Assembly (NCBI GenBank): GCA_963666275.2
Contig: CAXXOA010000002.1
Span: forward strand, 2,048,001-2,112,000
Source: Oceanispirochaeta sp.
Lineage (GTDB): Bacteria > Spirochaetota > Spirochaetia > DSM-2461
Length of the DNA stretch: 64,000 nt
Direction of reading: 5' to 3'
Both the position numbers and the translations under genes were made by a program. Shown in pieces: positions 1 to 64,000 of the stretch (positions are counted from its first letter, which is position 1; the number at the start of each line of letters is the position of its first letter). Under the pieces are notes generated by a model. That model was not told the origin of the DNA. It ran no database searches and saw nothing but the letters and a program-made list of their open reading frames with translations.

Positions 1-2572
1 CCCTGTACCCCAGCTCTCCCACCAGGACCTTCCTCTGAAGAAAAAAGACATCCTCCTTCTCTTTTTCCTCCCTGGCTATGACAAAGCGGATTTTCCATTT
101 GTCACGGGACTCCAGAGGCAGATCAATGGTCACCACAGTACCTTTACCAATAAGGCTGTCAATTTTTATCCGGCCACCCATTTCCGTCACTAACTGATGG
201 GTGATACTCAAACCCAGTCCTGTTCCGCCTTCCCTGTTTTTCGTTGTGAAGAAGGGATCGAACAGTCTGTCCAGATTCTCTTTTTCTATCCCTATCCCTG
301 TATCTTTTATAGTGATCCTGGCATTGAAATCATCGTTTTTACAGCTTAGAGAGAGGGTACCGCCGTTTGGCATGGACTGGACTGCGTTGGTTATGAGGTT
401 TATAAACACCTGCTGCAGACTATTGGGATTGATCTCCACTTCCGGGATCGGTTCCAGATCCTTCTCTATGGTTATGTTTTTAAAAGGCATACCCCTCTCA
501 GCCATTCTCAATGAGTTTTCCAATACGAAAGGTATCTCCACATGATTGGTGGCATCTTTCTCGGTGCGGGAGTAGATGGTCAGATCTTTCAGAACAGAGG
601 CTGCATTCATGGAATAGTTAATAATATCATTTGTCAGTTCATACAGAGGCGAATCTTTCTCAAGCTGATCCTGGATAATCTCTGCTGTTCCCAGGATTCC
701 CCCCAGGGGATTGTTTATTTCATGGGCGATACCCGATGCCATTGTTCCTATTCCGGCCAGTTTTCCTGACTGAATCAGATCGGCCTGGAGCTTTTTCTGC
801 TGGGTCACGTCCTGGAAGAATTCCAGAAACAGCTTGGTTTCGTTTTCAGGGACAGAGATGGGATAGAAATGGACATTGAAGGTTATGCCGCTTTTCTCAT
901 GATTCAGTTCGGATTCAAAGGGCAGCTGCGTATGCAGACAGTCCTGGGCCAGGCAGTTGGCGCAGGGTTTGGACTGGTTGAAAAATACCTGGTAGCATTT
1001 CTGTCCCACCAGTTCGTCGTACCGGGCCTGAAAGTATTTGGTCGCTGCAAAATTGACCATAATGATGTTGTAGTTGATATCCTGGATGGCAATCGGCGTG
1101 GTGATTCCGTCAAAAAATGCTTCCAGTTTATTCCGGCTGATGGTCAGTTCCCTGTTGAGAGTCTGAAGCTTCTTCTGCTGATTCCGCAGCCGTTCAAAGG
1201 AGATGGCATTTTCCAGGGTCAGGGCGCACTGGCCCCTGAGAATCTCCAGAGTATCCAGGTCAAACTGGTTGTAGAAATCCCTGTCTTCACTTTTTCCCAG
1301 CAGAAGGTAGCCGTTGGTTCTGTTTTTGAATGTCAGGGGCATCACAAGGCTTAAGGGGAGAATGAGGGTCGTCTCGGGAAGTTTCAGTACCAGAGGCCTG
1401 TAGGAGCAGCGGTTTGATTCTTCCAGGCTGAGGTCCCTGTTGAACTCTCTGATCGCTTCCGGCTCAAAATGGAGGTCCTCCTCTAGAGAATGCTCGATCC
1501 CCTGATAACCGAAAACCATATACTTTCCGGTAGAGTAGTCCTGAACGATCATGGCAGACCAGTTCAGTTTATAGGAAGTGGCAATCTTTTCAGTGGTGAG
1601 TTCTCCCAGTAGCCTCAGATCTACCAGAGAATTGAGGCTGTGAGAGAAGGTTTTCAGATCCTGAAAGGCGTGAAATCTCTTTCCCAGATAGAGCTTTTCT
1701 ATCAATGAGAGGGTCCCTTTCCGCAGAGGCTGGAATATGATCGTTACCACCACTCCGAACAGGAGGGAGATCAGATAGGCCTCTCTGTGAGAGGAAAAGG
1801 CATCATCTGAGAGAGAGAGGATCCAGAAGGAAAAGTAGAAGATCGAACTGCTTATCATCACAAGGATCGCAAGCAGTATGGTTCTCAGGACAATGGTTGA
1901 GTAGTTAATCAGTTTGTAGTTGTAGATCGCATAAAAAATAAAAAAGGCATTCAGAGTTGTTCCCAGGATATCAATGGGGTACTTTCCCAGTGGTTCGTAC
2001 AGATTGACCAGTACACTGATGAGCAGCATGATCACACCGTACATGGGATAGCGGATTTTGCGCTGAAGGGATTTGTTATCAGCCCTGTAGAGCTGTATGC
2101 TCAGATGAATTAAAGCAAAAATGATGTATATGTAACAGAGAGAGTATGTCAGAATGGCTCTGTCGGCCAGGGAATAGGTAAACTGGTTGTTTATAAAACC
2201 AGCATATTCCACGATCCTTCCGGAAAAGTTAAATATCAGTAGGATGAAATAGATGGAATACCCTGTGAAAAGCATAAATAGAGACATCTTTTTCCGCAGG
2301 TCTCCGGTCATATTGAGAAGGGCATGGAACATAGTAATCGGGACGCCAAGCATTCCGATCATCATGATTCTGTTCCAGTGAAGGGGTGTGAGTATCGCAA
2401 AATTGGCATGCATCATGAAAGAGCTGAAACTCCATATAGTCATCATGAGCATATAGAAAATAAACGTGAGGGAGCCCTTTTCCTTTCTTCCCTGAATGAT
2501 TCCGAAAAGGGTAAACACTATGTAGAGGATGGAAGTCATTGCAGGTATAATTGTTGAAAGATCCAGGAACAT
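1..2572 (-). CDS. Membrane sensor histidine kinase (N-terminal multi-TM region, GAF-like, PAS, HisKA, HATPase) with an extra C-terminal domain; runs off the window edge
   Basis: Absent from the ORF track, consistent with no stop inside the window. Translated by hand from ATG 2572 (MFLDLSTIIPAMTSIL...). H-box GKLAGIGTMASGIAHEINNPL near 700-770 and G2 box GGTGLGLSITHQLV near 190-230 are in the same frame. Confidence 0.9.
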   Translation of the reverse strand, partial: MFLDLSTIIPAMTSILYIVFTLFGIIQGRKEKGSLTFIFYMLMMTIWSFSSFMMHANFAILTPLHWNRIMMIGMLGVPITMFHALLNMTGDLRKKMSLFMLFTGYSIYFILLIFNFSGRIVEYAGFINNQFTYSLADRAILTYSLCYIYIIFALIHLSIQLYRADNKSLQRKIRYPMYGVIMLLISVLVNLYEPLGKYPIDILGTTLNAFFIFYAIYNYKLINYSTIVLRTILLAILVMISSSIFYFSFWILSLSDDAFSSHREAYLISLLFGVVVTIIFQPLRKGTLSLIEKLYLGKRFHAFQDLKTFSHSLNSLVDLRLLGELTTEKIATSYKLNWSAMIVQDYSTGKYMVFGYQGIEHSLEEDLHFEPEAIREFNRDLSLEESNRCSYRPLVLKLPETTLILPLSLVMPLTFKNRTNGYLLLGKSEDRDFYNQFDLDTLEILRGQCALTLENAISFERLRNQQKKLQTLNRELTISRNKLEAFFDGITTPIAIQDINYNIIMVNFAATKYFQARYDELVGQKCYQVFFNQSKPCANCLAQDCLHTQLPFESELNHEKSGITFNVHFYPISVPENETKLFLEFFQDVTQQKKLQADLIQSGKLAGIGTMASGIAHEINNPLGGILGTAEIIQDQLEKDSPLYELTNDIINYSMNAASVLKDLTIYSRTEKDATNHVEIPFVLENSLRMAERGMPFKNITIEKDLEPIPEVEINPNSLQQVFINLITNAVQSMPNGGTLSLSCKNDDFNARITIKDTGIGIEKENLDRLFDPFFTTKNREGGTGLGLSITHQLVTEMGGRIKIDSLIGKGTVVTIDLPLESRDKWKIRFVIAREEKEKEDVFFLQRKVLVGELGYR

Positions 2573-2644
2573 TAGTGACGAACCCCTTATTATTCTTTAT
2601 AATATTAACAATCTTTGGAAATTATAGCATTTTTTTTTAAAATT

Positions 2645-3184
2645 ATGTTTCATATAGCAGGAAGTACAATCTTTTTTATCTGCCTCTGCTTGTCTGATTA
2701 CAGTCAGGTCAAAAGAAAAAAATACGCCATTGTACTCTCTTCAATACTGGCCTACGGAGGTCTGGCTATTGTTCTGATCTCCCTGGGCCGGGAGCAGATG
2801 ATGGCTCCGGGAAGCGGCTCTTTTTTCTGGGGGAAAACCCTGCTACTCGCTCTGGCGGGCCTTTCACTTTTCTATGTGCTGTTTATTGAAATATCTCTTT
2901 TTTCCGAGATCTCCTCCACCGGGGAGCGCCTGGTTTTCAGGCGGGGGACATACAGTCTTGTCAGACACCCCGGATTCTACCCTTTTATGCTTCTCATCGC
3001 CTCTCTCTATCTCTATAGTCCCGGCTGGAGCTTCCTTTTAAAGGGTGTATACCTGATCCTGTTGAATCTTCTGACTATATATCTGGAAGACCGATTTTTT
3101 TTCCCCCGTTTATTCCGGGATTATAACGATTATAAGACCAGTGTCCCTTTTCTTCTTCCGGGAATGAAAAAGGGTGAAAGGTAG
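2645..3184 (+). CDS. Isoprenylcysteine carboxylmethyltransferase / PEMT-family membrane methyltransferase
   Basis: Hydrophobic helices, GTYSLVRHPG motif and C-terminal E-D...Y..Y...VP.LLP. Start uncertain (TTG 2615 or ATG 2645). Confidence 0.75.
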   Translation: MFHIAGSTIFFICLCLSDYSQVKRKKYAIVLSSILAYGGLAIVLISLGREQMMAPGSGSFFWGKTLLLALAGLSLFYVLFIEISLFSEISSTGERLVFRRGTYSLVRHPGFYPFMLLIASLYLYSPGWSFLLKGVYLILLNLLTIYLEDRFFFPRLFRDYNDYKTSVPFLLPGMKKGER

Positions 3185-3187
3185 AGT

Positions 3188-4264
3188 ATGTTTAACAATC
3201 TAAAAAACAATATTCTCATCGTTGATGACGATAGAGCCATACAGAAAGTGCTTGGCATTATTCTGGAAACAGCCGGGTATAATATCCTTCAGGCTGAGTG
3301 TGCGGAAGATGCCCTTGAAATCCTTGAAAAAACTGAAATAGCTCCCGATTCCATCCTTTCGGATATACGGATGCCCGGTATGAGCGGCCTTGAGCTTCTG
3401 AGCATCCTGACAGACAGGTTCCCTCTGGTGCCGGTTATCATGCTGACAGCCCATACGGACCTTGATACGGGCCTGACGGCCATGAAAAGAGGAGCCTTTG
3501 ACTACATAACGAAACCGGTCCGGAAAGCCGTACTGCTGGATCTTCTGGAGAAGAGTCTGGATCATAAAATGATTCTGGAAGAGAATCACAGACTCAAGCT
3601 GGAGAATCAGAAGTACCAGGAGGAGCTTGAGGACCGGGTAGAGCAGAGAACCCGCGAATTGCGGCTGGCCTATGACAAGCTGAAAGATACAAACCTGGTT
3701 ACAGTCAAAGTCCTGGCCGAAACCATAGAAGCGAAAGATCCCTACACCAGGGGGCATAGCAACAGGGTGAGAGGATTCGCCCGTGAAATGGCCCTGAAAA
3801 TGGGGCTTTCCTGTCATGACATAGAGATTCTGGAGTACGGAGCCCTTCTTCATGACATTGGAAAAATCGGAATACCCGAAGGGCTTCTCCACAAGGAACA
3901 GCCTTTGGATCAGGAAGAGAAAAAGATATTTCAGGATCATCCCGGAATAGGAGAAAATATCCTGAAGGTGGTGGATTTTTTCGCCCCCTGCCTGCCCATC
4001 GTCAAACAGCATCATGAATGGTACAACGGTCAGGGCTATCCGGCAGGCCTGAAAGGGTCGGAAACAGATCTTCTGGCCAGGATTGTTCAGGTTGCCGACT
4101 CTTTTGATGCCATGACAACCAACAGACCCTACAGAAACGCTCTCCCCCGGGATGAGGCTATAAAGGAACTGGAAGCCGGAAAAGGCAGTCAGTTTGATCC
4201 TGAACTGGTTCATCTCTTCATACAGTCGGGAATATACAGCCTGGATCCGGATCTTTCCCTCTGA
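3188..4264 (+). CDS. Response regulator with HD-GYP phosphodiesterase (RpfG-like)
   Basis: REC domain (ILIVDDD, SDIRMPGMSG, KP), YTRGHS, LHDIGKIG, HHEWYNGQGYP, ADSFDAMTTNRPYR. Confidence 0.95.
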   Translation: MFNNLKNNILIVDDDRAIQKVLGIILETAGYNILQAECAEDALEILEKTEIAPDSILSDIRMPGMSGLELLSILTDRFPLVPVIMLTAHTDLDTGLTAMKRGAFDYITKPVRKAVLLDLLEKSLDHKMILEENHRLKLENQKYQEELEDRVEQRTRELRLAYDKLKDTNLVTVKVLAETIEAKDPYTRGHSNRVRGFAREMALKMGLSCHDIEILEYGALLHDIGKIGIPEGLLHKEQPLDQEEKKIFQDHPGIGENILKVVDFFAPCLPIVKQHHEWYNGQGYPAGLKGSETDLLARIVQVADSFDAMTTNRPYRNALPRDEAIKELEAGKGSQFDPELVHLFIQSGIYSLDPDLSL

Positions 4265-4277
4265 ATGGCCCGGACCT

Positions 4278-5255
4278 TCAGAGTAGAAAGGGAATCAGGT
4301 TCTTCAGACAGAAGGCGATCCAGGGAACTACTGGTACCATCAGCACCATTGTCAGTATCCAGGCTGTGTTGGCATAATCCAGATCCAGACCGTAAAGGCT
4401 GGCGGGCATAATCGAGACAAATCCTGCGGGCATGGAAGAGAGTATGAATATTGTCATCAGGGGGACTCCCCCCATGATCTCCCCCATTCCCAGAAGGTAG
4501 GAACCGATGGTTATGGTCAGCGGTACAAGAAGGAATTTGATACCCCCGACACTCAGGGCAGAGACAAGATGACCTTTCATATTTCTGAAGTCCATTCCCA
4601 TACCAATGGATACAAGCAGAATGGAAGACATCAGCGGTATGAGAATATTATTGATTGAGCCGTAAAGGACCGGTCTGGTGAATCCCTGAAGGTTCAGAAC
4701 AAATCCCAGAGCGATACTGGACATGGACAGAAGGATGACCGGATCTTTAAAAATACCTCCCGGAGATCTGTTCTGCTCTTTTCCGGTTTTTCCGAACAGG
4801 GCGGCTATGGGAAATCCCAGGCCGAAGTACATGACAGGTTCCAGGAGTTTGTACAGAGGCATCAGAACAAATCCGGCTTCTCCCAGCATGGTGAAGACAA
4901 CCAGTCCTCCCACAGATCCTATATTGGTATAGTAGCTTACACAGAAGTGACTTCCCCTCCGGGGGAGCGGCATTCTCCGTAAACGGGTATACAAAATGGA
5001 ATAGACCCCTCCCAGAGAGATAGCGGCGACTCCTATGACTGGCAATAGAAGGATCTGTCTGTCCTCCAGAGGGAGAATCCAGGTTGCCCCGATCAGTACT
5101 AGGGGGTTCATAAACAGAAAACAGGACTTCTGGAGTCCCTTTCTGATCGTGTCCTCTCTGCTCCGGGATACCGCTGCTTTCTGCAGAATATATCTGAGAA
5201 GGATTCCTGCGGTCAGACTTGCCAGTATCAGTATAACGGGAAAAATCAGTTGCAT
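4278..5255 (-). CDS. AEC (auxin efflux carrier / malate permease) family membrane transporter
   Basis: About 10 TM helices, N.G..GG motif, IKFLLVP and SSMPAG crossover motifs. Confidence 0.7.
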   Translation of the reverse strand: MQLIFPVILILASLTAGILLRYILQKAAVSRSREDTIRKGLQKSCFLFMNPLVLIGATWILPLEDRQILLLPVIGVAAISLGGVYSILYTRLRRMPLPRRGSHFCVSYYTNIGSVGGLVVFTMLGEAGFVLMPLYKLLEPVMYFGLGFPIAALFGKTGKEQNRSPGGIFKDPVILLSMSSIALGFVLNLQGFTRPVLYGSINNILIPLMSSILLVSIGMGMDFRNMKGHLVSALSVGGIKFLLVPLTITIGSYLLGMGEIMGGVPLMTIFILSSMPAGFVSIMPASLYGLDLDYANTAWILTMVLMVPVVPWIAFCLKNLIPFLL

Positions 5256-5287
5256 AGGTTCAGTTTAGAATTTTCCGGAGTCTCATT

Positions 5288-6025
5288 CTACTCTGTGATT
5301 CCAAGCTCATTCAGGAAACCCTCCAGGGAGGTATTGGCAATCAGATCTTCGGGAAAATTGACTTCCGCAAGAATTTTTTCACAGTAGGATACGTCTCCCA
5401 CATGCTCGCTGAAGTGGGCATCACTCCCCAGAGTTATTTTCACTCCCTGGGTTCTGCAGTGTTTCAGCATTTCCCTGTAGGTTTCTGCAGCTCCCGAACG
5501 GAATGATCCCGGCTTGAGGCTGGAATTGTTCATTTCAAGAAGGGTTCCTGTCTCTCCCGCGGCCCGGACCAGGGCGGAGATGTCGTAGGGAAATCTTCCG
5601 TCATCGGGATGGGCAATTATCTTTACATAGGGGTTCCGGGCGGCGTTCACATAGGCCCTTGTATTTTCCTCCACCGTACCGGGGGTGAATGTGGGGATGT
5701 GGAACGAAGCGATCACGACTTCCAGTTCCTGAAGAAGCTCCTCTTCCACGTCGATTTCTCCCCGTTCATTGATAATATTGGCTTCTATTCCCCTGAACAT
5801 GGTTACATTCTGGATTTTCCGGGGGAGTACCCGGGAGTTGTAGAAGTGGAATATATGGGGGCCGCCGGGCATTCCGGGGCTGTGATCGGTCAGTATGAAG
5901 GCGGGAAGGCCTTTTTCAGAAGCTGCTTTTGCCATCTCCTGAATCGAAGAGTAGGCATGGCCGGAGGCCAGTGAATGGGTATGGGTATCAATTGCTATCA
6001 TACCGGTCAGTGTTGCTTTTTTCAT
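5288..6025 (-). CDS. PHP-family phosphatase (YcdX-like)
   Basis: DTHTHSLASGHAYS, TDH, GIEANI, SFH, AHP, EMNNSS, GSDAH metal-binding motifs. Confidence 0.9.
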   Translation of the reverse strand: MKKATLTGMIAIDTHTHSLASGHAYSSIQEMAKAASEKGLPAFILTDHSPGMPGGPHIFHFYNSRVLPRKIQNVTMFRGIEANIINERGEIDVEEELLQELEVVIASFHIPTFTPGTVEENTRAYVNAARNPYVKIIAHPDDGRFPYDISALVRAAGETGTLLEMNNSSLKPGSFRSGAAETYREMLKHCRTQGVKITLGSDAHFSEHVGDVSYCEKILAEVNFPEDLIANTSLEGFLNELGITE

Positions 6026-6150
6026 GAAAAGTTACAAGCTGTCTTTCCGGTCGGATCCTTTGTGTTTCCATTTGAATTTCCCTGTTCTCTCACTTAATAT
6101 TTAAAGGAAATTAAAAATAGAAAGCAGCAGAAAAAGGACAGCAGACCGAT

Positions 6151-7266
6151 ATGGAAGGAATAAAAACGTCAGAAGAGAAAAAATCTGCATCCGGGATGGC
6201 TGTAAAAATCCTGGTTTCTGTCTGTTTCCTTTCGGGTTTGTATCTGACTACCAGAGTCAATTATCTCCTTTTTCATGTGGTGGCTGAAATTTTCAGTATT
6301 GTTATTGCGTTTTCCCTGTATGTGATCAGCTGGAATTCCAGGCAGTATATAAAAAAACAGTTTTTTCTGATCCTGGGAATCGCCTATCTTTTTATTGCTT
6401 TTATAGACCTTCTGCACACTCTGAGTTACACCGGAATGGGTATCTTTCCGCAGCAGCATTTCTATGCGAACCAGCTGTGGATTGCCGGCAGGTTTATGGA
6501 GAGTCTGACCCTTCTGATCTCCCTTTTCTGGTTCAGAGACAGGATCGAAAAATCCGAGTACCCCCTCTTCCTTTTTTATCTTGTGATTACAGGGGTCATC
6601 GTATATACCATTTTCGTGTCCCATATCTTTCCTGTCTGTTTTATTCCAGGCATAGGACAGACAAGGTTTAAAATCATAAGCGAGTATTTTATCATAGCCT
6701 TTCTCATCTGTGCCTATCTGCTTCTCAGGTTTAGGAAAAAACAGTTTGACCGGAAGGTGTTTCTCTATATACAGATTTCCATAGGGATGACCATACTGTC
6801 GGAGTTTGCCTTTACCCAGTATGTGAGCAATTACGGCTCGGCCAATCTGATCGGACATTTTCTGAAGATTTTCTCTTTCTACTACATCTATAGATCCATT
6901 ATTAAAACCAGTATCACGAAACCTTTTGATCTGATTTTTCTCGAGGTTGATGAGCTGAATGCCCGTCTCAATAGAGAGCTGGAACTGAAGACGGCAAAAG
7001 AGATCGAGAATGAAAAGCTTATAAAGGAACTGAAAGAGGCTCTGGAAAATGTAAAGGAGCTGAAAGGTCTCCTTCCGGTCTGTTCCTCCTGCCGGAAAGT
7101 CCGGGATGATGACGGTTACTGGGAAAACCTGGATATCTATATTTCAAAATATACAGATACAAGCATTTCCCATAGCCTGTGCCCCGACTGTGTAAAAAAA
7201 CTCTATCCGGAACTGCAGGAAAAAATTCTGAAAATGCAGAAGCACCGGAAGGAGGACGAGGATTAG
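6151..7266 (+). CDS. MASE3 membrane-sensor protein with C-terminal Cys/His (CxxC...HxxCxxC) domain
   Basis: NYLLFH..AE.FS, DLLHTLSY.GMG, NQLWIAGR, GHFLK typical of MASE3; ends LKGLLPVCSSCRKVRDDDGYW...SHSLCPDC. Confidence 0.85.
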   Translation: MEGIKTSEEKKSASGMAVKILVSVCFLSGLYLTTRVNYLLFHVVAEIFSIVIAFSLYVISWNSRQYIKKQFFLILGIAYLFIAFIDLLHTLSYTGMGIFPQQHFYANQLWIAGRFMESLTLLISLFWFRDRIEKSEYPLFLFYLVITGVIVYTIFVSHIFPVCFIPGIGQTRFKIISEYFIIAFLICAYLLLRFRKKQFDRKVFLYIQISIGMTILSEFAFTQYVSNYGSANLIGHFLKIFSFYYIYRSIIKTSITKPFDLIFLEVDELNARLNRELELKTAKEIENEKLIKELKEALENVKELKGLLPVCSSCRKVRDDDGYWENLDIYISKYTDTSISHSLCPDCVKKLYPELQEKILKMQKHRKEDED

Positions 7267-7289
7267 AGCGGGAGCAGGGTAAAAGAAAA

Positions 7290-7350
7290 CCCACCATCAT
7301 TCAGACTGGTGGGCTTGCCGTTTCTGAGAACCGGAGAGAGTCTCCGGTTT
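7290..7350. terminator. Two hairpins between convergent genes, probable terminators
   Basis: CCCACCA..TGGTGGG (7290-7313) and AACCGGAGA-gag-TCTCCGGTT followed by T's. Confidence 0.55.
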
Positions 7351-7356
7351 TTCTGC

Positions 7357-8664
7357 CTACTGGCTGCTTCCGGACCTTTTCGGTTTGAATCCTGATCTGG
7401 ATCCGGCATAGTTCCGTTTGGCTCTGGAAGGGCCCGAGTTCCCAGAACTGTCAGTTTGCCCCTGTTTATGAGGCCTTCTTTTATGCTCCGGTCTGTTGGC
7501 CCGGTTGGATTCCGCAACGGGTTCTGCCTGGGTAATGACAGGGGTAAAACCTTTGGCTTTGGCCATAGGAACAGACTGTCCGATCAGTTTTTCAATATCT
7601 TTGAGCTGGCTCCGCTCTTCCGCAGATATGAATGAAATAGCCAGTCCGGATTCTCCGGCACGTCCGGTTCTTCCGATCCGATGCACATAGTCTTCGGGCA
7701 TCTGGGGCAGGTCAAAATTTACTACATAGCTCAGCCCCTGAAGATCCAGGCCTCTCGCCGCAACATTGGTGGCGATCAGAGCCTGCAGGTCTCCGGTTTT
7801 AAACTCTTTGAGAGCTCTAGTCCTGGCTCCCTGGCTTTTATCTCCATGGATGGCCGATGAGGGAATGCCTTCCTTGTTCAGCTGTTTTGCCAGCCGGTTG
7901 GCTCCGTGTTTTGTTCTGACGAATACAAGTACCTGATACCAGGATTCGGTCTTGATGAGATGGGAAAGAAGATAGCGCTTCTGTTTCTTGTCTACACTGT
8001 AGGCAACCTGTTCCACCTTCTCGGCAGTCTGGTTGTTCTCGTTTACCTCAACAAGGACAGGCTTGTGAAGAAGGGTATTGCAGAGGGCTTTGATCTTTTT
8101 ATCATAGGTTGCCGAAAACATCAGATTCTGCCTTTGCGAGGGAAGAACTTTGATGATTTTCTGGATATCTTTGATAAATCCCATATCCAGCATCCTGTCT
8201 GCTTCATCCAGTATCAGAAATTCAATCCTGCTCAGATCCAGAGTCTGCTGCTGAAGGTGGTCGAGAAGTCGTCCCGGAGTGGCAACAAGAATATCGCATC
8301 CCTTCTGCAGCTGATGAATCTGAGGATTTATTTTTACACCGCCGAAGATGGTCTGGGTCCGGTAGGGAAGGTTGGCACTGTAGTTCTGAAAGCTTTCGCC
8401 CACCTGGGCTGCCAGCTCTCTTGTGGGAGTCAGTACCAGGACTCTCGGCTGTTTCTGTTTTTTTCCGCCCCGGCTCAGAAGTTCCAGAACGGGAAGGGCA
8501 AAGGCCGCTGTTTTTCCCGTTCCTGTTTGTGCTCCCGCCAGAATATCCCTTTTTTTAAGGATCGGGGGAATTGCTTCGGCCTGTATGGGGGTAGGCATCG
8601 TATAGCCTTGGGTCTCCAGAGCCTGCAGTATTTCAGGCCGGAGATTGAAATCATTAAATGTCAT
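7357..8664 (-). CDS. rhlE: DEAD-box RNA helicase (RhlE-like)
   Basis: Q motif, AQTGTGKT, PTRELA, TPGRL, DEAD, SAT, HRIGRTGR. ATG 8664 follows an AGGAG RBS. Confidence 0.9.
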   Translation of the reverse strand: MTFNDFNLRPEILQALETQGYTMPTPIQAEAIPPILKKRDILAGAQTGTGKTAAFALPVLELLSRGGKKQKQPRVLVLTPTRELAAQVGESFQNYSANLPYRTQTIFGGVKINPQIHQLQKGCDILVATPGRLLDHLQQQTLDLSRIEFLILDEADRMLDMGFIKDIQKIIKVLPSQRQNLMFSATYDKKIKALCNTLLHKPVLVEVNENNQTAEKVEQVAYSVDKKQKRYLLSHLIKTESWYQVLVFVRTKHGANRLAKQLNKEGIPSSAIHGDKSQGARTRALKEFKTGDLQALIATNVAARGLDLQGLSYVVNFDLPQMPEDYVHRIGRTGRAGESGLAISFISAEERSQLKDIEKLIGQSVPMAKAKGFTPVITQAEPVAESNRANRPEHKRRPHKQGQTDSSGNSGPSRAKRNYAGSRSGFKPKRSGSSQ

Positions 8665-8774
8665 TAATTCTCCTGTGAACGAGTATCCTAACAGGATTTT
8701 CATTTCCAAGATAGGGCGGGAAAAGGAATCTTCTCTTTATTGGAGCAAATAGGAGGGGATTTCACGGGAATTTG

Positions 8775-8812
8775 AGAAAAAACCCAGCTGAAAAAGGGGG
8801 GGGGTCCAGCTG
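8775..8812 (-). terminator. Rho-independent terminator of the SOD gene
   Basis: Minus strand CCAGCTG...CAGCTGG followed by GTTTTTT, just after the stop at 8831. Confidence 0.6.
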
Positions 8813-8830
8813 GATCCGGCAATATTTACC

Positions 8831-9439
8831 TCAGGAAATCTTACTATAGAGTTCTTCCGCTTTCTTCCAGTTGATCACATTGAAAAAGCTTTCGATATAT
8901 TCGGGCCTCCTGTTCTGAAACTTCAGATAGTAGGCATGTTCCCACACATCCAGTCCCAGAACCGGTGTCAGTCCCTGACTGATCGGATTATCCTGGTTTG
9001 CCGTGGACATAACGGAGAGAACGCCGGCTTTATCACTGACAAGCCAGGCCCATCCGCTGCCGAATCGGGTTGCCGCGGCATTGGAAAATTCTTCTTTGAA
9101 TTCGTCAAAGGAACCGAAGGCCGATCTGATGCCTTCCAGAAGTTTTCCCTCCGGTTGTCCTCCCCCCTCAGGTGAGAGCCACTGCCAGAAGAGGGCGTGA
9201 TTATAGTGACCGCCGCCGTTGTTTCTGACGGCTGTCTGGATCTTATCCGGCAGAGCATCCAGATTTCCCAGAAGCTCCTCTATGGGGCGGGAGGTATATT
9301 CGCTTCCCTCAAGGGCAGCATTGAGCTTGGCAGTATAGCCCGTATGATGTTTATCGTGGTGAATCTCCATGGTCTGTCTGTCGATATATGGTTCCAATGC
9401 ATCATAGGCATAAGGTAGATCAGGTGTTTTAAAAGTCAT
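8831..9439 (-). CDS. sodA: Superoxide dismutase, Mn-type signature
   Basis: [37 protein letters not shown]. Confidence 0.95.
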
Positions 9440-9712
9440 ATATTACTCCTTGAAAAGTTATATAATAGTAAAATAGTAATAAATAGAGAAAAAGAAAAGG
9501 ACGTTTTCTGGAAAAATTGGAAAATCGAACAAAGTTATTATAAACTAACTATGTGAAGCTGTTGCCATTCATTTGTCTTCTCTGATTTCAGCAGCTATTC
9601 TCACGCTTTAACCAGAGACCCTTTGAACCGCAGGAGAAGAATTTTATGTAAATTGCCTTCTTTTTTGTAATAGAATGATAATAAGGCTCAATGCAGAAGA
9701 GGGATAGATATT

Positions 9713-11068
9713 ATGAGAAAGACTTTAATTTATTGTATGCTCACAGGACTTTTCTACTCCGCACTTTCAGGGGAGAGTTCCCTCCCCATCCCCCCGCTTC
9801 TGGAGGGAGAAGAGATCACTTTAACTGTTCAGCAGGGAACTCTCGCTCTTCCCTTCGGTGATTCGGATACCCTGGGTTACAACGGGGACTATCTGGGGCC
9901 GACTCTGAGATTTTCAGAAGGGGACAGTTTCAATGTTCTTGTAGACAATACTCTGAATGAGGATACCACCGTTCACTGGCACGGGATGCATATTCCCGCT
10001 GAGTTTGACGGAGGTCCCCGGCAGGTTGTCTCTGCCGGAGGAACATGGAATCCCCGCTTTACAATCAGGCAGGATGCCGCCACCCTCTGGTATCACCCCC
10101 ATCTGATGGGAAAAACAGCAGAACAGGTCTACCGGGGACTGGCAGGGCTGATTTATATTGAAGATGAGTTTTCCCGGTCTCTGAATATTCCCCGGGAATA
10201 CGGTGTGAATGATATTCCCCTTGTACTTCAGGACCGCAGAATCGACAGGGACGGCCGGTTCCGCTTTGCTCCGGCCATGGCTGATATCATGCACGGCTAT
10301 ACAGGGAACGCCCTGCTTGTGAATGGAGCCTATAAGCCGGAACTGGAAATTGCAGGAGGGACTGTCCGTTTCCGGATCCTCAACGGCTCCAACTCCAGTA
10401 TATACAGGGTTCGTTTTTCCGATGGGAGAAAGTTTACTGTCATTGCCTCAGACGGAGGCTTCCTTCCTGAAACCGTCTCCACGGACAATCTGGTTCTGAC
10501 CTCGGGAGAGAGGTATGAGATCCTCGTGGATCTTGAAAAGAATGAAAAGGTCTCGCTGCTGACCGATATTTACGGATCCGATACCCATACAGCCATGACA
10601 GTCGATACCGACAGGAGCCGGCCGGTTCTGTATGAACACCCCGGCAGGCTCCGTCCCTTTTCCATCCCCGGGGAGGAGACTCCCGCCGAAACAAGAACAT
10701 TTCTTATGCAGACCATGGGGATGATGGGATTCGCCATAAACGGCAAGTCCATGAGCATGGACAGGATCGACGAAACAATCCGTCTGGACACGACGGAGCA
10801 TTGGATTGTGGAGAACAGAAGAACAGGTATGATGGCTTTTCCCCACTCTTTTCATGTCCATGATGTGCAGTTCAGGATCCTGAGTCTGAACGGGGAAGCG
10901 CCGCCGCCTCTTCTCTCGGGCCCCAAAGACACGATTCTTCTCTATCCGGGGGATACCTATCGCCTGGCCCTCCGGTTCAGAGATTATGAAGGAATATATA
11001 TGTATCACTGCCACTTTCTGGAACATGAAGACAGCGGTATGATGGGACAGTTTGAAATTATCCCCTGA
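9713..11068 (+). CDS. Three-domain multicopper oxidase (CueO/SufI family)
   Basis: All Cu motifs present: HWHG, WYHPH, HSFHVH, HCHFLEHEDSGM; N-terminal signal-like peptide. Confidence 0.93.
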   Translation: MRKTLIYCMLTGLFYSALSGESSLPIPPLLEGEEITLTVQQGTLALPFGDSDTLGYNGDYLGPTLRFSEGDSFNVLVDNTLNEDTTVHWHGMHIPAEFDGGPRQVVSAGGTWNPRFTIRQDAATLWYHPHLMGKTAEQVYRGLAGLIYIEDEFSRSLNIPREYGVNDIPLVLQDRRIDRDGRFRFAPAMADIMHGYTGNALLVNGAYKPELEIAGGTVRFRILNGSNSSIYRVRFSDGRKFTVIASDGGFLPETVSTDNLVLTSGERYEILVDLEKNEKVSLLTDIYGSDTHTAMTVDTDRSRPVLYEHPGRLRPFSIPGEETPAETRTFLMQTMGMMGFAINGKSMSMDRIDETIRLDTTEHWIVENRRTGMMAFPHSFHVHDVQFRILSLNGEAPPPLLSGPKDTILLYPGDTYRLALRFRDYEGIYMYHCHFLEHEDSGMMGQFEIIP

Positions 11069-11247
11069 GGAATTGTATTGAAGAAATTTACGGAAACCTC
11101 TCTCCGCCCGGTTCCGGGAGAATCCAGGGAGAGCTGTGTGTATCCTCATGGGTTTTCCGAGGTTTCGTGGTATATTGTGCGTAATTATTATTTTGAAAGA
11201 AATATAACTGAGAAAAATAGAAGTTAAAAATAGATCAAGGAGCCGGC

Positions 11248-12303
11248 ATGAGCCATTTTGATGAATCAGATCAGTTAAACGATCTGGTAAAGCTGTCTTT
11301 CTTTTCGGGCATCGGGAAAGCCATATCCAGTGCCAGAACCATCAGAGAGACTCTGGAAGCTGTTATGGATCAGGTGGGGACAATTTTTGCTCCCTCCTAC
11401 TGGTCCCTGCTGCTGCGAAACCCTAAAACAGGTGATCTGACATTTTCCATTGCCGTGGGTAGCGGAGTGGAGCAGTTAAAAGGCATGGTGATTCCCAAAG
11501 GGCAGGGGATTGTTGGCTGGATTGCCGAACACGGAGAAGCCCTTATCATTGAAGATGTCAGCAGAGATCCCCGGTTCTCCCCGGATATTGATAAGCTTAC
11601 ACGGCTTCAGACAAAATCCATCATCGGTGTTCCCCTGAAAAACAACGGAAAGGTATTCGGAGTCATCGAACTGATCAATAAGCTGGACGGAGGGGCCTTT
11701 TCGCCTCTGGAACTCAGCCTCCTTTCTACCATCGCCGACTTCGCTGCGATTGCCATCGAGAAAGCCTACTATCTGAAAGCCCTCAAAAGGATTGCCGTGA
11801 TTGATCCCCTCACAGGATTGAACAACCGCAGATCCTTTATCAGCTACTTCGAAAAAGAATCCGACAGGAGCCGGAGAACAGGCCGGAATTTTTCTATTAT
11901 GATGGTGGATCTGGACGGATTCAAGAAAATCAATGACCAGTTCGGTCACAGCGAAGGGGACAAGGTCCTTATCCGTGTGGCAGATCTGTTCAGAAAACAT
12001 CTTCGAACGGCGGATTTTGCCTGCCGGTACGGAGGGGATGAATTTGCTGTTCTTATGCCTGAAACGAACAAAATGGAAGCGGAAAATCTTAAAAAAAGAG
12101 TCCTGGAACAACTGGAGAGGGAGAATGAATCCTCTCCTGTCAAAATAGGGCTCAGTATAGGGATTCATGAATCTTCCGGTGAAAATCTGACGGAAGTCAT
12201 GCACATGGCGGATACCCTGATGTATAGGGAGAAAAACAGAAAAATAGAGCAGTCTGTTGATGATCTGGCAGAGCATCTGGCTGAACTGTCAGAAGCAGAG
12301 TGA
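11248..12303 (+). CDS. GAF-domain diguanylate cyclase
   Basis: GAF (GIVGW, GVIELINK...F), DPLTGLNNRR, DLDGFKKINDQFGH, RYGGDEF. Confidence 0.95.
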   Translation: MSHFDESDQLNDLVKLSFFSGIGKAISSARTIRETLEAVMDQVGTIFAPSYWSLLLRNPKTGDLTFSIAVGSGVEQLKGMVIPKGQGIVGWIAEHGEALIIEDVSRDPRFSPDIDKLTRLQTKSIIGVPLKNNGKVFGVIELINKLDGGAFSPLELSLLSTIADFAAIAIEKAYYLKALKRIAVIDPLTGLNNRRSFISYFEKESDRSRRTGRNFSIMMVDLDGFKKINDQFGHSEGDKVLIRVADLFRKHLRTADFACRYGGDEFAVLMPETNKMEAENLKKRVLEQLERENESSPVKIGLSIGIHESSGENLTEVMHMADTLMYREKNRKIEQSVDDLAEHLAELSEAE

Positions 12304-12448
12304 TACTGAAATCAGGTGAATTCCTGTTCCTCAATAATTCTTCATTCTATTAAAAAATCCCGGAGGGTTTGTTTCCCGGCCCTCTGTATTCTATACTTTC
12401 TTCCATATTTAAAAGCTGAAAGAACTCGAAAGCAACGTTGGAGATAAT

Positions 12449-13861
12449 ATGAGCAGAAGTCCGGGAAAAAGAAGAGATCTGGGAAAAATACTGATTCTTT
12501 TTCTGTTTGTCTTCTCTGTCCTTCCTGCCTGTATTGTCGGCCTTGTAGGAGCGCTCAATGCAAGAGTGAGACTGCAGGAACTGGAGACCTATAATGAGCA
12601 GAGTGTTCTTCAGAGTCAGATCAGTCCCATTGCCTCGAAAATAGAAGTCTACAGGGAACTGATCAAATTTACCTCCCAGCTGCCTGCGGCAGAAGAAATC
12701 CTCGGAGGAGGACAGGATCTTCTGGGAAGTATTGAGTCCTTTCAGCAGTCTGTGAACCGCTACTCGGGCGTTCTTAAAAGAGTTTTCCGGAATTATCCCG
12801 AGATTACGGATGTCAGGCTTTATGATTCAGACAGAAATGCACTTCTTCATGTGGCCAGCACCGAAGACAGGGGCCTGGAAGACCATTCCGGCAGTGATCA
12901 TGAGCACCTGATCAGTGATTCTCTTTTTTCTGATATCCTCAAGTTGGAGGAAAATCACATTCTCATTACAACCCGGCGGATTGAAACCGGAGAAAGCGGC
13001 TTTCCGGGAAATCAGCTTGTCCTGGAAATGATGACTCCCGTTATCAGCAGTGATGAAAGGATCGGTCTGTTTGTCTGCTCCGTGAATATAGGAATCCTCT
13101 CTCTGTCCTATCCGGATATTGAATGGGTTTTCGAAAATGGGGATTTCCTTGTCCGGGAAACTGCGGCCTCGGCCTTTGACAGATATCCCGAGCTGAAGCA
13201 GATCTTTCTGTCCGGCCAACCCGGTATTTCCCATGGAGAGGATTTTCATGCCTGGATTCCCCTCTTTTCCGATGGCACAGGAAAGGCGCTTCTCTGGGCG
13301 GGGAGAGTTGTGACTTTTTCCGACAGTGAACGATACATTTACCAGACCTATAAGACAATATTTACAACAATCCTTGTCCTTTTTATGGGAATCCTGATTT
13401 TCGGTTACTTTGTGACAGAAAGGATTAAGAGGTACTATTTCCGACTCTATGGATTTTTTGAAAAGCGTTTAGTGGAGAATAATACAGAAATATCCCTTCC
13501 CTTTTCCGGATATGTCGATATCGATCGCTTTCTGGATCGGATCAGGATTGTGGTGGATAAGAATACCCGGATTCAGGATGAAAATAATCAGCTCATCATG
13601 GAACTCAAGGAAGCCCTGAACAATGTTAAAGAGCTGAAAGGACTTCTTCCTGTCTGTTCCTCCTGCCGGAAAGTCAGGGACGATGACGGCTACTGGGCCA
13701 ACCTGGATGAATACATTACCAGATATACAGACACGAGCATTTCTCACAGCCTCTGTCCGGACTGCCTGCAGGAGCTCTATCCCGAGTATGCAGACAGGGT
13801 GATAAAAAAAGTGAACGACAGACATCAAACTTCCCCGGAGCTGGATGGGGGAAAGTCTTGA
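12449..13861 (+). CDS. Two-TM extracytoplasmic (Cache-like) sensor with C-terminal Cys/His (CxxC...HxxCxxC) domain
   Basis: TM - large soluble loop - TM, then the same LKGLLPVCSSCRKVRDDDGYW...SHSLCPDC module as 6151..7266. Confidence 0.75.
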   Translation: MSRSPGKRRDLGKILILFLFVFSVLPACIVGLVGALNARVRLQELETYNEQSVLQSQISPIASKIEVYRELIKFTSQLPAAEEILGGGQDLLGSIESFQQSVNRYSGVLKRVFRNYPEITDVRLYDSDRNALLHVASTEDRGLEDHSGSDHEHLISDSLFSDILKLEENHILITTRRIETGESGFPGNQLVLEMMTPVISSDERIGLFVCSVNIGILSLSYPDIEWVFENGDFLVRETAASAFDRYPELKQIFLSGQPGISHGEDFHAWIPLFSDGTGKALLWAGRVVTFSDSERYIYQTYKTIFTTILVLFMGILIFGYFVTERIKRYYFRLYGFFEKRLVENNTEISLPFSGYVDIDRFLDRIRIVVDKNTRIQDENNQLIMELKEALNNVKELKGLLPVCSSCRKVRDDDGYWANLDEYITRYTDTSISHSLCPDCLQELYPEYADRVIKKVNDRHQTSPELDGGKS

Positions 13862-13897
13862 GAACTTTTCTGATACTGCAGGGCATCAAAAATAAGC

Positions 13898-13935
13898 GGC
13901 CACCCTTCCATGTCTGGACGGGTGGCCGTTTTTTC
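13898..13935 (+). terminator. Rho-independent terminator
   Basis: CGGCCACCC...GGGTGGCCG followed by TTTTTT. Confidence 0.75.
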
Positions 13936-14100
13936 ATGAACTGACAGTTAGACCCGGATTCATCCTGCTGTTATGAATATGAGTCTATTCAAATATGTAT
14001 TGCTGTCAGTCTTTTTTCTTCAGGGCAATATAGAGACACACTCCGGCGCCTCCCCAGGTGATTGCCAGACCGATGATCATCATAATAACGGCATCTATAC

Positions 14101-15600
14101 TCATGCTTTGGGCTCCTCATTGTTTGTGATCAGGGGCGAGTGCCATTTCAGGCGGGTTACGACCAGGGCAAAAACCGCTACAAGAAGAATCATGGCCCAT
14201 CCAAAGACTATCTGTACTGATGCGGGATAACCCGAATAGTTGACTCTGATATCTCCGATCAGATTGAGGATCGAGTTGATCCCCAGGACCAGAGGGGTTA
14301 CAAAACGGATCATGAAATTCCACCACTTTCCGACGGTAAAATCACTAGTAAGATTGGCATGCTCTCTCAGGGAATCCAGATTGTAAAACCATCCCAGCAG
14401 GATCACTTCGATAATACCGGCCGTAATGATACCGTAGTTGTTGATATAGTGATCCACCACATCCAGGATATGAAGACCCGCTCCCGAGGCATAAATCAGA
14501 CTGACCGCACCGGCGATAAGGGTGTAACCGATGGTGACCTTATGGCGGGGGAGTCCGGTTTTGTCCACAATCGACCGGACGATAACTTCGTTTATCGAGA
14601 TAAAAGAGGAAAGACCTGCAAAGGACAGGGTCAGGAAGAGGAGGATCCCGATCAGGGTATTCAGAGCGGGAAGCTGGCTGACTGCGGAAGGCAGGGTTAC
14701 AAAGGCAAGAAGAACGCCGGCCAGTTTTTCAGGAAGAGTTCCCCCCGCCTGGTGCTGCATGAATCCCAGAATGCTGAAAATCGCAATTCCAGAGAGCATA
14801 CTGAAACCGCAGTTCAGGAGGGCTGTCATAAAGGCATTGTTCACAATGTCCGATTTTTTCGGCAGATAGCTCGAATAGGTGAGCATGATAGCAAAGGCAA
14901 TGCTCAGGCTGAAAAAGATCTGCCCGTAGGCGGCAATCCATACCGAGGGATCCAGGATCGCCTTGAAATCGGGTTTAAACAGGATCTGAAGCCCCTGGGC
15001 GGCTCCGGGTAGGGTAACTGCCCTGACTGTTATGACAAGAAGCATGACAATCAGAACGGGCATGAAAATCTTATTGGCCCTCTCCAGACCCTTCTGTACT
15101 CCGCCGTAGCTGGCAAGGAAATTGATAAACCAGGCCGCCAGGATCGTAATCAGGATAACGCTGTTAAAGCCTTCCAGCGCAAAGGGGCCGCTGCTGATTT
15201 TAAGGAAATCTCCCAGGAAGAAATCTGCCGGAGCGCTTCCCCAGGACTGATTGAAACTGAATCCCACATAACTGATAGACCAGGCGACAACCGTCACATA
15301 ATAGACGGCAATGACAATACTGACACCGGTCTGAAACCAGCCGAGCCATTCCCATTTTCTGTTCAGCCTGGAAAATGTCAGAGGCGCACCGGAGCGGCTT
15401 CTGTGACCCAGACTGAATTCAAGTATCATTATGGGTATTCCTGCGGTCAGCAGGGCGACAAAGTAGGGGATAAGGAACGCTCCCCCTCCGTTTTCGTATA
15501 CCATGTAAGGGAAGCGCCAGATATTTCCCAGTCCCACAGCGGAGCCCACTGCAGCAAGGATGAATCCGATCCGGCTTCCCCATTGTTGTTTTTCAGACAA
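14101..15600 (-). CDS. Sodium-dependent transporter (NSS/SNF family)
   Basis: GSAVGLGNIWRFPY, GGGAFLIPY, QIFFSLS; TTG start at 15600 after AAGGAG. Confidence 0.93.
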   Translation of the reverse strand: MSEKQQWGSRIGFILAAVGSAVGLGNIWRFPYMVYENGGGAFLIPYFVALLTAGIPIMILEFSLGHRSRSGAPLTFSRLNRKWEWLGWFQTGVSIVIAVYYVTVVAWSISYVGFSFNQSWGSAPADFFLGDFLKISSGPFALEGFNSVILITILAAWFINFLASYGGVQKGLERANKIFMPVLIVMLLVITVRAVTLPGAAQGLQILFKPDFKAILDPSVWIAAYGQIFFSLSIAFAIMLTYSSYLPKKSDIVNNAFMTALLNCGFSMLSGIAIFSILGFMQHQAGGTLPEKLAGVLLAFVTLPSAVSQLPALNTLIGILLFLTLSFAGLSSFISINEVIVRSIVDKTGLPRHKVTIGYTLIAGAVSLIYASGAGLHILDVVDHYINNYGIITAGIIEVILLGWFYNLDSLREHANLTSDFTVGKWWNFMIRFVTPLVLGINSILNLIGDIRVNYSGYPASVQIVFGWAMILLVAVFALVVTRLKWHSPLITNNEEPKA

Positions 15601-15804
15601 TTTTGTACTCCTTGATTTTTGAAAATACACATAGATTGAAGGAATCAAAAGGAGCTGTCAATCCGAGTTTATACGATATGGTAGAAAAAAAATGGGAAAA
15701 ACGTATATAATGTGAATAAAAATCGAGGAATACGAAGGCTTTTTAAGGTAGAGCGGGGGATCCCTCCGCTCTGAGAACAATGCGGAGGGATCACCGGGAC
15801 ACTC

Positions 15805-16791
15805 CTAGGGGGCAATGAGTTCTCTGTATCTGCCGGCCCAGTAGGAGATAATGATATCCGTACCGGCCCGGTCCAGAGCGGCTATGGATTCTCTGACCAT
15901 GCCGCCCAGATCGCCCCAGCCTCTTTCGGCGGCGGCAATCAGCATGGAGTACTCTCCGCTCACATTGTAGGCCGCCAGGGGCAGGTTCGTCTCTTCCCTC
16001 AGACGGCTGATCACATCCAGATAAAACAGGGCCGGCTTCACCATCAGGATATCCGCTCCCTCCTCCTCATCGGTCAGGGACTCCCTGATGGCCTGGCGTT
16101 TATCTCTGTAGGACTGCTGATATCCCTGCCTGTCTCCTTTTCCCGGAGCAGACTGCTCGGCATCCCGAAAGGGGCCGTACATGGCCGAGGCAAACTTGGT
16201 GGAGTAACTCATAAGGATGGTCTGATCAAAGCCCCCGTCATCCAGTCCCTTCCGGATAGCCTGAACCTGGCCGTCCATCATGGCACTGGGAGCGACACAG
16301 TCGGCGCCGGCTTCGGCATGGGAGAGGGCTGTCCTCGTCAATTCAATCAGGGCCTGGTCGTTATCCACATCGCCCTCCGGGGTCAGCGGGCCGCAGTGGC
16401 CGTGTGAGGTATAGGCGCAGAGGCAGACATCGGTCATCACCACAAGCTGGGGGAACTCTTTTTTCAGGACCTTTACCGCTTCCTGAACAGAGCCGCCGGA
16501 GGCACAGGCCGCAGTTCCCCGGCCGTCTTTATTCTCCTCTTCTGTGAGTCCGAAAAGCAGTACACCCCCGATGCCTTCCCTGACCGCCTGTTCCACTTCG
16601 GCACAGAGGGTATCGGGACTGAGCCTGTACTGACCCGGCATGGCATCAATGGACTCTCTTTTATTCCGTCCTTCCGCCACAAAAAGGGGCCAGATGAATT
16701 TCTCCGGTCCCGGAAGGGGGGCATCGAAAAGCCTCCGGATCGAGGGGGTACGTCTCAGCCGTCTGAGTCTGAGCTGGGGATAACTGTTCAT
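15805..16791 (-). CDS. hemB: Porphobilinogen synthase (Zn-type)
   Basis: DVCLCAYTSHGHCG, APSAMMDG, YGPFRDA, MVKPA, AYNVSGEY. Confidence 0.97.
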   Translation of the reverse strand: MNSYPQLRLRRLRRTPSIRRLFDAPLPGPEKFIWPLFVAEGRNKRESIDAMPGQYRLSPDTLCAEVEQAVREGIGGVLLFGLTEEENKDGRGTAACASGGSVQEAVKVLKKEFPQLVVMTDVCLCAYTSHGHCGPLTPEGDVDNDQALIELTRTALSHAEAGADCVAPSAMMDGQVQAIRKGLDDGGFDQTILMSYSTKFASAMYGPFRDAEQSAPGKGDRQGYQQSYRDKRQAIRESLTDEEEGADILMVKPALFYLDVISRLREETNLPLAAYNVSGEYSMLIAAAERGWGDLGGMVRESIAALDRAGTDIIISYWAGRYRELIAP

Positions 16792-18902
16792 AGGATCTCC
16801 TTCAGTTTGTTATTCAGCCACCGGCCGGACAGGGTTTCTATAGAAGAGGGAAGTGAAGCCTCCCGGCTAACCAGGACCGGGGAGACTCCTTTCTCTTTCA
16901 GGGCTGTTTCTGTGGGAATCCCGATGGCTACCGGGGTTTTTCCATTCAGAGCCTCCAGCCCCCAGTTCTCCAGGAAGGCCGTAACGGCTGAGGAGCTGGC
17001 AAATATCACCGCATCACAGGGCGGGCAGGCATCGCTGGTTTTTAAAGTTGTATTTGTATATAAAATAATATCTCTTACAAGGGCTCCCCGGGATTCCAGG
17101 GCACGGGTTATTTCCGAGCCGGCCCGGTCCGAGCGGAAACGGATCACCCTCTCTCCTTCTCTGATGACCGGAACTCCCGACTGAATCAGGCTTCCGGCGC
17201 CGAAGGGGGAGGGGGCTGTGAAATCCGCGTAGAGACCGTACTCCTCCAGGGTCCGGGCCGAAGGGGTGCCGCAGACCATGATCTTCGGGAGTTTTCTGAT
17301 ATCCTGCCGCGTTTCTCTGAGCAGATCCATAAAATGGCGGATAGCGCCGGGAGATGTCAGGACGATCCAGTCGGTGTCATTCAAATCCAGACTCGGCAGA
17401 GACCGATCCAGGCGGATCAGGCTCTGTTTCAGCGGAATCCCTCCGAAATCTTCCACAGTCAGGGCCGCCTTTTCCATCAGCCGTTCACTGCAGGTCAGAA
17501 GGATTCTTTTTCCTCCCAGCGGGCCCGAGGAGGTGTCGAAGCCGTAACGGGCCACTTCCCCCGTAATCAGGAGTCCCGGGCTTTCATAACCCCGGGCATC
17601 AATTTTACCGGCAATATCACCCAGGGTACCCCGGATGATTGTCTGATCGGGGCTGCCGGCGTTGTAGACTACGGCAGCGGGTTCCGTCCCGGGCCGTCCC
17701 TCATCCAGCAGGTTTCGGACAACCGAACCGGAGGCCTTCAGAGACATAAAGAAGATCACCGGCAGCCGGGCCCGTTCCGAGGCTCCTGTATCGGCAATCT
17801 CTCCTCCCTCAATGCGGGAACTGATGGCTGTGTAGCCCCGGGAGACTCCCCGCCGTGTCAGAAGGAGCCCTGTCGCCGAAGTCGCCGCATTCAGGCTGCT
17901 CACTCCCGGGATCACAAGAAAGGGGATTTTCAGAGATTCCAGTTCTTCCGCCTCTTCGGCGAGACGGCCGAAAATACCGGGATCTCCCCCTTTGAGCCTG
18001 ACAACTTTCAGGCCTTTCCGGGCATATTCGCTAACCATTTCGGTGATTTTCTGCTGTTTAAAGCTATGCTGACCGCTTCTTTTTCCCGTGTAGACGGCTT
18101 CGCCCCGGACATGGGAGAGAAGTTCCTGGTCCAGCAGGGAGTCGTAGAGGCAGATGTCGCAGTTTTTCAGAGCCTCAATACCCTTGAGGGTGCATAAAGA
18201 AGCGCTTCCCGGGCCGGATCCCACAAAACGGACGGCCTTGATATAGAGGCTGCGGATGGCTGTGAATCTTTCATCCCCTTTCCGGAAACTCAGGGCCAGT
18301 ATCCCCTGGGCTTCCGGTGCGGGAAGCTTCTCCAGAGGGATGATTCGTGTGATCCTGTGAGACAGATCAAGCCGGTCCAGAGCCGCTTTGGCCATAATAA
18401 GCATATCGTAGCGGCCCTGATCCAGCTGGTCCAGGCGCATCTCTATGTTGCCTCTTATGGGCGCTGTGGGGACCTGGGGAAACTCCCGGGCACAGTAGGC
18501 TTCCCGGCGCTCGCTTGATACGCCGATCAGACTGTTTTTGTCCAGCTCCTCCGGGGTCATACCCTCCCGGCAGATCAGAACATCCTCCCTGGCGGCTTTC
18601 CAGGGGAGCCAGAACCAGTCGAGCTCCTCCCTCAGGGGGTACTCCAGGTCTTTCGCGCTGTGAACGGCGCAGTCCAGGTCTCCCCTTATGACCGCTTCAT
18701 CCAGATCTTTTGAGAAAAAATCTCCGGGGCTGACACGAAGATCCATTTTTCTGTCCCTGTCGCCCGGACTGGACATATTAATCTGTTCCCATTGAATCAA
18801 CGGGAAGTCAGCCGAGAGTTCTGCCAGAGCGGCCGCTGTCTGCCTTACGGCCAGATTGCTGTCACGGTTTCCGACTCTGAACACTTTCTGCGATTCGTTC
18901 AT
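16788..18902 (-). CDS. hemC-cobA-hemD: Triple fusion: hydroxymethylbilane synthase (domains 1-2 only) / uroporphyrinogen-III C-methyltransferase / uroporphyrinogen-III synthase
   Basis: aa1-220 HemC (R.S.LA..Q, AVHSAKD, SSERR, RGN...RL); aa~223-455 CobA (VGSGPG, RLKGGDPGIFGR, PGVSS); aa~461-704 HemD (PL.GKRILLT, LTSPGA, FASSSAV). Confidence 0.9.
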   Translation of the reverse strand: MNESQKVFRVGNRDSNLAVRQTAAALAELSADFPLIQWEQINMSSPGDRDRKMDLRVSPGDFFSKDLDEAVIRGDLDCAVHSAKDLEYPLREELDWFWLPWKAAREDVLICREGMTPEELDKNSLIGVSSERREAYCAREFPQVPTAPIRGNIEMRLDQLDQGRYDMLIMAKAALDRLDLSHRITRIIPLEKLPAPEAQGILALSFRKGDERFTAIRSLYIKAVRFVGSGPGSASLCTLKGIEALKNCDICLYDSLLDQELLSHVRGEAVYTGKRSGQHSFKQQKITEMVSEYARKGLKVVRLKGGDPGIFGRLAEEAEELESLKIPFLVIPGVSSLNAATSATGLLLTRRGVSRGYTAISSRIEGGEIADTGASERARLPVIFFMSLKASGSVVRNLLDEGRPGTEPAAVVYNAGSPDQTIIRGTLGDIAGKIDARGYESPGLLITGEVARYGFDTSSGPLGGKRILLTCSERLMEKAALTVEDFGGIPLKQSLIRLDRSLPSLDLNDTDWIVLTSPGAIRHFMDLLRETRQDIRKLPKIMVCGTPSARTLEEYGLYADFTAPSPFGAGSLIQSGVPVIREGERVIRFRSDRAGSEITRALESRGALVRDIILYTNTTLKTSDACPPCDAVIFASSSAVTAFLENWGLEALNGKTPVAIGIPTETALKEKGVSPVLVSREASLPSSIETLSGRWLNNKLKEIL

Positions 18903-20373
18903 AGCTGTCTATATTCTCCTGTATCGTTTCCCGGCAGAGTGTCATGATCCGTTCCATATCCGCCAGTTCTCTTCTGTACCAGTGCTTCAGATCATCCAGA
19001 TCGGTCACCGTGGTTTTTCTTCCTCCGGTTCCGGGAAGAGTTCCCAGGCCGGGAGAAATATTCCGGGGAAGGGACAGGTCTATCAGCAGGGTCTCCCTTT
19101 CCGGAGAGAACAGAGTGCTGTCTTTTTCATCCAGCAGATAGTCAGGACTGGAGGTGGCGGCGATGATAAAATCCGCTTCCATTATATACTCTTTGAATTC
19201 AGAGAGGGATATCATTTCTATGAGATCTTTTTCCGCCCCCTCCCATTCGGGAATTGTATTTCTGTAGGCACAGTAGAGGGGGATTCCCCGGGCCGCCAGA
19301 CGGCGGGCCATACCCCGGGCAATCACTCCGGTTCCCAGAATCATTCCCTTCCGGGGCTGTCCGGCTGTTTTCCGGATGTACTCCCAGGCAACGTCTTCGA
19401 TCTCAAACTCTTTCAGCAGGGGACCTGTCTCCCGCCGGATCAGCTTGGATATTCCCAGAGTTCTGGCGATCCAGTCATTCAGAATGGTCCCGGACCAGCC
19501 TTTTTCATCCGCCAGGGAGGCGGCTTCCTTGATCTGGGCCACAATATGATTCTCTCCGGGAGTCTGGGAATAGAGTCCTGCAAGGAGTTCGCTGCTGTGA
19601 AAAAAGGCCTGTTCTCCCCTGTGGAGATAGTACTCGCCGGTCTTCAGGGTCTCGAATCCCAGAATCCGGCTGATCAGGTCACTGACCGCTTCGTCATTGG
19701 ACACCACAGCCAGCACTTCAATGCGGTTGCATGTATTCAGGATCAGGAATTCATGGACACCCCAGATATGGGAGAGCATCATCCCCGTTTTTTCAAGCTT
19801 TTCTCCGGTCAGATGAAAGGGTTCCCTGCGGGAGATATCCAGCTGGAGATGGCTGGTCCCGATCACGAGGAGTTCCAGCGAGTCGATCATCTCTATGTGT
19901 TTCGCCAGGCTCTGTTTTATCAGTTTGGATCGTCTGCAGGAGGCTCCTCCGGTGGATACCGAGACGGAAAGTTCATCCTTCCGGAATATGGCGGGGGTGG
20001 TGAAATCCCCTTCGGGCCAGTTGCTGTCTATGGGGCAGCAGAGGATGCGCTTCTGCCGGCACTCCTGCAGGATCTCCCTGTTCAGAAGAGAATCGGAGGT
20101 GCCGCAGTACACAAGATCCTTGCCTTCCAGATCGCCGGATCTGAAGGGCCTCTGTTCCCAGTGAAAACAGCCCTTTCTGTAGAGATCCCCCACGCCTTCG
20201 CACATTTCGGGGCTTACAAGGGTCAGTTCGGCTCCCGACTGGATCAGGTTTTCAAGCTTCTTCAGGATACCCGGTCCGGCCCCGACTATAAGGCAGTGCT
20301 TCTCCTCCAGAAGCAGGCTGACGGGAAAGGTTTTTTTGATTAAGGGCCTGTATTTTCTGTTCATTCCTTTCAA
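18862..20373 (-). CDS. sirC-hemA: Fusion: precorrin-2 dehydrogenase (SirC/CysG-N-like) + glutamyl-tRNA reductase
   Basis: aa1-160 PV.L.L...CLIVGAG...DF..PA...VSTGG.S; aa~166-503 TCNRIE catalytic motif, GE..I..Q.K, DLSLPRNI, DLDDL. Confidence 0.88.
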   Translation of the reverse strand: MKGMNRKYRPLIKKTFPVSLLLEEKHCLIVGAGPGILKKLENLIQSGAELTLVSPEMCEGVGDLYRKGCFHWEQRPFRSGDLEGKDLVYCGTSDSLLNREILQECRQKRILCCPIDSNWPEGDFTTPAIFRKDELSVSVSTGGASCRRSKLIKQSLAKHIEMIDSLELLVIGTSHLQLDISRREPFHLTGEKLEKTGMMLSHIWGVHEFLILNTCNRIEVLAVVSNDEAVSDLISRILGFETLKTGEYYLHRGEQAFFHSSELLAGLYSQTPGENHIVAQIKEAASLADEKGWSGTILNDWIARTLGISKLIRRETGPLLKEFEIEDVAWEYIRKTAGQPRKGMILGTGVIARGMARRLAARGIPLYCAYRNTIPEWEGAEKDLIEMISLSEFKEYIMEADFIIAATSSPDYLLDEKDSTLFSPERETLLIDLSLPRNISPGLGTLPGTGGRKTTVTDLDDLKHWYRRELADMERIMTLCRETIQENIDSYERIAESVQSRKP

Positions 20374-21668
20374 AACTCCAGACTTTTCAGGGCTTCATAG
20401 GCGGAGTTCACAGTGTCCCGGATCATCTCTTCTGTATGAGCACAGGATATAAAGGCCGCTTCAAAGGCCGAAGGAGCCAGGTAAATTCCCTTTTCCAGGG
20501 AGGCCCTGAAATAGTCTCCGTACCGGCCGGTGTCGCAGGAACGGGCATCGTCAAAATTCCGGATCTCCTTCTGGTCTGTAAAGAACAGGGTCATCATGGC
20601 TCCCACTCTGTTGATCACAGCGGGGATTCCCAGTTTTGAGCAGCTGCTCTTCAGACCCTCTTCCAGCAGGGCTCCCTTTTTTTCAAGGGATTCATAAAAA
20701 TCCGGTGTGGAATCTATGGTTTCCAGTGTGGCCAGGCCTGCCGTGGTGGCCAGAGGGTTTCCCGAAAGGGTACCGGCCTGATAGACCGGTCCGGAGGGAG
20801 CCATGGTGTCCATAATCTCTTTCCTTCCCCCGTAGGCCGCCAGGGGCATACCGCCGCCGATGATTTTGCCGAAGGTGGAGAGGTCCGGAGTGATCCTGTA
20901 GCGCTCCTGGGCTCCTCCTTTCGCCACCCGGAAGCCTGTCATGACTTCGTCCAGTATCAGAAGGGTCCCTTCCCTGGCTGTTATATCTCTCAGCTGACTC
21001 AGGAATCCCTCTGCCGGGGGAACCACACCCATGTTGCCTGCTACGGGTTCTACAATCACGGCGGCTATGGCGCCTTTGTTGGCATCAAACAGGGCATTCA
21101 CCGAGTCCATATCGTTGTAACGGGCTATAAGGGTATCCGCAGCGGTTCCCTTTGTGACTCCCGGGCTGTTGGGGATTCCCAGAGTGGCGGCGCCGGAACC
21201 GGCGGCAATGAGAAAGCTGTCGGCATGACCGTGGTAGCAGCCCTCGAATTTGATGATTTTGTCCCGCCCTGTGAACCCCCGGGCCAGACGGATGGCGCTC
21301 ATGGTGGCTTCAGTTCCCGAATTGACAAGCCGGGTTTTCTCCATGGAGGGAACCATGGTGCGGATTTTTTCCGCCAGGAGCGTTTCAGTTTTTGTGGGAG
21401 CCCCGAAGCTCAATCCTTTCTGACAGGCTTTCTGGACAGCTGAGACAATCATAGGATGGGCGTGTCCCAGAATCAGCGGCCCCCAGGAACCCACGTAATC
21501 CAGATATCTGTTGCCGTCTATGTCATATATATAGGGGCCTTCTCCCTTTTCGATAAACAGGGGATTTCCTCCAACAGAGGAAAAAGCCCGGACCGGAGAG
21601 TTCACTCCTCCGGGAATGCAGGCATTGGCTTTTTCAAATTCTATCAGGCTCTTATTTATGGATTTCAT
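20370..21668 (-). CDS. hemL: Glutamate-1-semialdehyde 2,1-aminomutase
   Basis: PGGVNSPVRAF, NSGTEA, GCYHGH, DEVMTGFR, FGKIIGGG, GTLSGNPLA. Confidence 0.98.
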   Translation of the reverse strand: MKSINKSLIEFEKANACIPGGVNSPVRAFSSVGGNPLFIEKGEGPYIYDIDGNRYLDYVGSWGPLILGHAHPMIVSAVQKACQKGLSFGAPTKTETLLAEKIRTMVPSMEKTRLVNSGTEATMSAIRLARGFTGRDKIIKFEGCYHGHADSFLIAAGSGAATLGIPNSPGVTKGTAADTLIARYNDMDSVNALFDANKGAIAAVIVEPVAGNMGVVPPAEGFLSQLRDITAREGTLLILDEVMTGFRVAKGGAQERYRITPDLSTFGKIIGGGMPLAAYGGRKEIMDTMAPSGPVYQAGTLSGNPLATTAGLATLETIDSTPDFYESLEKKGALLEEGLKSSCSKLGIPAVINRVGAMMTLFFTDQKEIRNFDDARSCDTGRYGDYFRASLEKGIYLAPSAFEAAFISCAHTEEMIRDTVNSAYEALKSLEF

Positions 21669-21927
21669 GACAGGTTCCTTTATTCCGGTAGATTCTCTTC
21701 CCTCTAGATCTTAATCCGATCAGAGGGGAAAAGATTTTCTTTTCCTGTGATCTTCTTGTAAAAAATTGCGGTTTTATGTCTTTTTCCATCCATCAATCGT
21801 CCATTGAAGGAGCAAGAACATCTCTCGGGGAGGAAAAGGAACTTTCCCTCGTTCCGGGATTCCTTTAGAATGGCATTAATTGACTTCTTTTTCTATCAGT
21901 TGCAGGAGTATTGGGGGAGATAAGATC

Positions 21928-22719
21928 ATGGGCGGAAAAAAGGCATTGCTTGTCATCAGTTTCGGGACTTCTTATGAGGAAACACGGGAAAAGACCATAG
22001 GGGCCTGCGAAAAGGCTCTCTCCCTTTCGTTTCCCGATTATGACCTGAAACGGGCTTTTACCTCCCGATTCATTATCCGTAAACTGGCCCGCCGGGACGG
22101 CCTGGCTGTAGATACTCCTGTTATGGCTGTGGAAAGGCTCCTGCAGGAGCAGTACGACCAGGTGCTCATTCAGCCCCTTACAATCCTGAGCGGCCAGGAA
22201 TACTCCCGGAAAATTCTCCACCCCCTGTTTCCTTTCAGAAAATATTTCCGTTCATTCACTCTGGGGGAACCCCTGATTTATCACGACAGGGATTATGATG
22301 CCCTGCTGGATGCCCTGGAAGGTCAGGTTCCTTCTCTGGAAAGTGATGAAGCGCTGGTCTTTATGGGCCACGGTTCGGACAGTCCGGCCAATGCGGTCTA
22401 CAGCTGTCTGCAGCTGAAAGCCCGGGACAGGGATCTTCCCTGGGAGATCGGCTGCGTCGAAGGCTATCCGGGGCCGGAAATCCTTTTGAACAATCTGAAA
22501 AAACGGAATGTCCGCCGGGTTCATCTGATGCCCCTCATGCTTGTAGCGGGAGACCACGCCCGTAACGATATGGCCGGGGATGATCCCGAGAGCTGGCGGT
22601 CCCTCTTTTCTGCCGCCGGGTATGAGGTGGAGTGTCATCTCAGTGGGCTGGGGGAGAATCCTCAGATCCAGCAGATCTTCTGCCGGAAAGCCCGGGAGGC
22701 TTTCAATCCGCCTTCCTAA
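21928..22719 (+). CDS. cbiK: Sirohydrochlorin cobalto/ferrochelatase CbiK, cytoplasmic
   Basis: SFGTSY, AFTS..I, FMGHG, VEGYP, PLMLVAGDHARNDMAG; no signal peptide. Confidence 0.93.
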   Translation: MGGKKALLVISFGTSYEETREKTIGACEKALSLSFPDYDLKRAFTSRFIIRKLARRDGLAVDTPVMAVERLLQEQYDQVLIQPLTILSGQEYSRKILHPLFPFRKYFRSFTLGEPLIYHDRDYDALLDALEGQVPSLESDEALVFMGHGSDSPANAVYSCLQLKARDRDLPWEIGCVEGYPGPEILLNNLKKRNVRRVHLMPLMLVAGDHARNDMAGDDPESWRSLFSAAGYEVECHLSGLGENPQIQQIFCRKAREAFNPPS

Positions 22720-23693
22720 TCCCGGACTTCCTCCAGGAAATACCGGACCCTCTCTTTTTTATACTCTTTTGTGCTGAACAGGATCAGGGTTTCCTCGGCG
22801 GCGATCTCCTCTGCTATGGCGGCAATGGTTTCCCGGCACTCCTGTTCACTGTGCCCGTGGGTCATGGCCAGCAGAGGGTAGGGCCAGTCGGGATAGGTGG
22901 GCCTGTTGTAGCAGTGGGATACCTGGGAAAACTGAGCGGCCCCATGACCTGCCTGATCCAGACGTTCCGGGGGAAGGCGGAAGCAGGCCAGGCCGTTGGA
23001 GGCAAACCCGGTTTTTCTGTGACGGATCACAGCGGAAATCCGTTTTATAGCCCCCCTCTGCTTCAGCTGCCTGATCCCTTCCATCAGGGACTCTTCCGAT
23101 CTGTCCAGGGTGAGGGCAATTTCCCTCCAGGGATTCTCCACCAGCGGGAAGGGCTTCTGCAGTTCTCTGATCAGAGGGGTATCCAGAGCCCCTCTGACAG
23201 TCTGAACTTCCACCGGGGCAGAAGGAGCATCTTTCTTTGCTGCACTGTGACGGAAGTTGACTCCCAGCTTGTAGGTTTTCAGAGAGGGGAGGAGCCTGTA
23301 GGAGGTATAGTTCTCTTCTTTCAGAAGGTTCAGGATCTCCCTGTGGAAGTCATTTTCTTCGGGTATGGTCAGGGTAAACCAGATATTGAAGGCATGCTCC
23401 CTGTAATAGTTGTGGGACACCCCGGGATGGGCGCTGATCACGGCGGCGGTCCTGTCGGGTTCGGGGGAACTGAGAGCTACCAGGCTGCTCTTGTATCCCA
23501 GGGCCCGGGCGTTATAGATCGCCGAGATCTCCCGGATCAGATTCCGGTCCACCAGGCTCTGCAGGGTTCTCAGGTATTCATCCCTCTCCAGTCCCGCCCT
23601 TTCGGCGATGAGCCGGAAGGGAGCGTGTACAAGGGGAATATCCTGCTGAATAGTGTCCAGAACGACTCTCTCTTTTTCGCTTAAATCGGTCAT
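22716..23693 (-). CDS. ahbAB: Siroheme decarboxylase, fused AhbA-AhbB (Lrp/AsnC-like)
   Basis: Two repeats with VSHNYYR and VSHCYNRP..PDWPY, C-terminal STKEYKK; follows ahbC-ahbD. Confidence 0.88.
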   Translation of the reverse strand: MTDLSEKERVVLDTIQQDIPLVHAPFRLIAERAGLERDEYLRTLQSLVDRNLIREISAIYNARALGYKSSLVALSSPEPDRTAAVISAHPGVSHNYYREHAFNIWFTLTIPEENDFHREILNLLKEENYTSYRLLPSLKTYKLGVNFRHSAAKKDAPSAPVEVQTVRGALDTPLIRELQKPFPLVENPWREIALTLDRSEESLMEGIRQLKQRGAIKRISAVIRHRKTGFASNGLACFRLPPERLDQAGHGAAQFSQVSHCYNRPTYPDWPYPLLAMTHGHSEQECRETIAAIAEEIAAEETLILFSTKEYKKERVRYFLEEVRD

Positions 23694-23719
23694 GATTGTT
23701 TCTGGTCTCCCGCCTTTTT

Positions 23720-24802
23720 CTATCGACCTGAAGAGGGTTCATACAGGCAGTAGGGCTCCTCTTCCATGGGATCTCCTGAGGCCGCAAAAGCCCGGCCCCG
23801 GCAGCCTCCGCAGACCTTCCAGTAGCCGCAGCGGCCGCACTTTCCCCTGTAGTTGTTCCTGTCCCGGATTTTCCCGAACAGAGGGGAGTCCTCCCAGATC
23901 CTCTGAAAGTCTCCCTCCGATTCCCGGATATCCCCGGCCTTCTCCTCCAGAAAACCGCAGATCTGAACCCGTCCCGTATGGGAGATAAAGGCGAAGCCCT
24001 GGCCGCCCAGACAGCCTTTGGTCATGGCGTTGAGGCCATGAGTGGCGGGGGTCACCTTCCTTCCCGCTTCCTCTTCCCTCTGTCGGAAGATCCTGTAGTA
24101 GTGGGGCGCACAGGTGGGTTTTATCTGGATCTCTCCCTCAAGGCTCTGCCTGTAGATCCAGTTCAGGATCTCCTCGTACTCGGCGGCGTCTATAACGAAC
24201 TCCTCCAGATCCTTCCCCCGTCCGGTGGGCACCAGCATAAAAGGATGGAAGCTCACAGCGCCCAGTTCTTTTGCCAGGTTCAGAATCCTGTCCAGACTCC
24301 TGTAATTGAACCGGGTGACTGTTGTATTGATCTGAAACTCCAGGCCTGCTCCCTTCGCCAGTTCACAGGCTTTTAATGCCCCATCGAAGGCCCCGGGAAC
24401 CTGACGGAAACTGTCATGGCTCTCCCTGTCGGGGCCGTCTATGCTGAGAGAGATTCTGCTGATCCCCGCATCGATCATTTTCCGGGTGTTCTCCCGGTTC
24501 ATAAGGTTACCGCAGGGGGCCATGACCATCCGGAGCCCCAGAGAGGTCCCGTAGGAGGCGATCTCATAGATATCCTCCCGGATCATGGGCTCTCCTCCGG
24601 TCAGGATTATAATGGGTTTGCTGAAGGAGGCTATATTTTCAAGCAGCCCGAAGGCTTCCTCAGTGCTGAGCTCTCCCTCATAGGGCCTGTTTGCCGCTTC
24701 CGCCCGGCAGTGGCGGCAGTTGTAATGGCAGCGTCGGGTGGTTTCCCAGGCGATCAGCCGGGGCGGTTTGACACGGCCGGAATATTCAGCAGGATGTGCC
24801 AT
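23720..24802 (-). CDS. ahbD: Radical SAM/SPASM heme b synthase
   Basis: LIAWETTRRCHYNCRHCRA, PTCAPHYYR, GCLGG, KCGRC...CGGCR..A SPASM domain. Confidence 0.88.
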   Translation of the reverse strand: MAHPAEYSGRVKPPRLIAWETTRRCHYNCRHCRAEAANRPYEGELSTEEAFGLLENIASFSKPIIILTGGEPMIREDIYEIASYGTSLGLRMVMAPCGNLMNRENTRKMIDAGISRISLSIDGPDRESHDSFRQVPGAFDGALKACELAKGAGLEFQINTTVTRFNYRSLDRILNLAKELGAVSFHPFMLVPTGRGKDLEEFVIDAAEYEEILNWIYRQSLEGEIQIKPTCAPHYYRIFRQREEEAGRKVTPATHGLNAMTKGCLGGQGFAFISHTGRVQICGFLEEKAGDIRESEGDFQRIWEDSPLFGKIRDRNNYRGKCGRCGYWKVCGGCRGRAFAASGDPMEEEPYCLYEPSSGR

Positions 24803-26003
24803 AATCTTCCGCCTCCTTCCGGTTCAGTCCGATCTCTTCATCGGTCAGATAGCAGGCGGGATCCTCCATCCACAGATCATCATGGACCGCTTCGGCCCGG
24901 ACCCGGAAGTTACCCCCGCAGAGGTCCAGATAGCGGCACCGGGCGCAGCGGCCCTTCACATGGGGCCTCTTGTCTTTCAGTTTAGCCATCAGGGGATCGG
25001 AAGTATCACTCCATATCTCACTGAAGGGCCGCCGGGTTATATTTCCGAAAGAGTGGTGACGCCAGAACTGATCCGCATGGACCTCTCCGTCCCAGCTGAC
25101 GCAGCCGATGCCGTTGCCCGTGCTGTTGCCGCCGTTCATCTTCAGGAGTTCCAGTACATCCTCCGCCCGGGGATGGCCCTCTTTTTTCATTCTCAGATAG
25201 AGGTAGACCCCGTCGGCGTGGTTGTCTACAGTGAGAACTTCCGTTTTCAGGCCTTCTGAATAGAGTTTTTCCGTTTCGTCAATCAGGAGGTCTACGGTGT
25301 CTCTGGTCTCTTCATGGGAAAGGTCCTCGTCCCGGATTTGGCTCCCCCGTCCGGCGTAGACAAGATGGTAAAAGCAGATCCGGGGGATCTGTTCCTGCCG
25401 GATAAGGGAGAAGACTCCCGGGATATCCCGGGTATTGTTTTTATTGATTGTCATCCTCAGGCCCACTTTGATTCCCGCTTCCCGGCAGTTCCGCAGGCCC
25501 TGAAGAGCCTCCTGAAAAGCCCCCTCTTTTCCCCTGAACCGGTCGTGAGTCTCTTCCAGGCCGTCCAGGCTGATCCCCACATAGGAGAGATCCAATTCCT
25601 TCAGCTTCCGGGCGGTTTCGGCTGTTATGAGCGTTCCATTGGTGGACAGAACCGCCCGCATCCCCCTGGCTCTGGCATGAGCGATCAGTTCGAAAAGGTC
25701 CTTCCTCATCAGAGGCTCCCCGCCGGAAAACAGGAGCACCGGAGATCCGAAGGCCGCCAGATCATCGATCAGAGCCAGTCCCTGCTCGGTTGTGAGCTCC
25801 CCCTGGTAGTCCCGGTTCCGGGACTGGGAGTAGCAGTGGCGGCATCTGAGATTGCACCGCCTTGTCACATTCCAGACCACCACGGGTTTCTTGTCCTTTG
25901 AAAACTGGAGAAGGTGGGAGGGGAGCTTTCCCGAATGCCGCCCGTACCGGAGGGGATCCGACGGTTCTACGGTGCCGCAGTAAAGTTTTGAAATGCCTAC
26001 CAT
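24786..26003 (-). CDS. ahbC: Radical SAM Fe-coproporphyrin III synthase (12,18-didecarboxysiroheme deacetylase)
   Basis: MVGISKLYCG..LRYGR N-terminus, VVWNVTRRCNLRCRHCY, LTVDNHADG, ADQFW, CGGNFRVRA. Confidence 0.92.
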   Translation of the reverse strand: MVGISKLYCGTVEPSDPLRYGRHSGKLPSHLLQFSKDKKPVVVWNVTRRCNLRCRHCYSQSRNRDYQGELTTEQGLALIDDLAAFGSPVLLFSGGEPLMRKDLFELIAHARARGMRAVLSTNGTLITAETARKLKELDLSYVGISLDGLEETHDRFRGKEGAFQEALQGLRNCREAGIKVGLRMTINKNNTRDIPGVFSLIRQEQIPRICFYHLVYAGRGSQIRDEDLSHEETRDTVDLLIDETEKLYSEGLKTEVLTVDNHADGVYLYLRMKKEGHPRAEDVLELLKMNGGNSTGNGIGCVSWDGEVHADQFWRHHSFGNITRRPFSEIWSDTSDPLMAKLKDKRPHVKGRCARCRYLDLCGGNFRVRAEAVHDDLWMEDPACYLTDEEIGLNRKEAEDYGTSC

Positions 26004-26203
26004 GAAAAGAGTCCTGTTTTGAAAAAATTGGAACGAAAGGGAAAATTATCCGGTTTCGATGGTCTCAATTATATTAGAAGTCCCTCCTGTTACACTAGGT
26101 TTTTCTTTGAATACTTTTATCAGATACGTTCAAGGTTTGGCAAAGAATCGGAAAATATTCCAAAACAGTCGCTGAATCGTTACAAGAACCGGGCAGGCAA
26201 AGT

Positions 26204-27598
26204 ATGATACAAAACTGTATGAGCCACCCCCGAAAAGCTATGAGTTTCAAATACCGCCAGGAAATCCTGGAAGGGCCGGTCTATTCTCTCCTTCTGAAAA
26301 TGGGCCTTCCCGGTATGATAACTCTCTTTCTGCAGGCCGGATTCAATCTGGTGGACCGGTTATTTGTTTCCCGTCTGGGGGAGGAACTGCTGGGATCGGT
26401 GGGGCTGGCTTTTGTGATCCAGTCCCTTCTGATGGCCCTGGCAGGCGGGCTGGGATCGGGGCTGCGCTCCCATACCTCCAGGGCCGTCGGGGCGGACCGC
26501 CGGGAAGCGGTCCTGGAGGGAGCCCGGCAGATCTCCTATATCGTTATTGTCGCCGGTGTTCTCCTGGCAGTAGCCGGTCCTCCTCTCTCCTGGCTGATCT
26601 ACCGCCTGATGGGAGTGGATCCCTCTCTTATGGCTCCCACCATGGCCTATACCTCCATCATACTGTACGGCGCGGTCTTCAATCTGGCCTCCCTCTCGGG
26701 AAACAGCCTTCTGCGCGGGGTCGGCGAGATGAAAGCCCCCATGAAGTACATGCTTCTAGGGCTCCTTGTGAATGCTCTGGCAGATCCTCTCCTCATATAC
26801 GGCCCGGGACCTTTCCCGGCTCTGGGCATCAAAGGGGCCGCTCTGGCAACCGTTCTGGGCCGGGCCGTGGGGGTGTTCCTCATGGTGAGGCGGCTTATCC
26901 GGGAAGGCGCCTTTTTTGAGAAACCCCTGTATCCTTTCAGACCGGACAGGCAGATCCTGGCCAGCATCATGAGGGTCGGGCTTCCCTCTATGACAACCAG
27001 GTCTCTTAATGCTCTGGGGATGGGGCTTGTCTACTCTCTTGTTGTTCCTTTCGGTATCAGCGCCGCCGCAGCCTACACGGTCAGTATGACCTATCAGCGG
27101 CTTATCCTCATTCCCGTTAACGGTCTGTCCGGCGCGGCTGTCACCATGGTGGGGCAGAACGGAGGAGCCGGTCAGCTGGACAGGACAAAGGAAATCTTCA
27201 GGAAATCCCAGCAGATGATCACCGTGTACATCGGAATCCTCTCTCTGGGGATTGTCTTTCTGGCCCGGCCTCTCTGCGGTCTGCTTCTTGAGGATGTCGA
27301 GTCTGTGCAGCTGGGAGCCAGGATGCTCCGAATGCTGGCTCCGGGATACCTCTTTATGGCTTCCCGGATAGCTACGGTGGGGAGTCTGAACGCCCTGGGG
27401 TATGGAACCCAGGGGCTGATTGTCAGCCTGAGCCAGAAATTTATCCTGACCTTTCCCCTGGCATGGCTGCTCTCCCGTTTCATCGGCCTGGACGGCCTGT
27501 GGATCGGTCTCAGCAGCGGCCATTTTCTCGCCGCCGGAATCGGTGTGTTCATATTTTACTATTCACTGAAAAAATACCCCGTTAAGATAGAACGTTGA
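26204..27598 (+). CDS. MATE family efflux transporter
   Basis: About 12 TM; NLVDRLFV, DPLLI.G...LGIKGAALAT, VGQN.GA; start could be ATG 26240. Confidence 0.9.
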   Translation: MIQNCMSHPRKAMSFKYRQEILEGPVYSLLLKMGLPGMITLFLQAGFNLVDRLFVSRLGEELLGSVGLAFVIQSLLMALAGGLGSGLRSHTSRAVGADRREAVLEGARQISYIVIVAGVLLAVAGPPLSWLIYRLMGVDPSLMAPTMAYTSIILYGAVFNLASLSGNSLLRGVGEMKAPMKYMLLGLLVNALADPLLIYGPGPFPALGIKGAALATVLGRAVGVFLMVRRLIREGAFFEKPLYPFRPDRQILASIMRVGLPSMTTRSLNALGMGLVYSLVVPFGISAAAAYTVSMTYQRLILIPVNGLSGAAVTMVGQNGGAGQLDRTKEIFRKSQQMITVYIGILSLGIVFLARPLCGLLLEDVESVQLGARMLRMLAPGYLFMASRIATVGSLNALGYGTQGLIVSLSQKFILTFPLAWLLSRFIGLDGLWIGLSSGHFLAAGIGVFIFYYSLKKYPVKIER

Positions 27599-27614
27599 AT
27601 AAGGAGTTTTTGTA

Positions 27615-28982
27615 ATGATTTCCATCATAGGAATGGGTCCGGGAGATCCGGCTTATATAACAGACAAGGCAAAGGAGCTTATAGAAAAGGCTCACAGGGT
27701 CTATGCTTTTCCCTTTCATCTGGAACAGATGGCCGTCCCCGAGGAGAAGGCCGAATCCATTGAGGGCTGTCTGAGCGATCTGCCCAAAAGGCTGGACGCC
27801 ATGGATGACACTCTGAATCTGGCGGTACTGGTTTCGGGGGATCCTCTTGTTTTCAGCCTGACCAGACGGATTACCTCCACTCTGGACCCCGGAAAATGGG
27901 AGATCATCCCGGCCGTGGGAAGCGCCCAGATCCTCAGTTCCCGACTGGGACTCCAGAGCCCTCTCCCCGAAGAGATCTCCGTTCACGGCCGCCCCATGGA
28001 CAATATCCTTCCCGGTCTGAACCGTCAGACTCCCATGATTGTCTATACGGACAGCCGGAATACACCTGCTGAAGTGGCCCGGTACATGGCGGAGAAAGAG
28101 GCCTTCCACTGGCGTATGGTCATAGGCAGTGAACTTACAAGAGAAGGGGAGAAGATCATCCATACCACCCCCTCGGAACTTCTGAGGAATAAAACCCTCT
28201 GTGATGGCTCCTATGACTGGGGGCTCAATCTTGTCTATCTCTCTCCTGTAGAAGAAAAAGTCAAGAAAAAAGGCTTTCTCTACGGAATCGGCATAGGCCC
28301 CGGAGACCCCGAACTGATCCCTGTCAAAGCCCTGCGGATCCTGAAGCAGTCCGATGTGATCCTCACCCCCAGCGGCGGAAAGGACAAAGTCTCCATTGCA
28401 AGGCAGATCCTGGAGAGCGCCGCCGGGACGGAGCTTCCCTTTCAGGAACTTGTCTATCCCATGGTGAAGGACAGGGATGTACTGGACAGCCACTGGGAGG
28501 AAGCCGCCCGGGTGTGTGCGGAACTTCTGAAGGAGGGGAAGCAGGTCAGCTTTATCACCCTGGGAGATCCCTCGCTGTACTCCACATTCTCCTACCTCTG
28601 CAACGCCCTGAAGGAGATCCTGCCCGATGCCCGGTGGGAGGTCATTCCCGGCATCAGCAGCATACAGCTGGCAGCGGCCCGGCTGGGACTCCCCCTGGCT
28701 CTGGGGCATGACAGATGCTCCATCCTGCCCACGCCGGATGATCTGGAAGAGCTCAAACCCCTTCTGAAGAGTCATGAGTCCATTATCCTGATGAAGGTGA
28801 GTCACCGGCTGAAGCCCCTGAAGGATTTCCTGGCCCGGGAGGGCCTGAGTGATCAGGCGGCTTTTATCTACAAAGCGGGATTCAAAGAAGAGTACAAGGC
28901 CTACAGCTTCAACGAGCTGGACGACTCCCGGGACGGCTATCTCTCCATCGTGATGATCCGGACCCGGCGTTCCTGGCTGTAG
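27615..28982 (+). CDS. cbiE-cbiL: Fusion of two corrin methyltransferases: CbiE-like (aa1-~215) + CbiL/CobI-like (aa~220-455)
   Basis: Two GxGPGD motifs; VLVSGDP and SVHGR (CbiE-like); FITLGDPSLYSTF, PGISS, ILMK (CbiL-like). Confidence 0.8.
   Translation: MISIIGMGPGDPAYITDKAKELIEKAHRVYAFPFHLEQMAVPEEKAESIEGCLSDLPKRLDAMDDTLNLAVLVSGDPLVFSLTRRITSTLDPGKWEIIPAVGSAQILSSRLGLQSPLPEEISVHGRPMDNILPGLNRQTPMIVYTDSRNTPAEVARYMAEKEAFHWRMVIGSELTREGEKIIHTTPSELLRNKTLCDGSYDWGLNLVYLSPVEEKVKKKGFLYGIGIGPGDPELIPVKALRILKQSDVILTPSGGKDKVSIARQILESAAGTELPFQELVYPMVKDRDVLDSHWEEAARVCAELLKEGKQVSFITLGDPSLYSTFSYLCNALKEILPDARWEVIPGISSIQLAAARLGLPLALGHDRCSILPTPDDLEELKPLLKSHESIILMKVSHRLKPLKDFLAREGLSDQAAFIYKAGFKEEYKAYSFNELDDSRDGYLSIVMIRTRRSWL
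28880..28980 (+). repeat. 101-bp direct repeat copy 1 (3' end of cbiE-cbiL)
   Basis: ATTCAAAGAAGAGTAC...TTCCTGGCTGT, 100/101 identical to 29981-30081. Confidence 0.97.
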
Positions 28983-29086
28983 AAACTGTCTATTTAAAGA
29001 ATTGCCACTTTGAATTACAAAATAGGATAGAAATTGAATCAACCTTCCGTATTTGGCTGTTGTGAGTTATATACGGGAGGTTTATC

Positions 29087-29956
29087 ATGAAAAATATGGC
29101 AAGCTGGATTAGAGCCACATCTGATATAATGGTAAGGGTCCTTCTGGGACAGGAGGATAATCTCCCTCTTTTAAAGGACTTCATTAATTCTGTTCTGACT
29201 GATAGAGGTTTACCACCCGTCTCATATCTTGAACTCAAAAATCCGGTAAATCTGAGAACCATCTTCAATGAAAAAGAAACGGTATTGGATGTAAAAGCTA
29301 AAGACCAATCCGGTAAAATTTATGATATTGAGATACAGAGTATAGGAAACCGTGAGTTTATTCAGCGCAGTTTATACTACTGGGCAAAACTCTATTCCTC
29401 ACAACTGAAAGAGGGACATCAGTATAAAAAACTGAATCCTGTGATTTGCATTAATCTGCTGGATTTTGTGCTTTTTCCGGAAAAACCGGATCCTGCCTTT
29501 CATAGTTGTCATATGATTAGCGATATGGATGATTCGGAAACTATTTTGACTGACCATTTACAGATTCACTATATTGAGTTACCAAAAATTCATCCGAATC
29601 CTTTGGAGGTTCCCTCTGATCGGCTCAGGAAATGGGCATGGTATTTTAGAGAAGAAGGTATTTGGGAGGAAGAGGATATGAAAATCATACTGAAAGAAGA
29701 TCCAATTTTTCAAAAAGCTCATGATACATTTAACAATTTTACGGCAAATGATGAATATATGGAGCTCTACGAGGCCCGGATGAAATATGAACGTGACAGA
29801 GCTCAAGCTCTCTCCGATAGCTGGGAAGATGGACTTGAAAAGGGCTGTGAGAAAAGGAATCGGGAAATTGCTGAAAAACTCAAAAGCAAAGACTATTCCC
29901 TGGATCAGATCGTTGATATCACAGGGTTAACTAAAGAAGAAATTGAATCTCTATAA
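29087..29956 (+). CDS. Rpn family recombination-promoting nuclease / PD-(D/E)XK putative transposase
   Basis: LDVKAK...YDIEIQ...RSLYYWAKLYS, VICINLLDF, YIELPK, C-terminal IA..L...I..ITGLT.EEI; visibly AT-richer than its flanks; GGGAGG RBS. Confidence 0.92.
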   Translation: MKNMASWIRATSDIMVRVLLGQEDNLPLLKDFINSVLTDRGLPPVSYLELKNPVNLRTIFNEKETVLDVKAKDQSGKIYDIEIQSIGNREFIQRSLYYWAKLYSSQLKEGHQYKKLNPVICINLLDFVLFPEKPDPAFHSCHMISDMDDSETILTDHLQIHYIELPKIHPNPLEVPSDRLRKWAWYFREEGIWEEEDMKIILKEDPIFQKAHDTFNNFTANDEYMELYEARMKYERDRAQALSDSWEDGLEKGCEKRNREIAEKLKSKDYSLDQIVDITGLTKEEIESL

Positions 29957-29980
29957 GGAATAACTGGTTGAATTTCAATC

Positions 29981-30081
29981 ATTCAAAGAAGAGTACAAGG
30001 CCTACAGCTTCAACGAGCTGGACGACTCCCGGGACGGCTATCTCTCGATCGTGATGATCCGGACCCGGCGTTCCTGGCTGT
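29981..30081 (+). repeat. 101-bp direct repeat copy 2 (orphan cbiL 3' end, ending in TGA)
   Basis: Single mismatch (28946 C vs 30047 G) is synonymous (TCC/TCG Ser). Confidence 0.97.
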
Positions 30082-30084
30082 GAG

Positions 30085-30158
30085 TAAAATATTCACGGAC
30101 GTGAAAATTTTGCCTGAAACCAGGAATGTCAACTTAAAATATTCATGTACATGAAAAT
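30085..30158. repeat. Two 24-bp palindromic boxes 50 bp apart (possible protein-binding sites)
   Basis: TAAAATATTCACGGACGTGAAAAT (30085-30108) and TAAAATATTCATGTACATGAAAAT (30135-30158), 21/24 identical. Confidence 0.6.
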
Positions 30159-30195
30159 ATAAAAAAGGCAGGATCAGTTCCTGCCTTTTTTATAT
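30157..30195. terminator. Bidirectional Rho-independent terminator
   Basis: ATATAAAAAAGGCAGGA-tcagt-TCCTGCCTTTTTTATAT perfect inverted repeat between convergent units. Confidence 0.9.
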
Positions 30196-30200
30196 CAGAT

Positions 30201-30947
30201 CTAAACCTCATACCCCCGGGGGGTTACCATTCTGTCTCCCATCCTTCGGGTGGCGCTGTTGCCTATGATCACGGTGGATCCCATATGGATCCTGTCGTAA
30301 AGGCCTTCAAGCTCATCCAGAGTGGTGATCATCACTTCGCAGGTCTCCCTGTAGGCTTCGTTCACAACCCCCACAGGGGTAGAACCTTTGCGGTGTTTCA
30401 GGTAGATCTGCCGGGCCTGTTCGATGTGATCCACCCGTTTTTTACTTTTGGGGTTGTACAGCACCGTCACAAAATCCCCTTCCGCGGCCAGTTCCAGACG
30501 ACGGAGGATCGTCTCTTTCGGGGTGAGCAGATCGCTCAGGGAGATCACGGCGAAATCGTGCATCAGAGGGGCTCCCAGCAGGGAGGCGCAGGAGTTGGCC
30601 GCGGTGATCCCCGGTACAACCTTCACCTCCACCTGGTCTTCCAGTTCCATGGCGTACTGCAGTTCCAGGGCCAGACCGGCCATACCGTAGACCCCGGCGT
30701 CTCCGCTGGAGATCAGGCAGACCCGCTTTCCCGTTGCCGCCAGGTTCAGGGATTCCCGGACCCGTTCGGTCTCCTTTGTCATGCCTGTTCCGAAGGTCTC
30801 TTTTCCCTGGATCAGGTCCTTTACAAGGCTCAGATAGCGGGTGTAACCCACAATGACCTGGGACTCTTCTATCTCTCTTCTGGCCGCCTGGCTCATCATT
30901 TCGGGTGAACCGGGACCGATCCCCAGTACAATTAATGTTCCTTTCAT
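30201..30947 (-). CDS. cbiH: Cobalt-precorrin-3 C17-methyltransferase
   Basis: GIGPG, SSGDAGVYGMA, GAPLMHDFAVISLSDLLTP, LYNPKSK, TPRGY. Confidence 0.95.
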   Translation of the reverse strand: MKGTLIVLGIGPGSPEMMSQAARREIEESQVIVGYTRYLSLVKDLIQGKETFGTGMTKETERVRESLNLAATGKRVCLISSGDAGVYGMAGLALELQYAMELEDQVEVKVVPGITAANSCASLLGAPLMHDFAVISLSDLLTPKETILRRLELAAEGDFVTVLYNPKSKKRVDHIEQARQIYLKHRKGSTPVGVVNEAYRETCEVMITTLDELEGLYDRIHMGSTVIIGNSATRRMGDRMVTPRGYEV

Positions 30948-31690
30948 AGTGAATCTTCCTCTGCCAGTGCGACTGTGACCGGGCCCGTTACGGTTTTGGG
31001 AGAGATCAGACGGGTGTTCCGTCCTCCCAGAAGGGCGCAGGGTTCGGCGACGGCTCTGGCTCCGATGTTTTTTTTCGCTGTTTCGCTTGTTTCATAGGGC
31101 CCGTCAAACTGGTTGATCCGGGTGACCGAAAAAAACCGGACCCCCAGGCCTCTATTGTAGAAGCACTCAAGAAGGCCCTGTTCGTCCTGTTTCAGGTCCA
31201 CGCTGGCTCCCAGACGGACCTGATCCCAGGTTAACCCCTTCCGGGTCAGAGCTTCTGTAACGGCTCTGTCTATCTCTCCGGCAGTGGTGCCTCTCCGGCA
31301 TCCCACTCCGGCAATGATCTTTCTGTTGGTATCGCTGGCGGTGGTCACCACAGGGCAGGCATTGAGAATGGTCCCCACCCTCAGGGCCAGGGCATTGGCT
31401 CCCCCTTCATGGCCCGAAAGGAGGCTGATCGCATACCGGGCGGCGTCGTCCACCACCACAACCGCCGGGTCCCTGTATTTGGACTCCACATAGGGGGCGA
31501 TCATCCTCACGACGATTCCCGTGGCCATCAGAAAAATCAGCCCCTCATACTCCCTGAAAAGGCGCTCCGTATTCTTTTTGAGCCATCCCTTTTCAAGCTC
31601 TATCAGGGGCGTGCAGTCCGGGAGATCCCGGGCGATCCTCTGTGCCAGAGGGGAGGCCGACGGGGTGACCGCAATGACAGCGGTTTTCAC
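30944..31690 (-). CDS. cbiG: Cobalt-precorrin-5A hydrolase (short form)
   Basis: MATGIVVR.IAP...KY.DPAVVV, LLSGHEGGAN, VTTASD, GVGCRRG, VAEPCA. Confidence 0.92.
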   Translation of the reverse strand: MKTAVIAVTPSASPLAQRIARDLPDCTPLIELEKGWLKKNTERLFREYEGLIFLMATGIVVRMIAPYVESKYRDPAVVVVDDAARYAISLLSGHEGGANALALRVGTILNACPVVTTASDTNRKIIAGVGCRRGTTAGEIDRAVTEALTRKGLTWDQVRLGASVDLKQDEQGLLECFYNRGLGVRFFSVTRINQFDGPYETSETAKKNIGARAVAEPCALLGGRNTRLISPKTVTGPVTVALAEEDSL

Positions 31691-32475
31691 GGTTTGCTGT
31701 ATCCCTTTTCCCGGGCTGTTCTGTATTCATGGGTAAATCCCGGGTCGTAGAGCTTGGACATTTCGTAGAAAAAAGGTTCCTCCTGGGCCCGGAAAACCTC
31801 TCCCACCATAATCAGAGCCTGTTTCCGGATCCCTGCGGCCAGAACCTTTTCCGCAATATCCGACAGGGTTCCCGTGACAATCTTCTGGTCGGGCCAGCTG
31901 GCCCGGTAGACCACCCGGCAGGGGGTTTCGGGGCTGTAACTGTCTGCCAGTTCCTCCGCCAGGGTTTTAATCTGGGAGATCGAGAGGAACAGGATCAGCG
32001 TGGATCCGATGGCGGCCAGATTTTTCACAGTCTCTTTTTCGGGAACAGGAGTCCTTCCGGCACTGCGGCTCAGAATCACAGTCTGGGTTACCCCCGGCAG
32101 GGTCAGTTCCTGACCCAGAGCTGCGGCGGAAGCCTGAAAGGAGCTGACTCCGGGGATCACCTCCAGGGCAATTCCCGTTTTCCGGCAGAAATCGATCTGT
32201 TCCTGAATGGCGCCGTACACGGAAGGGTCCCCTGTATGGACCCGGGCTATGATTCCTTCGGCAGAGGCATTCTCCCGGTAGACCTCTGTGACCTGTCTGA
32301 AATCCATCCCCGCCGAATCGTAGATCCTGGCATCGGAGCGGCAGTATTCCAGAAGGGCCGGATTCACAAGGGAACCCGCCCATATAACGATATCTGCTTT
32401 CTGCAGGATTTTATGGCCTTTCAGGGTGATCAGCTCCGGGTCTCCCGGACCGGCCCCGATAAAATATATTTTCAT
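31687..32475 (-). CDS. cbiF: Cobalt-precorrin-4 C11-methyltransferase
   Basis: GAGPGDPELIT, AGSLVN, HTGDPSVYGAI.EQ, SKLYDP.FTH. Confidence 0.95.
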   Translation of the reverse strand: MKIYFIGAGPGDPELITLKGHKILQKADIVIWAGSLVNPALLEYCRSDARIYDSAGMDFRQVTEVYRENASAEGIIARVHTGDPSVYGAIQEQIDFCRKTGIALEVIPGVSSFQASAAALGQELTLPGVTQTVILSRSAGRTPVPEKETVKNLAAIGSTLILFLSISQIKTLAEELADSYSPETPCRVVYRASWPDQKIVTGTLSDIAEKVLAAGIRKQALIMVGEVFRAQEEPFFYEMSKLYDPGFTHEYRTAREKGYSKP

Positions 32476-33207
32476 CTAATGTTTCTCCATTCTTGTGGTA
32501 ATCAGGGCAGTAGAAAGGTATCCTTCAGTCTCAACAGGCAGATCTTTCAGGCTGGGGTAGAGCTCTTCATCTTCCAGTCCCGCTCTTTTAACCAGAGCCG
32601 TCTGATCCGAGAGGCCCAGGGATTCTATTTTACGGCGGAACTCATCCAGCCTGTTGGAAACCTTATAGATCACCACAGTATCAAAGAGTTTAACAAGAGC
32701 ATCCAGATCGTCCAGATCCTCAGGCAGGGGAATCAGAGCCAGCTTCTCCCTGCCCAAGAGCAGGGGACGGTTCAGGGCCGCTCCGGCGGCATTCATGGTG
32801 GAAATGCCGGGAACCGTTTCTGTTCTGAGGGAAGCACCGGTTTCTGCGAGGGCTTTCTGCAGATAGCTCCAGGTGCTGTAGATCCCAGGATCACCCAGGG
32901 TCAGAAAAACTCCCCGGGAGGAGTCAGCCATTTCGCTGATCACTGTCCGGGCCGCGGCCTCCCACTTCTCCTGAAGGGTCTGTCTGTTTTTCGTCATGGG
33001 AAATTCCATTTCCACCACTTTCGCAGGCCTTACGCCGGTTCCCTCCATGATGCTCCGGGCCAGGGAATCCCCCTTCACACGGGCTTTGGGAGTGAAAACC
33101 ACATCCGCTTCTTCTATCAGTTTCAATCCTTTGAGAGTCATCAGTCCGGGATCTCCCGGTCCTATGCCTATCCCCGTCAGCAGGGGGTTCTCTTGCTGGT
33201 TACTCAC
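32476..33207 (-). CDS. cbiL: Cobalt-factor II C20-methyltransferase
   Basis: GIGPGDP, FPM, FLTLGDPGIYST, YK, YLS; likely GTG start at 33207 overlapping the cbiD stop. Confidence 0.9.
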   Translation of the reverse strand: MSNQQENPLLTGIGIGPGDPGLMTLKGLKLIEEADVVFTPKARVKGDSLARSIMEGTGVRPAKVVEMEFPMTKNRQTLQEKWEAAARTVISEMADSSRGVFLTLGDPGIYSTWSYLQKALAETGASLRTETVPGISTMNAAGAALNRPLLLGREKLALIPLPEDLDDLDALVKLFDTVVIYKVSNRLDEFRRKIESLGLSDQTALVKRAGLEDEELYPSLKDLPVETEGYLSTALITTRMEKH

Positions 33208-34396
33208 AATTATCCTTATCCTTTTTTTTAAAATGCAGGCAGAGTTGCTCGCTGCCCTCATAGTCACCTGACCATCCCAGAAGCTTACCTTTCAGATCCA
33301 GAGCGGCTGTTTCAATCAGGTCGACAGAGGCACCGCACTCTTTTTCAAGATAGGAGCGGCATCGCTGTTTCGCCCTTTCACAAACCAGAGTAAAGGTCCT
33401 GTCCAGTTTCCACTGTTTCAGCAGAGCCGCTCCTTTTTCCGCCAGAGGTTCGGCCAGGAGTGTTTCTATTTCCACAGGAGTGGCTCCCGCCGCCCCGGCG
33501 CAGGCTGCCAGAGTCTCCATCCGGGCGTCTCCGTAGTCGCAATGGGTCTGAAACAGTCCCGCCGCTACTTTGGTGATCTTTCCTATATGAAGGGGCAGGA
33601 AGATTTTCCGGATTCCCCGTTTCTGCGCCTGCTTCAGGGCAAAGCCTATGAGATCACCCACGGCTACCCAGTCTTCCTCATCAAATCCTTCGGCTGTGAG
33701 AAAGCGTTCTCCCACATAGCCGCTGGCAATGGTAAGGCGATCAGCTCTGCGCGCTGCAGAACGGATTACCATCCCCAGGGTGGCCTGGAAGGCTTTTTCC
33801 GACCGGGGTTCCACGACGCCGCTGGTTCCGATCAGGGATATTCCCCCCCGGACTCCCACCCGGCTGTTCCAGGTTCCGGCGGCAATCTTTTCTCCCTCCG
33901 GGGCGGAGAAGGTTATGGTCACGGCCCTGCCTGAAAGGCCGTGGGCCGAAAGGATCCGATCCGTCTCCTGCAGGATCATCTTCCGGGGGACCGGATTGAT
34001 CGCCGGATTTCCCGGTTTCACAGGCAGTCCTTCTCCTGTCACCCTGCCGATGCCCTCTCCCCCGATGAGGGTTATTTCAGAGCCTTCCGCCCAGGCGGCT
34101 GCGGCGCGGATCTCCATGCCGTTTGTATCATCCCTGTCATCTCCCGAATCCTTGAGAACCGAAGCGCCGGCGCTCCCGTCTCTCTGGATTCCGCTGCTGT
34201 GGAGGGGGATTGTTATCTCTTTTTCACTGAAGGGCTTATTGCTTTTTGGCAGGGTTATTTCAACATCAGATTTTACCTCTCCTGTGATCAGGAGTTCCAG
34301 AGCTGCCGCTGCGGCGGCCTGGGCGGTTGTTCCTGTGGTGTATCCCCGTCGGAGAGTTCCGGCTGTTCCCAGGACCTCTCTGTAATCCGCTGCCAT
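33200..34396 (-). CDS. cbiD: Cobalt-precorrin-5B C1-methyltransferase
   Basis: LRRGYTTGT.A.AA, KDSGDD.D.T, GGEGIGRVT, AINPVPR, GGISLIGTSGVVEP. Confidence 0.95.
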   Translation of the reverse strand: MAADYREVLGTAGTLRRGYTTGTTAQAAAAAALELLITGEVKSDVEITLPKSNKPFSEKEITIPLHSSGIQRDGSAGASVLKDSGDDRDDTNGMEIRAAAAWAEGSEITLIGGEGIGRVTGEGLPVKPGNPAINPVPRKMILQETDRILSAHGLSGRAVTITFSAPEGEKIAAGTWNSRVGVRGGISLIGTSGVVEPRSEKAFQATLGMVIRSAARRADRLTIASGYVGERFLTAEGFDEEDWVAVGDLIGFALKQAQKRGIRKIFLPLHIGKITKVAAGLFQTHCDYGDARMETLAACAGAAGATPVEIETLLAEPLAEKGAALLKQWKLDRTFTLVCERAKQRCRSYLEKECGASVDLIETAALDLKGKLLGWSGDYEGSEQLCLHFKKKDKDNCE

Positions 34397-34402
34397 AGAC
34401 CT

Positions 34403-35068
34403 CTAGTTTTCCTCTTCCTTCACAGCCAGTGCCAGAAGGCCGTTCACTATGGCGGCCGCGATGGTGCTGCCCCCTCTTTCACTGAGGTTTGTAATATGGG
34501 GATAGGGCTTTTCCGCCAGCTCCACTTTGGATTCCAGGGCCCCCACAAAACCGACGGGTACCCCCACAATAAGGGCCGGTTTCACCTCGCCCGCATCGAC
34601 CATTTTCATTAGCTGAAACAGGGCGGTCGGAGCATTTCCAATGGCAATGACCGCGCCGTTCAGGAGGCTTCCCGCTTTTTCCATAGCCAGAGCGGAGCGG
34701 GTTGTGTTTTTTCCTTTTACAGCTTCCACAACCTCAGGATCATTCAGAAAACAGTAGTCCTTTCCTCCCAGATCCTTCAGAAGATTTTTCCGGACACCCG
34801 TGCGGACCATCTCCACATCTGTTATGACGGGAGCGCCTTTTTTCAGTGCCTCCACGCCCTGAACCACCGCTTCCTCTGTCAGGTTGAAGGTTTTGGCAAA
34901 CTCCACATCTCCTGTGGTATGGGCTATCCTTATCACTATTTCCATGACTTCCGGCGGAGCGGTGTAGTCTCCCAGCCTGTCCTGAATAATGGCAAAACTT
35001 TTATTGGTAATCTGCTGCCCGCTCATGGGGGTGTTCTGGTTCGTACTCATTATCTCTTTCCTTATCAA
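34403..35068 (-). CDS. cbiC: Cobalt-precorrin-8 methylmutase
   Basis: SF.II, R..HTTGD, TRS, IGNAPTAL, PVGFVGA.ESK, RGGS. Confidence 0.95.
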   Translation of the reverse strand: MIRKEIMSTNQNTPMSGQQITNKSFAIIQDRLGDYTAPPEVMEIVIRIAHTTGDVEFAKTFNLTEEAVVQGVEALKKGAPVITDVEMVRTGVRKNLLKDLGGKDYCFLNDPEVVEAVKGKNTTRSALAMEKAGSLLNGAVIAIGNAPTALFQLMKMVDAGEVKPALIVGVPVGFVGALESKVELAEKPYPHITNLSERGGSTIAAAIVNGLLALAVKEEEN

Positions 35069-36465
35069 GTATTTGTGTAGTCCCTGCAGGCCTGAATAAA
35101 CCGGTCGGCAATTTCAGGATGGGATGCCAGATGCATATGCATATAGGAGGCCCAGGTATTCTCGGTATAGAACCCGTCCTGCATTCCCTTTACCGCGGCA
35201 TCTCCCTCTTTTTCCAGATCCATCACATAGGGCAGGGCAGGGCTTTTTTTTTCGATCGAAGACCAGTGAAAGATATGGCCTGTTATCTCTTCTCCCGCCG
35301 GGCCCATCCAGCTTTTCCGCTTTGTGGTTCCCTTGTAGTATCCCAGGGCGCGGAGCCCCTTTTTCATAACTGTTGAAGCCGGGAAGACCCCTGTCATTTT
35401 AAAAGGCTTTCCGTCAAAGCCTGTAATGCTTTCGGTCAGATACATAAGACCGCCGCACTCCCCCCACAGAGGCATACCCTGCAACGAGGCCTCTCTGACC
35501 GCCCGGCGCATGGAACTGTTCTGTTCCAGCTCCTCTCCATGGAGTTCCGGGTAACCGCCCCCCAGGTAGATCCCCTGAGTTCCCTCGGGGAGTTCCCTGT
35601 CTTTCAGGGGGCTGAACGGAACCAGTTCGGCACCCCGGCTGGACAGAAAATCCAGATTATCCTGATAGTAGAAATGAAAAGCCCTGTCCCAGGCATAGGC
35701 GATGCGGACTGTTTTTTCCGGTTTTTCCTCCCCTGTGAAGAGAGAGGGTGTATACGCCGGCAGGGGAGGAGCCGACAAGGCTGTCTCCCGGAGCTTATCA
35801 ATATCCACTGAATCCCGGATGATGGGAGCTGTCCTGTCAAAAAAGTCCAGGATCTCATCTTTTTCCCAGGCCGGTATCAGTCCCAGATGCCGTTCGGGCA
35901 TAACCAGGGATTCATTCTTTGGTATGGCTCCCAGGACAGGCAGGCCTGTGGCGTTTTCGACAGCCTGACGCACCATCCTCTCATGACGGGGGCTGGCAAC
36001 GCGGTTCAGAATAAATCCTTTCAGGGAAAGATTTTTATCGAACTCCCTGTACCCCAGGGCTATGGCTCCGGCCGAGCGGGCCATGGCCTTCACATCCAGC
36101 AGGAGAACCGCGGGGGAGTCGAGGATTTTAGCAAGATGGGCCGTACTGCCCCTCTCATCCAGACCGTCCGAACCGTCATAGAGACCCATCACACCCTCTA
36201 TTAAGGAAAGATCCGCCTGGCTAGAGTGCCTGTCGAAGAGCTCCCGGACCTTCTGGCTGCTGATCAGCCTGGTATCCAGGTTTCTGCTGATCCTTCCGCA
36301 GGCCAGTGAGTGATAGGAGGGGTCTATGTAGTCGGGGCCGCATTTGAAGGGCTGGACCCGCTCGCCCCGGTCAGTCAGAATCCTGCCCAGCAGGGTGGTG
36401 AACAGGGTTTTTCCCGTTCCCGAAGTAGCGGCACCTATGGTTAATCTGGGTCTGTTTTCTGACAT
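35065..36465 (-). CDS. cbiA: Cobyrinate a,c-diamide synthase
   Basis: SGTGKT, FKCGPDYID, EGVMGLYDG, ERHLGL, GGGYPE, ECGG.MYL; likely ATG at 36465. Confidence 0.96.
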   Translation of the reverse strand: MSENRPRLTIGAATSGTGKTLFTTLLGRILTDRGERVQPFKCGPDYIDPSYHSLACGRISRNLDTRLISSQKVRELFDRHSSQADLSLIEGVMGLYDGSDGLDERGSTAHLAKILDSPAVLLLDVKAMARSAGAIALGYREFDKNLSLKGFILNRVASPRHERMVRQAVENATGLPVLGAIPKNESLVMPERHLGLIPAWEKDEILDFFDRTAPIIRDSVDIDKLRETALSAPPLPAYTPSLFTGEEKPEKTVRIAYAWDRAFHFYYQDNLDFLSSRGAELVPFSPLKDRELPEGTQGIYLGGGYPELHGEELEQNSSMRRAVREASLQGMPLWGECGGLMYLTESITGFDGKPFKMTGVFPASTVMKKGLRALGYYKGTTKRKSWMGPAGEEITGHIFHWSSIEKKSPALPYVMDLEKEGDAAVKGMQDGFYTENTWASYMHMHLASHPEIADRFIQACRDYTNT

Positions 36466-36631
36466 GAAAGATGGATCTCCTAGGGCTTTTACTAAACGAT
36501 GGAATAGATTTTTTGTCAATTTAAGTTCTCTTTTTCAGTGGAGAAATCCAAAAAATCCATAAAATACTCCAAAAATATTCAAATTATTCCTATAGACAGG
36601 TTCACACTATCAGGGCTAATCTTATGAATAT

Positions 36632-36770
36632 ATTCAGTCTGTTGTGAGCTTTGGGCAGAACCCTGCCACGAGCCTTAAAAGGGGAATCCGGTGAAAATCC
36701 GGAACGATCCCGTCACTGTGAGCCGTAAGAGTGTCCTTCCGGTAAGTCAGAGAACCTGCTGCAGACCGCA
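36632..36770 (+). ncRNA. Cobalamin riboswitch (short variant)
   Basis: AAAAGGGGAA-TCCGGTGAAAATCCGGA-ACGATCCCGTCACTGTGA...AAGTCAGAGAACCTGC B12-box pattern, upstream of cbiK/ABC genes. Confidence 0.9.
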
Positions 36771-36862
36771 TAATAACGATCTTCGAGGAAAGAGTGTTAT
36801 TAAATTTCGGATTTTAAACCCGGATTTTTACCGCGCTTCCCCGATTTACAGGGAGAAATCAC

Positions 36863-37732
36863 ATGAAAAAAATGAGAATCACAGGAGCCGCAGCTCTCCT
36901 GGCAGTCATTGCCGTCCTTTTCGGCGGATGCCGGAGTACCGCAGGAGACGCAGACCGGGATCGGCCCACCATTGTGGTAGCCGCTTTCGGCAGCAGCTAC
37001 GAGACAGGTCAGAAAAATCTGGAGGATTTTGATAAAGCCCTCCGGGCGGCCTATCCGGAGAATGAGATCACCTGGGGATTTACCGCCGGCTTTATTGTGA
37101 AAAAGCTCAGAAAGAACGGAGTGGAGACACTCTTTGAATCCCATGTTCCTGTCAGGCATATCAGCGAGACCCTGGCGGATCTGGCGGCAGAAGGCAGAAG
37201 AGATATAGTTGTTGTGAACTTCATGCTCATGGTGGGCGCCGAATACAGAGAAGTTATGGATCAGCCCACCAAAGGGCTCAATGTGAAGTATGTTCATCCG
37301 CTGCTCTACTATCCTGAAAATATCCAGAATGCCGTAAGCGCACTGGAAAGCGAGTTCGGAGGGCCCGGAGAAGCCACGATTGTATGCGCCCATGGAAATG
37401 AAAAGCATCCCGAATACAACGCTGAACTGATACAGATCGATAATTACCTGAGAGAGAATTACAGCAATGCCTATGTGGCTGTTATGGAGGGGACTCCCGC
37501 TTTTGAACCGGTCAGAGAGAGCATTGCCGCCTCAGATGTGGAGAGTGTGAAATACATTGCCTTTATGCTGACCTACGGCGACCATATGTCCAACGATGTG
37601 ATGGGGGAGGACGCGGATTCCATGAAGTCCAGAATCGGTCTGCCCGGAGAAAGCTCCGACGGCATGGCCAGCCTTCCGGGGATCCAGAACCTTTTTATAC
37701 AGAAAATTGATACGGCTCTGAAGCAGTTCTGA
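36863..37732 (+). CDS. cbiK: Exported (lipoprotein) CbiK-family chelatase/cobalt-binding protein
   Basis: Signal peptide ending LFGG-C; AFGSSY, WGFTA, CAHGN, MEG.P, YGDHM.ND. Confidence 0.85.
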   Translation: MKKMRITGAAALLAVIAVLFGGCRSTAGDADRDRPTIVVAAFGSSYETGQKNLEDFDKALRAAYPENEITWGFTAGFIVKKLRKNGVETLFESHVPVRHISETLADLAAEGRRDIVVVNFMLMVGAEYREVMDQPTKGLNVKYVHPLLYYPENIQNAVSALESEFGGPGEATIVCAHGNEKHPEYNAELIQIDNYLRENYSNAYVAVMEGTPAFEPVRESIAASDVESVKYIAFMLTYGDHMSNDVMGEDADSMKSRIGLPGESSDGMASLPGIQNLFIQKIDTALKQF

Positions 37733-37733
37733 T

Positions 37734-38795
37734 ATGAGACTGAAAGGAAAGGTTCCCATGAGAAGAATCCCTCTATTTCTGCTGTTTCTGGCACTTTCTC
37801 CTCTCTTCGCAGAGGGGCAGACCGAGCCGGCTGTTCGGGAAAACCCGGCCCCTGTCCGTACCTTCCGGGACGGCAAAGGCAGCGAGGTCGCTGTTCCGGG
37901 GGAGATCAAGCGGATCATTGTTCTCAATTCAGGTCTGTCTTCCCTTCTGGCGGCATTGGATCAGACCCACAGGATTGTAGGGCGGGACTCTTTTTCAACC
38001 TTTCCTTCCTCCCTCCGTTCCGCAATGGTGGTGGGAAAAAGTTCGGCCTATCCCAATCTGGAACTCATTCTGGCTCAGAAACCCGACCTTGTCCTGGCGG
38101 ATGCCATGTTTGATGAGAGTATCTCGGAAAAACTGAAGGCCCTGGGGATTCCGGTTCTGATTGAAGCCACCAGCGACCCCCAGGGAACCCGGGATCTGCT
38201 TACCCGGTACGGAGACCTGCTGGGATGCTCCGACAGGGCCGATCAGATCATACAGGAACTGGACCTGGCGGATGCCCGCCTGGCCCGTCTGATCTCCCGG
38301 GCACAGGCCGGGGGAGAAGACGCACCGAAAGTTTTTTTTGAAAGTAGAAAGAATTATAAATCCACCTCGGCAAAATCACCCACCCATCAGTACCTGGCTC
38401 TCAGCGGTGGGATCAACATTGCCGCGGAAGAGGGGGTAAGTTCTCCCACTCTGAGCCCCGAGTTCATTGTAACAGGGGATCCGGATGTGATCATCCGGAG
38501 GGTCAGCGGGGATCTGACTGAAGCGACCATGGCGTCCATGCGGGAGAATATCCTGAACCGTCCGGGCCTGAGCACTACCTCGGCCGTCCGGGACCGGAGG
38601 GTTCATATTATCAAGGCCGACCTTTTCCTCACGGTCCGGTATCCGGCGGCCCTTTACTATCACGCGTCCTGGTTCTATCCTGAAACCTTCAGGGATGCCG
38701 ACCCGGATGATTTTAACAGGGAGTGGACCGACTTCCTTTTTGGAGAAGGGGCATTTGAAAGCACAAAAGAATCCTACACATACTCCGGTGAATGA
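37734..38795 (+). CDS. ABC transporter substrate-binding protein (BtuF/Fe-siderophore class)
   Basis: Signal peptide LFAEGQTE; RIIVL, NLE.ILA.KPDLV, DPDVII, AVR..RVH; start could be 37758. Confidence 0.88.
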   Translation: MRLKGKVPMRRIPLFLLFLALSPLFAEGQTEPAVRENPAPVRTFRDGKGSEVAVPGEIKRIIVLNSGLSSLLAALDQTHRIVGRDSFSTFPSSLRSAMVVGKSSAYPNLELILAQKPDLVLADAMFDESISEKLKALGIPVLIEATSDPQGTRDLLTRYGDLLGCSDRADQIIQELDLADARLARLISRAQAGGEDAPKVFFESRKNYKSTSAKSPTHQYLALSGGINIAAEEGVSSPTLSPEFIVTGDPDVIIRRVSGDLTEATMASMRENILNRPGLSTTSAVRDRRVHIIKADLFLTVRYPAALYYHASWFYPETFRDADPDDFNREWTDFLFGEGAFESTKESYTYSGE

Positions 38796-39861
38796 ATCTC
38801 TCCACCAGAACCGCTGGCAGAAAAGCAGGATAAAAAATCTTATCCTGCTTTTTCTGTTATTCACAGCCGCGGCAGGTATCTTCCTTTTCAGTATTATGAC
38901 GGGGTCCGCAGGTATTTCCGCAAAGGACGTGGTTCTGACACTACTTCAGGGACCCGGTCCTTCCGACACCGGAGGAGCAGACCCTGTGATTCACAGCATC
39001 ATCTGGTCTCTCCGCCTTCCCCGGGTTCTCATGTCCCTTCTCTGCGGTGCGGGGCTGGGGATTGCCGGGGCGGCTATGCAGGGAATCCTGCGGAATCCTC
39101 TGGCCAGTCCCTATACCCTGGGAATCTCTTCTGCCGCGGGATTCGGCGCGTCTCTGGCAATCGTTCTGGATGTGGGGGCCATCTCTTTTATTTCCGCCTC
39201 GGGCTACGGCTTTATCATATCCAACTCTTTTCTGTTCTCCCTCCTGGATCTGGGGCTTGTCCTTTTCATCAGCCGCATCCGGGGATTCCGGGCCAGCACC
39301 ATGATCCTCAGCGGGATCTCTCTTATGTATCTGTTTTCCGCCGGAACCTCACTGCTTCAGTATCTTGCCACCAGTGACCAGCTTGCCCGGATTGTATTCT
39401 GGCTTATGGGAAGCCTTATGTCTGTGAGCTGGCATCAGCTGACAATCATTGCCCTGTTTTTTCTGATCCTGTTTCCAGTGCTTATGCGGCTCTCCTGGAG
39501 TCTGAACATCCTCTCCTGCGGAGAAGAGGTGGCCCAGAGCCTGGGAGTCCATCCCCGGTTTGTGATGGTCGCCACTGCACTGGTGGCTTCCCTTATGACG
39601 GCGGCCCTTGTCAGCTTCTGCGGTGTCATCGGATTTATCGGCCTGGTGGCGCCCCATATCGTCCGGCTGCTATTCGGCAGTGATCACAGGCTGCTGCTGC
39701 CGGCATCCGCCCTGAGCGGCGCTTTTCTGCTGGCTTTTGCAGATACCCTGGCCAGAACGGCCCTGTCTCCCATGGAGCTTCCCATCGGGGTTATCACCTC
39801 CTTTATCGGGGTGCCGTTTTTCATATCCATTCTGGTCAGCCGGAAGGGGAGTCCCGAATGA
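38788..39861 (+). CDS. ABC transporter permease (FecCD/BtuC)
   Basis: LRLPR, GAAMQGILRNPLASPYTLGISS, W.MGS, G.IGFIGLVAPH, P.G.IT..IG.P. Confidence 0.93.
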   Translation: MNESLHQNRWQKSRIKNLILLFLLFTAAAGIFLFSIMTGSAGISAKDVVLTLLQGPGPSDTGGADPVIHSIIWSLRLPRVLMSLLCGAGLGIAGAAMQGILRNPLASPYTLGISSAAGFGASLAIVLDVGAISFISASGYGFIISNSFLFSLLDLGLVLFISRIRGFRASTMILSGISLMYLFSAGTSLLQYLATSDQLARIVFWLMGSLMSVSWHQLTIIALFFLILFPVLMRLSWSLNILSCGEEVAQSLGVHPRFVMVATALVASLMTAALVSFCGVIGFIGLVAPHIVRLLFGSDHRLLLPASALSGAFLLAFADTLARTALSPMELPIGVITSFIGVPFFISILVSRKGSPE

Positions 39862-40634
39862 AGCTTTCCGTGAATAATCTGAATTTTTCCTTCCCCAGAC
39901 GGGATGTCCTGAAAGGGATCTCCCTGGAGGTGGATTCTCCCGGCATCATCGGCCTGATAGGGGAAAACGGTTCGGGAAAATCCACTCTGATCCGCTGCCT
40001 CTGCGGGTTAAACACTATAGGGGACAACTCTGTTCTCTATGACGGCAGGGACCTCAACCATACGGCGATCCGCAAAAGGGCCTACCAGTTCGCCTATGTT
40101 CCCCAGAGGACCCTCTACAATCCGGAGATGGTGGTGTACGACTATCTGATTATGGGGCGCAAGCCCTTCTTTCAGTGGAAGGCGGAACAGAAGGACCTGG
40201 AGATCGTGGATCATGTGATCCGGATTTTCCGTCTCGATACCTATGCTTTCCGCAGGATGGGATCCCTCAGCGGAGGGGAGATGCAGAAAATCCTGATCGC
40301 CAGGAGTTTCGTCCAGGATACACCGGTGATCTATCTGGACGAACCGACCAACAACCTGGATATCCGCTATCAGCTGGAACTGATGCACCTGCTCCGGGAA
40401 AGGAGCCGACAGGCCGGAACCATCATTCTGATGGCGGTGCATGATCTGAATCTGGCCTACAGGTTCTGTGACAGGCTGTGCCTTATGCATGAGGGAAGGA
40501 TCTTTGCCGAAGGGGTCCCGGAGGAAGTTCTGACCGAAGAGAATCTTTCAGAGGCCATGGGAGTCCGCTGCTCCCTGGAACAGGGGGATAATCACAGGTT
40601 TATCTATCCTCTGGACAGTTTATCCGGCATATAA
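39858..40634 (+). CDS. ABC transporter ATP-binding protein (FecE/BtuD)
   Basis: GENGSGKS, LSGGE.QK, LDEPT..LD, HDLNLA. Confidence 0.95.
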   Translation: MKLSVNNLNFSFPRRDVLKGISLEVDSPGIIGLIGENGSGKSTLIRCLCGLNTIGDNSVLYDGRDLNHTAIRKRAYQFAYVPQRTLYNPEMVVYDYLIMGRKPFFQWKAEQKDLEIVDHVIRIFRLDTYAFRRMGSLSGGEMQKILIARSFVQDTPVIYLDEPTNNLDIRYQLELMHLLRERSRQAGTIILMAVHDLNLAYRFCDRLCLMHEGRIFAEGVPEEVLTEENLSEAMGVRCSLEQGDNHRFIYPLDSLSGI

Positions 40635-40701
40635 TGGCATCTTCTCCTTCTCTGCCTTAGCATTTAACGGGTGAATCTATCCAAAGGAGGGGAGGGGGAC
40701 T

Positions 40702-40936
40702 GTGGAAAAAATATCCCTGAATATCACAATTGATGCGCAGAAGCAGAGCGTCTGGTCAGTCATAACAGATATTGAGAATTCGGTTCATACGATCAAGGGG
40801 ATTAAAAAGATTGAAATCCTTGAAAAGGGGAATGAAGATCATGAACTTCCTTGTAGGGTGGATGTTCAAAAATGCCACCATTAAAGCCCTGCGGTCGGAT
40901 CTCGAGGATATTAAAGAAGCTGTAGAAAAGGACTGA
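40702..40936 (+). pseudogene. SRPBCC-family gene remnant with internal deletion and frameshift
   Basis: N-terminus I.I.A....VW..ITDIE....I.GI...EILEK, then in another frame (40832-40936) MKIMNFLVGWMFKNATIKALRSDLEDIKEAVEKD*, which looks like an SRPBCC C-terminal helix. Confidence 0.65.
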
Positions 40937-40985
40937 TCCGGAAAGGGGGAGTACGCCGGAACAGATGAATCTCCCCTTTCCGGAT
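40936..40985. terminator. Inverted repeat between convergent genes
   Basis: ATCCGGAAAGGGG / CCCCTTTCCGGAT 13-bp perfect arms. Confidence 0.55.
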
Positions 40986-40987
40986 TA

Positions 40988-43186
40988 TCAACCGACTTCC
41001 TCTTCATTACTTCTGTCAGATGTTCCGGAATCGGCCATTCCCGGCATTTCAGTGTCTGAGATTTCCTCTGTGCTGTAGAAGGAGGCTTCGGTTTTCACAT
41101 TGTTGATGCTCTCCTGATTTCTCAAGGCAATCTCACTGACATTCTGGACGGAATTGCTGATCTCATCCATACCGTTTCCGATCTCTTTCATTGCCATTGA
41201 GACTTCGCTGGATATCTGCGTGAGAGACTGGATCGTTTTGAGAATCCTGTTGTTGCCTTCGGTCATCTCCCGGGAACCGGCCATGATATCCATTCCGGCG
41301 GATTTCATCTCCTCCAGGGATTGGAGGACCTGGGAGCTGCCGGCCACCTGCTCTTCCATAGAGGATTTTATTTCACCGGTAATACGGCCCATGGAGTCCA
41401 TGTTTCCCTGGATTTCTTCAAAGGAGCTGCTGGTGGACTTCGATTCCCTGACGATACTGTCAAAGCTTTCGGCAATATCCGAAATTGTCAGTTTCACCTC
41501 GGCAGACTGGGTCGTGGACTGCTCGGCCAGTTTCCGGATTTCATCAGCAACAACTGCAAATCCTCTTCCCGCATCTCCCGCATGGGCCGCTTCAATGGCT
41601 GCATTCATGGCAAGAAGATTTGTCCTGGCCGCAATACCGGCAATCAGGGTATTCGCATCTTCCAGTTTCCGGGATTTTTCCGCTATGGCATCGATCATAA
41701 GGGATACATTATTCAGATTCTCCTGCCCCAGATCTGCGGAATTCTTCAGGATCTCCATGATCTTTTCCGCCTCTTCCGTAGAGGTTGATACATTCTTTAT
41801 CTGGGCGATCATCTGTTCGATGGCGCTGGAACCCTGCTGGATATTGATATCCTGCTGACTGATATTCTCATCCAGATTCCGGATATTCTGAATAATATCC
41901 TGAACCACCGTAACGGTTTCGGACACACTGGATTCCTGCTGATCAATGTGAGTCCGGGAATTCTCCACATTGGTTCTGATCTCATACACCGCAGCGGCTG
42001 TCTCCTCCATATTGGCCGACAGCTCCTGGCCCACCTGTTCCAGATCCCCAAGGCTCCCTTTCAGAGTCCCGAAAAAATGCCTGAGCGAGTCGAGAAATAC
42101 ATTGATATAGCCGATCATTCCGGCTATTTCATCTCTTCCCTTAACCCTGCCTTTCTGAGTCAGGTCTCCCTCTGATGCCTTGAATAGGATCTGCTCAATT
42201 CCATTCAGTTTGATCACAAGCTTCTTCTTTATGTAGACTGAGAGGATCAGGCTGATCACAAGGATCAGAAGGAAACTGGAAATAAGGAGCATCTCCCTGA
42301 GGGAGGTGGTGGTATGGAACGCTTCCGAATCATTGATCGCCAGGCAGACAATCCACTGAGTGGAGGGCATCCGGATAAATACACCCTGTTTGTCCGACCC
42401 GCCCAGCTGATAGGAGATATTCTGAACTCTCTCTCTACTGTCCACAACGGTCTGGAAAAAGGGGTCCACATCCTGGGAGGGTGTGTAGATAAGATCCTCC
42501 GAGGGGTGGACGATGATCAATCCCTCCCTGTCCAGAATATAGGGGTACCCGGTGGATCCGACCCTTTTATTGTGAATGAACGCTTTGGCAAAGGATGTGA
42601 GATTCAGCGATACAGCGATGATTCCCTTCAGCTCTCCGTCGACCCTTACGGCTGCAGAATGGACAACCGTGAGGTTGCCCGTCGCCACCGACTGGAGGGC
42701 TTTCGTGGCTGTAAAGGTTGTTTTCCCGTCTTCTGCTATGGCCTTGTAATACTCCCGATCCGCCAGGTCCAGGCCAAGCATTCCTGTTGAAAAGGTGGAA
42801 TCCACGACAGTCCCTTCCGTATCCAGGAGGAAGGCCGATTCGTAGTAGCTGCTGCTGTCGTAGAGGTCCATCAGAATATCATGATAATCCAGAGATGAAC
42901 CCAGGCTGTCCGAACCGGTTTCTGCAAGATTCCTGGCAATCTGATCACCGAAAGCTTTGACAAACTTTTCGGTTGTCTGAATTTCAAGCTCCAGAAAATC
43001 GGTAATGGACTGGGTAATAATAGTAAAATTGTCCGTCTGGGTAGATTTTACCTCCCCGGACATACTTGTCAGAATGAAGGCTCCCTGTATCAGGAAGGAC
43101 ACTGTCAGAACCAGTACGACAAGGATAATAAGAGGGATGGAAAATGATACCTTCTCAGATGATCGGCTTTTGCTGTTTTTCATCAT
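40988..43186 (-). CDS. Methyl-accepting chemotaxis protein (dCache sensor)
   Basis: TM-dCache (DREYY, GYPYILD..G.IIVHP)-[38 protein letters not shown]. Confidence 0.96.
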
Positions 43187-43297
43187 ATGTCTCCGGATGG
43201 TTTTTCAATGAATAAGGATGTTTTCTACCATTATTCTTTATTTGCCGGGACATATGCAAGTTGTTTTGTAATATTTACTCCAGCCTCACCCGGGAGA

Positions 43298-45499
43298 TCA
43301 GGATGCTTCACCTTCCTCTTCCGGAAGAGGCCCCTCCGGATCTGAATAGTCCAGCTCAGCTGTTTCACTCTCTTCTATTTCAACGGTCTGATAGATGGAG
43401 GCCCCGGTTTTTACATTGCTGATGCTCTCTTTGTTCCGGGAGACAATGTCACTGACATTCTGAATGGAGCTTTTGATTTCATCCATTCCATGGCCTATCT
43501 CCTTCATAGCCAGAGACACCTCACTGGATATCTGTGTGAGAGACTCCACGGTTTTCAGAATTTTCTGATTTCCCTCGGTCATCTCTCTGGATCCTGAAAG
43601 AACATCCATTCCCGCTGTTTTCATCTCCTGCAGGGACTGCAGAACCTGGGTGCTGCCGGCGACCTGTTCTTCCATGGAGAATTTAATCTCGCCGGTTATC
43701 CGGGCCATGGCATCCATGTTTCCCTCAATCTCCTGGAAGGAGCTGCTTGTGGTATCAGAAGCTTTCACGATCCCGCTGATACTCTGGGAAATATCCAGGA
43801 TTGTTTTTTTGACCTCTGAGGACTGTTTGGTGGACTGCTCCGCCAGGTTGCGGATTTCATCGGCCACCACGGCAAATCCTCTCCCCGCCGCCCCGGCATG
43901 GGCTGCCTCAATGGCGGCGTTCATGGCCAGAAGGTTTGTTTTGGCCGCGATCCCGGCAATAAGGGTATTGGCCTCCTCCAGATTCCGGGATTTTTCGGCA
44001 ATGGTTCCGATCATTCCCGAGACCGTGTTCAGGTTCTCCCGGCCCTGGTGGGAGGAATGTTTCAGAGTCTCCATGATGTTTTCCGCCTCTTCTGTTGAGG
44101 ATGACACATTCTTTATCTGGGCTATCATCTCTTCTATGGCGCTGGACCCCTGCTGAATATTCCCGTCCTGCATGCTGATGCTGGCATCCAGTTTCTGTAT
44201 ATTCCGGATAATCTCCTGCACAACCGCAGCGGTTTCATTTACACTGGATTCCTGCTGATCTATATGGTCCCGGGAGTTGGTCACATTGGTTCGTATCTGA
44301 TAAAGAGCCGCTGCGGTTTCCTCCATGTTGGCAGACAGCTCCTGGCCTACCTGATCGAGTTCGTCCAGATTCCCTTTGAGGCTTATAAAAAATCCCTTGA
44401 GGGATTCCAGAAATGTATTGATATACCCGGTCATACCGGCTACTTCATCTCTGCCTTTTACAGTTCCCTGGACTGTGAGATTCCCTTCGGAAGCCTGAAA
44501 GAGGATCTTCTCTATCTGAGAGAGTTTGATGACAAGCCTTTTTCTGATATAGAAGGCCAGGATCAGACTTATGATCACTATGAGAAGGATGCTTGAGGCG
44601 ATCAGCATTATTCTGAGGGTTAAGATGGAACGGAAGGCTTCGCTGTAATTGATTGCCAGGCAGATAATCCACCCGGTTCCGGGCATCCGGACAAACACTC
44701 CCTCTTTCCGTACCCCGCCCAGTTCATAGGAAATAACCTGAACTCTCTCCTTACTGTCTATGACGGTCTGGAAAAAGGGATCCACATCCTGGGATCTTGT
44801 AAAAACAAGCTCTTTGGAAGGGTGGATCAGGATCAGTCCTTCATTATCCAGCACATAGGGGTAACCGGTTCTGCCTATTTTTTTATTCAGTACAAAGGAG
44901 TTGGCAAAGGACGTCAGATTCAAAGATATGGCCAGAAGGCCTTTTAGCTCTCCATTGGCCCTTATGGCCGCAGAGCAGACCACAGTCAGGTTGCCCGTGG
45001 CTTCCGATATAAGAGCCTTGGAAGTGGTATAGGTGTCTTTTCTTTCATCCATTATGGCTCTGAAATATTCACGGTCGGACAAATCCGCTCCGATCATGGA
45101 TGTGGAGTAGGTGGAGTCCAGTACTTTTCCATTCCCATTCATCAGAAAGGCTGATTCGAAGTAACTGCTCTCATAGGCCAGATCCATAAGGATATCATGG
45201 ACTTCCAGATCGAATTTCAGCTGATCTGTTCCTGTCGCATCCAGGTACTCGGAAATCTGGTCGCTATAGGATTTCACAAGGCGTTCGGTGGACTGAATTT
45301 CCAGGTCCATAAAATCGGTGAGGGACTGGGTAATAATGGTGAAATTCTCACTCTGGCTTTCCTTTATCTGCCGGGACATTCCGGTCAGGATAAAAAATCC
45401 CTGTGTCAGAAACGATACGATAAGGACAAAGACTACCATAATGATGAGAGGGGTTGAAAAAGAGATTTTCTCCCTTTTTTCTCGGGACTTTCGGGCCAT
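43298..45499 (-). CDS. Methyl-accepting chemotaxis protein (dCache sensor), tandem paralog
   Basis: Collinear with 40988..43186, same MCP signature. Confidence 0.96.
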
Positions 45500-45609
45500 A
45501 GGATACTCCGGATAATTTTATTAAATCAATATTAAATAACGTTTAAAAATATTATGGAGAATCTTTTAGCGAATGATCAAGCACTTTCAGGAGCTGACTG
45601 ACTAAATGA

Positions 45610-46644
45610 TCAGTCTAATGGCGGTTTACAGGAGTTACGCAGGACCATGGTACAGGGAATTTTATGAATTTCCGGTTCTTTTTCCGGGTTTCTTATCCGT
45701 TTTATCAGACTTTTCATCGCCCTTTGACCCATTTCCTCCACGGGAGTATGTATGCAGGTTAACCGGGGTTCAAAGGCTGTGGACCACTCGAAATCACCGA
45801 AACTGATTATGGATATATCTTCCGGACAGGTCAGGGATAGTTCCCTCATCGCCTGAATGGCTCCCAGGGATAGGGTGTTGCTTCCCAGAAACAGGGCCGT
45901 GGGAGGAATGGGCCTTCTCATCAGCTCCCGTGTCCCCTCGTAACCGCCGGAGATCCTGGCCTGTTTTCTCTGAATATAGTCATCAGAGCCTTTCTGCCCC
46001 GCCATGGCCAGGGCATCCAGATAGCCCTTTTCCCTCTCTCTGTTGCTGGATATCCCGGAAAATCCTCCGATGAAACCGATCCTGCTGTGACCCAGATCGA
46101 GGAGATACCTGACGGCCTGAAAAGAGGCGTTATAATTGTCCAGCTCCACCATATCGGAACGGCAGCCTTCCAGAGTCCTGTCCATGAGCACCGTGGGCAC
46201 CTCTTCTGACAGGGTGTTCCGGATATAGTCCTCATTCCCGCTCCCCGGAGCCAGAATGATACCGTCTACCTGCTTCTGGAGCAGCACATTGATGCATTTC
46301 TTTTCCAGCTCCGGTTCATCGTTATAGCTGTTCAGGATAACACTGAAGCCTTCCCGGTTGGCACTGTTTTCTATCGTATTGATCAGACCGGTAAAAAAGG
46401 GGTTGGTAATATCGGGAACAATCACTCCTATGGTATTGGTTCGGCTCTGCTTGAGACTCTGGGCAATCACATTGGGTTTATAGTTCAGAGTCTCAATGGC
46501 CTTTTGAACCCTCTCTCTGGTTTCTCTTTTCACATGCCGTTTGCCTGTCAGAGAGTGGGATACCGTCGTGGTGGATACTCCGGCAGCCGCAGCCACATCC
46601 TTTATGGTAATTTTCCTTTTCAATATAGCCTCCCGGTTCCGCAT
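45610..46644 (-). CDS. LacI-family transcriptional regulator
   Basis: TIKDVAAAAGVSTTTVS HTH, YKPN..A.SL, NPFF, DGII, LGH.RIG. Confidence 0.95.
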   Translation of the reverse strand: MRNREAILKRKITIKDVAAAAGVSTTTVSHSLTGKRHVKRETRERVQKAIETLNYKPNVIAQSLKQSRTNTIGVIVPDITNPFFTGLINTIENSANREGFSVILNSYNDEPELEKKCINVLLQKQVDGIILAPGSGNEDYIRNTLSEEVPTVLMDRTLEGCRSDMVELDNYNASFQAVRYLLDLGHSRIGFIGGFSGISSNREREKGYLDALAMAGQKGSDDYIQRKQARISGGYEGTRELMRRPIPPTALFLGSNTLSLGAIQAMRELSLTCPEDISIISFGDFEWSTAFEPRLTCIHTPVEEMGQRAMKSLIKRIRNPEKEPEIHKIPCTMVLRNSCKPPLD

Positions 46645-46766
46645 AGTATTTTAAGAGAATCCGGGGATCGGGAATACCGGTCCGGACAGGAAGTTGGGGT
46701 AAAATTCTTCTGTTCCCGTCTATTCTAGGGATTTGTGAACTGTTATATTTGTGTTCAAGGTTGAAA

Positions 46767-47927
46767 ATGGAAAAGAAATTCAGTAAAACAAAAGTCCTCT
46801 CGATTGCTCTGGCACACCACATACATGATATTTACACATCATTTCTGGCACCTCTCCTGCCGCTCCTTATAGAAAAACTGGGAATCCCCCTTTTTGCAGC
46901 CGCTGTGCTGCAGGTGACAAGGAATGCTCCCTCGCTTTTCAACCCCTTTCTGGCGCTTCTGGCCGAAAAAAAAGGGGTGAAGTATTTTGTGATCCTGACA
47001 CCGGGACTGACGGCAGTCTCCATGAGCCTGATAGGACTGGCCGGTTCTTTCGGTTTCCTGTTTATCCTCCTTCTGGTGGCGGGAATCTCGGCCGCTCTTT
47101 TTCATATCCCTTCCCCTGTGATGGTCCGGGATTCTTCCGGCGACAGAGTGGGAACGGGAATGAGCTGGTATATGGTAGGGGGAGAACTCGCCAGAACCCT
47201 GGGGCCTCTGATTGCCACGGCGGCAGTATCCTACTGGTCTCTGGAAGAAACATGGAAGCTCATGCCCCTGGGACTCGTTGCTTCCCTCCTGCTCTATGTC
47301 AAACTGAAGGACTATAAAGGGCAGGAAATCCATCGGAAGACATCGGAACAGCAGGGTGCGGGTAAAATCCTCCTGACCTATAGAGCTTTTTTCCTCTCTC
47401 TGGCGGGGTTTACCATGTTCAATTCGGCCATGAAAACCGCACTGACCCTCTATCTGCCTGTCTATCTTGTGGAGAAGGGTGCCTCCCTGTGGTCTGCGGG
47501 ATTTTCACTTTCCCTTCTCCAGGGCTTCGGTGTGGCCGGCGTCTTCTGTTCGGGATATATTTCCGACAGGATGGGAAGACGGGGTACCCTGATTGTATCG
47601 GCTCTGGGTACAGTCCTTTTTATGGGGCTCTTCAGTGTTTTCAACAGCCTGATCCTGCTGAGTTTCCTGGGGTTCTTCCTTTTTGCCAGCGGTCCTGTCC
47701 TCCTGGCCATCGTTCAGGAAACAAAGACCAGGATGCCGACTTTCATGAACGGGATGTATATGTCCGTCAATTTCGGCGTCGGATCCCTGATTGCTCTGGT
47801 TGTGGGATTTCTGGGAGATCGTTTCGGTCTGGAAACAGCTTATTATATCTGCAGTTTTCTGGGACTGGGAATCATTCCCATGGCGATCTGGCTGCCTTCA
47901 ACAGTTAAAAATATTGTAGCAGAATAA
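46767..47927 (+). CDS. MFS transporter (Fsr-like)
   Basis: H..HD.Y..FL.PLLP, A.FH.P, GG......GP, G.ISDRMGRR. Confidence 0.88.
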   Translation: MEKKFSKTKVLSIALAHHIHDIYTSFLAPLLPLLIEKLGIPLFAAAVLQVTRNAPSLFNPFLALLAEKKGVKYFVILTPGLTAVSMSLIGLAGSFGFLFILLLVAGISAALFHIPSPVMVRDSSGDRVGTGMSWYMVGGELARTLGPLIATAAVSYWSLEETWKLMPLGLVASLLLYVKLKDYKGQEIHRKTSEQQGAGKILLTYRAFFLSLAGFTMFNSAMKTALTLYLPVYLVEKGASLWSAGFSLSLLQGFGVAGVFCSGYISDRMGRRGTLIVSALGTVLFMGLFSVFNSLILLSFLGFFLFASGPVLLAIVQETKTRMPTFMNGMYMSVNFGVGSLIALVVGFLGDRFGLETAYYICSFLGLGIIPMAIWLPSTVKNIVAE

Positions 47928-47998
47928 AAAAAATAGTTTTTAATCCCATACAATATAGATAAATAATAAATTATATTTAAAATTAGTAATAAATTCTC

Positions 47999-48027
47999 TT
48001 GCTTATACTACTAATTAGTATTATATT
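47999..48027 (+). promoter_or_regulatory. Sigma70-like promoter of wrbA with a palindromic operator in the spacer
   Basis: TTGCTT-17 nt-TATATT; spacer holds TATACTACTAATTAGTATTATA (10/11 bp self-complementary). Confidence 0.55.
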
Positions 48028-48058
48028 CTCTTTATCAAATTGATGAGGAGTTTACAGT

Positions 48059-48667
48059 ATGAAAATAGCAGTTATATTCTATTCCACCTACGGACATATA
48101 TATCAGATGGCACAGAGTGCAGCCAAAGGCGCGGAAGCAGCGGGAGCAGAGGTTGATCTCGTCAGAGTTCCCGAAACCCTGAGCCCCGAAGTCATTGCGG
48201 CTCTGGGAGCCACAGAAGCTCAGAAAGCTTTTGACGGTGTTAAAGAAGCGCAAGTCGCGGATCTTCCCTCGTACGACGGTTTTATCTTTGCCTTCCCCAC
48301 AAGATTCGGGAATATGCCCGGGCAGTTCAAAACATTTCTGGATGCAACGGGTCAGTTATGGGCCCAGGGAGCACTGGCGGGAAAACCATTCGGAATTGTC
48401 ACTTCCACGGCAACCCAGCATGGGGGACAGGAAACAACAATCCTGACATCCATGGTTCCCTTCATCCATCATGGCATGATTTTTGTCGGTCTGCCTCAGA
48501 CACATCCGGAACTGGGGAATTTTTCCGAAGTCGGCGGCGGTTCCTATTACGGCGCCAGTACTATCAGCGGTGGTGACGGATCCCGTCTACCCGACGAGAG
48601 GGAGCTTTCCCTGTCAGGTAAACTGGCTGAGAGGGTAGCGACTGTAGCAGGAAAACTGAAATCCTGA
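48059..48667 (+). CDS. wrbA: NAD(P)H:quinone oxidoreductase type IV
   Basis: YSTYGH, RVPETL, PTRFGNM, QHGGQETT, GGSYYGA. Confidence 0.95.
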   Translation: MKIAVIFYSTYGHIYQMAQSAAKGAEAAGAEVDLVRVPETLSPEVIAALGATEAQKAFDGVKEAQVADLPSYDGFIFAFPTRFGNMPGQFKTFLDATGQLWAQGALAGKPFGIVTSTATQHGGQETTILTSMVPFIHHGMIFVGLPQTHPELGNFSEVGGGSYYGASTISGGDGSRLPDERELSLSGKLAERVATVAGKLKS

Positions 48668-48718
48668 AAATACCAAGGATCCCCGGATAGCGGGATTCAA
48701 AGGTAAGCATACCCCGCA

Positions 48719-48740
48719 GAGACGCGATTTTTCGCGTCTC
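48719..48740. repeat. REP-like palindrome / terminator, copy 1
   Basis: GAGACGCGA-TTTT-TCGCGTCTC followed by a T-rich tail. Confidence 0.7.
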
Positions 48741-48860
48741 TTCTTTTTTATAGAACCGTTCAGTCTCTCTTATTTTGGAAATTTCCGTTCTGCCTGTTTC
48801 CCCAATGGGAAGGGTGCAGAAAAAATCAATTTGGGATAATATAAAAAGGGGAGGCCTCTA

Positions 48861-49979
48861 ATGAGTGATTCAGTATCTAAAGTTTATTTTACGACCATGA
48901 AAACAACCCTGCAGGAAAATCTGCAGCAGAAACTGATCCGGCTGATAAAAAAAGCCGGTATGGGATCTATTGATTTTGATAAAAAATATACAGCCATAAA
49001 AATCCATTTCGGCGAAATGGGAAATCTGGCCTATCTCAGACCCAACTATGCCAGAACCATTGCGGATTTTATCAAAGCCCAGGGCGGAAAGCCTTTTCTC
49101 ACCGACTGTAACACCCTCTATGTGGGAGGGAGAAAAAATGCCCTGGACCATATTGAAACCGCCTATATCAATGGTTTCACTCCCTATTCCACAGGGTGCC
49201 ATATTCTGATTGCCGACGGCCTGAAAGGAACGGATGAACAGATGGTGCCTGTCCGGGGCGGGAAACATGTGAAAGAAGCCAAAATCGGTCAGGCTGTGAT
49301 GGATGCGGATATCTTTATTTCACTCAACCACTTCAAAGGTCATGAAGCCACCGGATTCGGAGGGGCCATCAAAAATATAGGGATGGGCTGCGGATCCCGG
49401 GCCGGGAAAATGGAAATGCACAGCAGCGGTAAACCCGTTGTCTTCAGCGGGAAATGCATAGGATGCGGCGCCTGCCTCAAGATCTGTGCTCATGATGCCA
49501 TTACCATTACAGACAAAGTGGCCCTGATCGATCATGAAAAATGCGTCGGATGCGGACGCTGTATCGGAGTTTGCCCGGTTGATGCGGTGCAGCCTGGCTG
49601 GGATGAAGCCAATGATGTTCTGAATGAGAAAATGGCCGAGTATACATGGGCGGTTCTCCATGACAGACCCCATTTCCATATAAGTTTTGTGATCGATGTT
49701 TCTCCCAATTGTGACTGTCATGCGGAAAATGATATCCCCATTGTTCCGGATATAGGTATTTTTGCTTCCTTCGATCCCATTGCTCTGGATGTGGCCTGCG
49801 CTGATGCGGTCAACAGGGAGCTTCCTGTCAAAGGAAGTATTCTGGCGGAAAACAGCGCTGTTGATGTCAGGGAGGATCATTTTGCAACAGTCAGTCCCGC
49901 AACAAACTGGCGCTCCGCCGTGGACCACGCTGTAAACATAGGGGTAGGAAACCGGGAATACGAACTGATCACCCTGTAA
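48861..49979 (+). CDS. DUF362 protein with 2[4Fe-4S] ferredoxin insert
   Basis: KIHFGEMGN, TDCNTLYVG, HFKGHE..GFGGAIKNIGMG, two CxxCxxCxxxC motifs, SP.CDC. Confidence 0.9.
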   Translation: MSDSVSKVYFTTMKTTLQENLQQKLIRLIKKAGMGSIDFDKKYTAIKIHFGEMGNLAYLRPNYARTIADFIKAQGGKPFLTDCNTLYVGGRKNALDHIETAYINGFTPYSTGCHILIADGLKGTDEQMVPVRGGKHVKEAKIGQAVMDADIFISLNHFKGHEATGFGGAIKNIGMGCGSRAGKMEMHSSGKPVVFSGKCIGCGACLKICAHDAITITDKVALIDHEKCVGCGRCIGVCPVDAVQPGWDEANDVLNEKMAEYTWAVLHDRPHFHISFVIDVSPNCDCHAENDIPIVPDIGIFASFDPIALDVACADAVNRELPVKGSILAENSAVDVREDHFATVSPATNWRSAVDHAVNIGVGNREYELITL

Positions 49980-49991
49980 ATCCCCCTGGCG

Positions 49992-50013
49992 GAGACGCGA
50001 TTTGTCGCGTCTC
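49992..50013. repeat. REP-like palindrome / terminator, copy 2
   Basis: GAGACGCGA-TTTG-TCGCGTCTC, 21/22 identical to copy 1. Confidence 0.7.
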
Positions 50014-50061
50014 ATTTTCCTGTTTTTAATAGCAGGGATGTGTGATCTATACTATGTTATA

Positions 50062-50089
50062 TTGACAATAATGAGCATATGATTAAAAT
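50062..50089 (+). promoter_or_regulatory. Sigma70-like promoter of the selD cluster
   Basis: TTGACA-16 nt-TAAAAT, about 100 bp upstream of selD. Confidence 0.55.
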
Positions 50090-50185
50090 CCCCGGCTGGG
50101 ACCTTGCCATTTTCAGACAGCCCCAATACAATCCGGAAACAGAAGGTCCAAAGAACTTTCTGGACAATGAAGAGGTATTATCGGA

Positions 50186-51226
50186 ATGATCAACAAGAAA
50201 CGACTGAGCGAATTTTCCCGCTTTTCAGGATGCGGAGCCAAACTGGGACCGGCTATGCTGGACCGGGCTCTCTGTGATCTGAAGCAGACCCGATGGCCCG
50301 GTGTGATTGCCGATTTTCACGGCAGCGAGGATGCGGGTGTTTTCAAACTGGATGATTCAAAAGCTCTGGTGCAGACTATTGATTTTTTCCCTCCCATTTC
50401 GGACGATCCCCTGATTTTCGGAGAGATTGCGGCTGCCAATGCCCTGTCGGATATCTATGCTATGGGGGCAAAACCTGTCACTGCGGTCAGTGTGGTCTGT
50501 TTTCCCGAAGAGGAGCTTGAAATCGACTGGCTCAGAAAGATCATGCAGGGGGGGCTGAACAAGCTGGAGGAGGCTGAAACAGCCCTTCTGGGCGGACACT
50601 CTGTCAGCGACAGGGAGCTGAAGTTCGGTTTTTCTGTGAATGGCGTGATTTCGCCCGACCAGGCGGTCCGGAACAATACTCCCCGTCCCGGGGATGCCCT
50701 GATCCTGACCAAGCCCCTGGGGACGGGAACAGTCAATACTGCCATGAAGGCCGGGATGGTCTCTTCCGAATCACTTGAGGCGGCGGAAACCTCCATGAGA
50801 ACTCTGAACCGGCGGGCATCAGAGCTGATTTTTGCCGCTCAGGTCTCGGCCATGACGGATGTTACCGGGTTCGGTCTGATCGGCCATGCTGCGGAAATGC
50901 TTCTGAACTCAAACTGCCGCTTTGTGATTGAGGCGGATAAACTGCCCCTCATTCCCGGAGCCGTCGACTATATCTCCCTGGGGCTGGTTCCAGAAGGTAC
51001 CTTCCGCAACAGGGACTTCCGGCTTCCCTTTCTGGAGGAGCCTGACTCTCTGGATCCGGAACTGGTGGATCTGCTTTTTGATCCCCAGACATCGGGAGGA
51101 CTTCTGGCATCTCTGCCCCTGAAGGATGCGGAGGCTGTGATAAAGGCTCTTTCTGCAGAGGGGTATACAGCTGCCGTGATCGGACAGGTGGAAAAGGGAG
51201 AGGGGAAAGTCAGGATTTATGCATAG
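50186..51226 (+). CDS. selD: Selenide, water dikinase (Cys form)
   Basis: GCGAK, DA.V, DFFPPI.DDP, ANALSDIYAMG, GGHS, TDVTGFGL.GH, DPQTSGGLL. Confidence 0.96.
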   Translation: MINKKRLSEFSRFSGCGAKLGPAMLDRALCDLKQTRWPGVIADFHGSEDAGVFKLDDSKALVQTIDFFPPISDDPLIFGEIAAANALSDIYAMGAKPVTAVSVVCFPEEELEIDWLRKIMQGGLNKLEEAETALLGGHSVSDRELKFGFSVNGVISPDQAVRNNTPRPGDALILTKPLGTGTVNTAMKAGMVSSESLEAAETSMRTLNRRASELIFAAQVSAMTDVTGFGLIGHAAEMLLNSNCRFVIEADKLPLIPGAVDYISLGLVPEGTFRNRDFRLPFLEEPDSLDPELVDLLFDPQTSGGLLASLPLKDAEAVIKALSAEGYTAAVIGQVEKGEGKVRIYA

Positions 51227-51479
51227 GTTTCTGTTTACATTCTATACGACCCATCAGGCGCTGAAGGCGGAAAAATGCATGAAAAAGGAAGAGTCTCCCA
51301 GCCGGCTGATCCCCACTCCTACGGAAATCTTCGCGGAATGCGGTTTCAGTCTGGAACTGGAACTGGATGAAACAGCTCTTCAGGATTTACTGAAGGGAGA
51401 GGCATTCGTTTATGCGGAATGCTATCTTATTGCCAAAAATGAAGAAGGATGTCTGATATATGAAAAAATTCACTATTGA
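51219..51479 (+). CDS. DUF3343 putative Se/S carrier protein
   Basis: F.TTH.ALKAEK......LIPTP.EI...CG. Confidence 0.8.
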   Translation: MHRFLFTFYTTHQALKAEKCMKKEESPSRLIPTPTEIFAECGFSLELELDETALQDLLKGEAFVYAECYLIAKNEEGCLIYEKIHY

Positions 51480-52092
51480 TGCGCGCACACTTCCCTGTCC
51501 CCAGCCTTTACTGAGGACAAAGGAAGCTCTTGAAAAAGAGAACTTTCAGGAACTGGAGGTTCTTGTAGACAACAAGGCCGCCAGGGAAAATGTGACCCGG
51601 TTTCTGAAAAAGTCAGGATTGTCTTCCCTCTCCGTGGAGGATTCGGGAGAGAGCCTCTGGACAGTCAGAGCTCTCCGATCCTCGGAGTCTCAGGTTGCCA
51701 CCGGTCAGGAGCCCTCTGAAGTCACAGGCTCAGCTCCCTTTGCAGGGGAGGCCGGGGGCAAAAGGATTCTGATCCTTTCGGATTGTATCGGAAATGGGGA
51801 TGAGAAGCTGGGGGCCCTCCTTATGAAAGGGTTTCTCTACACTCTGACCCAGGTGGAGACCCTTCCGGAGTGTCTGATTTTCATGAATACCGGTGTCAAG
51901 CTCAGCTGTGAAGGTTCCGAGAGCCTGGAGGATCTGAAAACTCTGGAGTCACGGGGCTGCCGGATCATCTCCTGCGGGACCTGTCTGGATTTTTACGGGC
52001 TCACCGAGAAAAAAGGGGTGGGAGAAATCTCCAATATGTATGAAATTGCCTCTCTTATGACAGCCCCCTCGGGATCTCTGACTATCAGTTAA
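51460..52092 (+). CDS. yedF: Selenium metabolism protein YedF (TusA/SirA + DsrE-like)
   Basis: DAR.LPCPQP, LVDN..A.ENV, G.GDE.LG..LMKGF, CGTCLD, SNMY. Confidence 0.9.
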   Translation: MKKFTIDARTLPCPQPLLRTKEALEKENFQELEVLVDNKAARENVTRFLKKSGLSSLSVEDSGESLWTVRALRSSESQVATGQEPSEVTGSAPFAGEAGGKRILILSDCIGNGDEKLGALLMKGFLYTLTQVETLPECLIFMNTGVKLSCEGSESLEDLKTLESRGCRIISCGTCLDFYGLTEKKGVGEISNMYEIASLMTAPSGSLTIS

Positions 52093-52160
52093 TAGATTTC
52101 GCGGATTAATTATTGAATCCTCTGTATTTTCCATTTTTCCTGGGTTAGACTTAACTGGAT

Positions 52161-55100
52161 ATGCGGGGGATAAAATACAAAAAACAGTTCCTTATATATC
52201 TGGTCTCGTTTTTTTTCTGTTTTGCCATTCTCTCCGGTTTTTTTATGGCTATGGATCTTCTCCTGGAGCAGTCCATGATCGGAGATATCAATAGAAAACA
52301 CCTCTCTGATCTGGCCCTTTACAGAGGGATCGTTATCAATACCATGGACAGTATTCTGGAGGATCTGCAGGTCCTTGAAACCATGGGCAGTGTGAATACT
52401 TATATAAATTCCGGTTTTAACAATGAAGAAGGAGTCATCAGCTCTTTCCTCTCCTTCGGAGCGGCAAAGAAAAAATACGACCAGATCCGGCTGCTCGATC
52501 TGGAAGGATTTGAAAGAGTCCGTATAAACAATGAAAGCGGCATCATTACCTCTACGGCTCCGGAGAATCTGCAGAATAAAAAAGACCGCTACTATTTTAA
52601 GGACACCCTGGCTCTGACTAAAGGTGAGGTTTTTATCTCCCGGCTGGATCTGAATATTGAAAATTCCCGCATAGAAAAACCTCTGAATCCCATGATTCGG
52701 TTTTCCAAACCCCTGTACGGGAACCGGGGAAACCTGGCAGCCGTTCTGATCGTTAACTACAGCGCCAGAGAACTTCTCGACAGAATCTCCCAGTCTCAGC
52801 AGATCCGGGAAGGGACCAGTTTCATGCTCCTCAATAAAGAGGGCTACTGGCTTCTCAATACAGAGGATCACAATCTGGAATGGGGGTTTATGTATGAAGA
52901 CTCAGACCGGAGATTCGGAGAATATTTTAAAGAGGAGTGGCAGCAGATACAGAAGGAGCAGCAGGGGCTGATCAGGGGAGAAAAAGGGCTTTTCAGCTTT
53001 ATGCCCATTTCTACTGAAACCTACGGCAGCGAACTTTCCTCCCAGAGGCTGATGGACTGGACCGCTCTCTATCATGTCAAACCGGAATATCTGTCTGTTC
53101 AGACCAGGGGAATCCGGAACAAATTCCTTCTGCTTTATATTTTAATGGCTCTGTCGCTGGCCGCTGTTTTCCTTGTTTTATATAAACGGAAGATCCATGG
53201 GGAAGTCTATAAAAATGAAATAAGCGATCTCTATGACAATGCCCCTGTGGGTTATTATTCCCTGGATAGGAATCTTATTATCACAAGGATGAATCAGACC
53301 GCCCTGAACTGGCTGAGATACTCGGAAGAGGATGTCATTCATAAAAAAAGTATCTATGATCTTCTGGCTGATAACAGTCTGGAACTATTCAGAAAGGCCC
53401 AGGAACTGTTCCAGTCCCGGGGAATTATCAAGGATTTTTCACTGGATTTTATAAGAAAGGATGGGACGGTGCTGCCGGTTCAGATTTCCGCCAACCGGAT
53501 ATACGATGAGACTGGAAATGTGATTTTCGGCAGAACCGTGCTAGTGGATGCGACAGAAAGAAAGGAACTCCACAACAGCCTCATAAAAGCCAAGCTGGAA
53601 GCAGAGCAGTCCAATGAAGCGAAGAGCCGGTTTCTTGCCAATATGAGTCATGAGATCCGGACTCCTCTGAACGGGATCATCGGTCTCAGCGGCATCGCTT
53701 CGGAGAAAGACATTTCGGATTATGCCAGAGAGACCTTCCGTAAGGTTCATAATCTGGGTGTCTCTCTTCTGGAGTTGATAAACGATATTCTGGATCTGAC
53801 CAAGATTCAGGCGGATAAACTGCTCATCGAAGAAAGGGAATTTGATCTGGATGATTTTATCCATTCCGTAAAAGAGAGGATGGCCGATACCATCTTCGGA
53901 AAAGGTCTGGAGTTCATGATTGATTATTCTGCCAGCCTTCCCAGAATCCTGATCGGAGACCCCTACAGGATCGGTCAGATCCTGAACAATCTTATCGGCA
54001 ATGCTGTGAAGTTCACCGAAAAGGGTGAAATCCATCTGCGGATACGGGAAGTGGAAAGGATTGAATCAGATGTGGTTCTTGAGTTCACAGTCAGCGATAC
54101 CGGAATAGGAATCAGAGAAGAGGTCCTGCCCGGGCTTTTTGAAGAGTTTATTCAGGCGGATTCCAGTACAACCAGAAAATACAGCGGAACAGGACTGGGC
54201 CTCAGTATCTGCCGGCATCTGACAGAAGCCATGGGAGGGACGATACAGGCAAGCAGTACCTGGAATGTGGGAAGTGACTTCTCCTTCCGGTTGAAACTCA
54301 AAATGGGAGATTCAGAGAAAAGCCTGTCCAGTTCTGTTCCGGAGTTTCTGAAGCAGAAGCGCATCCTTCTGGTGGAAGATAACAGCCGGGTAGCCGAATC
54401 CATAGGAAATCTCCTGAGTTCCATGAATTTTACATTTGACATTGCCTGCAGTTCTCAGGACGCTCTGGAGGCTGTAAAGAAAGCCATCCCCACAGACCCT
54501 TTTGATATCCTCATTATAGACTGCCGGATGGAGGGGATAGACGGTATTGAAACCGGAACAAGGATTTCCCGGGATCCGGATATTATCAGAAAACCGGCCG
54601 TGCTGTTTATGGGAGCAGGGACGGATATGGAGGAATTGGCTGAACGGGCAGAAAAAACGGGTCTGCTCAATTTTACTGCCAAACCAGTGACAGCTTCCAA
54701 CCTGCTGGACTCCATCCTGGCTCTGACCCTTCCGGATTTTCAGTCTCAGATTACGAAATGGAAAAGAGGAGATGAAGGGGATTTCCTTTCCGGGAAAAGA
54801 ATACTCCTTGTGGAAGATAATCTCATCAATAAGGAGATTGCTGCAGAAATTCTGAATACTTCAGGGGCGGACCTGATCTATGCGGACAATGGGGCTGACG
54901 CGGTTAGAATGGTGATTCAGGAGAGGCAGGTTCCGGATCTTATCCTGATGGATATACAGATGCCGATTATGAACGGCTATGAAGCCACCAGAAGAATCCG
55001 GGAGTATTACAGTCCCGGTCAGATTCCCATTATAGCCATAACGGCTCATGCTTTCCTGGAGGAACAGGAAAAATCTCTGCAGGCCGGTATGAATGCCCAT

Positions 55101-55799
55101 CTGTCAAAGCCCTTTCTTCCGGAGGATCTAAAAAAACTGCTGAAGGAATTCCTCTCTTCAGAAAAGGACTCTCACAGCGGAGATGACCGGAGAGAGAAAT
55201 GGCAGGAGAAGAAGTCGAGCCCCCATGAAGGGATTGACTGGCAGCGCGGTCTGGCAGGTGTCAACGGGAACGCACGGCTCTACAGTAAACTGCTGAGCAG
55301 GTTCTATCAGGAATACGGTTCTCTCATAACGGCCGGGATTGAAGGGTTCCGGGAAGAAAATCTCATGAACCAGCTGCACAATCTTATCAGCACTTCCGGT
55401 TCTCTGGGATTCTCCGAACTGAATGATATCACAAAGCGGTTCGAAGGAATGCTGAAAACGGGCCGTTCTGCCCAGGAGGCACAGAACCTCCTTGAAGAGA
55501 TGCGGGAATCCCTGAAAAGAGCTTTTTCCAGGATCAGAGAACGGGAATCACAGGAGGTTCCGGACAGCAGGATGAGTGATCCGGAAAGTCCTGAAAATCA
55601 GAGAGAGGTTCTTCTGGCAATACTCAGACAGGCGGAAGCCAGGGATGCGGGGATCATCCGGTATTTCGATACGTCCTTTCACTGGGATCCCTCTGTCATT
55701 CCCGAAAGCCATGTGAGGAAACTGGAGGAGTATATTCTGAATTTTGAGTTTAAAAATATAGTCAATCTTATTGGGTCTATAAAAAGGGAGTTTGTCTGA
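52161..55799 (+). CDS. Hybrid sensor kinase (Cache-PAS-HisKA-HATPase-REC-REC-Hpt)
   Basis: FLANMSHEIRTPLNG, NLIGNAVKFT, DTGIG, GTGLGL, two REC domains, LHNL...G.LG. Confidence 0.95.
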   Translation: MRGIKYKKQFLIYLVSFFFCFAILSGFFMAMDLLLEQSMIGDINRKHLSDLALYRGIVINTMDSILEDLQVLETMGSVNTYINSGFNNEEGVISSFLSFGAAKKKYDQIRLLDLEGFERVRINNESGIITSTAPENLQNKKDRYYFKDTLALTKGEVFISRLDLNIENSRIEKPLNPMIRFSKPLYGNRGNLAAVLIVNYSARELLDRISQSQQIREGTSFMLLNKEGYWLLNTEDHNLEWGFMYEDSDRRFGEYFKEEWQQIQKEQQGLIRGEKGLFSFMPISTETYGSELSSQRLMDWTALYHVKPEYLSVQTRGIRNKFLLLYILMALSLAAVFLVLYKRKIHGEVYKNEISDLYDNAPVGYYSLDRNLIITRMNQTALNWLRYSEEDVIHKKSIYDLLADNSLELFRKAQELFQSRGIIKDFSLDFIRKDGTVLPVQISANRIYDETGNVIFGRTVLVDATERKELHNSLIKAKLEAEQSNEAKSRFLANMSHEIRTPLNGIIGLSGIASEKDISDYARETFRKVHNLGVSLLELINDILDLTKIQADKLLIEEREFDLDDFIHSVKERMADTIFGKGLEFMIDYSASLPRILIGDPYRIGQILNNLIGNAVKFTEKGEIHLRIREVERIESDVVLEFTVSDTGIGIREEVLPGLFEEFIQADSSTTRKYSGTGLGLSICRHLTEAMGGTIQASSTWNVGSDFSFRLKLKMGDSEKSLSSSVPEFLKQKRILLVEDNSRVAESIGNLLSSMNFTFDIACSSQDALEAVKKAIPTDPFDILIIDCRMEGIDGIETGTRISRDPDIIRKPAVLFMGAGTDMEELAERAEKTGLLNFTAKPVTASNLLDSILALTLPDFQSQITKWKRGDEGDFLSGKRILLVEDNLINKEIAAEILNTSGADLIYADNGADAVRMVIQERQVPDLILMDIQMPIMNGYEATRRIREYYSPGQIPIIAITAHAFLEEQEKSLQAGMNAHLSKPFLPEDLKKLLKEFLSSEKDSHSGDDRREKWQEKKSSPHEGIDWQRGLAGVNGNARLYSKLLSRFYQEYGSLITAGIEGFREENLMNQLHNLISTSGSLGFSELNDITKRFEGMLKTGRSAQEAQNLLEEMRESLKRAFSRIRERESQEVPDSRMSDPESPENQREVLLAILRQAEARDAGIIRYFDTSFHWDPSVIPESHVRKLEEYILNFEFKNIVNLIGSIKREFV

Positions 55800-56917
55800 T
55801 GGGGGTAAAAACATCGATACTTCTTGTAGAAGATAATCCGCAGGATATTGCCGTTATTACAAGTGCACTGGAACAGGAATACACAATCTTTGTTGCCAAG
55901 AGTTCTCTTGATGTGGGAGACATCATTGAAAAAGAAGATATCCAACTGATCCTGATGGATATCAATATTCCCGGAATCAATGGACTGGAACTGACAAAAC
56001 TTCTGAAGTCCAGGGATGATACGGAGAAAATTCCCATTATATTTGTCACAGCCTATCAGAATTCAGAGAATGAGATAGCCGCTCTGGATGCGGGAGCCTA
56101 CGATTTTATCTCAAAACCCATCAATCCGGTGATCCTTAAAAAGAGGGTGCATGTTCAGAGACAGCTGGATCTGGCTCTTAGGGAAGCCCACCAGAGGGCG
56201 GAGCTTCTGCAGGAAAACCTTAAACTCCATGAACTGGTGGACTCCATGTCCTATCACGATATGAAGAACCTCCTCATCCCCCTGATGAACCTGCCGGATC
56301 TTATGAGCCTTAAGGTCAGAGAATTCCCGTCTCTGGGAGAGGAATTTACCTCCTATCTGGAAAAAATGCTTTCAGATATGCGCAATGCCTCCTACCGGGT
56401 CCTGGATATGGTCAACAGAACCCATGATCTGTACCTTATGGAAAACGGACGGTATGAACTGTGCCGGGAACAGGTAAACTGCAGCAAACTCCTCTATGAG
56501 GTAAGCGGAACCCTGAGGACCCTTCTTCAGAAAAAGGGGGTCTCCATAGCCATAACAATCGATAACAGGCCGACTTCATCCTTCGAGAGTTTTTTTATCG
56601 AGGGCGAGGAGTATCTTTTTCATAATATATTTATGAACCTTGTAAAAAATGCCGTTGAGGCCTCCGGTCAGGGCGATGAGATATCAATCAATATGGATAG
56701 AACCCGGAAAGAGATCTCCTTTCACAACAGTCAGCCTGTTCCGGAAGAGATACACAAGAGCTTTTTTAAAAAGTTCACCACATTCGGCAAACAGTCCGGG
56801 ACCGGTCTGGGGACGTATATTGTGAAAGTTATGGTGGAACTTATGAAAGGGCAGGTCTCTTTAGTGAGCTGTGAAAAAGAAGGCACCACTGTGACTCTGA
56901 GTTTCCTGTCCTCCTGA
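55799..56917 (+). CDS. REC-histidine kinase hybrid
   Basis: ILLVEDN, MDINIPGING, HDMKN, NLVKNAVEA, GTGLG. Confidence 0.9.
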   Translation: MGVKTSILLVEDNPQDIAVITSALEQEYTIFVAKSSLDVGDIIEKEDIQLILMDINIPGINGLELTKLLKSRDDTEKIPIIFVTAYQNSENEIAALDAGAYDFISKPINPVILKKRVHVQRQLDLALREAHQRAELLQENLKLHELVDSMSYHDMKNLLIPLMNLPDLMSLKVREFPSLGEEFTSYLEKMLSDMRNASYRVLDMVNRTHDLYLMENGRYELCREQVNCSKLLYEVSGTLRTLLQKKGVSIAITIDNRPTSSFESFFIEGEEYLFHNIFMNLVKNAVEASGQGDEISINMDRTRKEISFHNSQPVPEEIHKSFFKKFTTFGKQSGTGLGTYIVKVMVELMKGQVSLVSCEKEGTTVTLSFLSS

Positions 56918-56926
56918 AGGAGAGGG

Positions 56927-57610
56927 TTAGTCCTTTTTCTTTTCCACCCGTCTGAACGCGTCGGCCCAGCCTACAAAGGAAGGTGAAAGACGGGTCTGTA
57001 TCCATATTTTCCCTTCACCCGAGAACCGGCAGATAAGCCCCTCTCCGGAAAAGAAAAGGCTTTTCATGCCCGGAACAGGACGCACCTCATAACGGAGTCC
57101 CTCTGTAAAAGCCACGATGTGGCCCGTATCCACCACATAGTTCTCTTTGACATCTATCTCGATCAGTCCGCCGAAGGTATTAAACCAGAGATCTCCCGAT
57201 CCTGAACATCGGATCATAAAGAGTTTCTCCCCGGAGAAGAATCCTTTGAACCCCTGGAAATCTATACCGGTCTCTATGGACGGGGATGAGGCCAGATAGG
57301 AGGAGTTCTGCAGATAGAGGGTTTCCTCCTCCAGATAGACATGGGCAATATCTCCCGGTGTTCCCGGGGCAATGCCAATATCTCCGGGGACGGATGACGC
57401 GGAGAATTCATTGATAAAGAGATTTTCTCCCGAAAGCATCCGCTTCATGCCGCCTTTCATCCGGGTCTTCATCTTCAGAGAGGAGTCCATGTAGACCATG
57501 GCAGAACCTTCGGCTTTGAGGGTCTCTCCCGGAGGGATGGTGATATTTACCATTCCGAAATCGGGAGCAGCGGCAATATTGAATCTGTAATCGGATTTAT
57601 CTGTATTCAT
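56927..57610 (-). CDS. TIGR00266/AIM24 family protein
   Basis: AE..AM, SGE.LF.N.F, VDTGHIVAF, GEGL...F.G.G.IW.QTR; ATG at 57610. Confidence 0.88.
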   Translation of the reverse strand: MNTDKSDYRFNIAAAPDFGMVNITIPPGETLKAEGSAMVYMDSSLKMKTRMKGGMKRMLSGENLFINEFSASSVPGDIGIAPGTPGDIAHVYLEEETLYLQNSSYLASSPSIETGIDFQGFKGFFSGEKLFMIRCSGSGDLWFNTFGGLIEIDVKENYVVDTGHIVAFTEGLRYEVRPVPGMKSLFFSGEGLICRFSGEGKIWIQTRLSPSFVGWADAFRRVEKKKD

Positions 57611-57621
57611 ATCTCTCTCCT

Positions 57622-58320
57622 TCAGGACTCTTTTTTCGGAGTCAGCAGGGGAGTCAGCTTTCTTCCGAATACCCTGTCCGCATGGGTCTGACACCAGACC
57701 GTTCCTTTTCCTTTAAACCGGCAGACCAGGCCTTCTCCTCCCAGAAAGGAAGATACCCAGCTTCCCCCGGCCTTTGAAATCCGAAAATCCAGGGTCTCTT
57801 CAAAGGCGGCAATATTTCCGGTATCCACAATGTATTCGCCATCCACTTCCACAGGATAGATCATGCCGAAGGCATTGATAATGACCCTTCCGGTTCCTGA
57901 AAGTTCCAGCCAGATCATATTTTCTCCGGAGAACATATTTTTCAATCCTCCCCAGCTTATGTTCATATCCACTGAGGATTCATGGGCCATAAAAGAGCCG
58001 CTCTGGACCCGTACCTTACGGGAACCCTTCAGTTCAATGACCTCCATATCTCCGATGAGAGAGGGAGCCAGATAGACATCGCCTCCTTCCGGGCCGGCGG
58101 TATAGTGATTCATAAAAAAACCTTCTCCCGCCAGTTTCCGTGCCAGACCTTTCAGTACCTTTCCGGACCCCCTGTCCTGATTCCGGCTGATGCTTGTTTC
58201 TATCTTCATATCTCCGGACATGGCAATCATGGATCCTCCTTCGGCTGTGAAGGTTTCGGAAGGGGCCAGGCTAACCCTGGCGGCCGAATTGGAGGGACTG
58301 TTGATAATCTCTATATTCAT
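57622..58320 (-). CDS. TIGR00266/AIM24 family protein
   Basis: AEGGSM, GEGFF.N, VDTGN..AF, GGEGLV. Confidence 0.88.
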   Translation of the reverse strand: MNIEIINSPSNSAARVSLAPSETFTAEGGSMIAMSGDMKIETSISRNQDRGSGKVLKGLARKLAGEGFFMNHYTAGPEGGDVYLAPSLIGDMEVIELKGSRKVRVQSGSFMAHESSVDMNISWGGLKNMFSGENMIWLELSGTGRVIINAFGMIYPVEVDGEYIVDTGNIAAFEETLDFRISKAGGSWVSSFLGGEGLVCRFKGKGTVWCQTHADRVFGRKLTPLLTPKKES

Positions 58321-58335
58321 CTTTTCTCTCCCTTT

Positions 58336-59001
58336 CTATCTGAATTTGGGATTCAGCCATGAGGCCAGTCCGCTGAGGCTTCTTGTCTGTATGTACACGG
58401 TTCCCCGGCCTGTCAGCCTGGTGACAAAACCTTCTCCGCCGAAAAAACTTCCCAGCAGTCCTCCCGCCAGGGCCACTTTCAATTTAAGAGACGGGTCGTA
58501 GGCCACAAGATGACCGTCATCAACCTTCAGATCACCGTCAATCTGCCGCTCCACAATACCCCCGTAGGCTCCGAACCAGAGCGTTCCTTCTCCCTGGGCT
58601 TTGAGTTTTATCAGGCCCTCGCCGGAGAACCAGGAAATAAACCCTGCCCAGACTGTTTTCAGTCTGACCTCGCCCGCATGAGCCAGATAGGCGCCTTTCT
58701 GCAGGCAGATACTCCCTGTACCGTTGAGAGGCAGTTCCACGATCTCACCGGGCACATCCTGGGAGATGGTCACACGCATGGGGCGGCTTCCTGTATTCTT
58801 GAACCGGTTCACAAAAAATGATTCCCCCCCGAACACCTTTTTTGCCAGAGCCGGGAAAAAACCGCCGTTTGTGACAGCATCCATGGCCATCTCGGCCGAC
58901 ATGGACTGCATGGCGCCGCTTTCGGCAGTCAGCGATTCACCGGGTTCCAGATCGATGTGGAGGTGACTGAATGAGGGGTTTCCCTGGATGGATGCTTTCA
59001 T
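58336..59001 (-). CDS. TIGR00266/AIM24 family protein
   Basis: AESGAM, GGESFFVN, VD.GHLVAY, GGEG. Confidence 0.88.
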   Translation of the reverse strand: MKASIQGNPSFSHLHIDLEPGESLTAESGAMQSMSAEMAMDAVTNGGFFPALAKKVFGGESFFVNRFKNTGSRPMRVTISQDVPGEIVELPLNGTGSICLQKGAYLAHAGEVRLKTVWAGFISWFSGEGLIKLKAQGEGTLWFGAYGGIVERQIDGDLKVDDGHLVAYDPSLKLKVALAGGLLGSFFGGEGFVTRLTGRGTVYIQTRSLSGLASWLNPKFR

Positions 59002-59061
59002 AATGAAATCTCCTTTAGAAATGGGGGTACTGTATTAACTTTAATTCATTGGCCGGGAAGT

Positions 59062-60783
59062 TCAAATTATAATCCACCAGAACAGAGCGGCCATTCCCAA
59101 AGAAAGGGCCAGGAAGTTTCCCTGAAACCGTTTGGGTCTGTTCCGGACGGCATGCATGACAGCTTTTCCCGGTGGGGTTGTAATGAGAAGATAGAGCAGG
59201 GCGCCTCCGGCTGTTACCGCAGCGGTTTTCAGAAAGTTTTCGCCCGTAAAAAGAGAGGGAGGGACTGATTTGGCCGTTCCTGTTCCCAGAATGCTCATAA
59301 CCCCTCTGGATACGGCGGGAGCCGCTGCTCCGGTGGCCAGGCACAGAAGAGCCAGAATCCCCTGGGCAATCTGCCGGAACGGGGAGATCCGGGGTTTCTC
59401 CTGTGCGGGGATAACCGAAACCCCGCCTTTTGCGGGAAAGTAGATCCGGGAGAGCTTGATAAAGGATGCCACCGTTCCCAGAGAGGCCGCATAGAGGAGG
59501 GCTCCCTGCCAGGTGCCTTTCAGTCCGTAGGAAAGGGCTGCTTTACTGGCAAAACCGTTAAAGGGCGGGATAGCCGTTATAGCCAGAGCTCCAGTCAGGA
59601 AGCAGAGAAAGGTGAGGGGGACGGTTTCTCCGGCCTGTCTGAGGCTCTTCAGGGCCCCCCGTATTTTATACACATTCCTTTCGCCCACTGTATCGGTAGT
59701 GGTACCCACAGTAAGAAAGAGAAGCCCCTTGAACAGGGCATGGTAGAGCGCATGAAGGAAGGCTGCCGCAAAGAGCATGAGCCCCGCGGGAGTTGTCAGG
59801 CCCTTCCAGACCGCTGCACCCCAGGCCGCCACAATATAACCGATCTGGCTTATGGAGTGATAGGCAAGAAGCTGCTTGCTGTCTTTCTGGGAGAGCGCTA
59901 TTGTTACTCCCGCCAGAGCCGCTACCGCTCCGGTATAGCTCATAAGCCTTCCGATTTCCGGACCTCCCGGCATAAGGATGAGAATCCGGGAAAGGGCAAA
60001 GAGCGGGGCTTTGATCAGAACTCCCGAGAGGACTGCCGATATGGCATGGGGTGCCAGGGCATGAGCATCCGGGAGCCAGCCGTACAGGGGCATAATGGCC
60101 ACTCTGATGGCAACGGCCGCGGCAATCAGGGCCAGAGATGCCGAGGCTTCCAGACCGCCGCCGTCGGGCAGCTGTCTCAGGACCTCCGCAATTGTTTCAT
60201 AGGAAAGGGAGCCTGTTATCCTGTAGAATCCCATAAGTCCCAGCAGAAAAAAGACCATGGCCGTAGCGCTGATCATAAGATAGGAGAATGACGCCAGGAA
60301 TGCTCCGGGCTTTTCTGAACTGGCCACAAGGATATATGAGGCTATCCCCATCACCTCCAGACAGACAAAGAGATTGAAGAGATCCGCTGTCATGGCCGTG
60401 GCAGCCATGGCGGCGGTCTGGATCAGAAAGGTGGTTGTGAATCCAGGCCCACGCGGACCGGCTCCCAGAGAGTAGATCCAGGCCGCGGCAGCCACGGAAT
60501 AGCCCAGCAGGTTCACAAGCCAGGCAATCCCGTCAAAACGGTAGTGGATTCCGACCTCTCCGGGCCAGTTCCCTATGAAAAGCTCCAGAGACTGACCATG
60601 CAGTACCTGGGGAAGCAGATAGAAAAGGGACACAAGAGGTAGGCCCAGTCCTATCAGGGCTGCCAGGGACTCTATACCCCGGGTATCCCTTTTCCTGTGA
60701 AACGCTTTGGCACAGAATGCCAGGGCCGCTCCCAGGAGGGGGAGCATAATCGGAGCGAATATAAGATCATTCGGATTCATCAC
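59062..60783 (-). CDS. mrpD: Mrp/Mnh antiporter subunit D-like (complex I subunit 5 family)
   Basis: DLFNLFV.LE, WLPDAH..AP..ISA.LSG..IK, K.LLAY.SISQ.GY, HALFK..LF, PPFNGF.SK. Confidence 0.88.
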   Translation of the reverse strand: MMNPNDLIFAPIMLPLLGAALAFCAKAFHRKRDTRGIESLAALIGLGLPLVSLFYLLPQVLHGQSLELFIGNWPGEVGIHYRFDGIAWLVNLLGYSVAAAAWIYSLGAGPRGPGFTTTFLIQTAAMAATAMTADLFNLFVCLEVMGIASYILVASSEKPGAFLASFSYLMISATAMVFFLLGLMGFYRITGSLSYETIAEVLRQLPDGGGLEASASLALIAAAVAIRVAIMPLYGWLPDAHALAPHAISAVLSGVLIKAPLFALSRILILMPGGPEIGRLMSYTGAVAALAGVTIALSQKDSKQLLAYHSISQIGYIVAAWGAAVWKGLTTPAGLMLFAAAFLHALYHALFKGLLFLTVGTTTDTVGERNVYKIRGALKSLRQAGETVPLTFLCFLTGALAITAIPPFNGFASKAALSYGLKGTWQGALLYAASLGTVASFIKLSRIYFPAKGGVSVIPAQEKPRISPFRQIAQGILALLCLATGAAAPAVSRGVMSILGTGTAKSVPPSLFTGENFLKTAAVTAGGALLYLLITTPPGKAVMHAVRNRPKRFQGNFLALSLGMAALFWWIII

Positions 60784-61114
60784 TTACCTTTCTGCGGATT
60801 TCATCAATATCAAAACTGCCTGTATGCCTGTAAAGACGGAAAGCAATGGCCAGAGACAGGGCTGTAATACAAACCCCAATGACGACGGCTGTCAGCATAA
60901 GCGCCTGGGGGATCGGATCGACCACATGCCGGATCCCCTTTTCCATAATCGGAGCGTTCTCACCGATCCGGGATCCTTCCAGAATAAACAGGATCACCAC
61001 TGAGCTGTTGAGAATCGAAAGTCCGTAGACTTTCTTGATGATATTTTTTTTGTAGACAATACCCCACAAGCCAATGAGGGCAAGAATCATAAGAAGAACT
61101 CTCTCAATCATCAT
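60767..61114 (-). CDS. mrpC: Mrp/Mnh antiporter subunit C
   Basis: KN.IK, DPIPQALMLTAVVIG. Confidence 0.92.
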   Translation of the reverse strand: MMIERVLLMILALIGLWGIVYKKNIIKKVYGLSILNSSVVILFILEGSRIGENAPIMEKGIRHVVDPIPQALMLTAVVIGVCITALSLAIAFRLYRHTGSFDIDEIRRKVSDESE

Positions 61115-61860
61115 ACTTCCTTATCCAGCATGGCTATACACATAAAAGCGATCCCCGCTCCCACTTTGAGTCCTATCAGGGAGTTCAGAAGAATAATATA
61201 TCCCACCTTATAGGCGGAATCCGCGCTGATGGGGTTGCCGAAAAGTCCGACCCCCAGTGGGATTCCTATCACCCCCGCCGAAACCAGCAGAAGAAAACCC
61301 ACTGCCTCGAGACCCGAGAGGACTCTGGCCTCCTGAAGCTTCATGGCGGAATCCCGTTTACTCCCCAGGGACAGAAAAACAATGCCCGAGGCTATCACAA
61401 CACCTCCCTGAAAACCTCCTCCCGGAGAGAGATGGCCGAAGAGCATCACATACAGTCCGAAAAGGAGGACAATGGGGCCCAGTTTGCCTGTTACCACATC
61501 CAGAAGGTCTGTCCGCATAAGAGGCGTTTCCGGGAGGCCTGTTTCCAGTTCCACCCGGGAGTCTCCGAAGCCTCTGGCAAGGAAGCGGCCGGAATGGGAG
61601 ATCATTCCTATTGTGCCGCTTACAGCCACAAGAAGAACAATTGTTTCTCCCAGTGTATCGAAGGCCCTGTATCCCAGATAGATGGCACTGACAAGGTTCT
61701 GAGCCCCTGTCCCGGCCACGCCGTTGGCTTCCAGGAAATCCCTGGCTGTAACAGGCCAGGGTGTACTTGTAAAGAAAATCGGCAGAAAAACAGCCAGAAC
61801 TCCCGCCAGGGTCAGGATGGTCTGGATCATCAGGAATGCTTTTGCTCCGGGTTTCTTCAT
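61111..61860 (-). CDS. mrpB: Mrp/Mnh subunit B-like (MbhE+MbhF-type)
   Basis: N.VSAI...YRAFDTLGE, GHLSPGGGFQGG, KVG. Confidence 0.88.
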   Translation of the reverse strand: MKKPGAKAFLMIQTILTLAGVLAVFLPIFFTSTPWPVTARDFLEANGVAGTGAQNLVSAIYLGYRAFDTLGETIVLLVAVSGTIGMISHSGRFLARGFGDSRVELETGLPETPLMRTDLLDVVTGKLGPIVLLFGLYVMLFGHLSPGGGFQGGVVIASGIVFLSLGSKRDSAMKLQEARVLSGLEAVGFLLLVSAGVIGIPLGVGLFGNPISADSAYKVGYIILLNSLIGLKVGAGIAFMCIAMLDKEV

Positions 61861-62090
61861 GACTTATCCCTTCTGTCTGTCGCTCCGATGGCCCAGACAA
61901 GGACGACTGTGGAAACTCCGGCTCCCACAGCGGCTTCAGTAATGGCCACATCCGGTGCATAGAGGAGGTAGAACAGCAGGGCCGACACAAGGCTGAACGC
62001 GGAAAGGGCAAAGGCTCCGAACAGGAGATCCCGGGAAATGAGCGTATAGAGCGATAGGAATATCAGAACCAGCAGAATCACAATAATCAT
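61857..62090 (-). CDS. DUF4040/MbhD-type small Mrp subunit
   Basis: APDVAITEAAVGAG. Confidence 0.88.
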   Translation of the reverse strand: MIIVILLVLIFLSLYTLISRDLLFGAFALSAFSLVSALLFYLLYAPDVAITEAAVGAGVSTVVLVWAIGATDRRDKS

Positions 62091-62102
62091 AAAGGGCCGT
62101 CC

Positions 62103-62435
62103 TCAGGATCCGGTTTCAGAAGAATCGGGAGACTCCTTTGGCGGGAGCTGACCGGAGGCCCAGATAAAGCGGGCCACGATATGGGTTCCTGTGGGTGAGG
62201 AAATAAGAAAAAACAGTCCTATGATGATAATCCTGGCAGCCATTCCCCAGCTGGTGGAGAGGATCAGAGCTCCCACAAGCAGAGAGAATACGGCTGTTGT
62301 GCCGCACAGCGAGCCGGTCTGGAGCTGAGCATAGGGATCGGAGTGTCTGAAAAGCCCGATGATTCCGGCCGTACCGAATACCAGGGCGCTAAAAAAAGCG
62401 ACAGCCGCCGCGACAAGGCGGAGGATTTCAATCAT
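62103..62435 (-). CDS. mrpG: Mrp/Mnh subunit G
   Basis: G.IGL.R..D.Y..L, P...H..AR; ATG 62435 after GGAG. Confidence 0.85.
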   Translation of the reverse strand: MIEILRLVAAAVAFFSALVFGTAGIIGLFRHSDPYAQLQTGSLCGTTAVFSLLVGALILSTSWGMAARIIIIGLFFLISSPTGTHIVARFIWASGQLPPKESPDSSETGS

Positions 62436-62706
62436 CTTTGTCTCCTGCAATCTTTTTATTCAGAAAATGAGAGATAGCCAGCAGCCCGAGAAAGCCGAAG
62501 ATATCATAAACCAGGGCAATGTCCAGATAGAGGGCACGGCCCAGTCTTACGCCGTGAATCACCAGGAATGCCAGGATAATTCCTGACAGTACATTAAGGC
62601 AGGCCAGCTTGCTCTCCGCCGTTTTACTGGTGACAAGTCGTATGATTGTCAGGAGGGCAAATACAAGCAGGACCCATTGCATGATTTCAAGTAGCAGAAT
62701 TGTCAT
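62428..62706 (-). CDS. mrpF: Mrp/Mnh subunit F
   Basis: Three TM helices, R......., YLDIALVY...GF.G. Confidence 0.85.
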   Translation of the reverse strand: MTILLLEIMQWVLLVFALLTIIRLVTSKTAESKLACLNVLSGIILAFLVIHGVRLGRALYLDIALVYDIFGFLGLLAISHFLNKKIAGDKDD

Positions 62707-63215
62707 ATCCAGACCTTTCTGATCGCCTGCTCCATGGGCCCTTTTATAAGCTCTCCCGCCCTTTTGGAGTGAATGGTGCTGCACAGATACCAGTGAACCG
62801 TTAAATGGTCATCGTTCAGATCCAGGGTCATGGTTCCGGGTGTCAGAGTGATTCCGTTGGACAGAATCATCCGGGCCATGTCGGATCTCAGTCTGGTTCT
62901 GAAATGCACAATCCGGGGATTGGCATCCTTTTTTATCATGGAGATCAGCATCTGAACGCTGGCGGCATAGAGCTGGAAGATCAGGAAAAAGAAGAACCTG
63001 ATAAAGTTCAGAGGCCGGGGCAGGAAGGCATGCCGGGATGCTTCATGCATGGGGATAAAGACTCTGTAGGTAATGAGAGCTATGGCCAGAGATCCTGTAA
63101 GACCCGCCAGGAGCGAAAAGGAATCCAGTCTGAAAGTAAACAGAAGCCATATACCGAAAAGGATCGTAAAGGTAATGAGAATCCTGGTGAGGGACCAGAT
63201 CACATGGGTGCGCAA
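62703..63215 (-). CDS. mrpE: Mrp/Mnh subunit E
   Basis: P.IV, L.N.ITLTPGT.T.D, L.VH. Confidence 0.9.
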   Translation of the reverse strand: MRTHVIWSLTRILITFTILFGIWLLFTFRLDSFSLLAGLTGSLAIALITYRVFIPMHEASRHAFLPRPLNFIRFFFFLIFQLYAASVQMLISMIKKDANPRIVHFRTRLRSDMARMILSNGITLTPGTMTLDLNDDHLTVHWYLCSTIHSKRAGELIKGPMEQAIRKVWI

Positions 63216-63216
63216 A

Positions 63217-63675
63217 CTATTCCTCCCGCTTTTTAATAAGCTCCAGGAATTCCCCGGCCGATCCGGCCTGTTCCAGGGTTGAGCGGAAATCGCTGCTGCT
63301 GAGGATCCGGGCCAGTTTTGAAAGCAGTTTAAGGTGCTTCGCCGCCAGAGCGGAAGGACCGGCGATAAAAAAGATGATTTTGGCCGGTTTACCGTCAGCT
63401 GCCTGAAAGTCTATGCCCTTGTCCAGAACTGCCGCTGCAATGGTTGTTTTCTCCATGGAGCTGCTCTGGGCATGGGGGATGGCACAGCCGTTATCCAGCC
63501 CTGTGGTGGAAAGGCTTTCCCGGCTCATCACATCCCGGAAAAGGCTTTCCTCATCGGAGCACTTTCCCGACGCCCCCAGAGCGGCAATCAGCTCTTTAAT
63601 AAGCTCTTCCTTATCTTTCACTTCGGGGTGTATCAGAATACATTCGGGGGATAAAAGCGAATGGATTGTGATCAT
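63217..63675 (-). CDS. Stand-alone PTS EIIA (Ntr/fructose-type) protein
   Basis: RE..STTG...G.AIPH, GIDF.A.DG.P, HL..LS.LAR. Confidence 0.92.
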   Translation of the reverse strand: MITIHSLLSPECILIHPEVKDKEELIKELIAALGASGKCSDEESLFRDVMSRESLSTTGLDNGCAIPHAQSSSMEKTTIAAAVLDKGIDFQAADGKPAKIIFFIAGPSALAAKHLKLLSKLARILSSSDFRSTLEQAGSAGEFLELIKKREE

Positions 63676-63676
63676 A

Positions 63677-64000
63677 TTATATCTCCTCCTCTTCGGGTAC
63701 GAGCCCGGCGGCCCAGTCTACCGGTACAGTAAACATTATACCTGTTCCTGGTTTTTCAAGGCCTCCGACGACTTCGTCTACAAGCTTTTTCACATCTTCG
63801 ATGATCTCTTCATTTCGGATGACTGAGATTATTGTTTTGTTGTAGGGTCTGTTCCCTTTCATAAACTCTCTGAACCCCGCAAAAAGAGGAACGTCGTAGG
63901 CAAGGAATCTTCCCATACCTTCTGAATCCAGAATCGTTGATCCTGCAACCCCGGCTTCCGCATAGGCACTGAGGACTTTTTCAAGATACTCTTCATTATT
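63677..64000 (-). CDS. P-II-like protein (5' end outside window)
   Basis: Frame open to the edge: NNEEYLEKVLSAYAEAGVAGSTILDSEGMGR...GTGIMFTVPV. Confidence 0.75.
   Translation of the reverse strand, partial: NNEEYLEKVLSAYAEAGVAGSTILDSEGMGRFLAYDVPLFAGFREFMKGNRPYNKTIISVIRNEEIIEDVKKLVDEVVGGLEKPGTGIMFTVPVDWAAGLVPEEEEI

Follow-up and report, generated by a model that had tools for sequence, protein, structure and literature searches.

The window analyzed here, a stretch of 64,000 nucleotides, contains on its minus strand the gene order hemL, sirC-hemA, HemC-CobA-HemD fusion, hemB, with overlapping gene ends. The hemL-hemA-hemB operon originally predicted around the fusion is therefore present, hemA being itself a sirC-hemA fusion according to Pfam and gene order. 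The features of the locus are:

15805..16791, minus strand: hemB, porphobilinogen synthase, which supplies the substrate (PF00490; its start overlaps the fusion stop)
16788..18902, minus strand: HemC(domains 1-2)-CobA-HemD fusion gene P0001, 704 aa (ORF, Pfam, NCBIfam)
16818..17510, minus strand: HemD / uroporphyrinogen-III synthase module, about aa 465-695 (PF02602, E 4e-31)
17544..18236, minus strand: CobA / uroporphyrinogen-III C-methyltransferase module, aa 223-453 (TIGR01469, NF004790)
18192..18194, minus strand: Cys237, within the glycine loop of CobA, a TGC codon as predicted; the position tolerates substitution and is no anchor for the clade as a whole
18243..18902, minus strand: two-domain porphobilinogen deaminase module, aa 1-220 (PF01379, TIGR00212, 1PDA overlay)
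18648..18650, minus strand: catalytic Asp85 (human Asp99) in HSAKD (alignment to solved deaminases)
18720..18722, minus strand: Asp61, the lid-loop residue that marks the two-domain clade (column counts)
18862..20373, minus strand: sirC-hemA fusion, a precorrin-2 dehydrogenase-like domain joined to glutamyl-tRNA reductase (PF13241, PF14824, PF05201, PF01488)
20370..21668, minus strand: hemL, glutamate-1-semialdehyde aminomutase (PF00202 and operon position)
21880..22719, plus strand: cbiK chelatase (PF06180)
22716..26003, minus strand: ahbC, ahbD and fused ahbA-B (TIGR04546, TIGR04545, NF040708, NF040707, all above cut-off)
27615..36519, strand not specified: anaerobic cobalamin ring genes, a cbiE-L fusion, cbiH, G, F, L, D, C and cobB/cbiA (NCBIfam scan)

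The ahb genes make up the siroheme-dependent heme route, a downstream consumer of precorrin-2, and the cobalamin ring genes are a second such consumer.

The open reading frame, Pfam and alignments with structural homologues bear out the prediction of a triple fusion that lacks HemC domain 3. PF01379, PF00590 and PF02602 are found at aa 8-213, 226-430 and 483-687, respectively, and the AlphaFold2 model of the chain has a pLDDT of 91.6 and a pTM of 0.89. The HemC module adopts the binding-protein fold of domains 1-2 (PF01379, E 7e-47), overlays on 1PDA with Z 23.3 and rmsd 1.7 over 209 aligned residues, and terminates with a helix, 211-218, after which there is no domain 3. All 17 alignments with sequences of solved deaminases stop at aa 212-216, and TIGR00212, whose cut-off of 164 is passed with 164.2 bits, covers only positions 2-211 of 293. 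The CobA module scores 197.7 bits with TIGR01469 (cut-off 185) and 199.2 with NF004790 (cut-off 198), and its residues D254, L256, R302, K304, D307, R313 and E317 are present in 79 of 79 type A sequences. Its glycine loop, canonically GxGPGD, reads GSGPGS; since the P is kept in only 19 and the D in only 17 of these 79, the loop is relaxed in the type A sub-clade. The HemD module overlays on 4ES6 with Z 16.5 and rmsd 2.8 over 230 aligned residues.

In P0001 itself there is no PF03900 (domain 3) match at E<=0.1, and GGC occurs nowhere in the protein. The genome (97% complete, 3 contigs) holds a single PF01379 match and no match to PF03900. A domain-3 HMM that we made from 30 sequences, run on this genome and on the fetched proteins only, gave a best E of only 0.31 over the six frames of the genome, and seven three-domain HemC queries matched the fusion locus alone, no farther than the end of domain 2. 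The absence of another hemC, noted originally for the window, thus holds genome-wide: neither a second, canonical hemC nor a free domain 3 was found by Pfam, the HMM or the seven queries. Nor do close relatives retain domain 3. The same three Pfam domains, without PF03900, make up the 120 best of 1687 homologues, all of them 676-793 aa long, which rules out a strain-specific deletion or a misassembly. PF03900 is likewise found in 0 of 47 genomes carrying a short HemC vs 5 of 5 controls, a count that is weaker than the custom HMM test because PF03900 misses divergent forms of domain 3: in family f33 it is found in 0 of 53 genomes, yet the GGGC motif is kept in 5 of 5 fetched members. We have accordingly rejected f33 as functional proof of domain-3 loss.

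In a FastTree analysis the 228 two-domain HemC sequences sampled group as a single clade apart from 77 three-domain sequences (support 0.936; 0.912 for the first 200 sequences), and 40 two-domain rows stay together in an interim IQ-TREE tree of 72 sequences, calculated without support values. P0352, P0371, L056, L087 and L099 (short or wrong ORF) and L212 (motif filter) are outside these trees. The clade includes Spirochaetota, Kiritimatiellota/Lentisphaerae, Bacteroidota, Omnitrophota and nearly all sampled Chlamydiota, related genomes in the samples not being independent of each other, and the median identity between its sub-clades is 37%. Many members are stand-alone proteins of 215-245 aa or lack CobA. 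The model of one of these, P0300, is a complete two-domain fold (pLDDT 97; 1AH5 overlay with Z 24.2 and rmsd 1.1 over 200 aligned residues). The two-domain HemC is the unusual feature here and the CobA-HemD fusion is secondary; the best explanation is that the two-domain form represents an old and widespread lineage of hydroxymethylbilane synthase.

What has been retained in this lineage can be judged from the human enzyme (HMBS), for which the side chains contacting a substrate analogue and ring site 1 are tabulated (PMC7959689, Table 2). These are kept in 225-228 of the 228 two-domain sequences, Asn169 excepted. P0001 has all 14 equivalents of human catalytic, substrate and ring residues (R26, S28, Q34, S96, K98, D99, S147, R149, R150, R167, R173, A189, R195 and G218), 13 of which are kept in at least 225 of the 228. 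The exception is R149 of site 2, which is Arg in 148 of 228 and in 43 of 119 type B sequences; T145, also of site 2, is Val in P0001. Asp85 is Asp in all 228, a count that is partly circular, with 41 loci fetched by means of HSAKD and L212 (NSAKD) dropped by the filter. Among the motifs listed in the original prediction HSAKD, R.S, SSERR and DRL are present, while RGN..R was misspaced, with three residues between rather than two; the replacement of the K-G-L-F loop by SPGDFF was read correctly. The lid Lys (human K74) is lost in the clade, and Asp61, its sole new near-invariant residue, is Asp in 216 and Asn in 12 of 228, whereas 67 of the 77 three-domain sequences have Gly there. Human R116 forms a salt bridge with E250 of domain 3; this Arg is present in 74 of 77 three-domain sequences but in 31 of 81 of type A and 0 of the 28 from Chlamydiota. 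Judged by these columns, residues tied to domain 3 or to the cofactor (R116, K74) are released in the two-domain clade.

Two mechanisms had been put forward originally, an anchor supplied by the fused methyltransferase or polymerization without a covalent cofactor. According to the first, Cys237 of the CobA loop would carry the cofactor in the sub-clade of P0001. The residue is Cys in 113 of the 120 nearest homologues, whereas other sequences mostly have L, I, M or V there, it lies 38 residues beyond Q199, and a few modeled CobA residues overlay the space of domain 3 (last pair, model 248 / 1PDA 280). However, the same count (113 of 120) holds for C248 and C251, suggesting that richness in cysteine is a trait of the sub-family, and Cys237 does not follow the clade-wide loss of domain 3. 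The column is Cys in 40 of 79 diverse type A sequences (others including I 11, A 8 and L 8) and in at most 1 of 72 of type B, and four genomes of P0001's own family have Ile. Type A HemC-HemD fusions P0274, P0303 and P0328 have no CobA at all and, together with the stand-alone members, defeat the proposal as a clade-wide anchor; the rest of the clade would require a second mechanism. We regard a Cys237 anchor, even if confined to this sub-clade, as highly improbable.

A covalent primer on some other residue of domains 1-2, either a lineage-specific Cys or a Lys, Ser or Asp that never varies, is unlikely as well, though somewhat less so. K84, S82, S130 and D85 are invariant in the two-domain clade, but three-domain enzymes share them, and Asp61 is not strictly conserved. 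Position 173 lies two residues from A171, which binds a ring. Type B sequences have Cys there in 118 of 121 near and 74 of 119 diverse cases, but P0001, like 74 of 81 sequences of type A and 26 of 28 from Chlamydiota, has Ala, so that this Cys was rejected as an anchor for the clade. Cysteine occupies no alignment column in more than 78 of the 228 sequences, the HemC domain has no cysteine in 9 of 228, and the stand-alone members P0300 and P0348 contain none anywhere.

Canonical enzymes depend on domain 3 for stability and anchoring, and a separate protein acting in trans might provide that domain or a tether. Against this stand the lack of a free domain 3 in the genome and the location of stand-alone two-domain genes within gap-free hemA-hemC-cobA(D)-hemB-hemL operons; over 93 loci, many with flanks of only 1.5 kb, no unassigned neighbor was common to all groups, and we consider provision in trans very unlikely. 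HemD adjacency was discarded as a special trait, since three-domain loci show it too (25 of 30, vs 23 of 29 chlamydial loci).

It could also be argued that the HemC module is not a polymerase but a PBG (porphobilinogen) binder, regulator or relic, with some unknown enzyme, or the environment, as the source of the bilane. The missing feature is described as conserved throughout solved structures, domains 1-2 alone constitute a periplasmic-binding-protein fold (matches at Z<=12.6), and our literature search, in which subscription journals and older biochemistry were thinly covered, found no assay of activity, complementation or structure for any two-domain member. Nor did this search turn up discussion of a HemC without domain 3. 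Yet Q21 and D85, which serve in deamination, are invariant, the operons show no alternative enzyme, and HemB, HemC and HemE are retained together in reduced genomes. Among 120 Chlamydiota genomes, one of which has PF03900, the 102 with HemC are exactly those with the downstream HemE, and of the other 18, which have neither, 17 also lack HemB; in complete small genomes the three genes are hundreds of kb apart. It is from such patterns that we infer activity of the two-domain HemC, and we find a non-polymerase role quite improbable.

Polymerization without a covalent cysteine-bound cofactor is the best remaining reading of the two mechanisms, and we think it reasonably probable that these are active deaminases with no cysteine anchor in which the growing chain is held electrostatically. 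Given the fold, residues and gene context observed for P0001, the sole hemC of a genome with the complete upstream operon and with ahb and cbi genes downstream, the protein would function as a single-chain route from PBG to precorrin-2. The primer would be the first PBG, or a dipyrrole kept non-covalently, and the chain would be retained by salt bridges alone, sliding back via sites 2 and 3. In the absence of the c1-c2 cofactor, we propose, four ring positions would be needed and not six, so that the domain-3 space and the sliding cysteine loop become dispensable. Asp61, the new lid residue, is a candidate participant in ring A amine loss or in the stop at four. The tetrapyrrole would be released as an aminomethyl- or hydroxymethylbilane, to be cyclized by HemD and methylated by CobA. 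Weighing against polymerization of this kind are the description of the canonical apo-enzyme as unstable, the damaging effect of nearly all human HMBS nonsense variants, and the incomplete conservation of site 2. More tentatively, and with somewhat less than an even expectation of being right, we suggest that a cofactor-free polymerase of ∼215 residues with the binding-protein fold assembles exactly four PBG into a bilane, with no covalent primer, in several phyla including nearly all sampled Chlamydiota. Since the sole hemC of this bacterium lacks domain 3 and the cysteine to which textbooks assign the built-in primer, its only enzyme for chaining pyrroles toward the heme and vitamin B12 skeleton probably carries out this core reaction in a manner not yet described.

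Reviews define the hydroxymethylbilane synthase step by its dipyrromethane, bound to a cysteine. If the cofactor-free reading is true, the dipyrromethane would not be universal in tetrapyrrole synthesis, and a lineage without it would reveal what the cofactor and domain 3 contribute, be it priming, length control or stability. The two-domain HemC would offer a minimal enzyme for questions of chain sliding and release, and P0001 a one-gene PBG-to-precorrin-2 cassette for heme and B12 engineering. Should the chlamydial enzymes work unlike human HMBS, the difference could serve selective inhibitors.

Several known systems bear comparison. The short form is already catalogued as NF002202 / PRK01066, a "hydroxymethylbilane synthase" equivalog in NCBIfam that, at 241 positions, is as short as the two-domain enzyme; the name is an annotation, no functional test having been found in the literature. 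From its length we take it to be the chlamydial family. The stand-alone clade member P0361 scores 244.8 (cut-off 251) and P0001 128.3 bits; P0001 belongs to the same wider clade by tree but to another sub-clade, and is a triple fusion. A HemC-HemD fusion has reportedly been described in Leptospira (Guegan, 2003), and it resembles P0001 in joining a spirochaete HemC to HemD. The Leptospira-type architecture in f33 nevertheless keeps a divergent domain 3 with GGGC (5 of 5), unlike P0001, and the reported function is therefore uninformative for the two-domain form. Module order in P0001 is identical to that of CobA-HemD bifunctional proteins (K13542) and of full HemC-CobA-HemD fusions (L099, L133, L143, L149, L155 and L171, open frames of ∼800-850 aa or more), but the latter retain domain 3, GC motif included, and in the tree, which contains five of the six, they do not group with the two-domain sequences. 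With the canonical HemC (1PDA, 1AH5; human 7CCX; TIGR00212; PF01379 with PF03900) P0001 shares the fold of domains 1-2, the catalytic Asp, the substrate-site and ring-site-1 residues and the hem operon position; it differs in having neither domain 3 nor the cofactor cysteine, in the loss of the lid Lys, the gain of Asp61 and the release of the hinge Arg (human R116), and in its fusion to CobA-HemD.

The HemC-CobA-HemD fusion protein P0001 gives Pfam matches to PF01379 (aa 8-213), PF00590 (226-430) and PF02602 (483-687), and the Pfam scan contains no match to PF03900, the domain 3 that bears the dipyrromethane-cofactor Cys in canonical HemC. Alignments of all 17 solved deaminase sequences to P0001 stop at aa 212-216 and GGC occurs nowhere in the protein; the original prediction of a HemC part lacking domain 3 and the cofactor-Cys motif is borne out, as are the HemC motifs it cited and the position of Cys237 (codon 18192-18194). 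In the AlphaFold2 model (pLDDT 91.6, pTM 0.89, 117-row alignment) a short helix, 211-218, leads directly into the first CobA strand, 224-228, and overlay on E. coli HemC (1PDA) gives Z 23.3 and rmsd 1.7 over 209 residues. The CobA N-terminus of type A, the sub-clade of two-domain HemC that includes P0001, is Cys-rich (C237, C248, C251; window 18156-18236), and its glycine loop is relaxed (Pro in 19/79) with invariant catalytic residues downstream.

The fusion does lie in the expected hemL-hemA-hemB operon, in the order hemL / sirC-hemA / fusion / hemB, with hemA itself fused to sirC. With cbiK, ahbA-D and anaerobic cobalamin genes next to this operon, both PBG supply and precorrin-2 demand are encoded.

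Features of the cluster (window coordinates)
16788-18902, minus strand: HemC-CobA-HemD fusion gene (P0001), 704-aa ORF
18862-20373: sirC-hemA, a further fusion
22716-23693: ahbA-ahbB, a further fusion
27615-28982: cbiE-cbiL, a further fusion
29087-29956: Rpn-family nuclease/putative transposase gene (TIGR01784), within the cobalamin cluster
32476-33267: second cbiL
36863-37732: second cbiK-like gene

The host genome (97% complete) has a single PF01379 match and none to PF03900. In genome family f33, PF03900 is found in 0/53 genomes, yet GGGC is kept in 5/5 fetched proteins; these HemC-HemD-type fusions with a divergent GGGC domain 3 (L081-L085) are a false-negative trap in domain surveys. Since PF03900 can overlook such domains, a custom domain-3 HMM was built. 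Made without the f33 proteins it detects them (E 8e-5 to 0.04) and matches 0/241 fusion proteins, while the full HMM finds no domain 3 in the host genome (best E 0.31) and seven three-domain HemC queries match the P0001 locus alone. With neither another hemC nor a free domain 3 found by Pfam, HMM or these queries, a partner acting in trans is highly improbable.

The loss is not strain-specific, as had been considered, for homologues lack PF03900 too. The P0001 architecture is common to the best 120 of 1687 homologues, and PF03900 is also missing from the best 120 matches of type B, a sub-family reached via a relative's locus, with names including Paludibacter, Tannerella, Elusimicrobia and Dysgonomonas. 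The domain-3 HMM has 0 matches in the best 150 profile hits among 50%-identity representatives, 100 of which are triple fusions and the remainder HemC-HemD, HemC-CobA, HemA-HemC, stand-alone or fragments. The 80 loci from named genomes divide into 41 with two-domain and 39 with three-domain HemC; a frameshift interrupts one of the three-domain genes (L163:5172-6112, domain 3 in the next frame; assembly error or pseudogene). PF03900 occurs in 0/47 short-form genomes (36 of the 41 two-domain loci plus 11 relatives) versus 5/5 controls, a count tempered by the divergent domains that it can miss. Records of Omnitrophota, Planctomycetia, Prevotella and Chlamydiae contain stand-alone two-domain genes with a stop codon at most ~30 residues from Q199; several of these genes lie in gapless hemA-hemC-cobA(D)-hemB-hemL operons, and in a Prevotella record (L173:5770-7269) hemD follows and the operon lacks cobA. 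HemD adjacency is not special to two-domain HemC.

The 228 two-domain sequences all group in a single clade, apart from 77 three-domain sequences (support 0.936), in a sample weighted toward the former, which suggests a single old loss of domain 3. Five SirC-HemA-HemC fusions (P0306, P0354, P0355, P0360, P0373; HemA unrecognised in two) carry a C-terminal two-domain HemC, so that, compared with P0001, the module fuses at either end. HemA-HemC fusions L086:3011-4870 (G134) and P0278, with HemC in its two-domain form, share a conserved ~60-aa tail; P0259 has a longer, related tail, which may resemble an arsenate-reductase/phosphatase-like domain. Genome G285 carries, besides a type B fusion, a degenerate 316-aa HemC paralogue (L089:2351-3298) without catalytic motif or cofactor Cys. 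Outside the clade, the HemC-HemD fusion L091:1820-3688 (G094) seemingly keeps domain 3 with LGIGL in place of LEGGC, hence no cofactor Cys, possibly a second, independent anchor loss.

Human HMBS residues binding a substrate analogue and ring site 1 (PMC7959689, Table 2) correspond to R13, S15, Q21, S82, K84, D85, R133, R150, G151, R156, A171, R177 and G200. With G151 counted apart, these are retained in 225-228 of 228 two-domain sequences, at a median identity of 37% between sub-clades; HSAKD belonged to the fetch pattern for 41 loci, which takes weight from its conservation as activity evidence. Drift is seen at positions associated with domain 3 or the cofactor: lid K74, and human R116, whose salt-bridge partner is E250 (10.1101/2023.02.06.527353). 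Counting against activity, the R149 equivalent is kept in only 148/228 and the N169 position is often Thr. In Chlamydiota HemC is present in 102/120 scored genomes, PF03900 in 1/120, and HemC open frames are nearly all 203-285 aa or ~420-476 aa, the latter HemD fusions where checked; a RadA/Sms-like gene (by eye) adjoins hemC in 28 loci (L187-L215). HemE presence is identical to that of HemC across these 120 genomes, which are kin rather than independent samples (102 present, 18 absent), and HemB is absent in 17 of the 18, although the three genes lie at a distance from one another in complete small genomes (G387: 770, 164 and 1165 kb). A dead gene should not follow the pathway so closely in reduced genomes. 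PMC11070183 gives the same all-or-none pattern, from annotation, in Simkaniaceae. A module without polymerase activity is thus very unlikely.

Cys237 had been proposed as an alternative cofactor anchor whose conservation would accompany domain-3 loss. It is kept in 113/120 near homologues, where C248 and C251 seem equally conserved, but in only 40/79 diverse type A and at most one of 72 type B sequences, and both sub-clades have CobA-less members; the covariation fails, and these type A and B counts rule out a general anchor. Ile replaces it in four genomes of the same family. Cys237 as anchor is highly improbable, and a local role within the P0001 sub-clade unlikely. The fullest cysteine column of the 228 HemC domains reaches 78/228, nine domains have no Cys, and stand-alone P0300 and P0348 are Cys-free throughout, the P0300 model being a complete two-domain fold (pLDDT 97; Z 24.2, rmsd 1.1, 200 aligned versus E. 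coli 1AH5). Another covalent anchor residue is improbable; the sole new near-invariant residue by the cleft is Asp61 (Asp 216/228, Asn 12/228; Gly in 67/77 three-domain sequences).

Two-domain HemC is, judging from these sequences, probably an active enzyme without a covalent cysteine anchor. It could be wholly cofactor-free, a tentative reading, or, rather unlikely, keep its primer non-covalently. The canonical enzyme in its ES4 state has six rings bound, at the substrate site plus sites 1-5. Domain 3 gives a tether, one site-3 contact and sliding room, and binds the cofactor rings loosely (PMC7959689). For a free tetrapyrrole the substrate site and sites 1-3 would suffice, most of this supplied by domains 1-2, and the first product of a cofactor-free route would be aminomethylbilane. 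The canonical deaminase can turn aminomethylbilane into hydroxymethylbilane.

Our literature search, thin for subscription journals, found no paper on a missing HemC domain and no direct assay of a two-domain HemC. Portions consulted of PMC13564367, PMC7242693, PMC7907807, PMC3738108, PMC9714363, PMC3945110 and PMC7827610 describe the canonical enzyme alone; 10.1101/2021.02.09.429727, PMC11426443 and PMC4514472 gave context, and Guegan 2003 and Engstrom 2013 are known through citing papers. NCBIfam NF002202, a HemC family of 241 positions, means that short HemC is already catalogued and named synthase. The interest rests on two-domain HemC rather than on Cys237 or the fusion: it is a real and widespread variant of a known enzyme.
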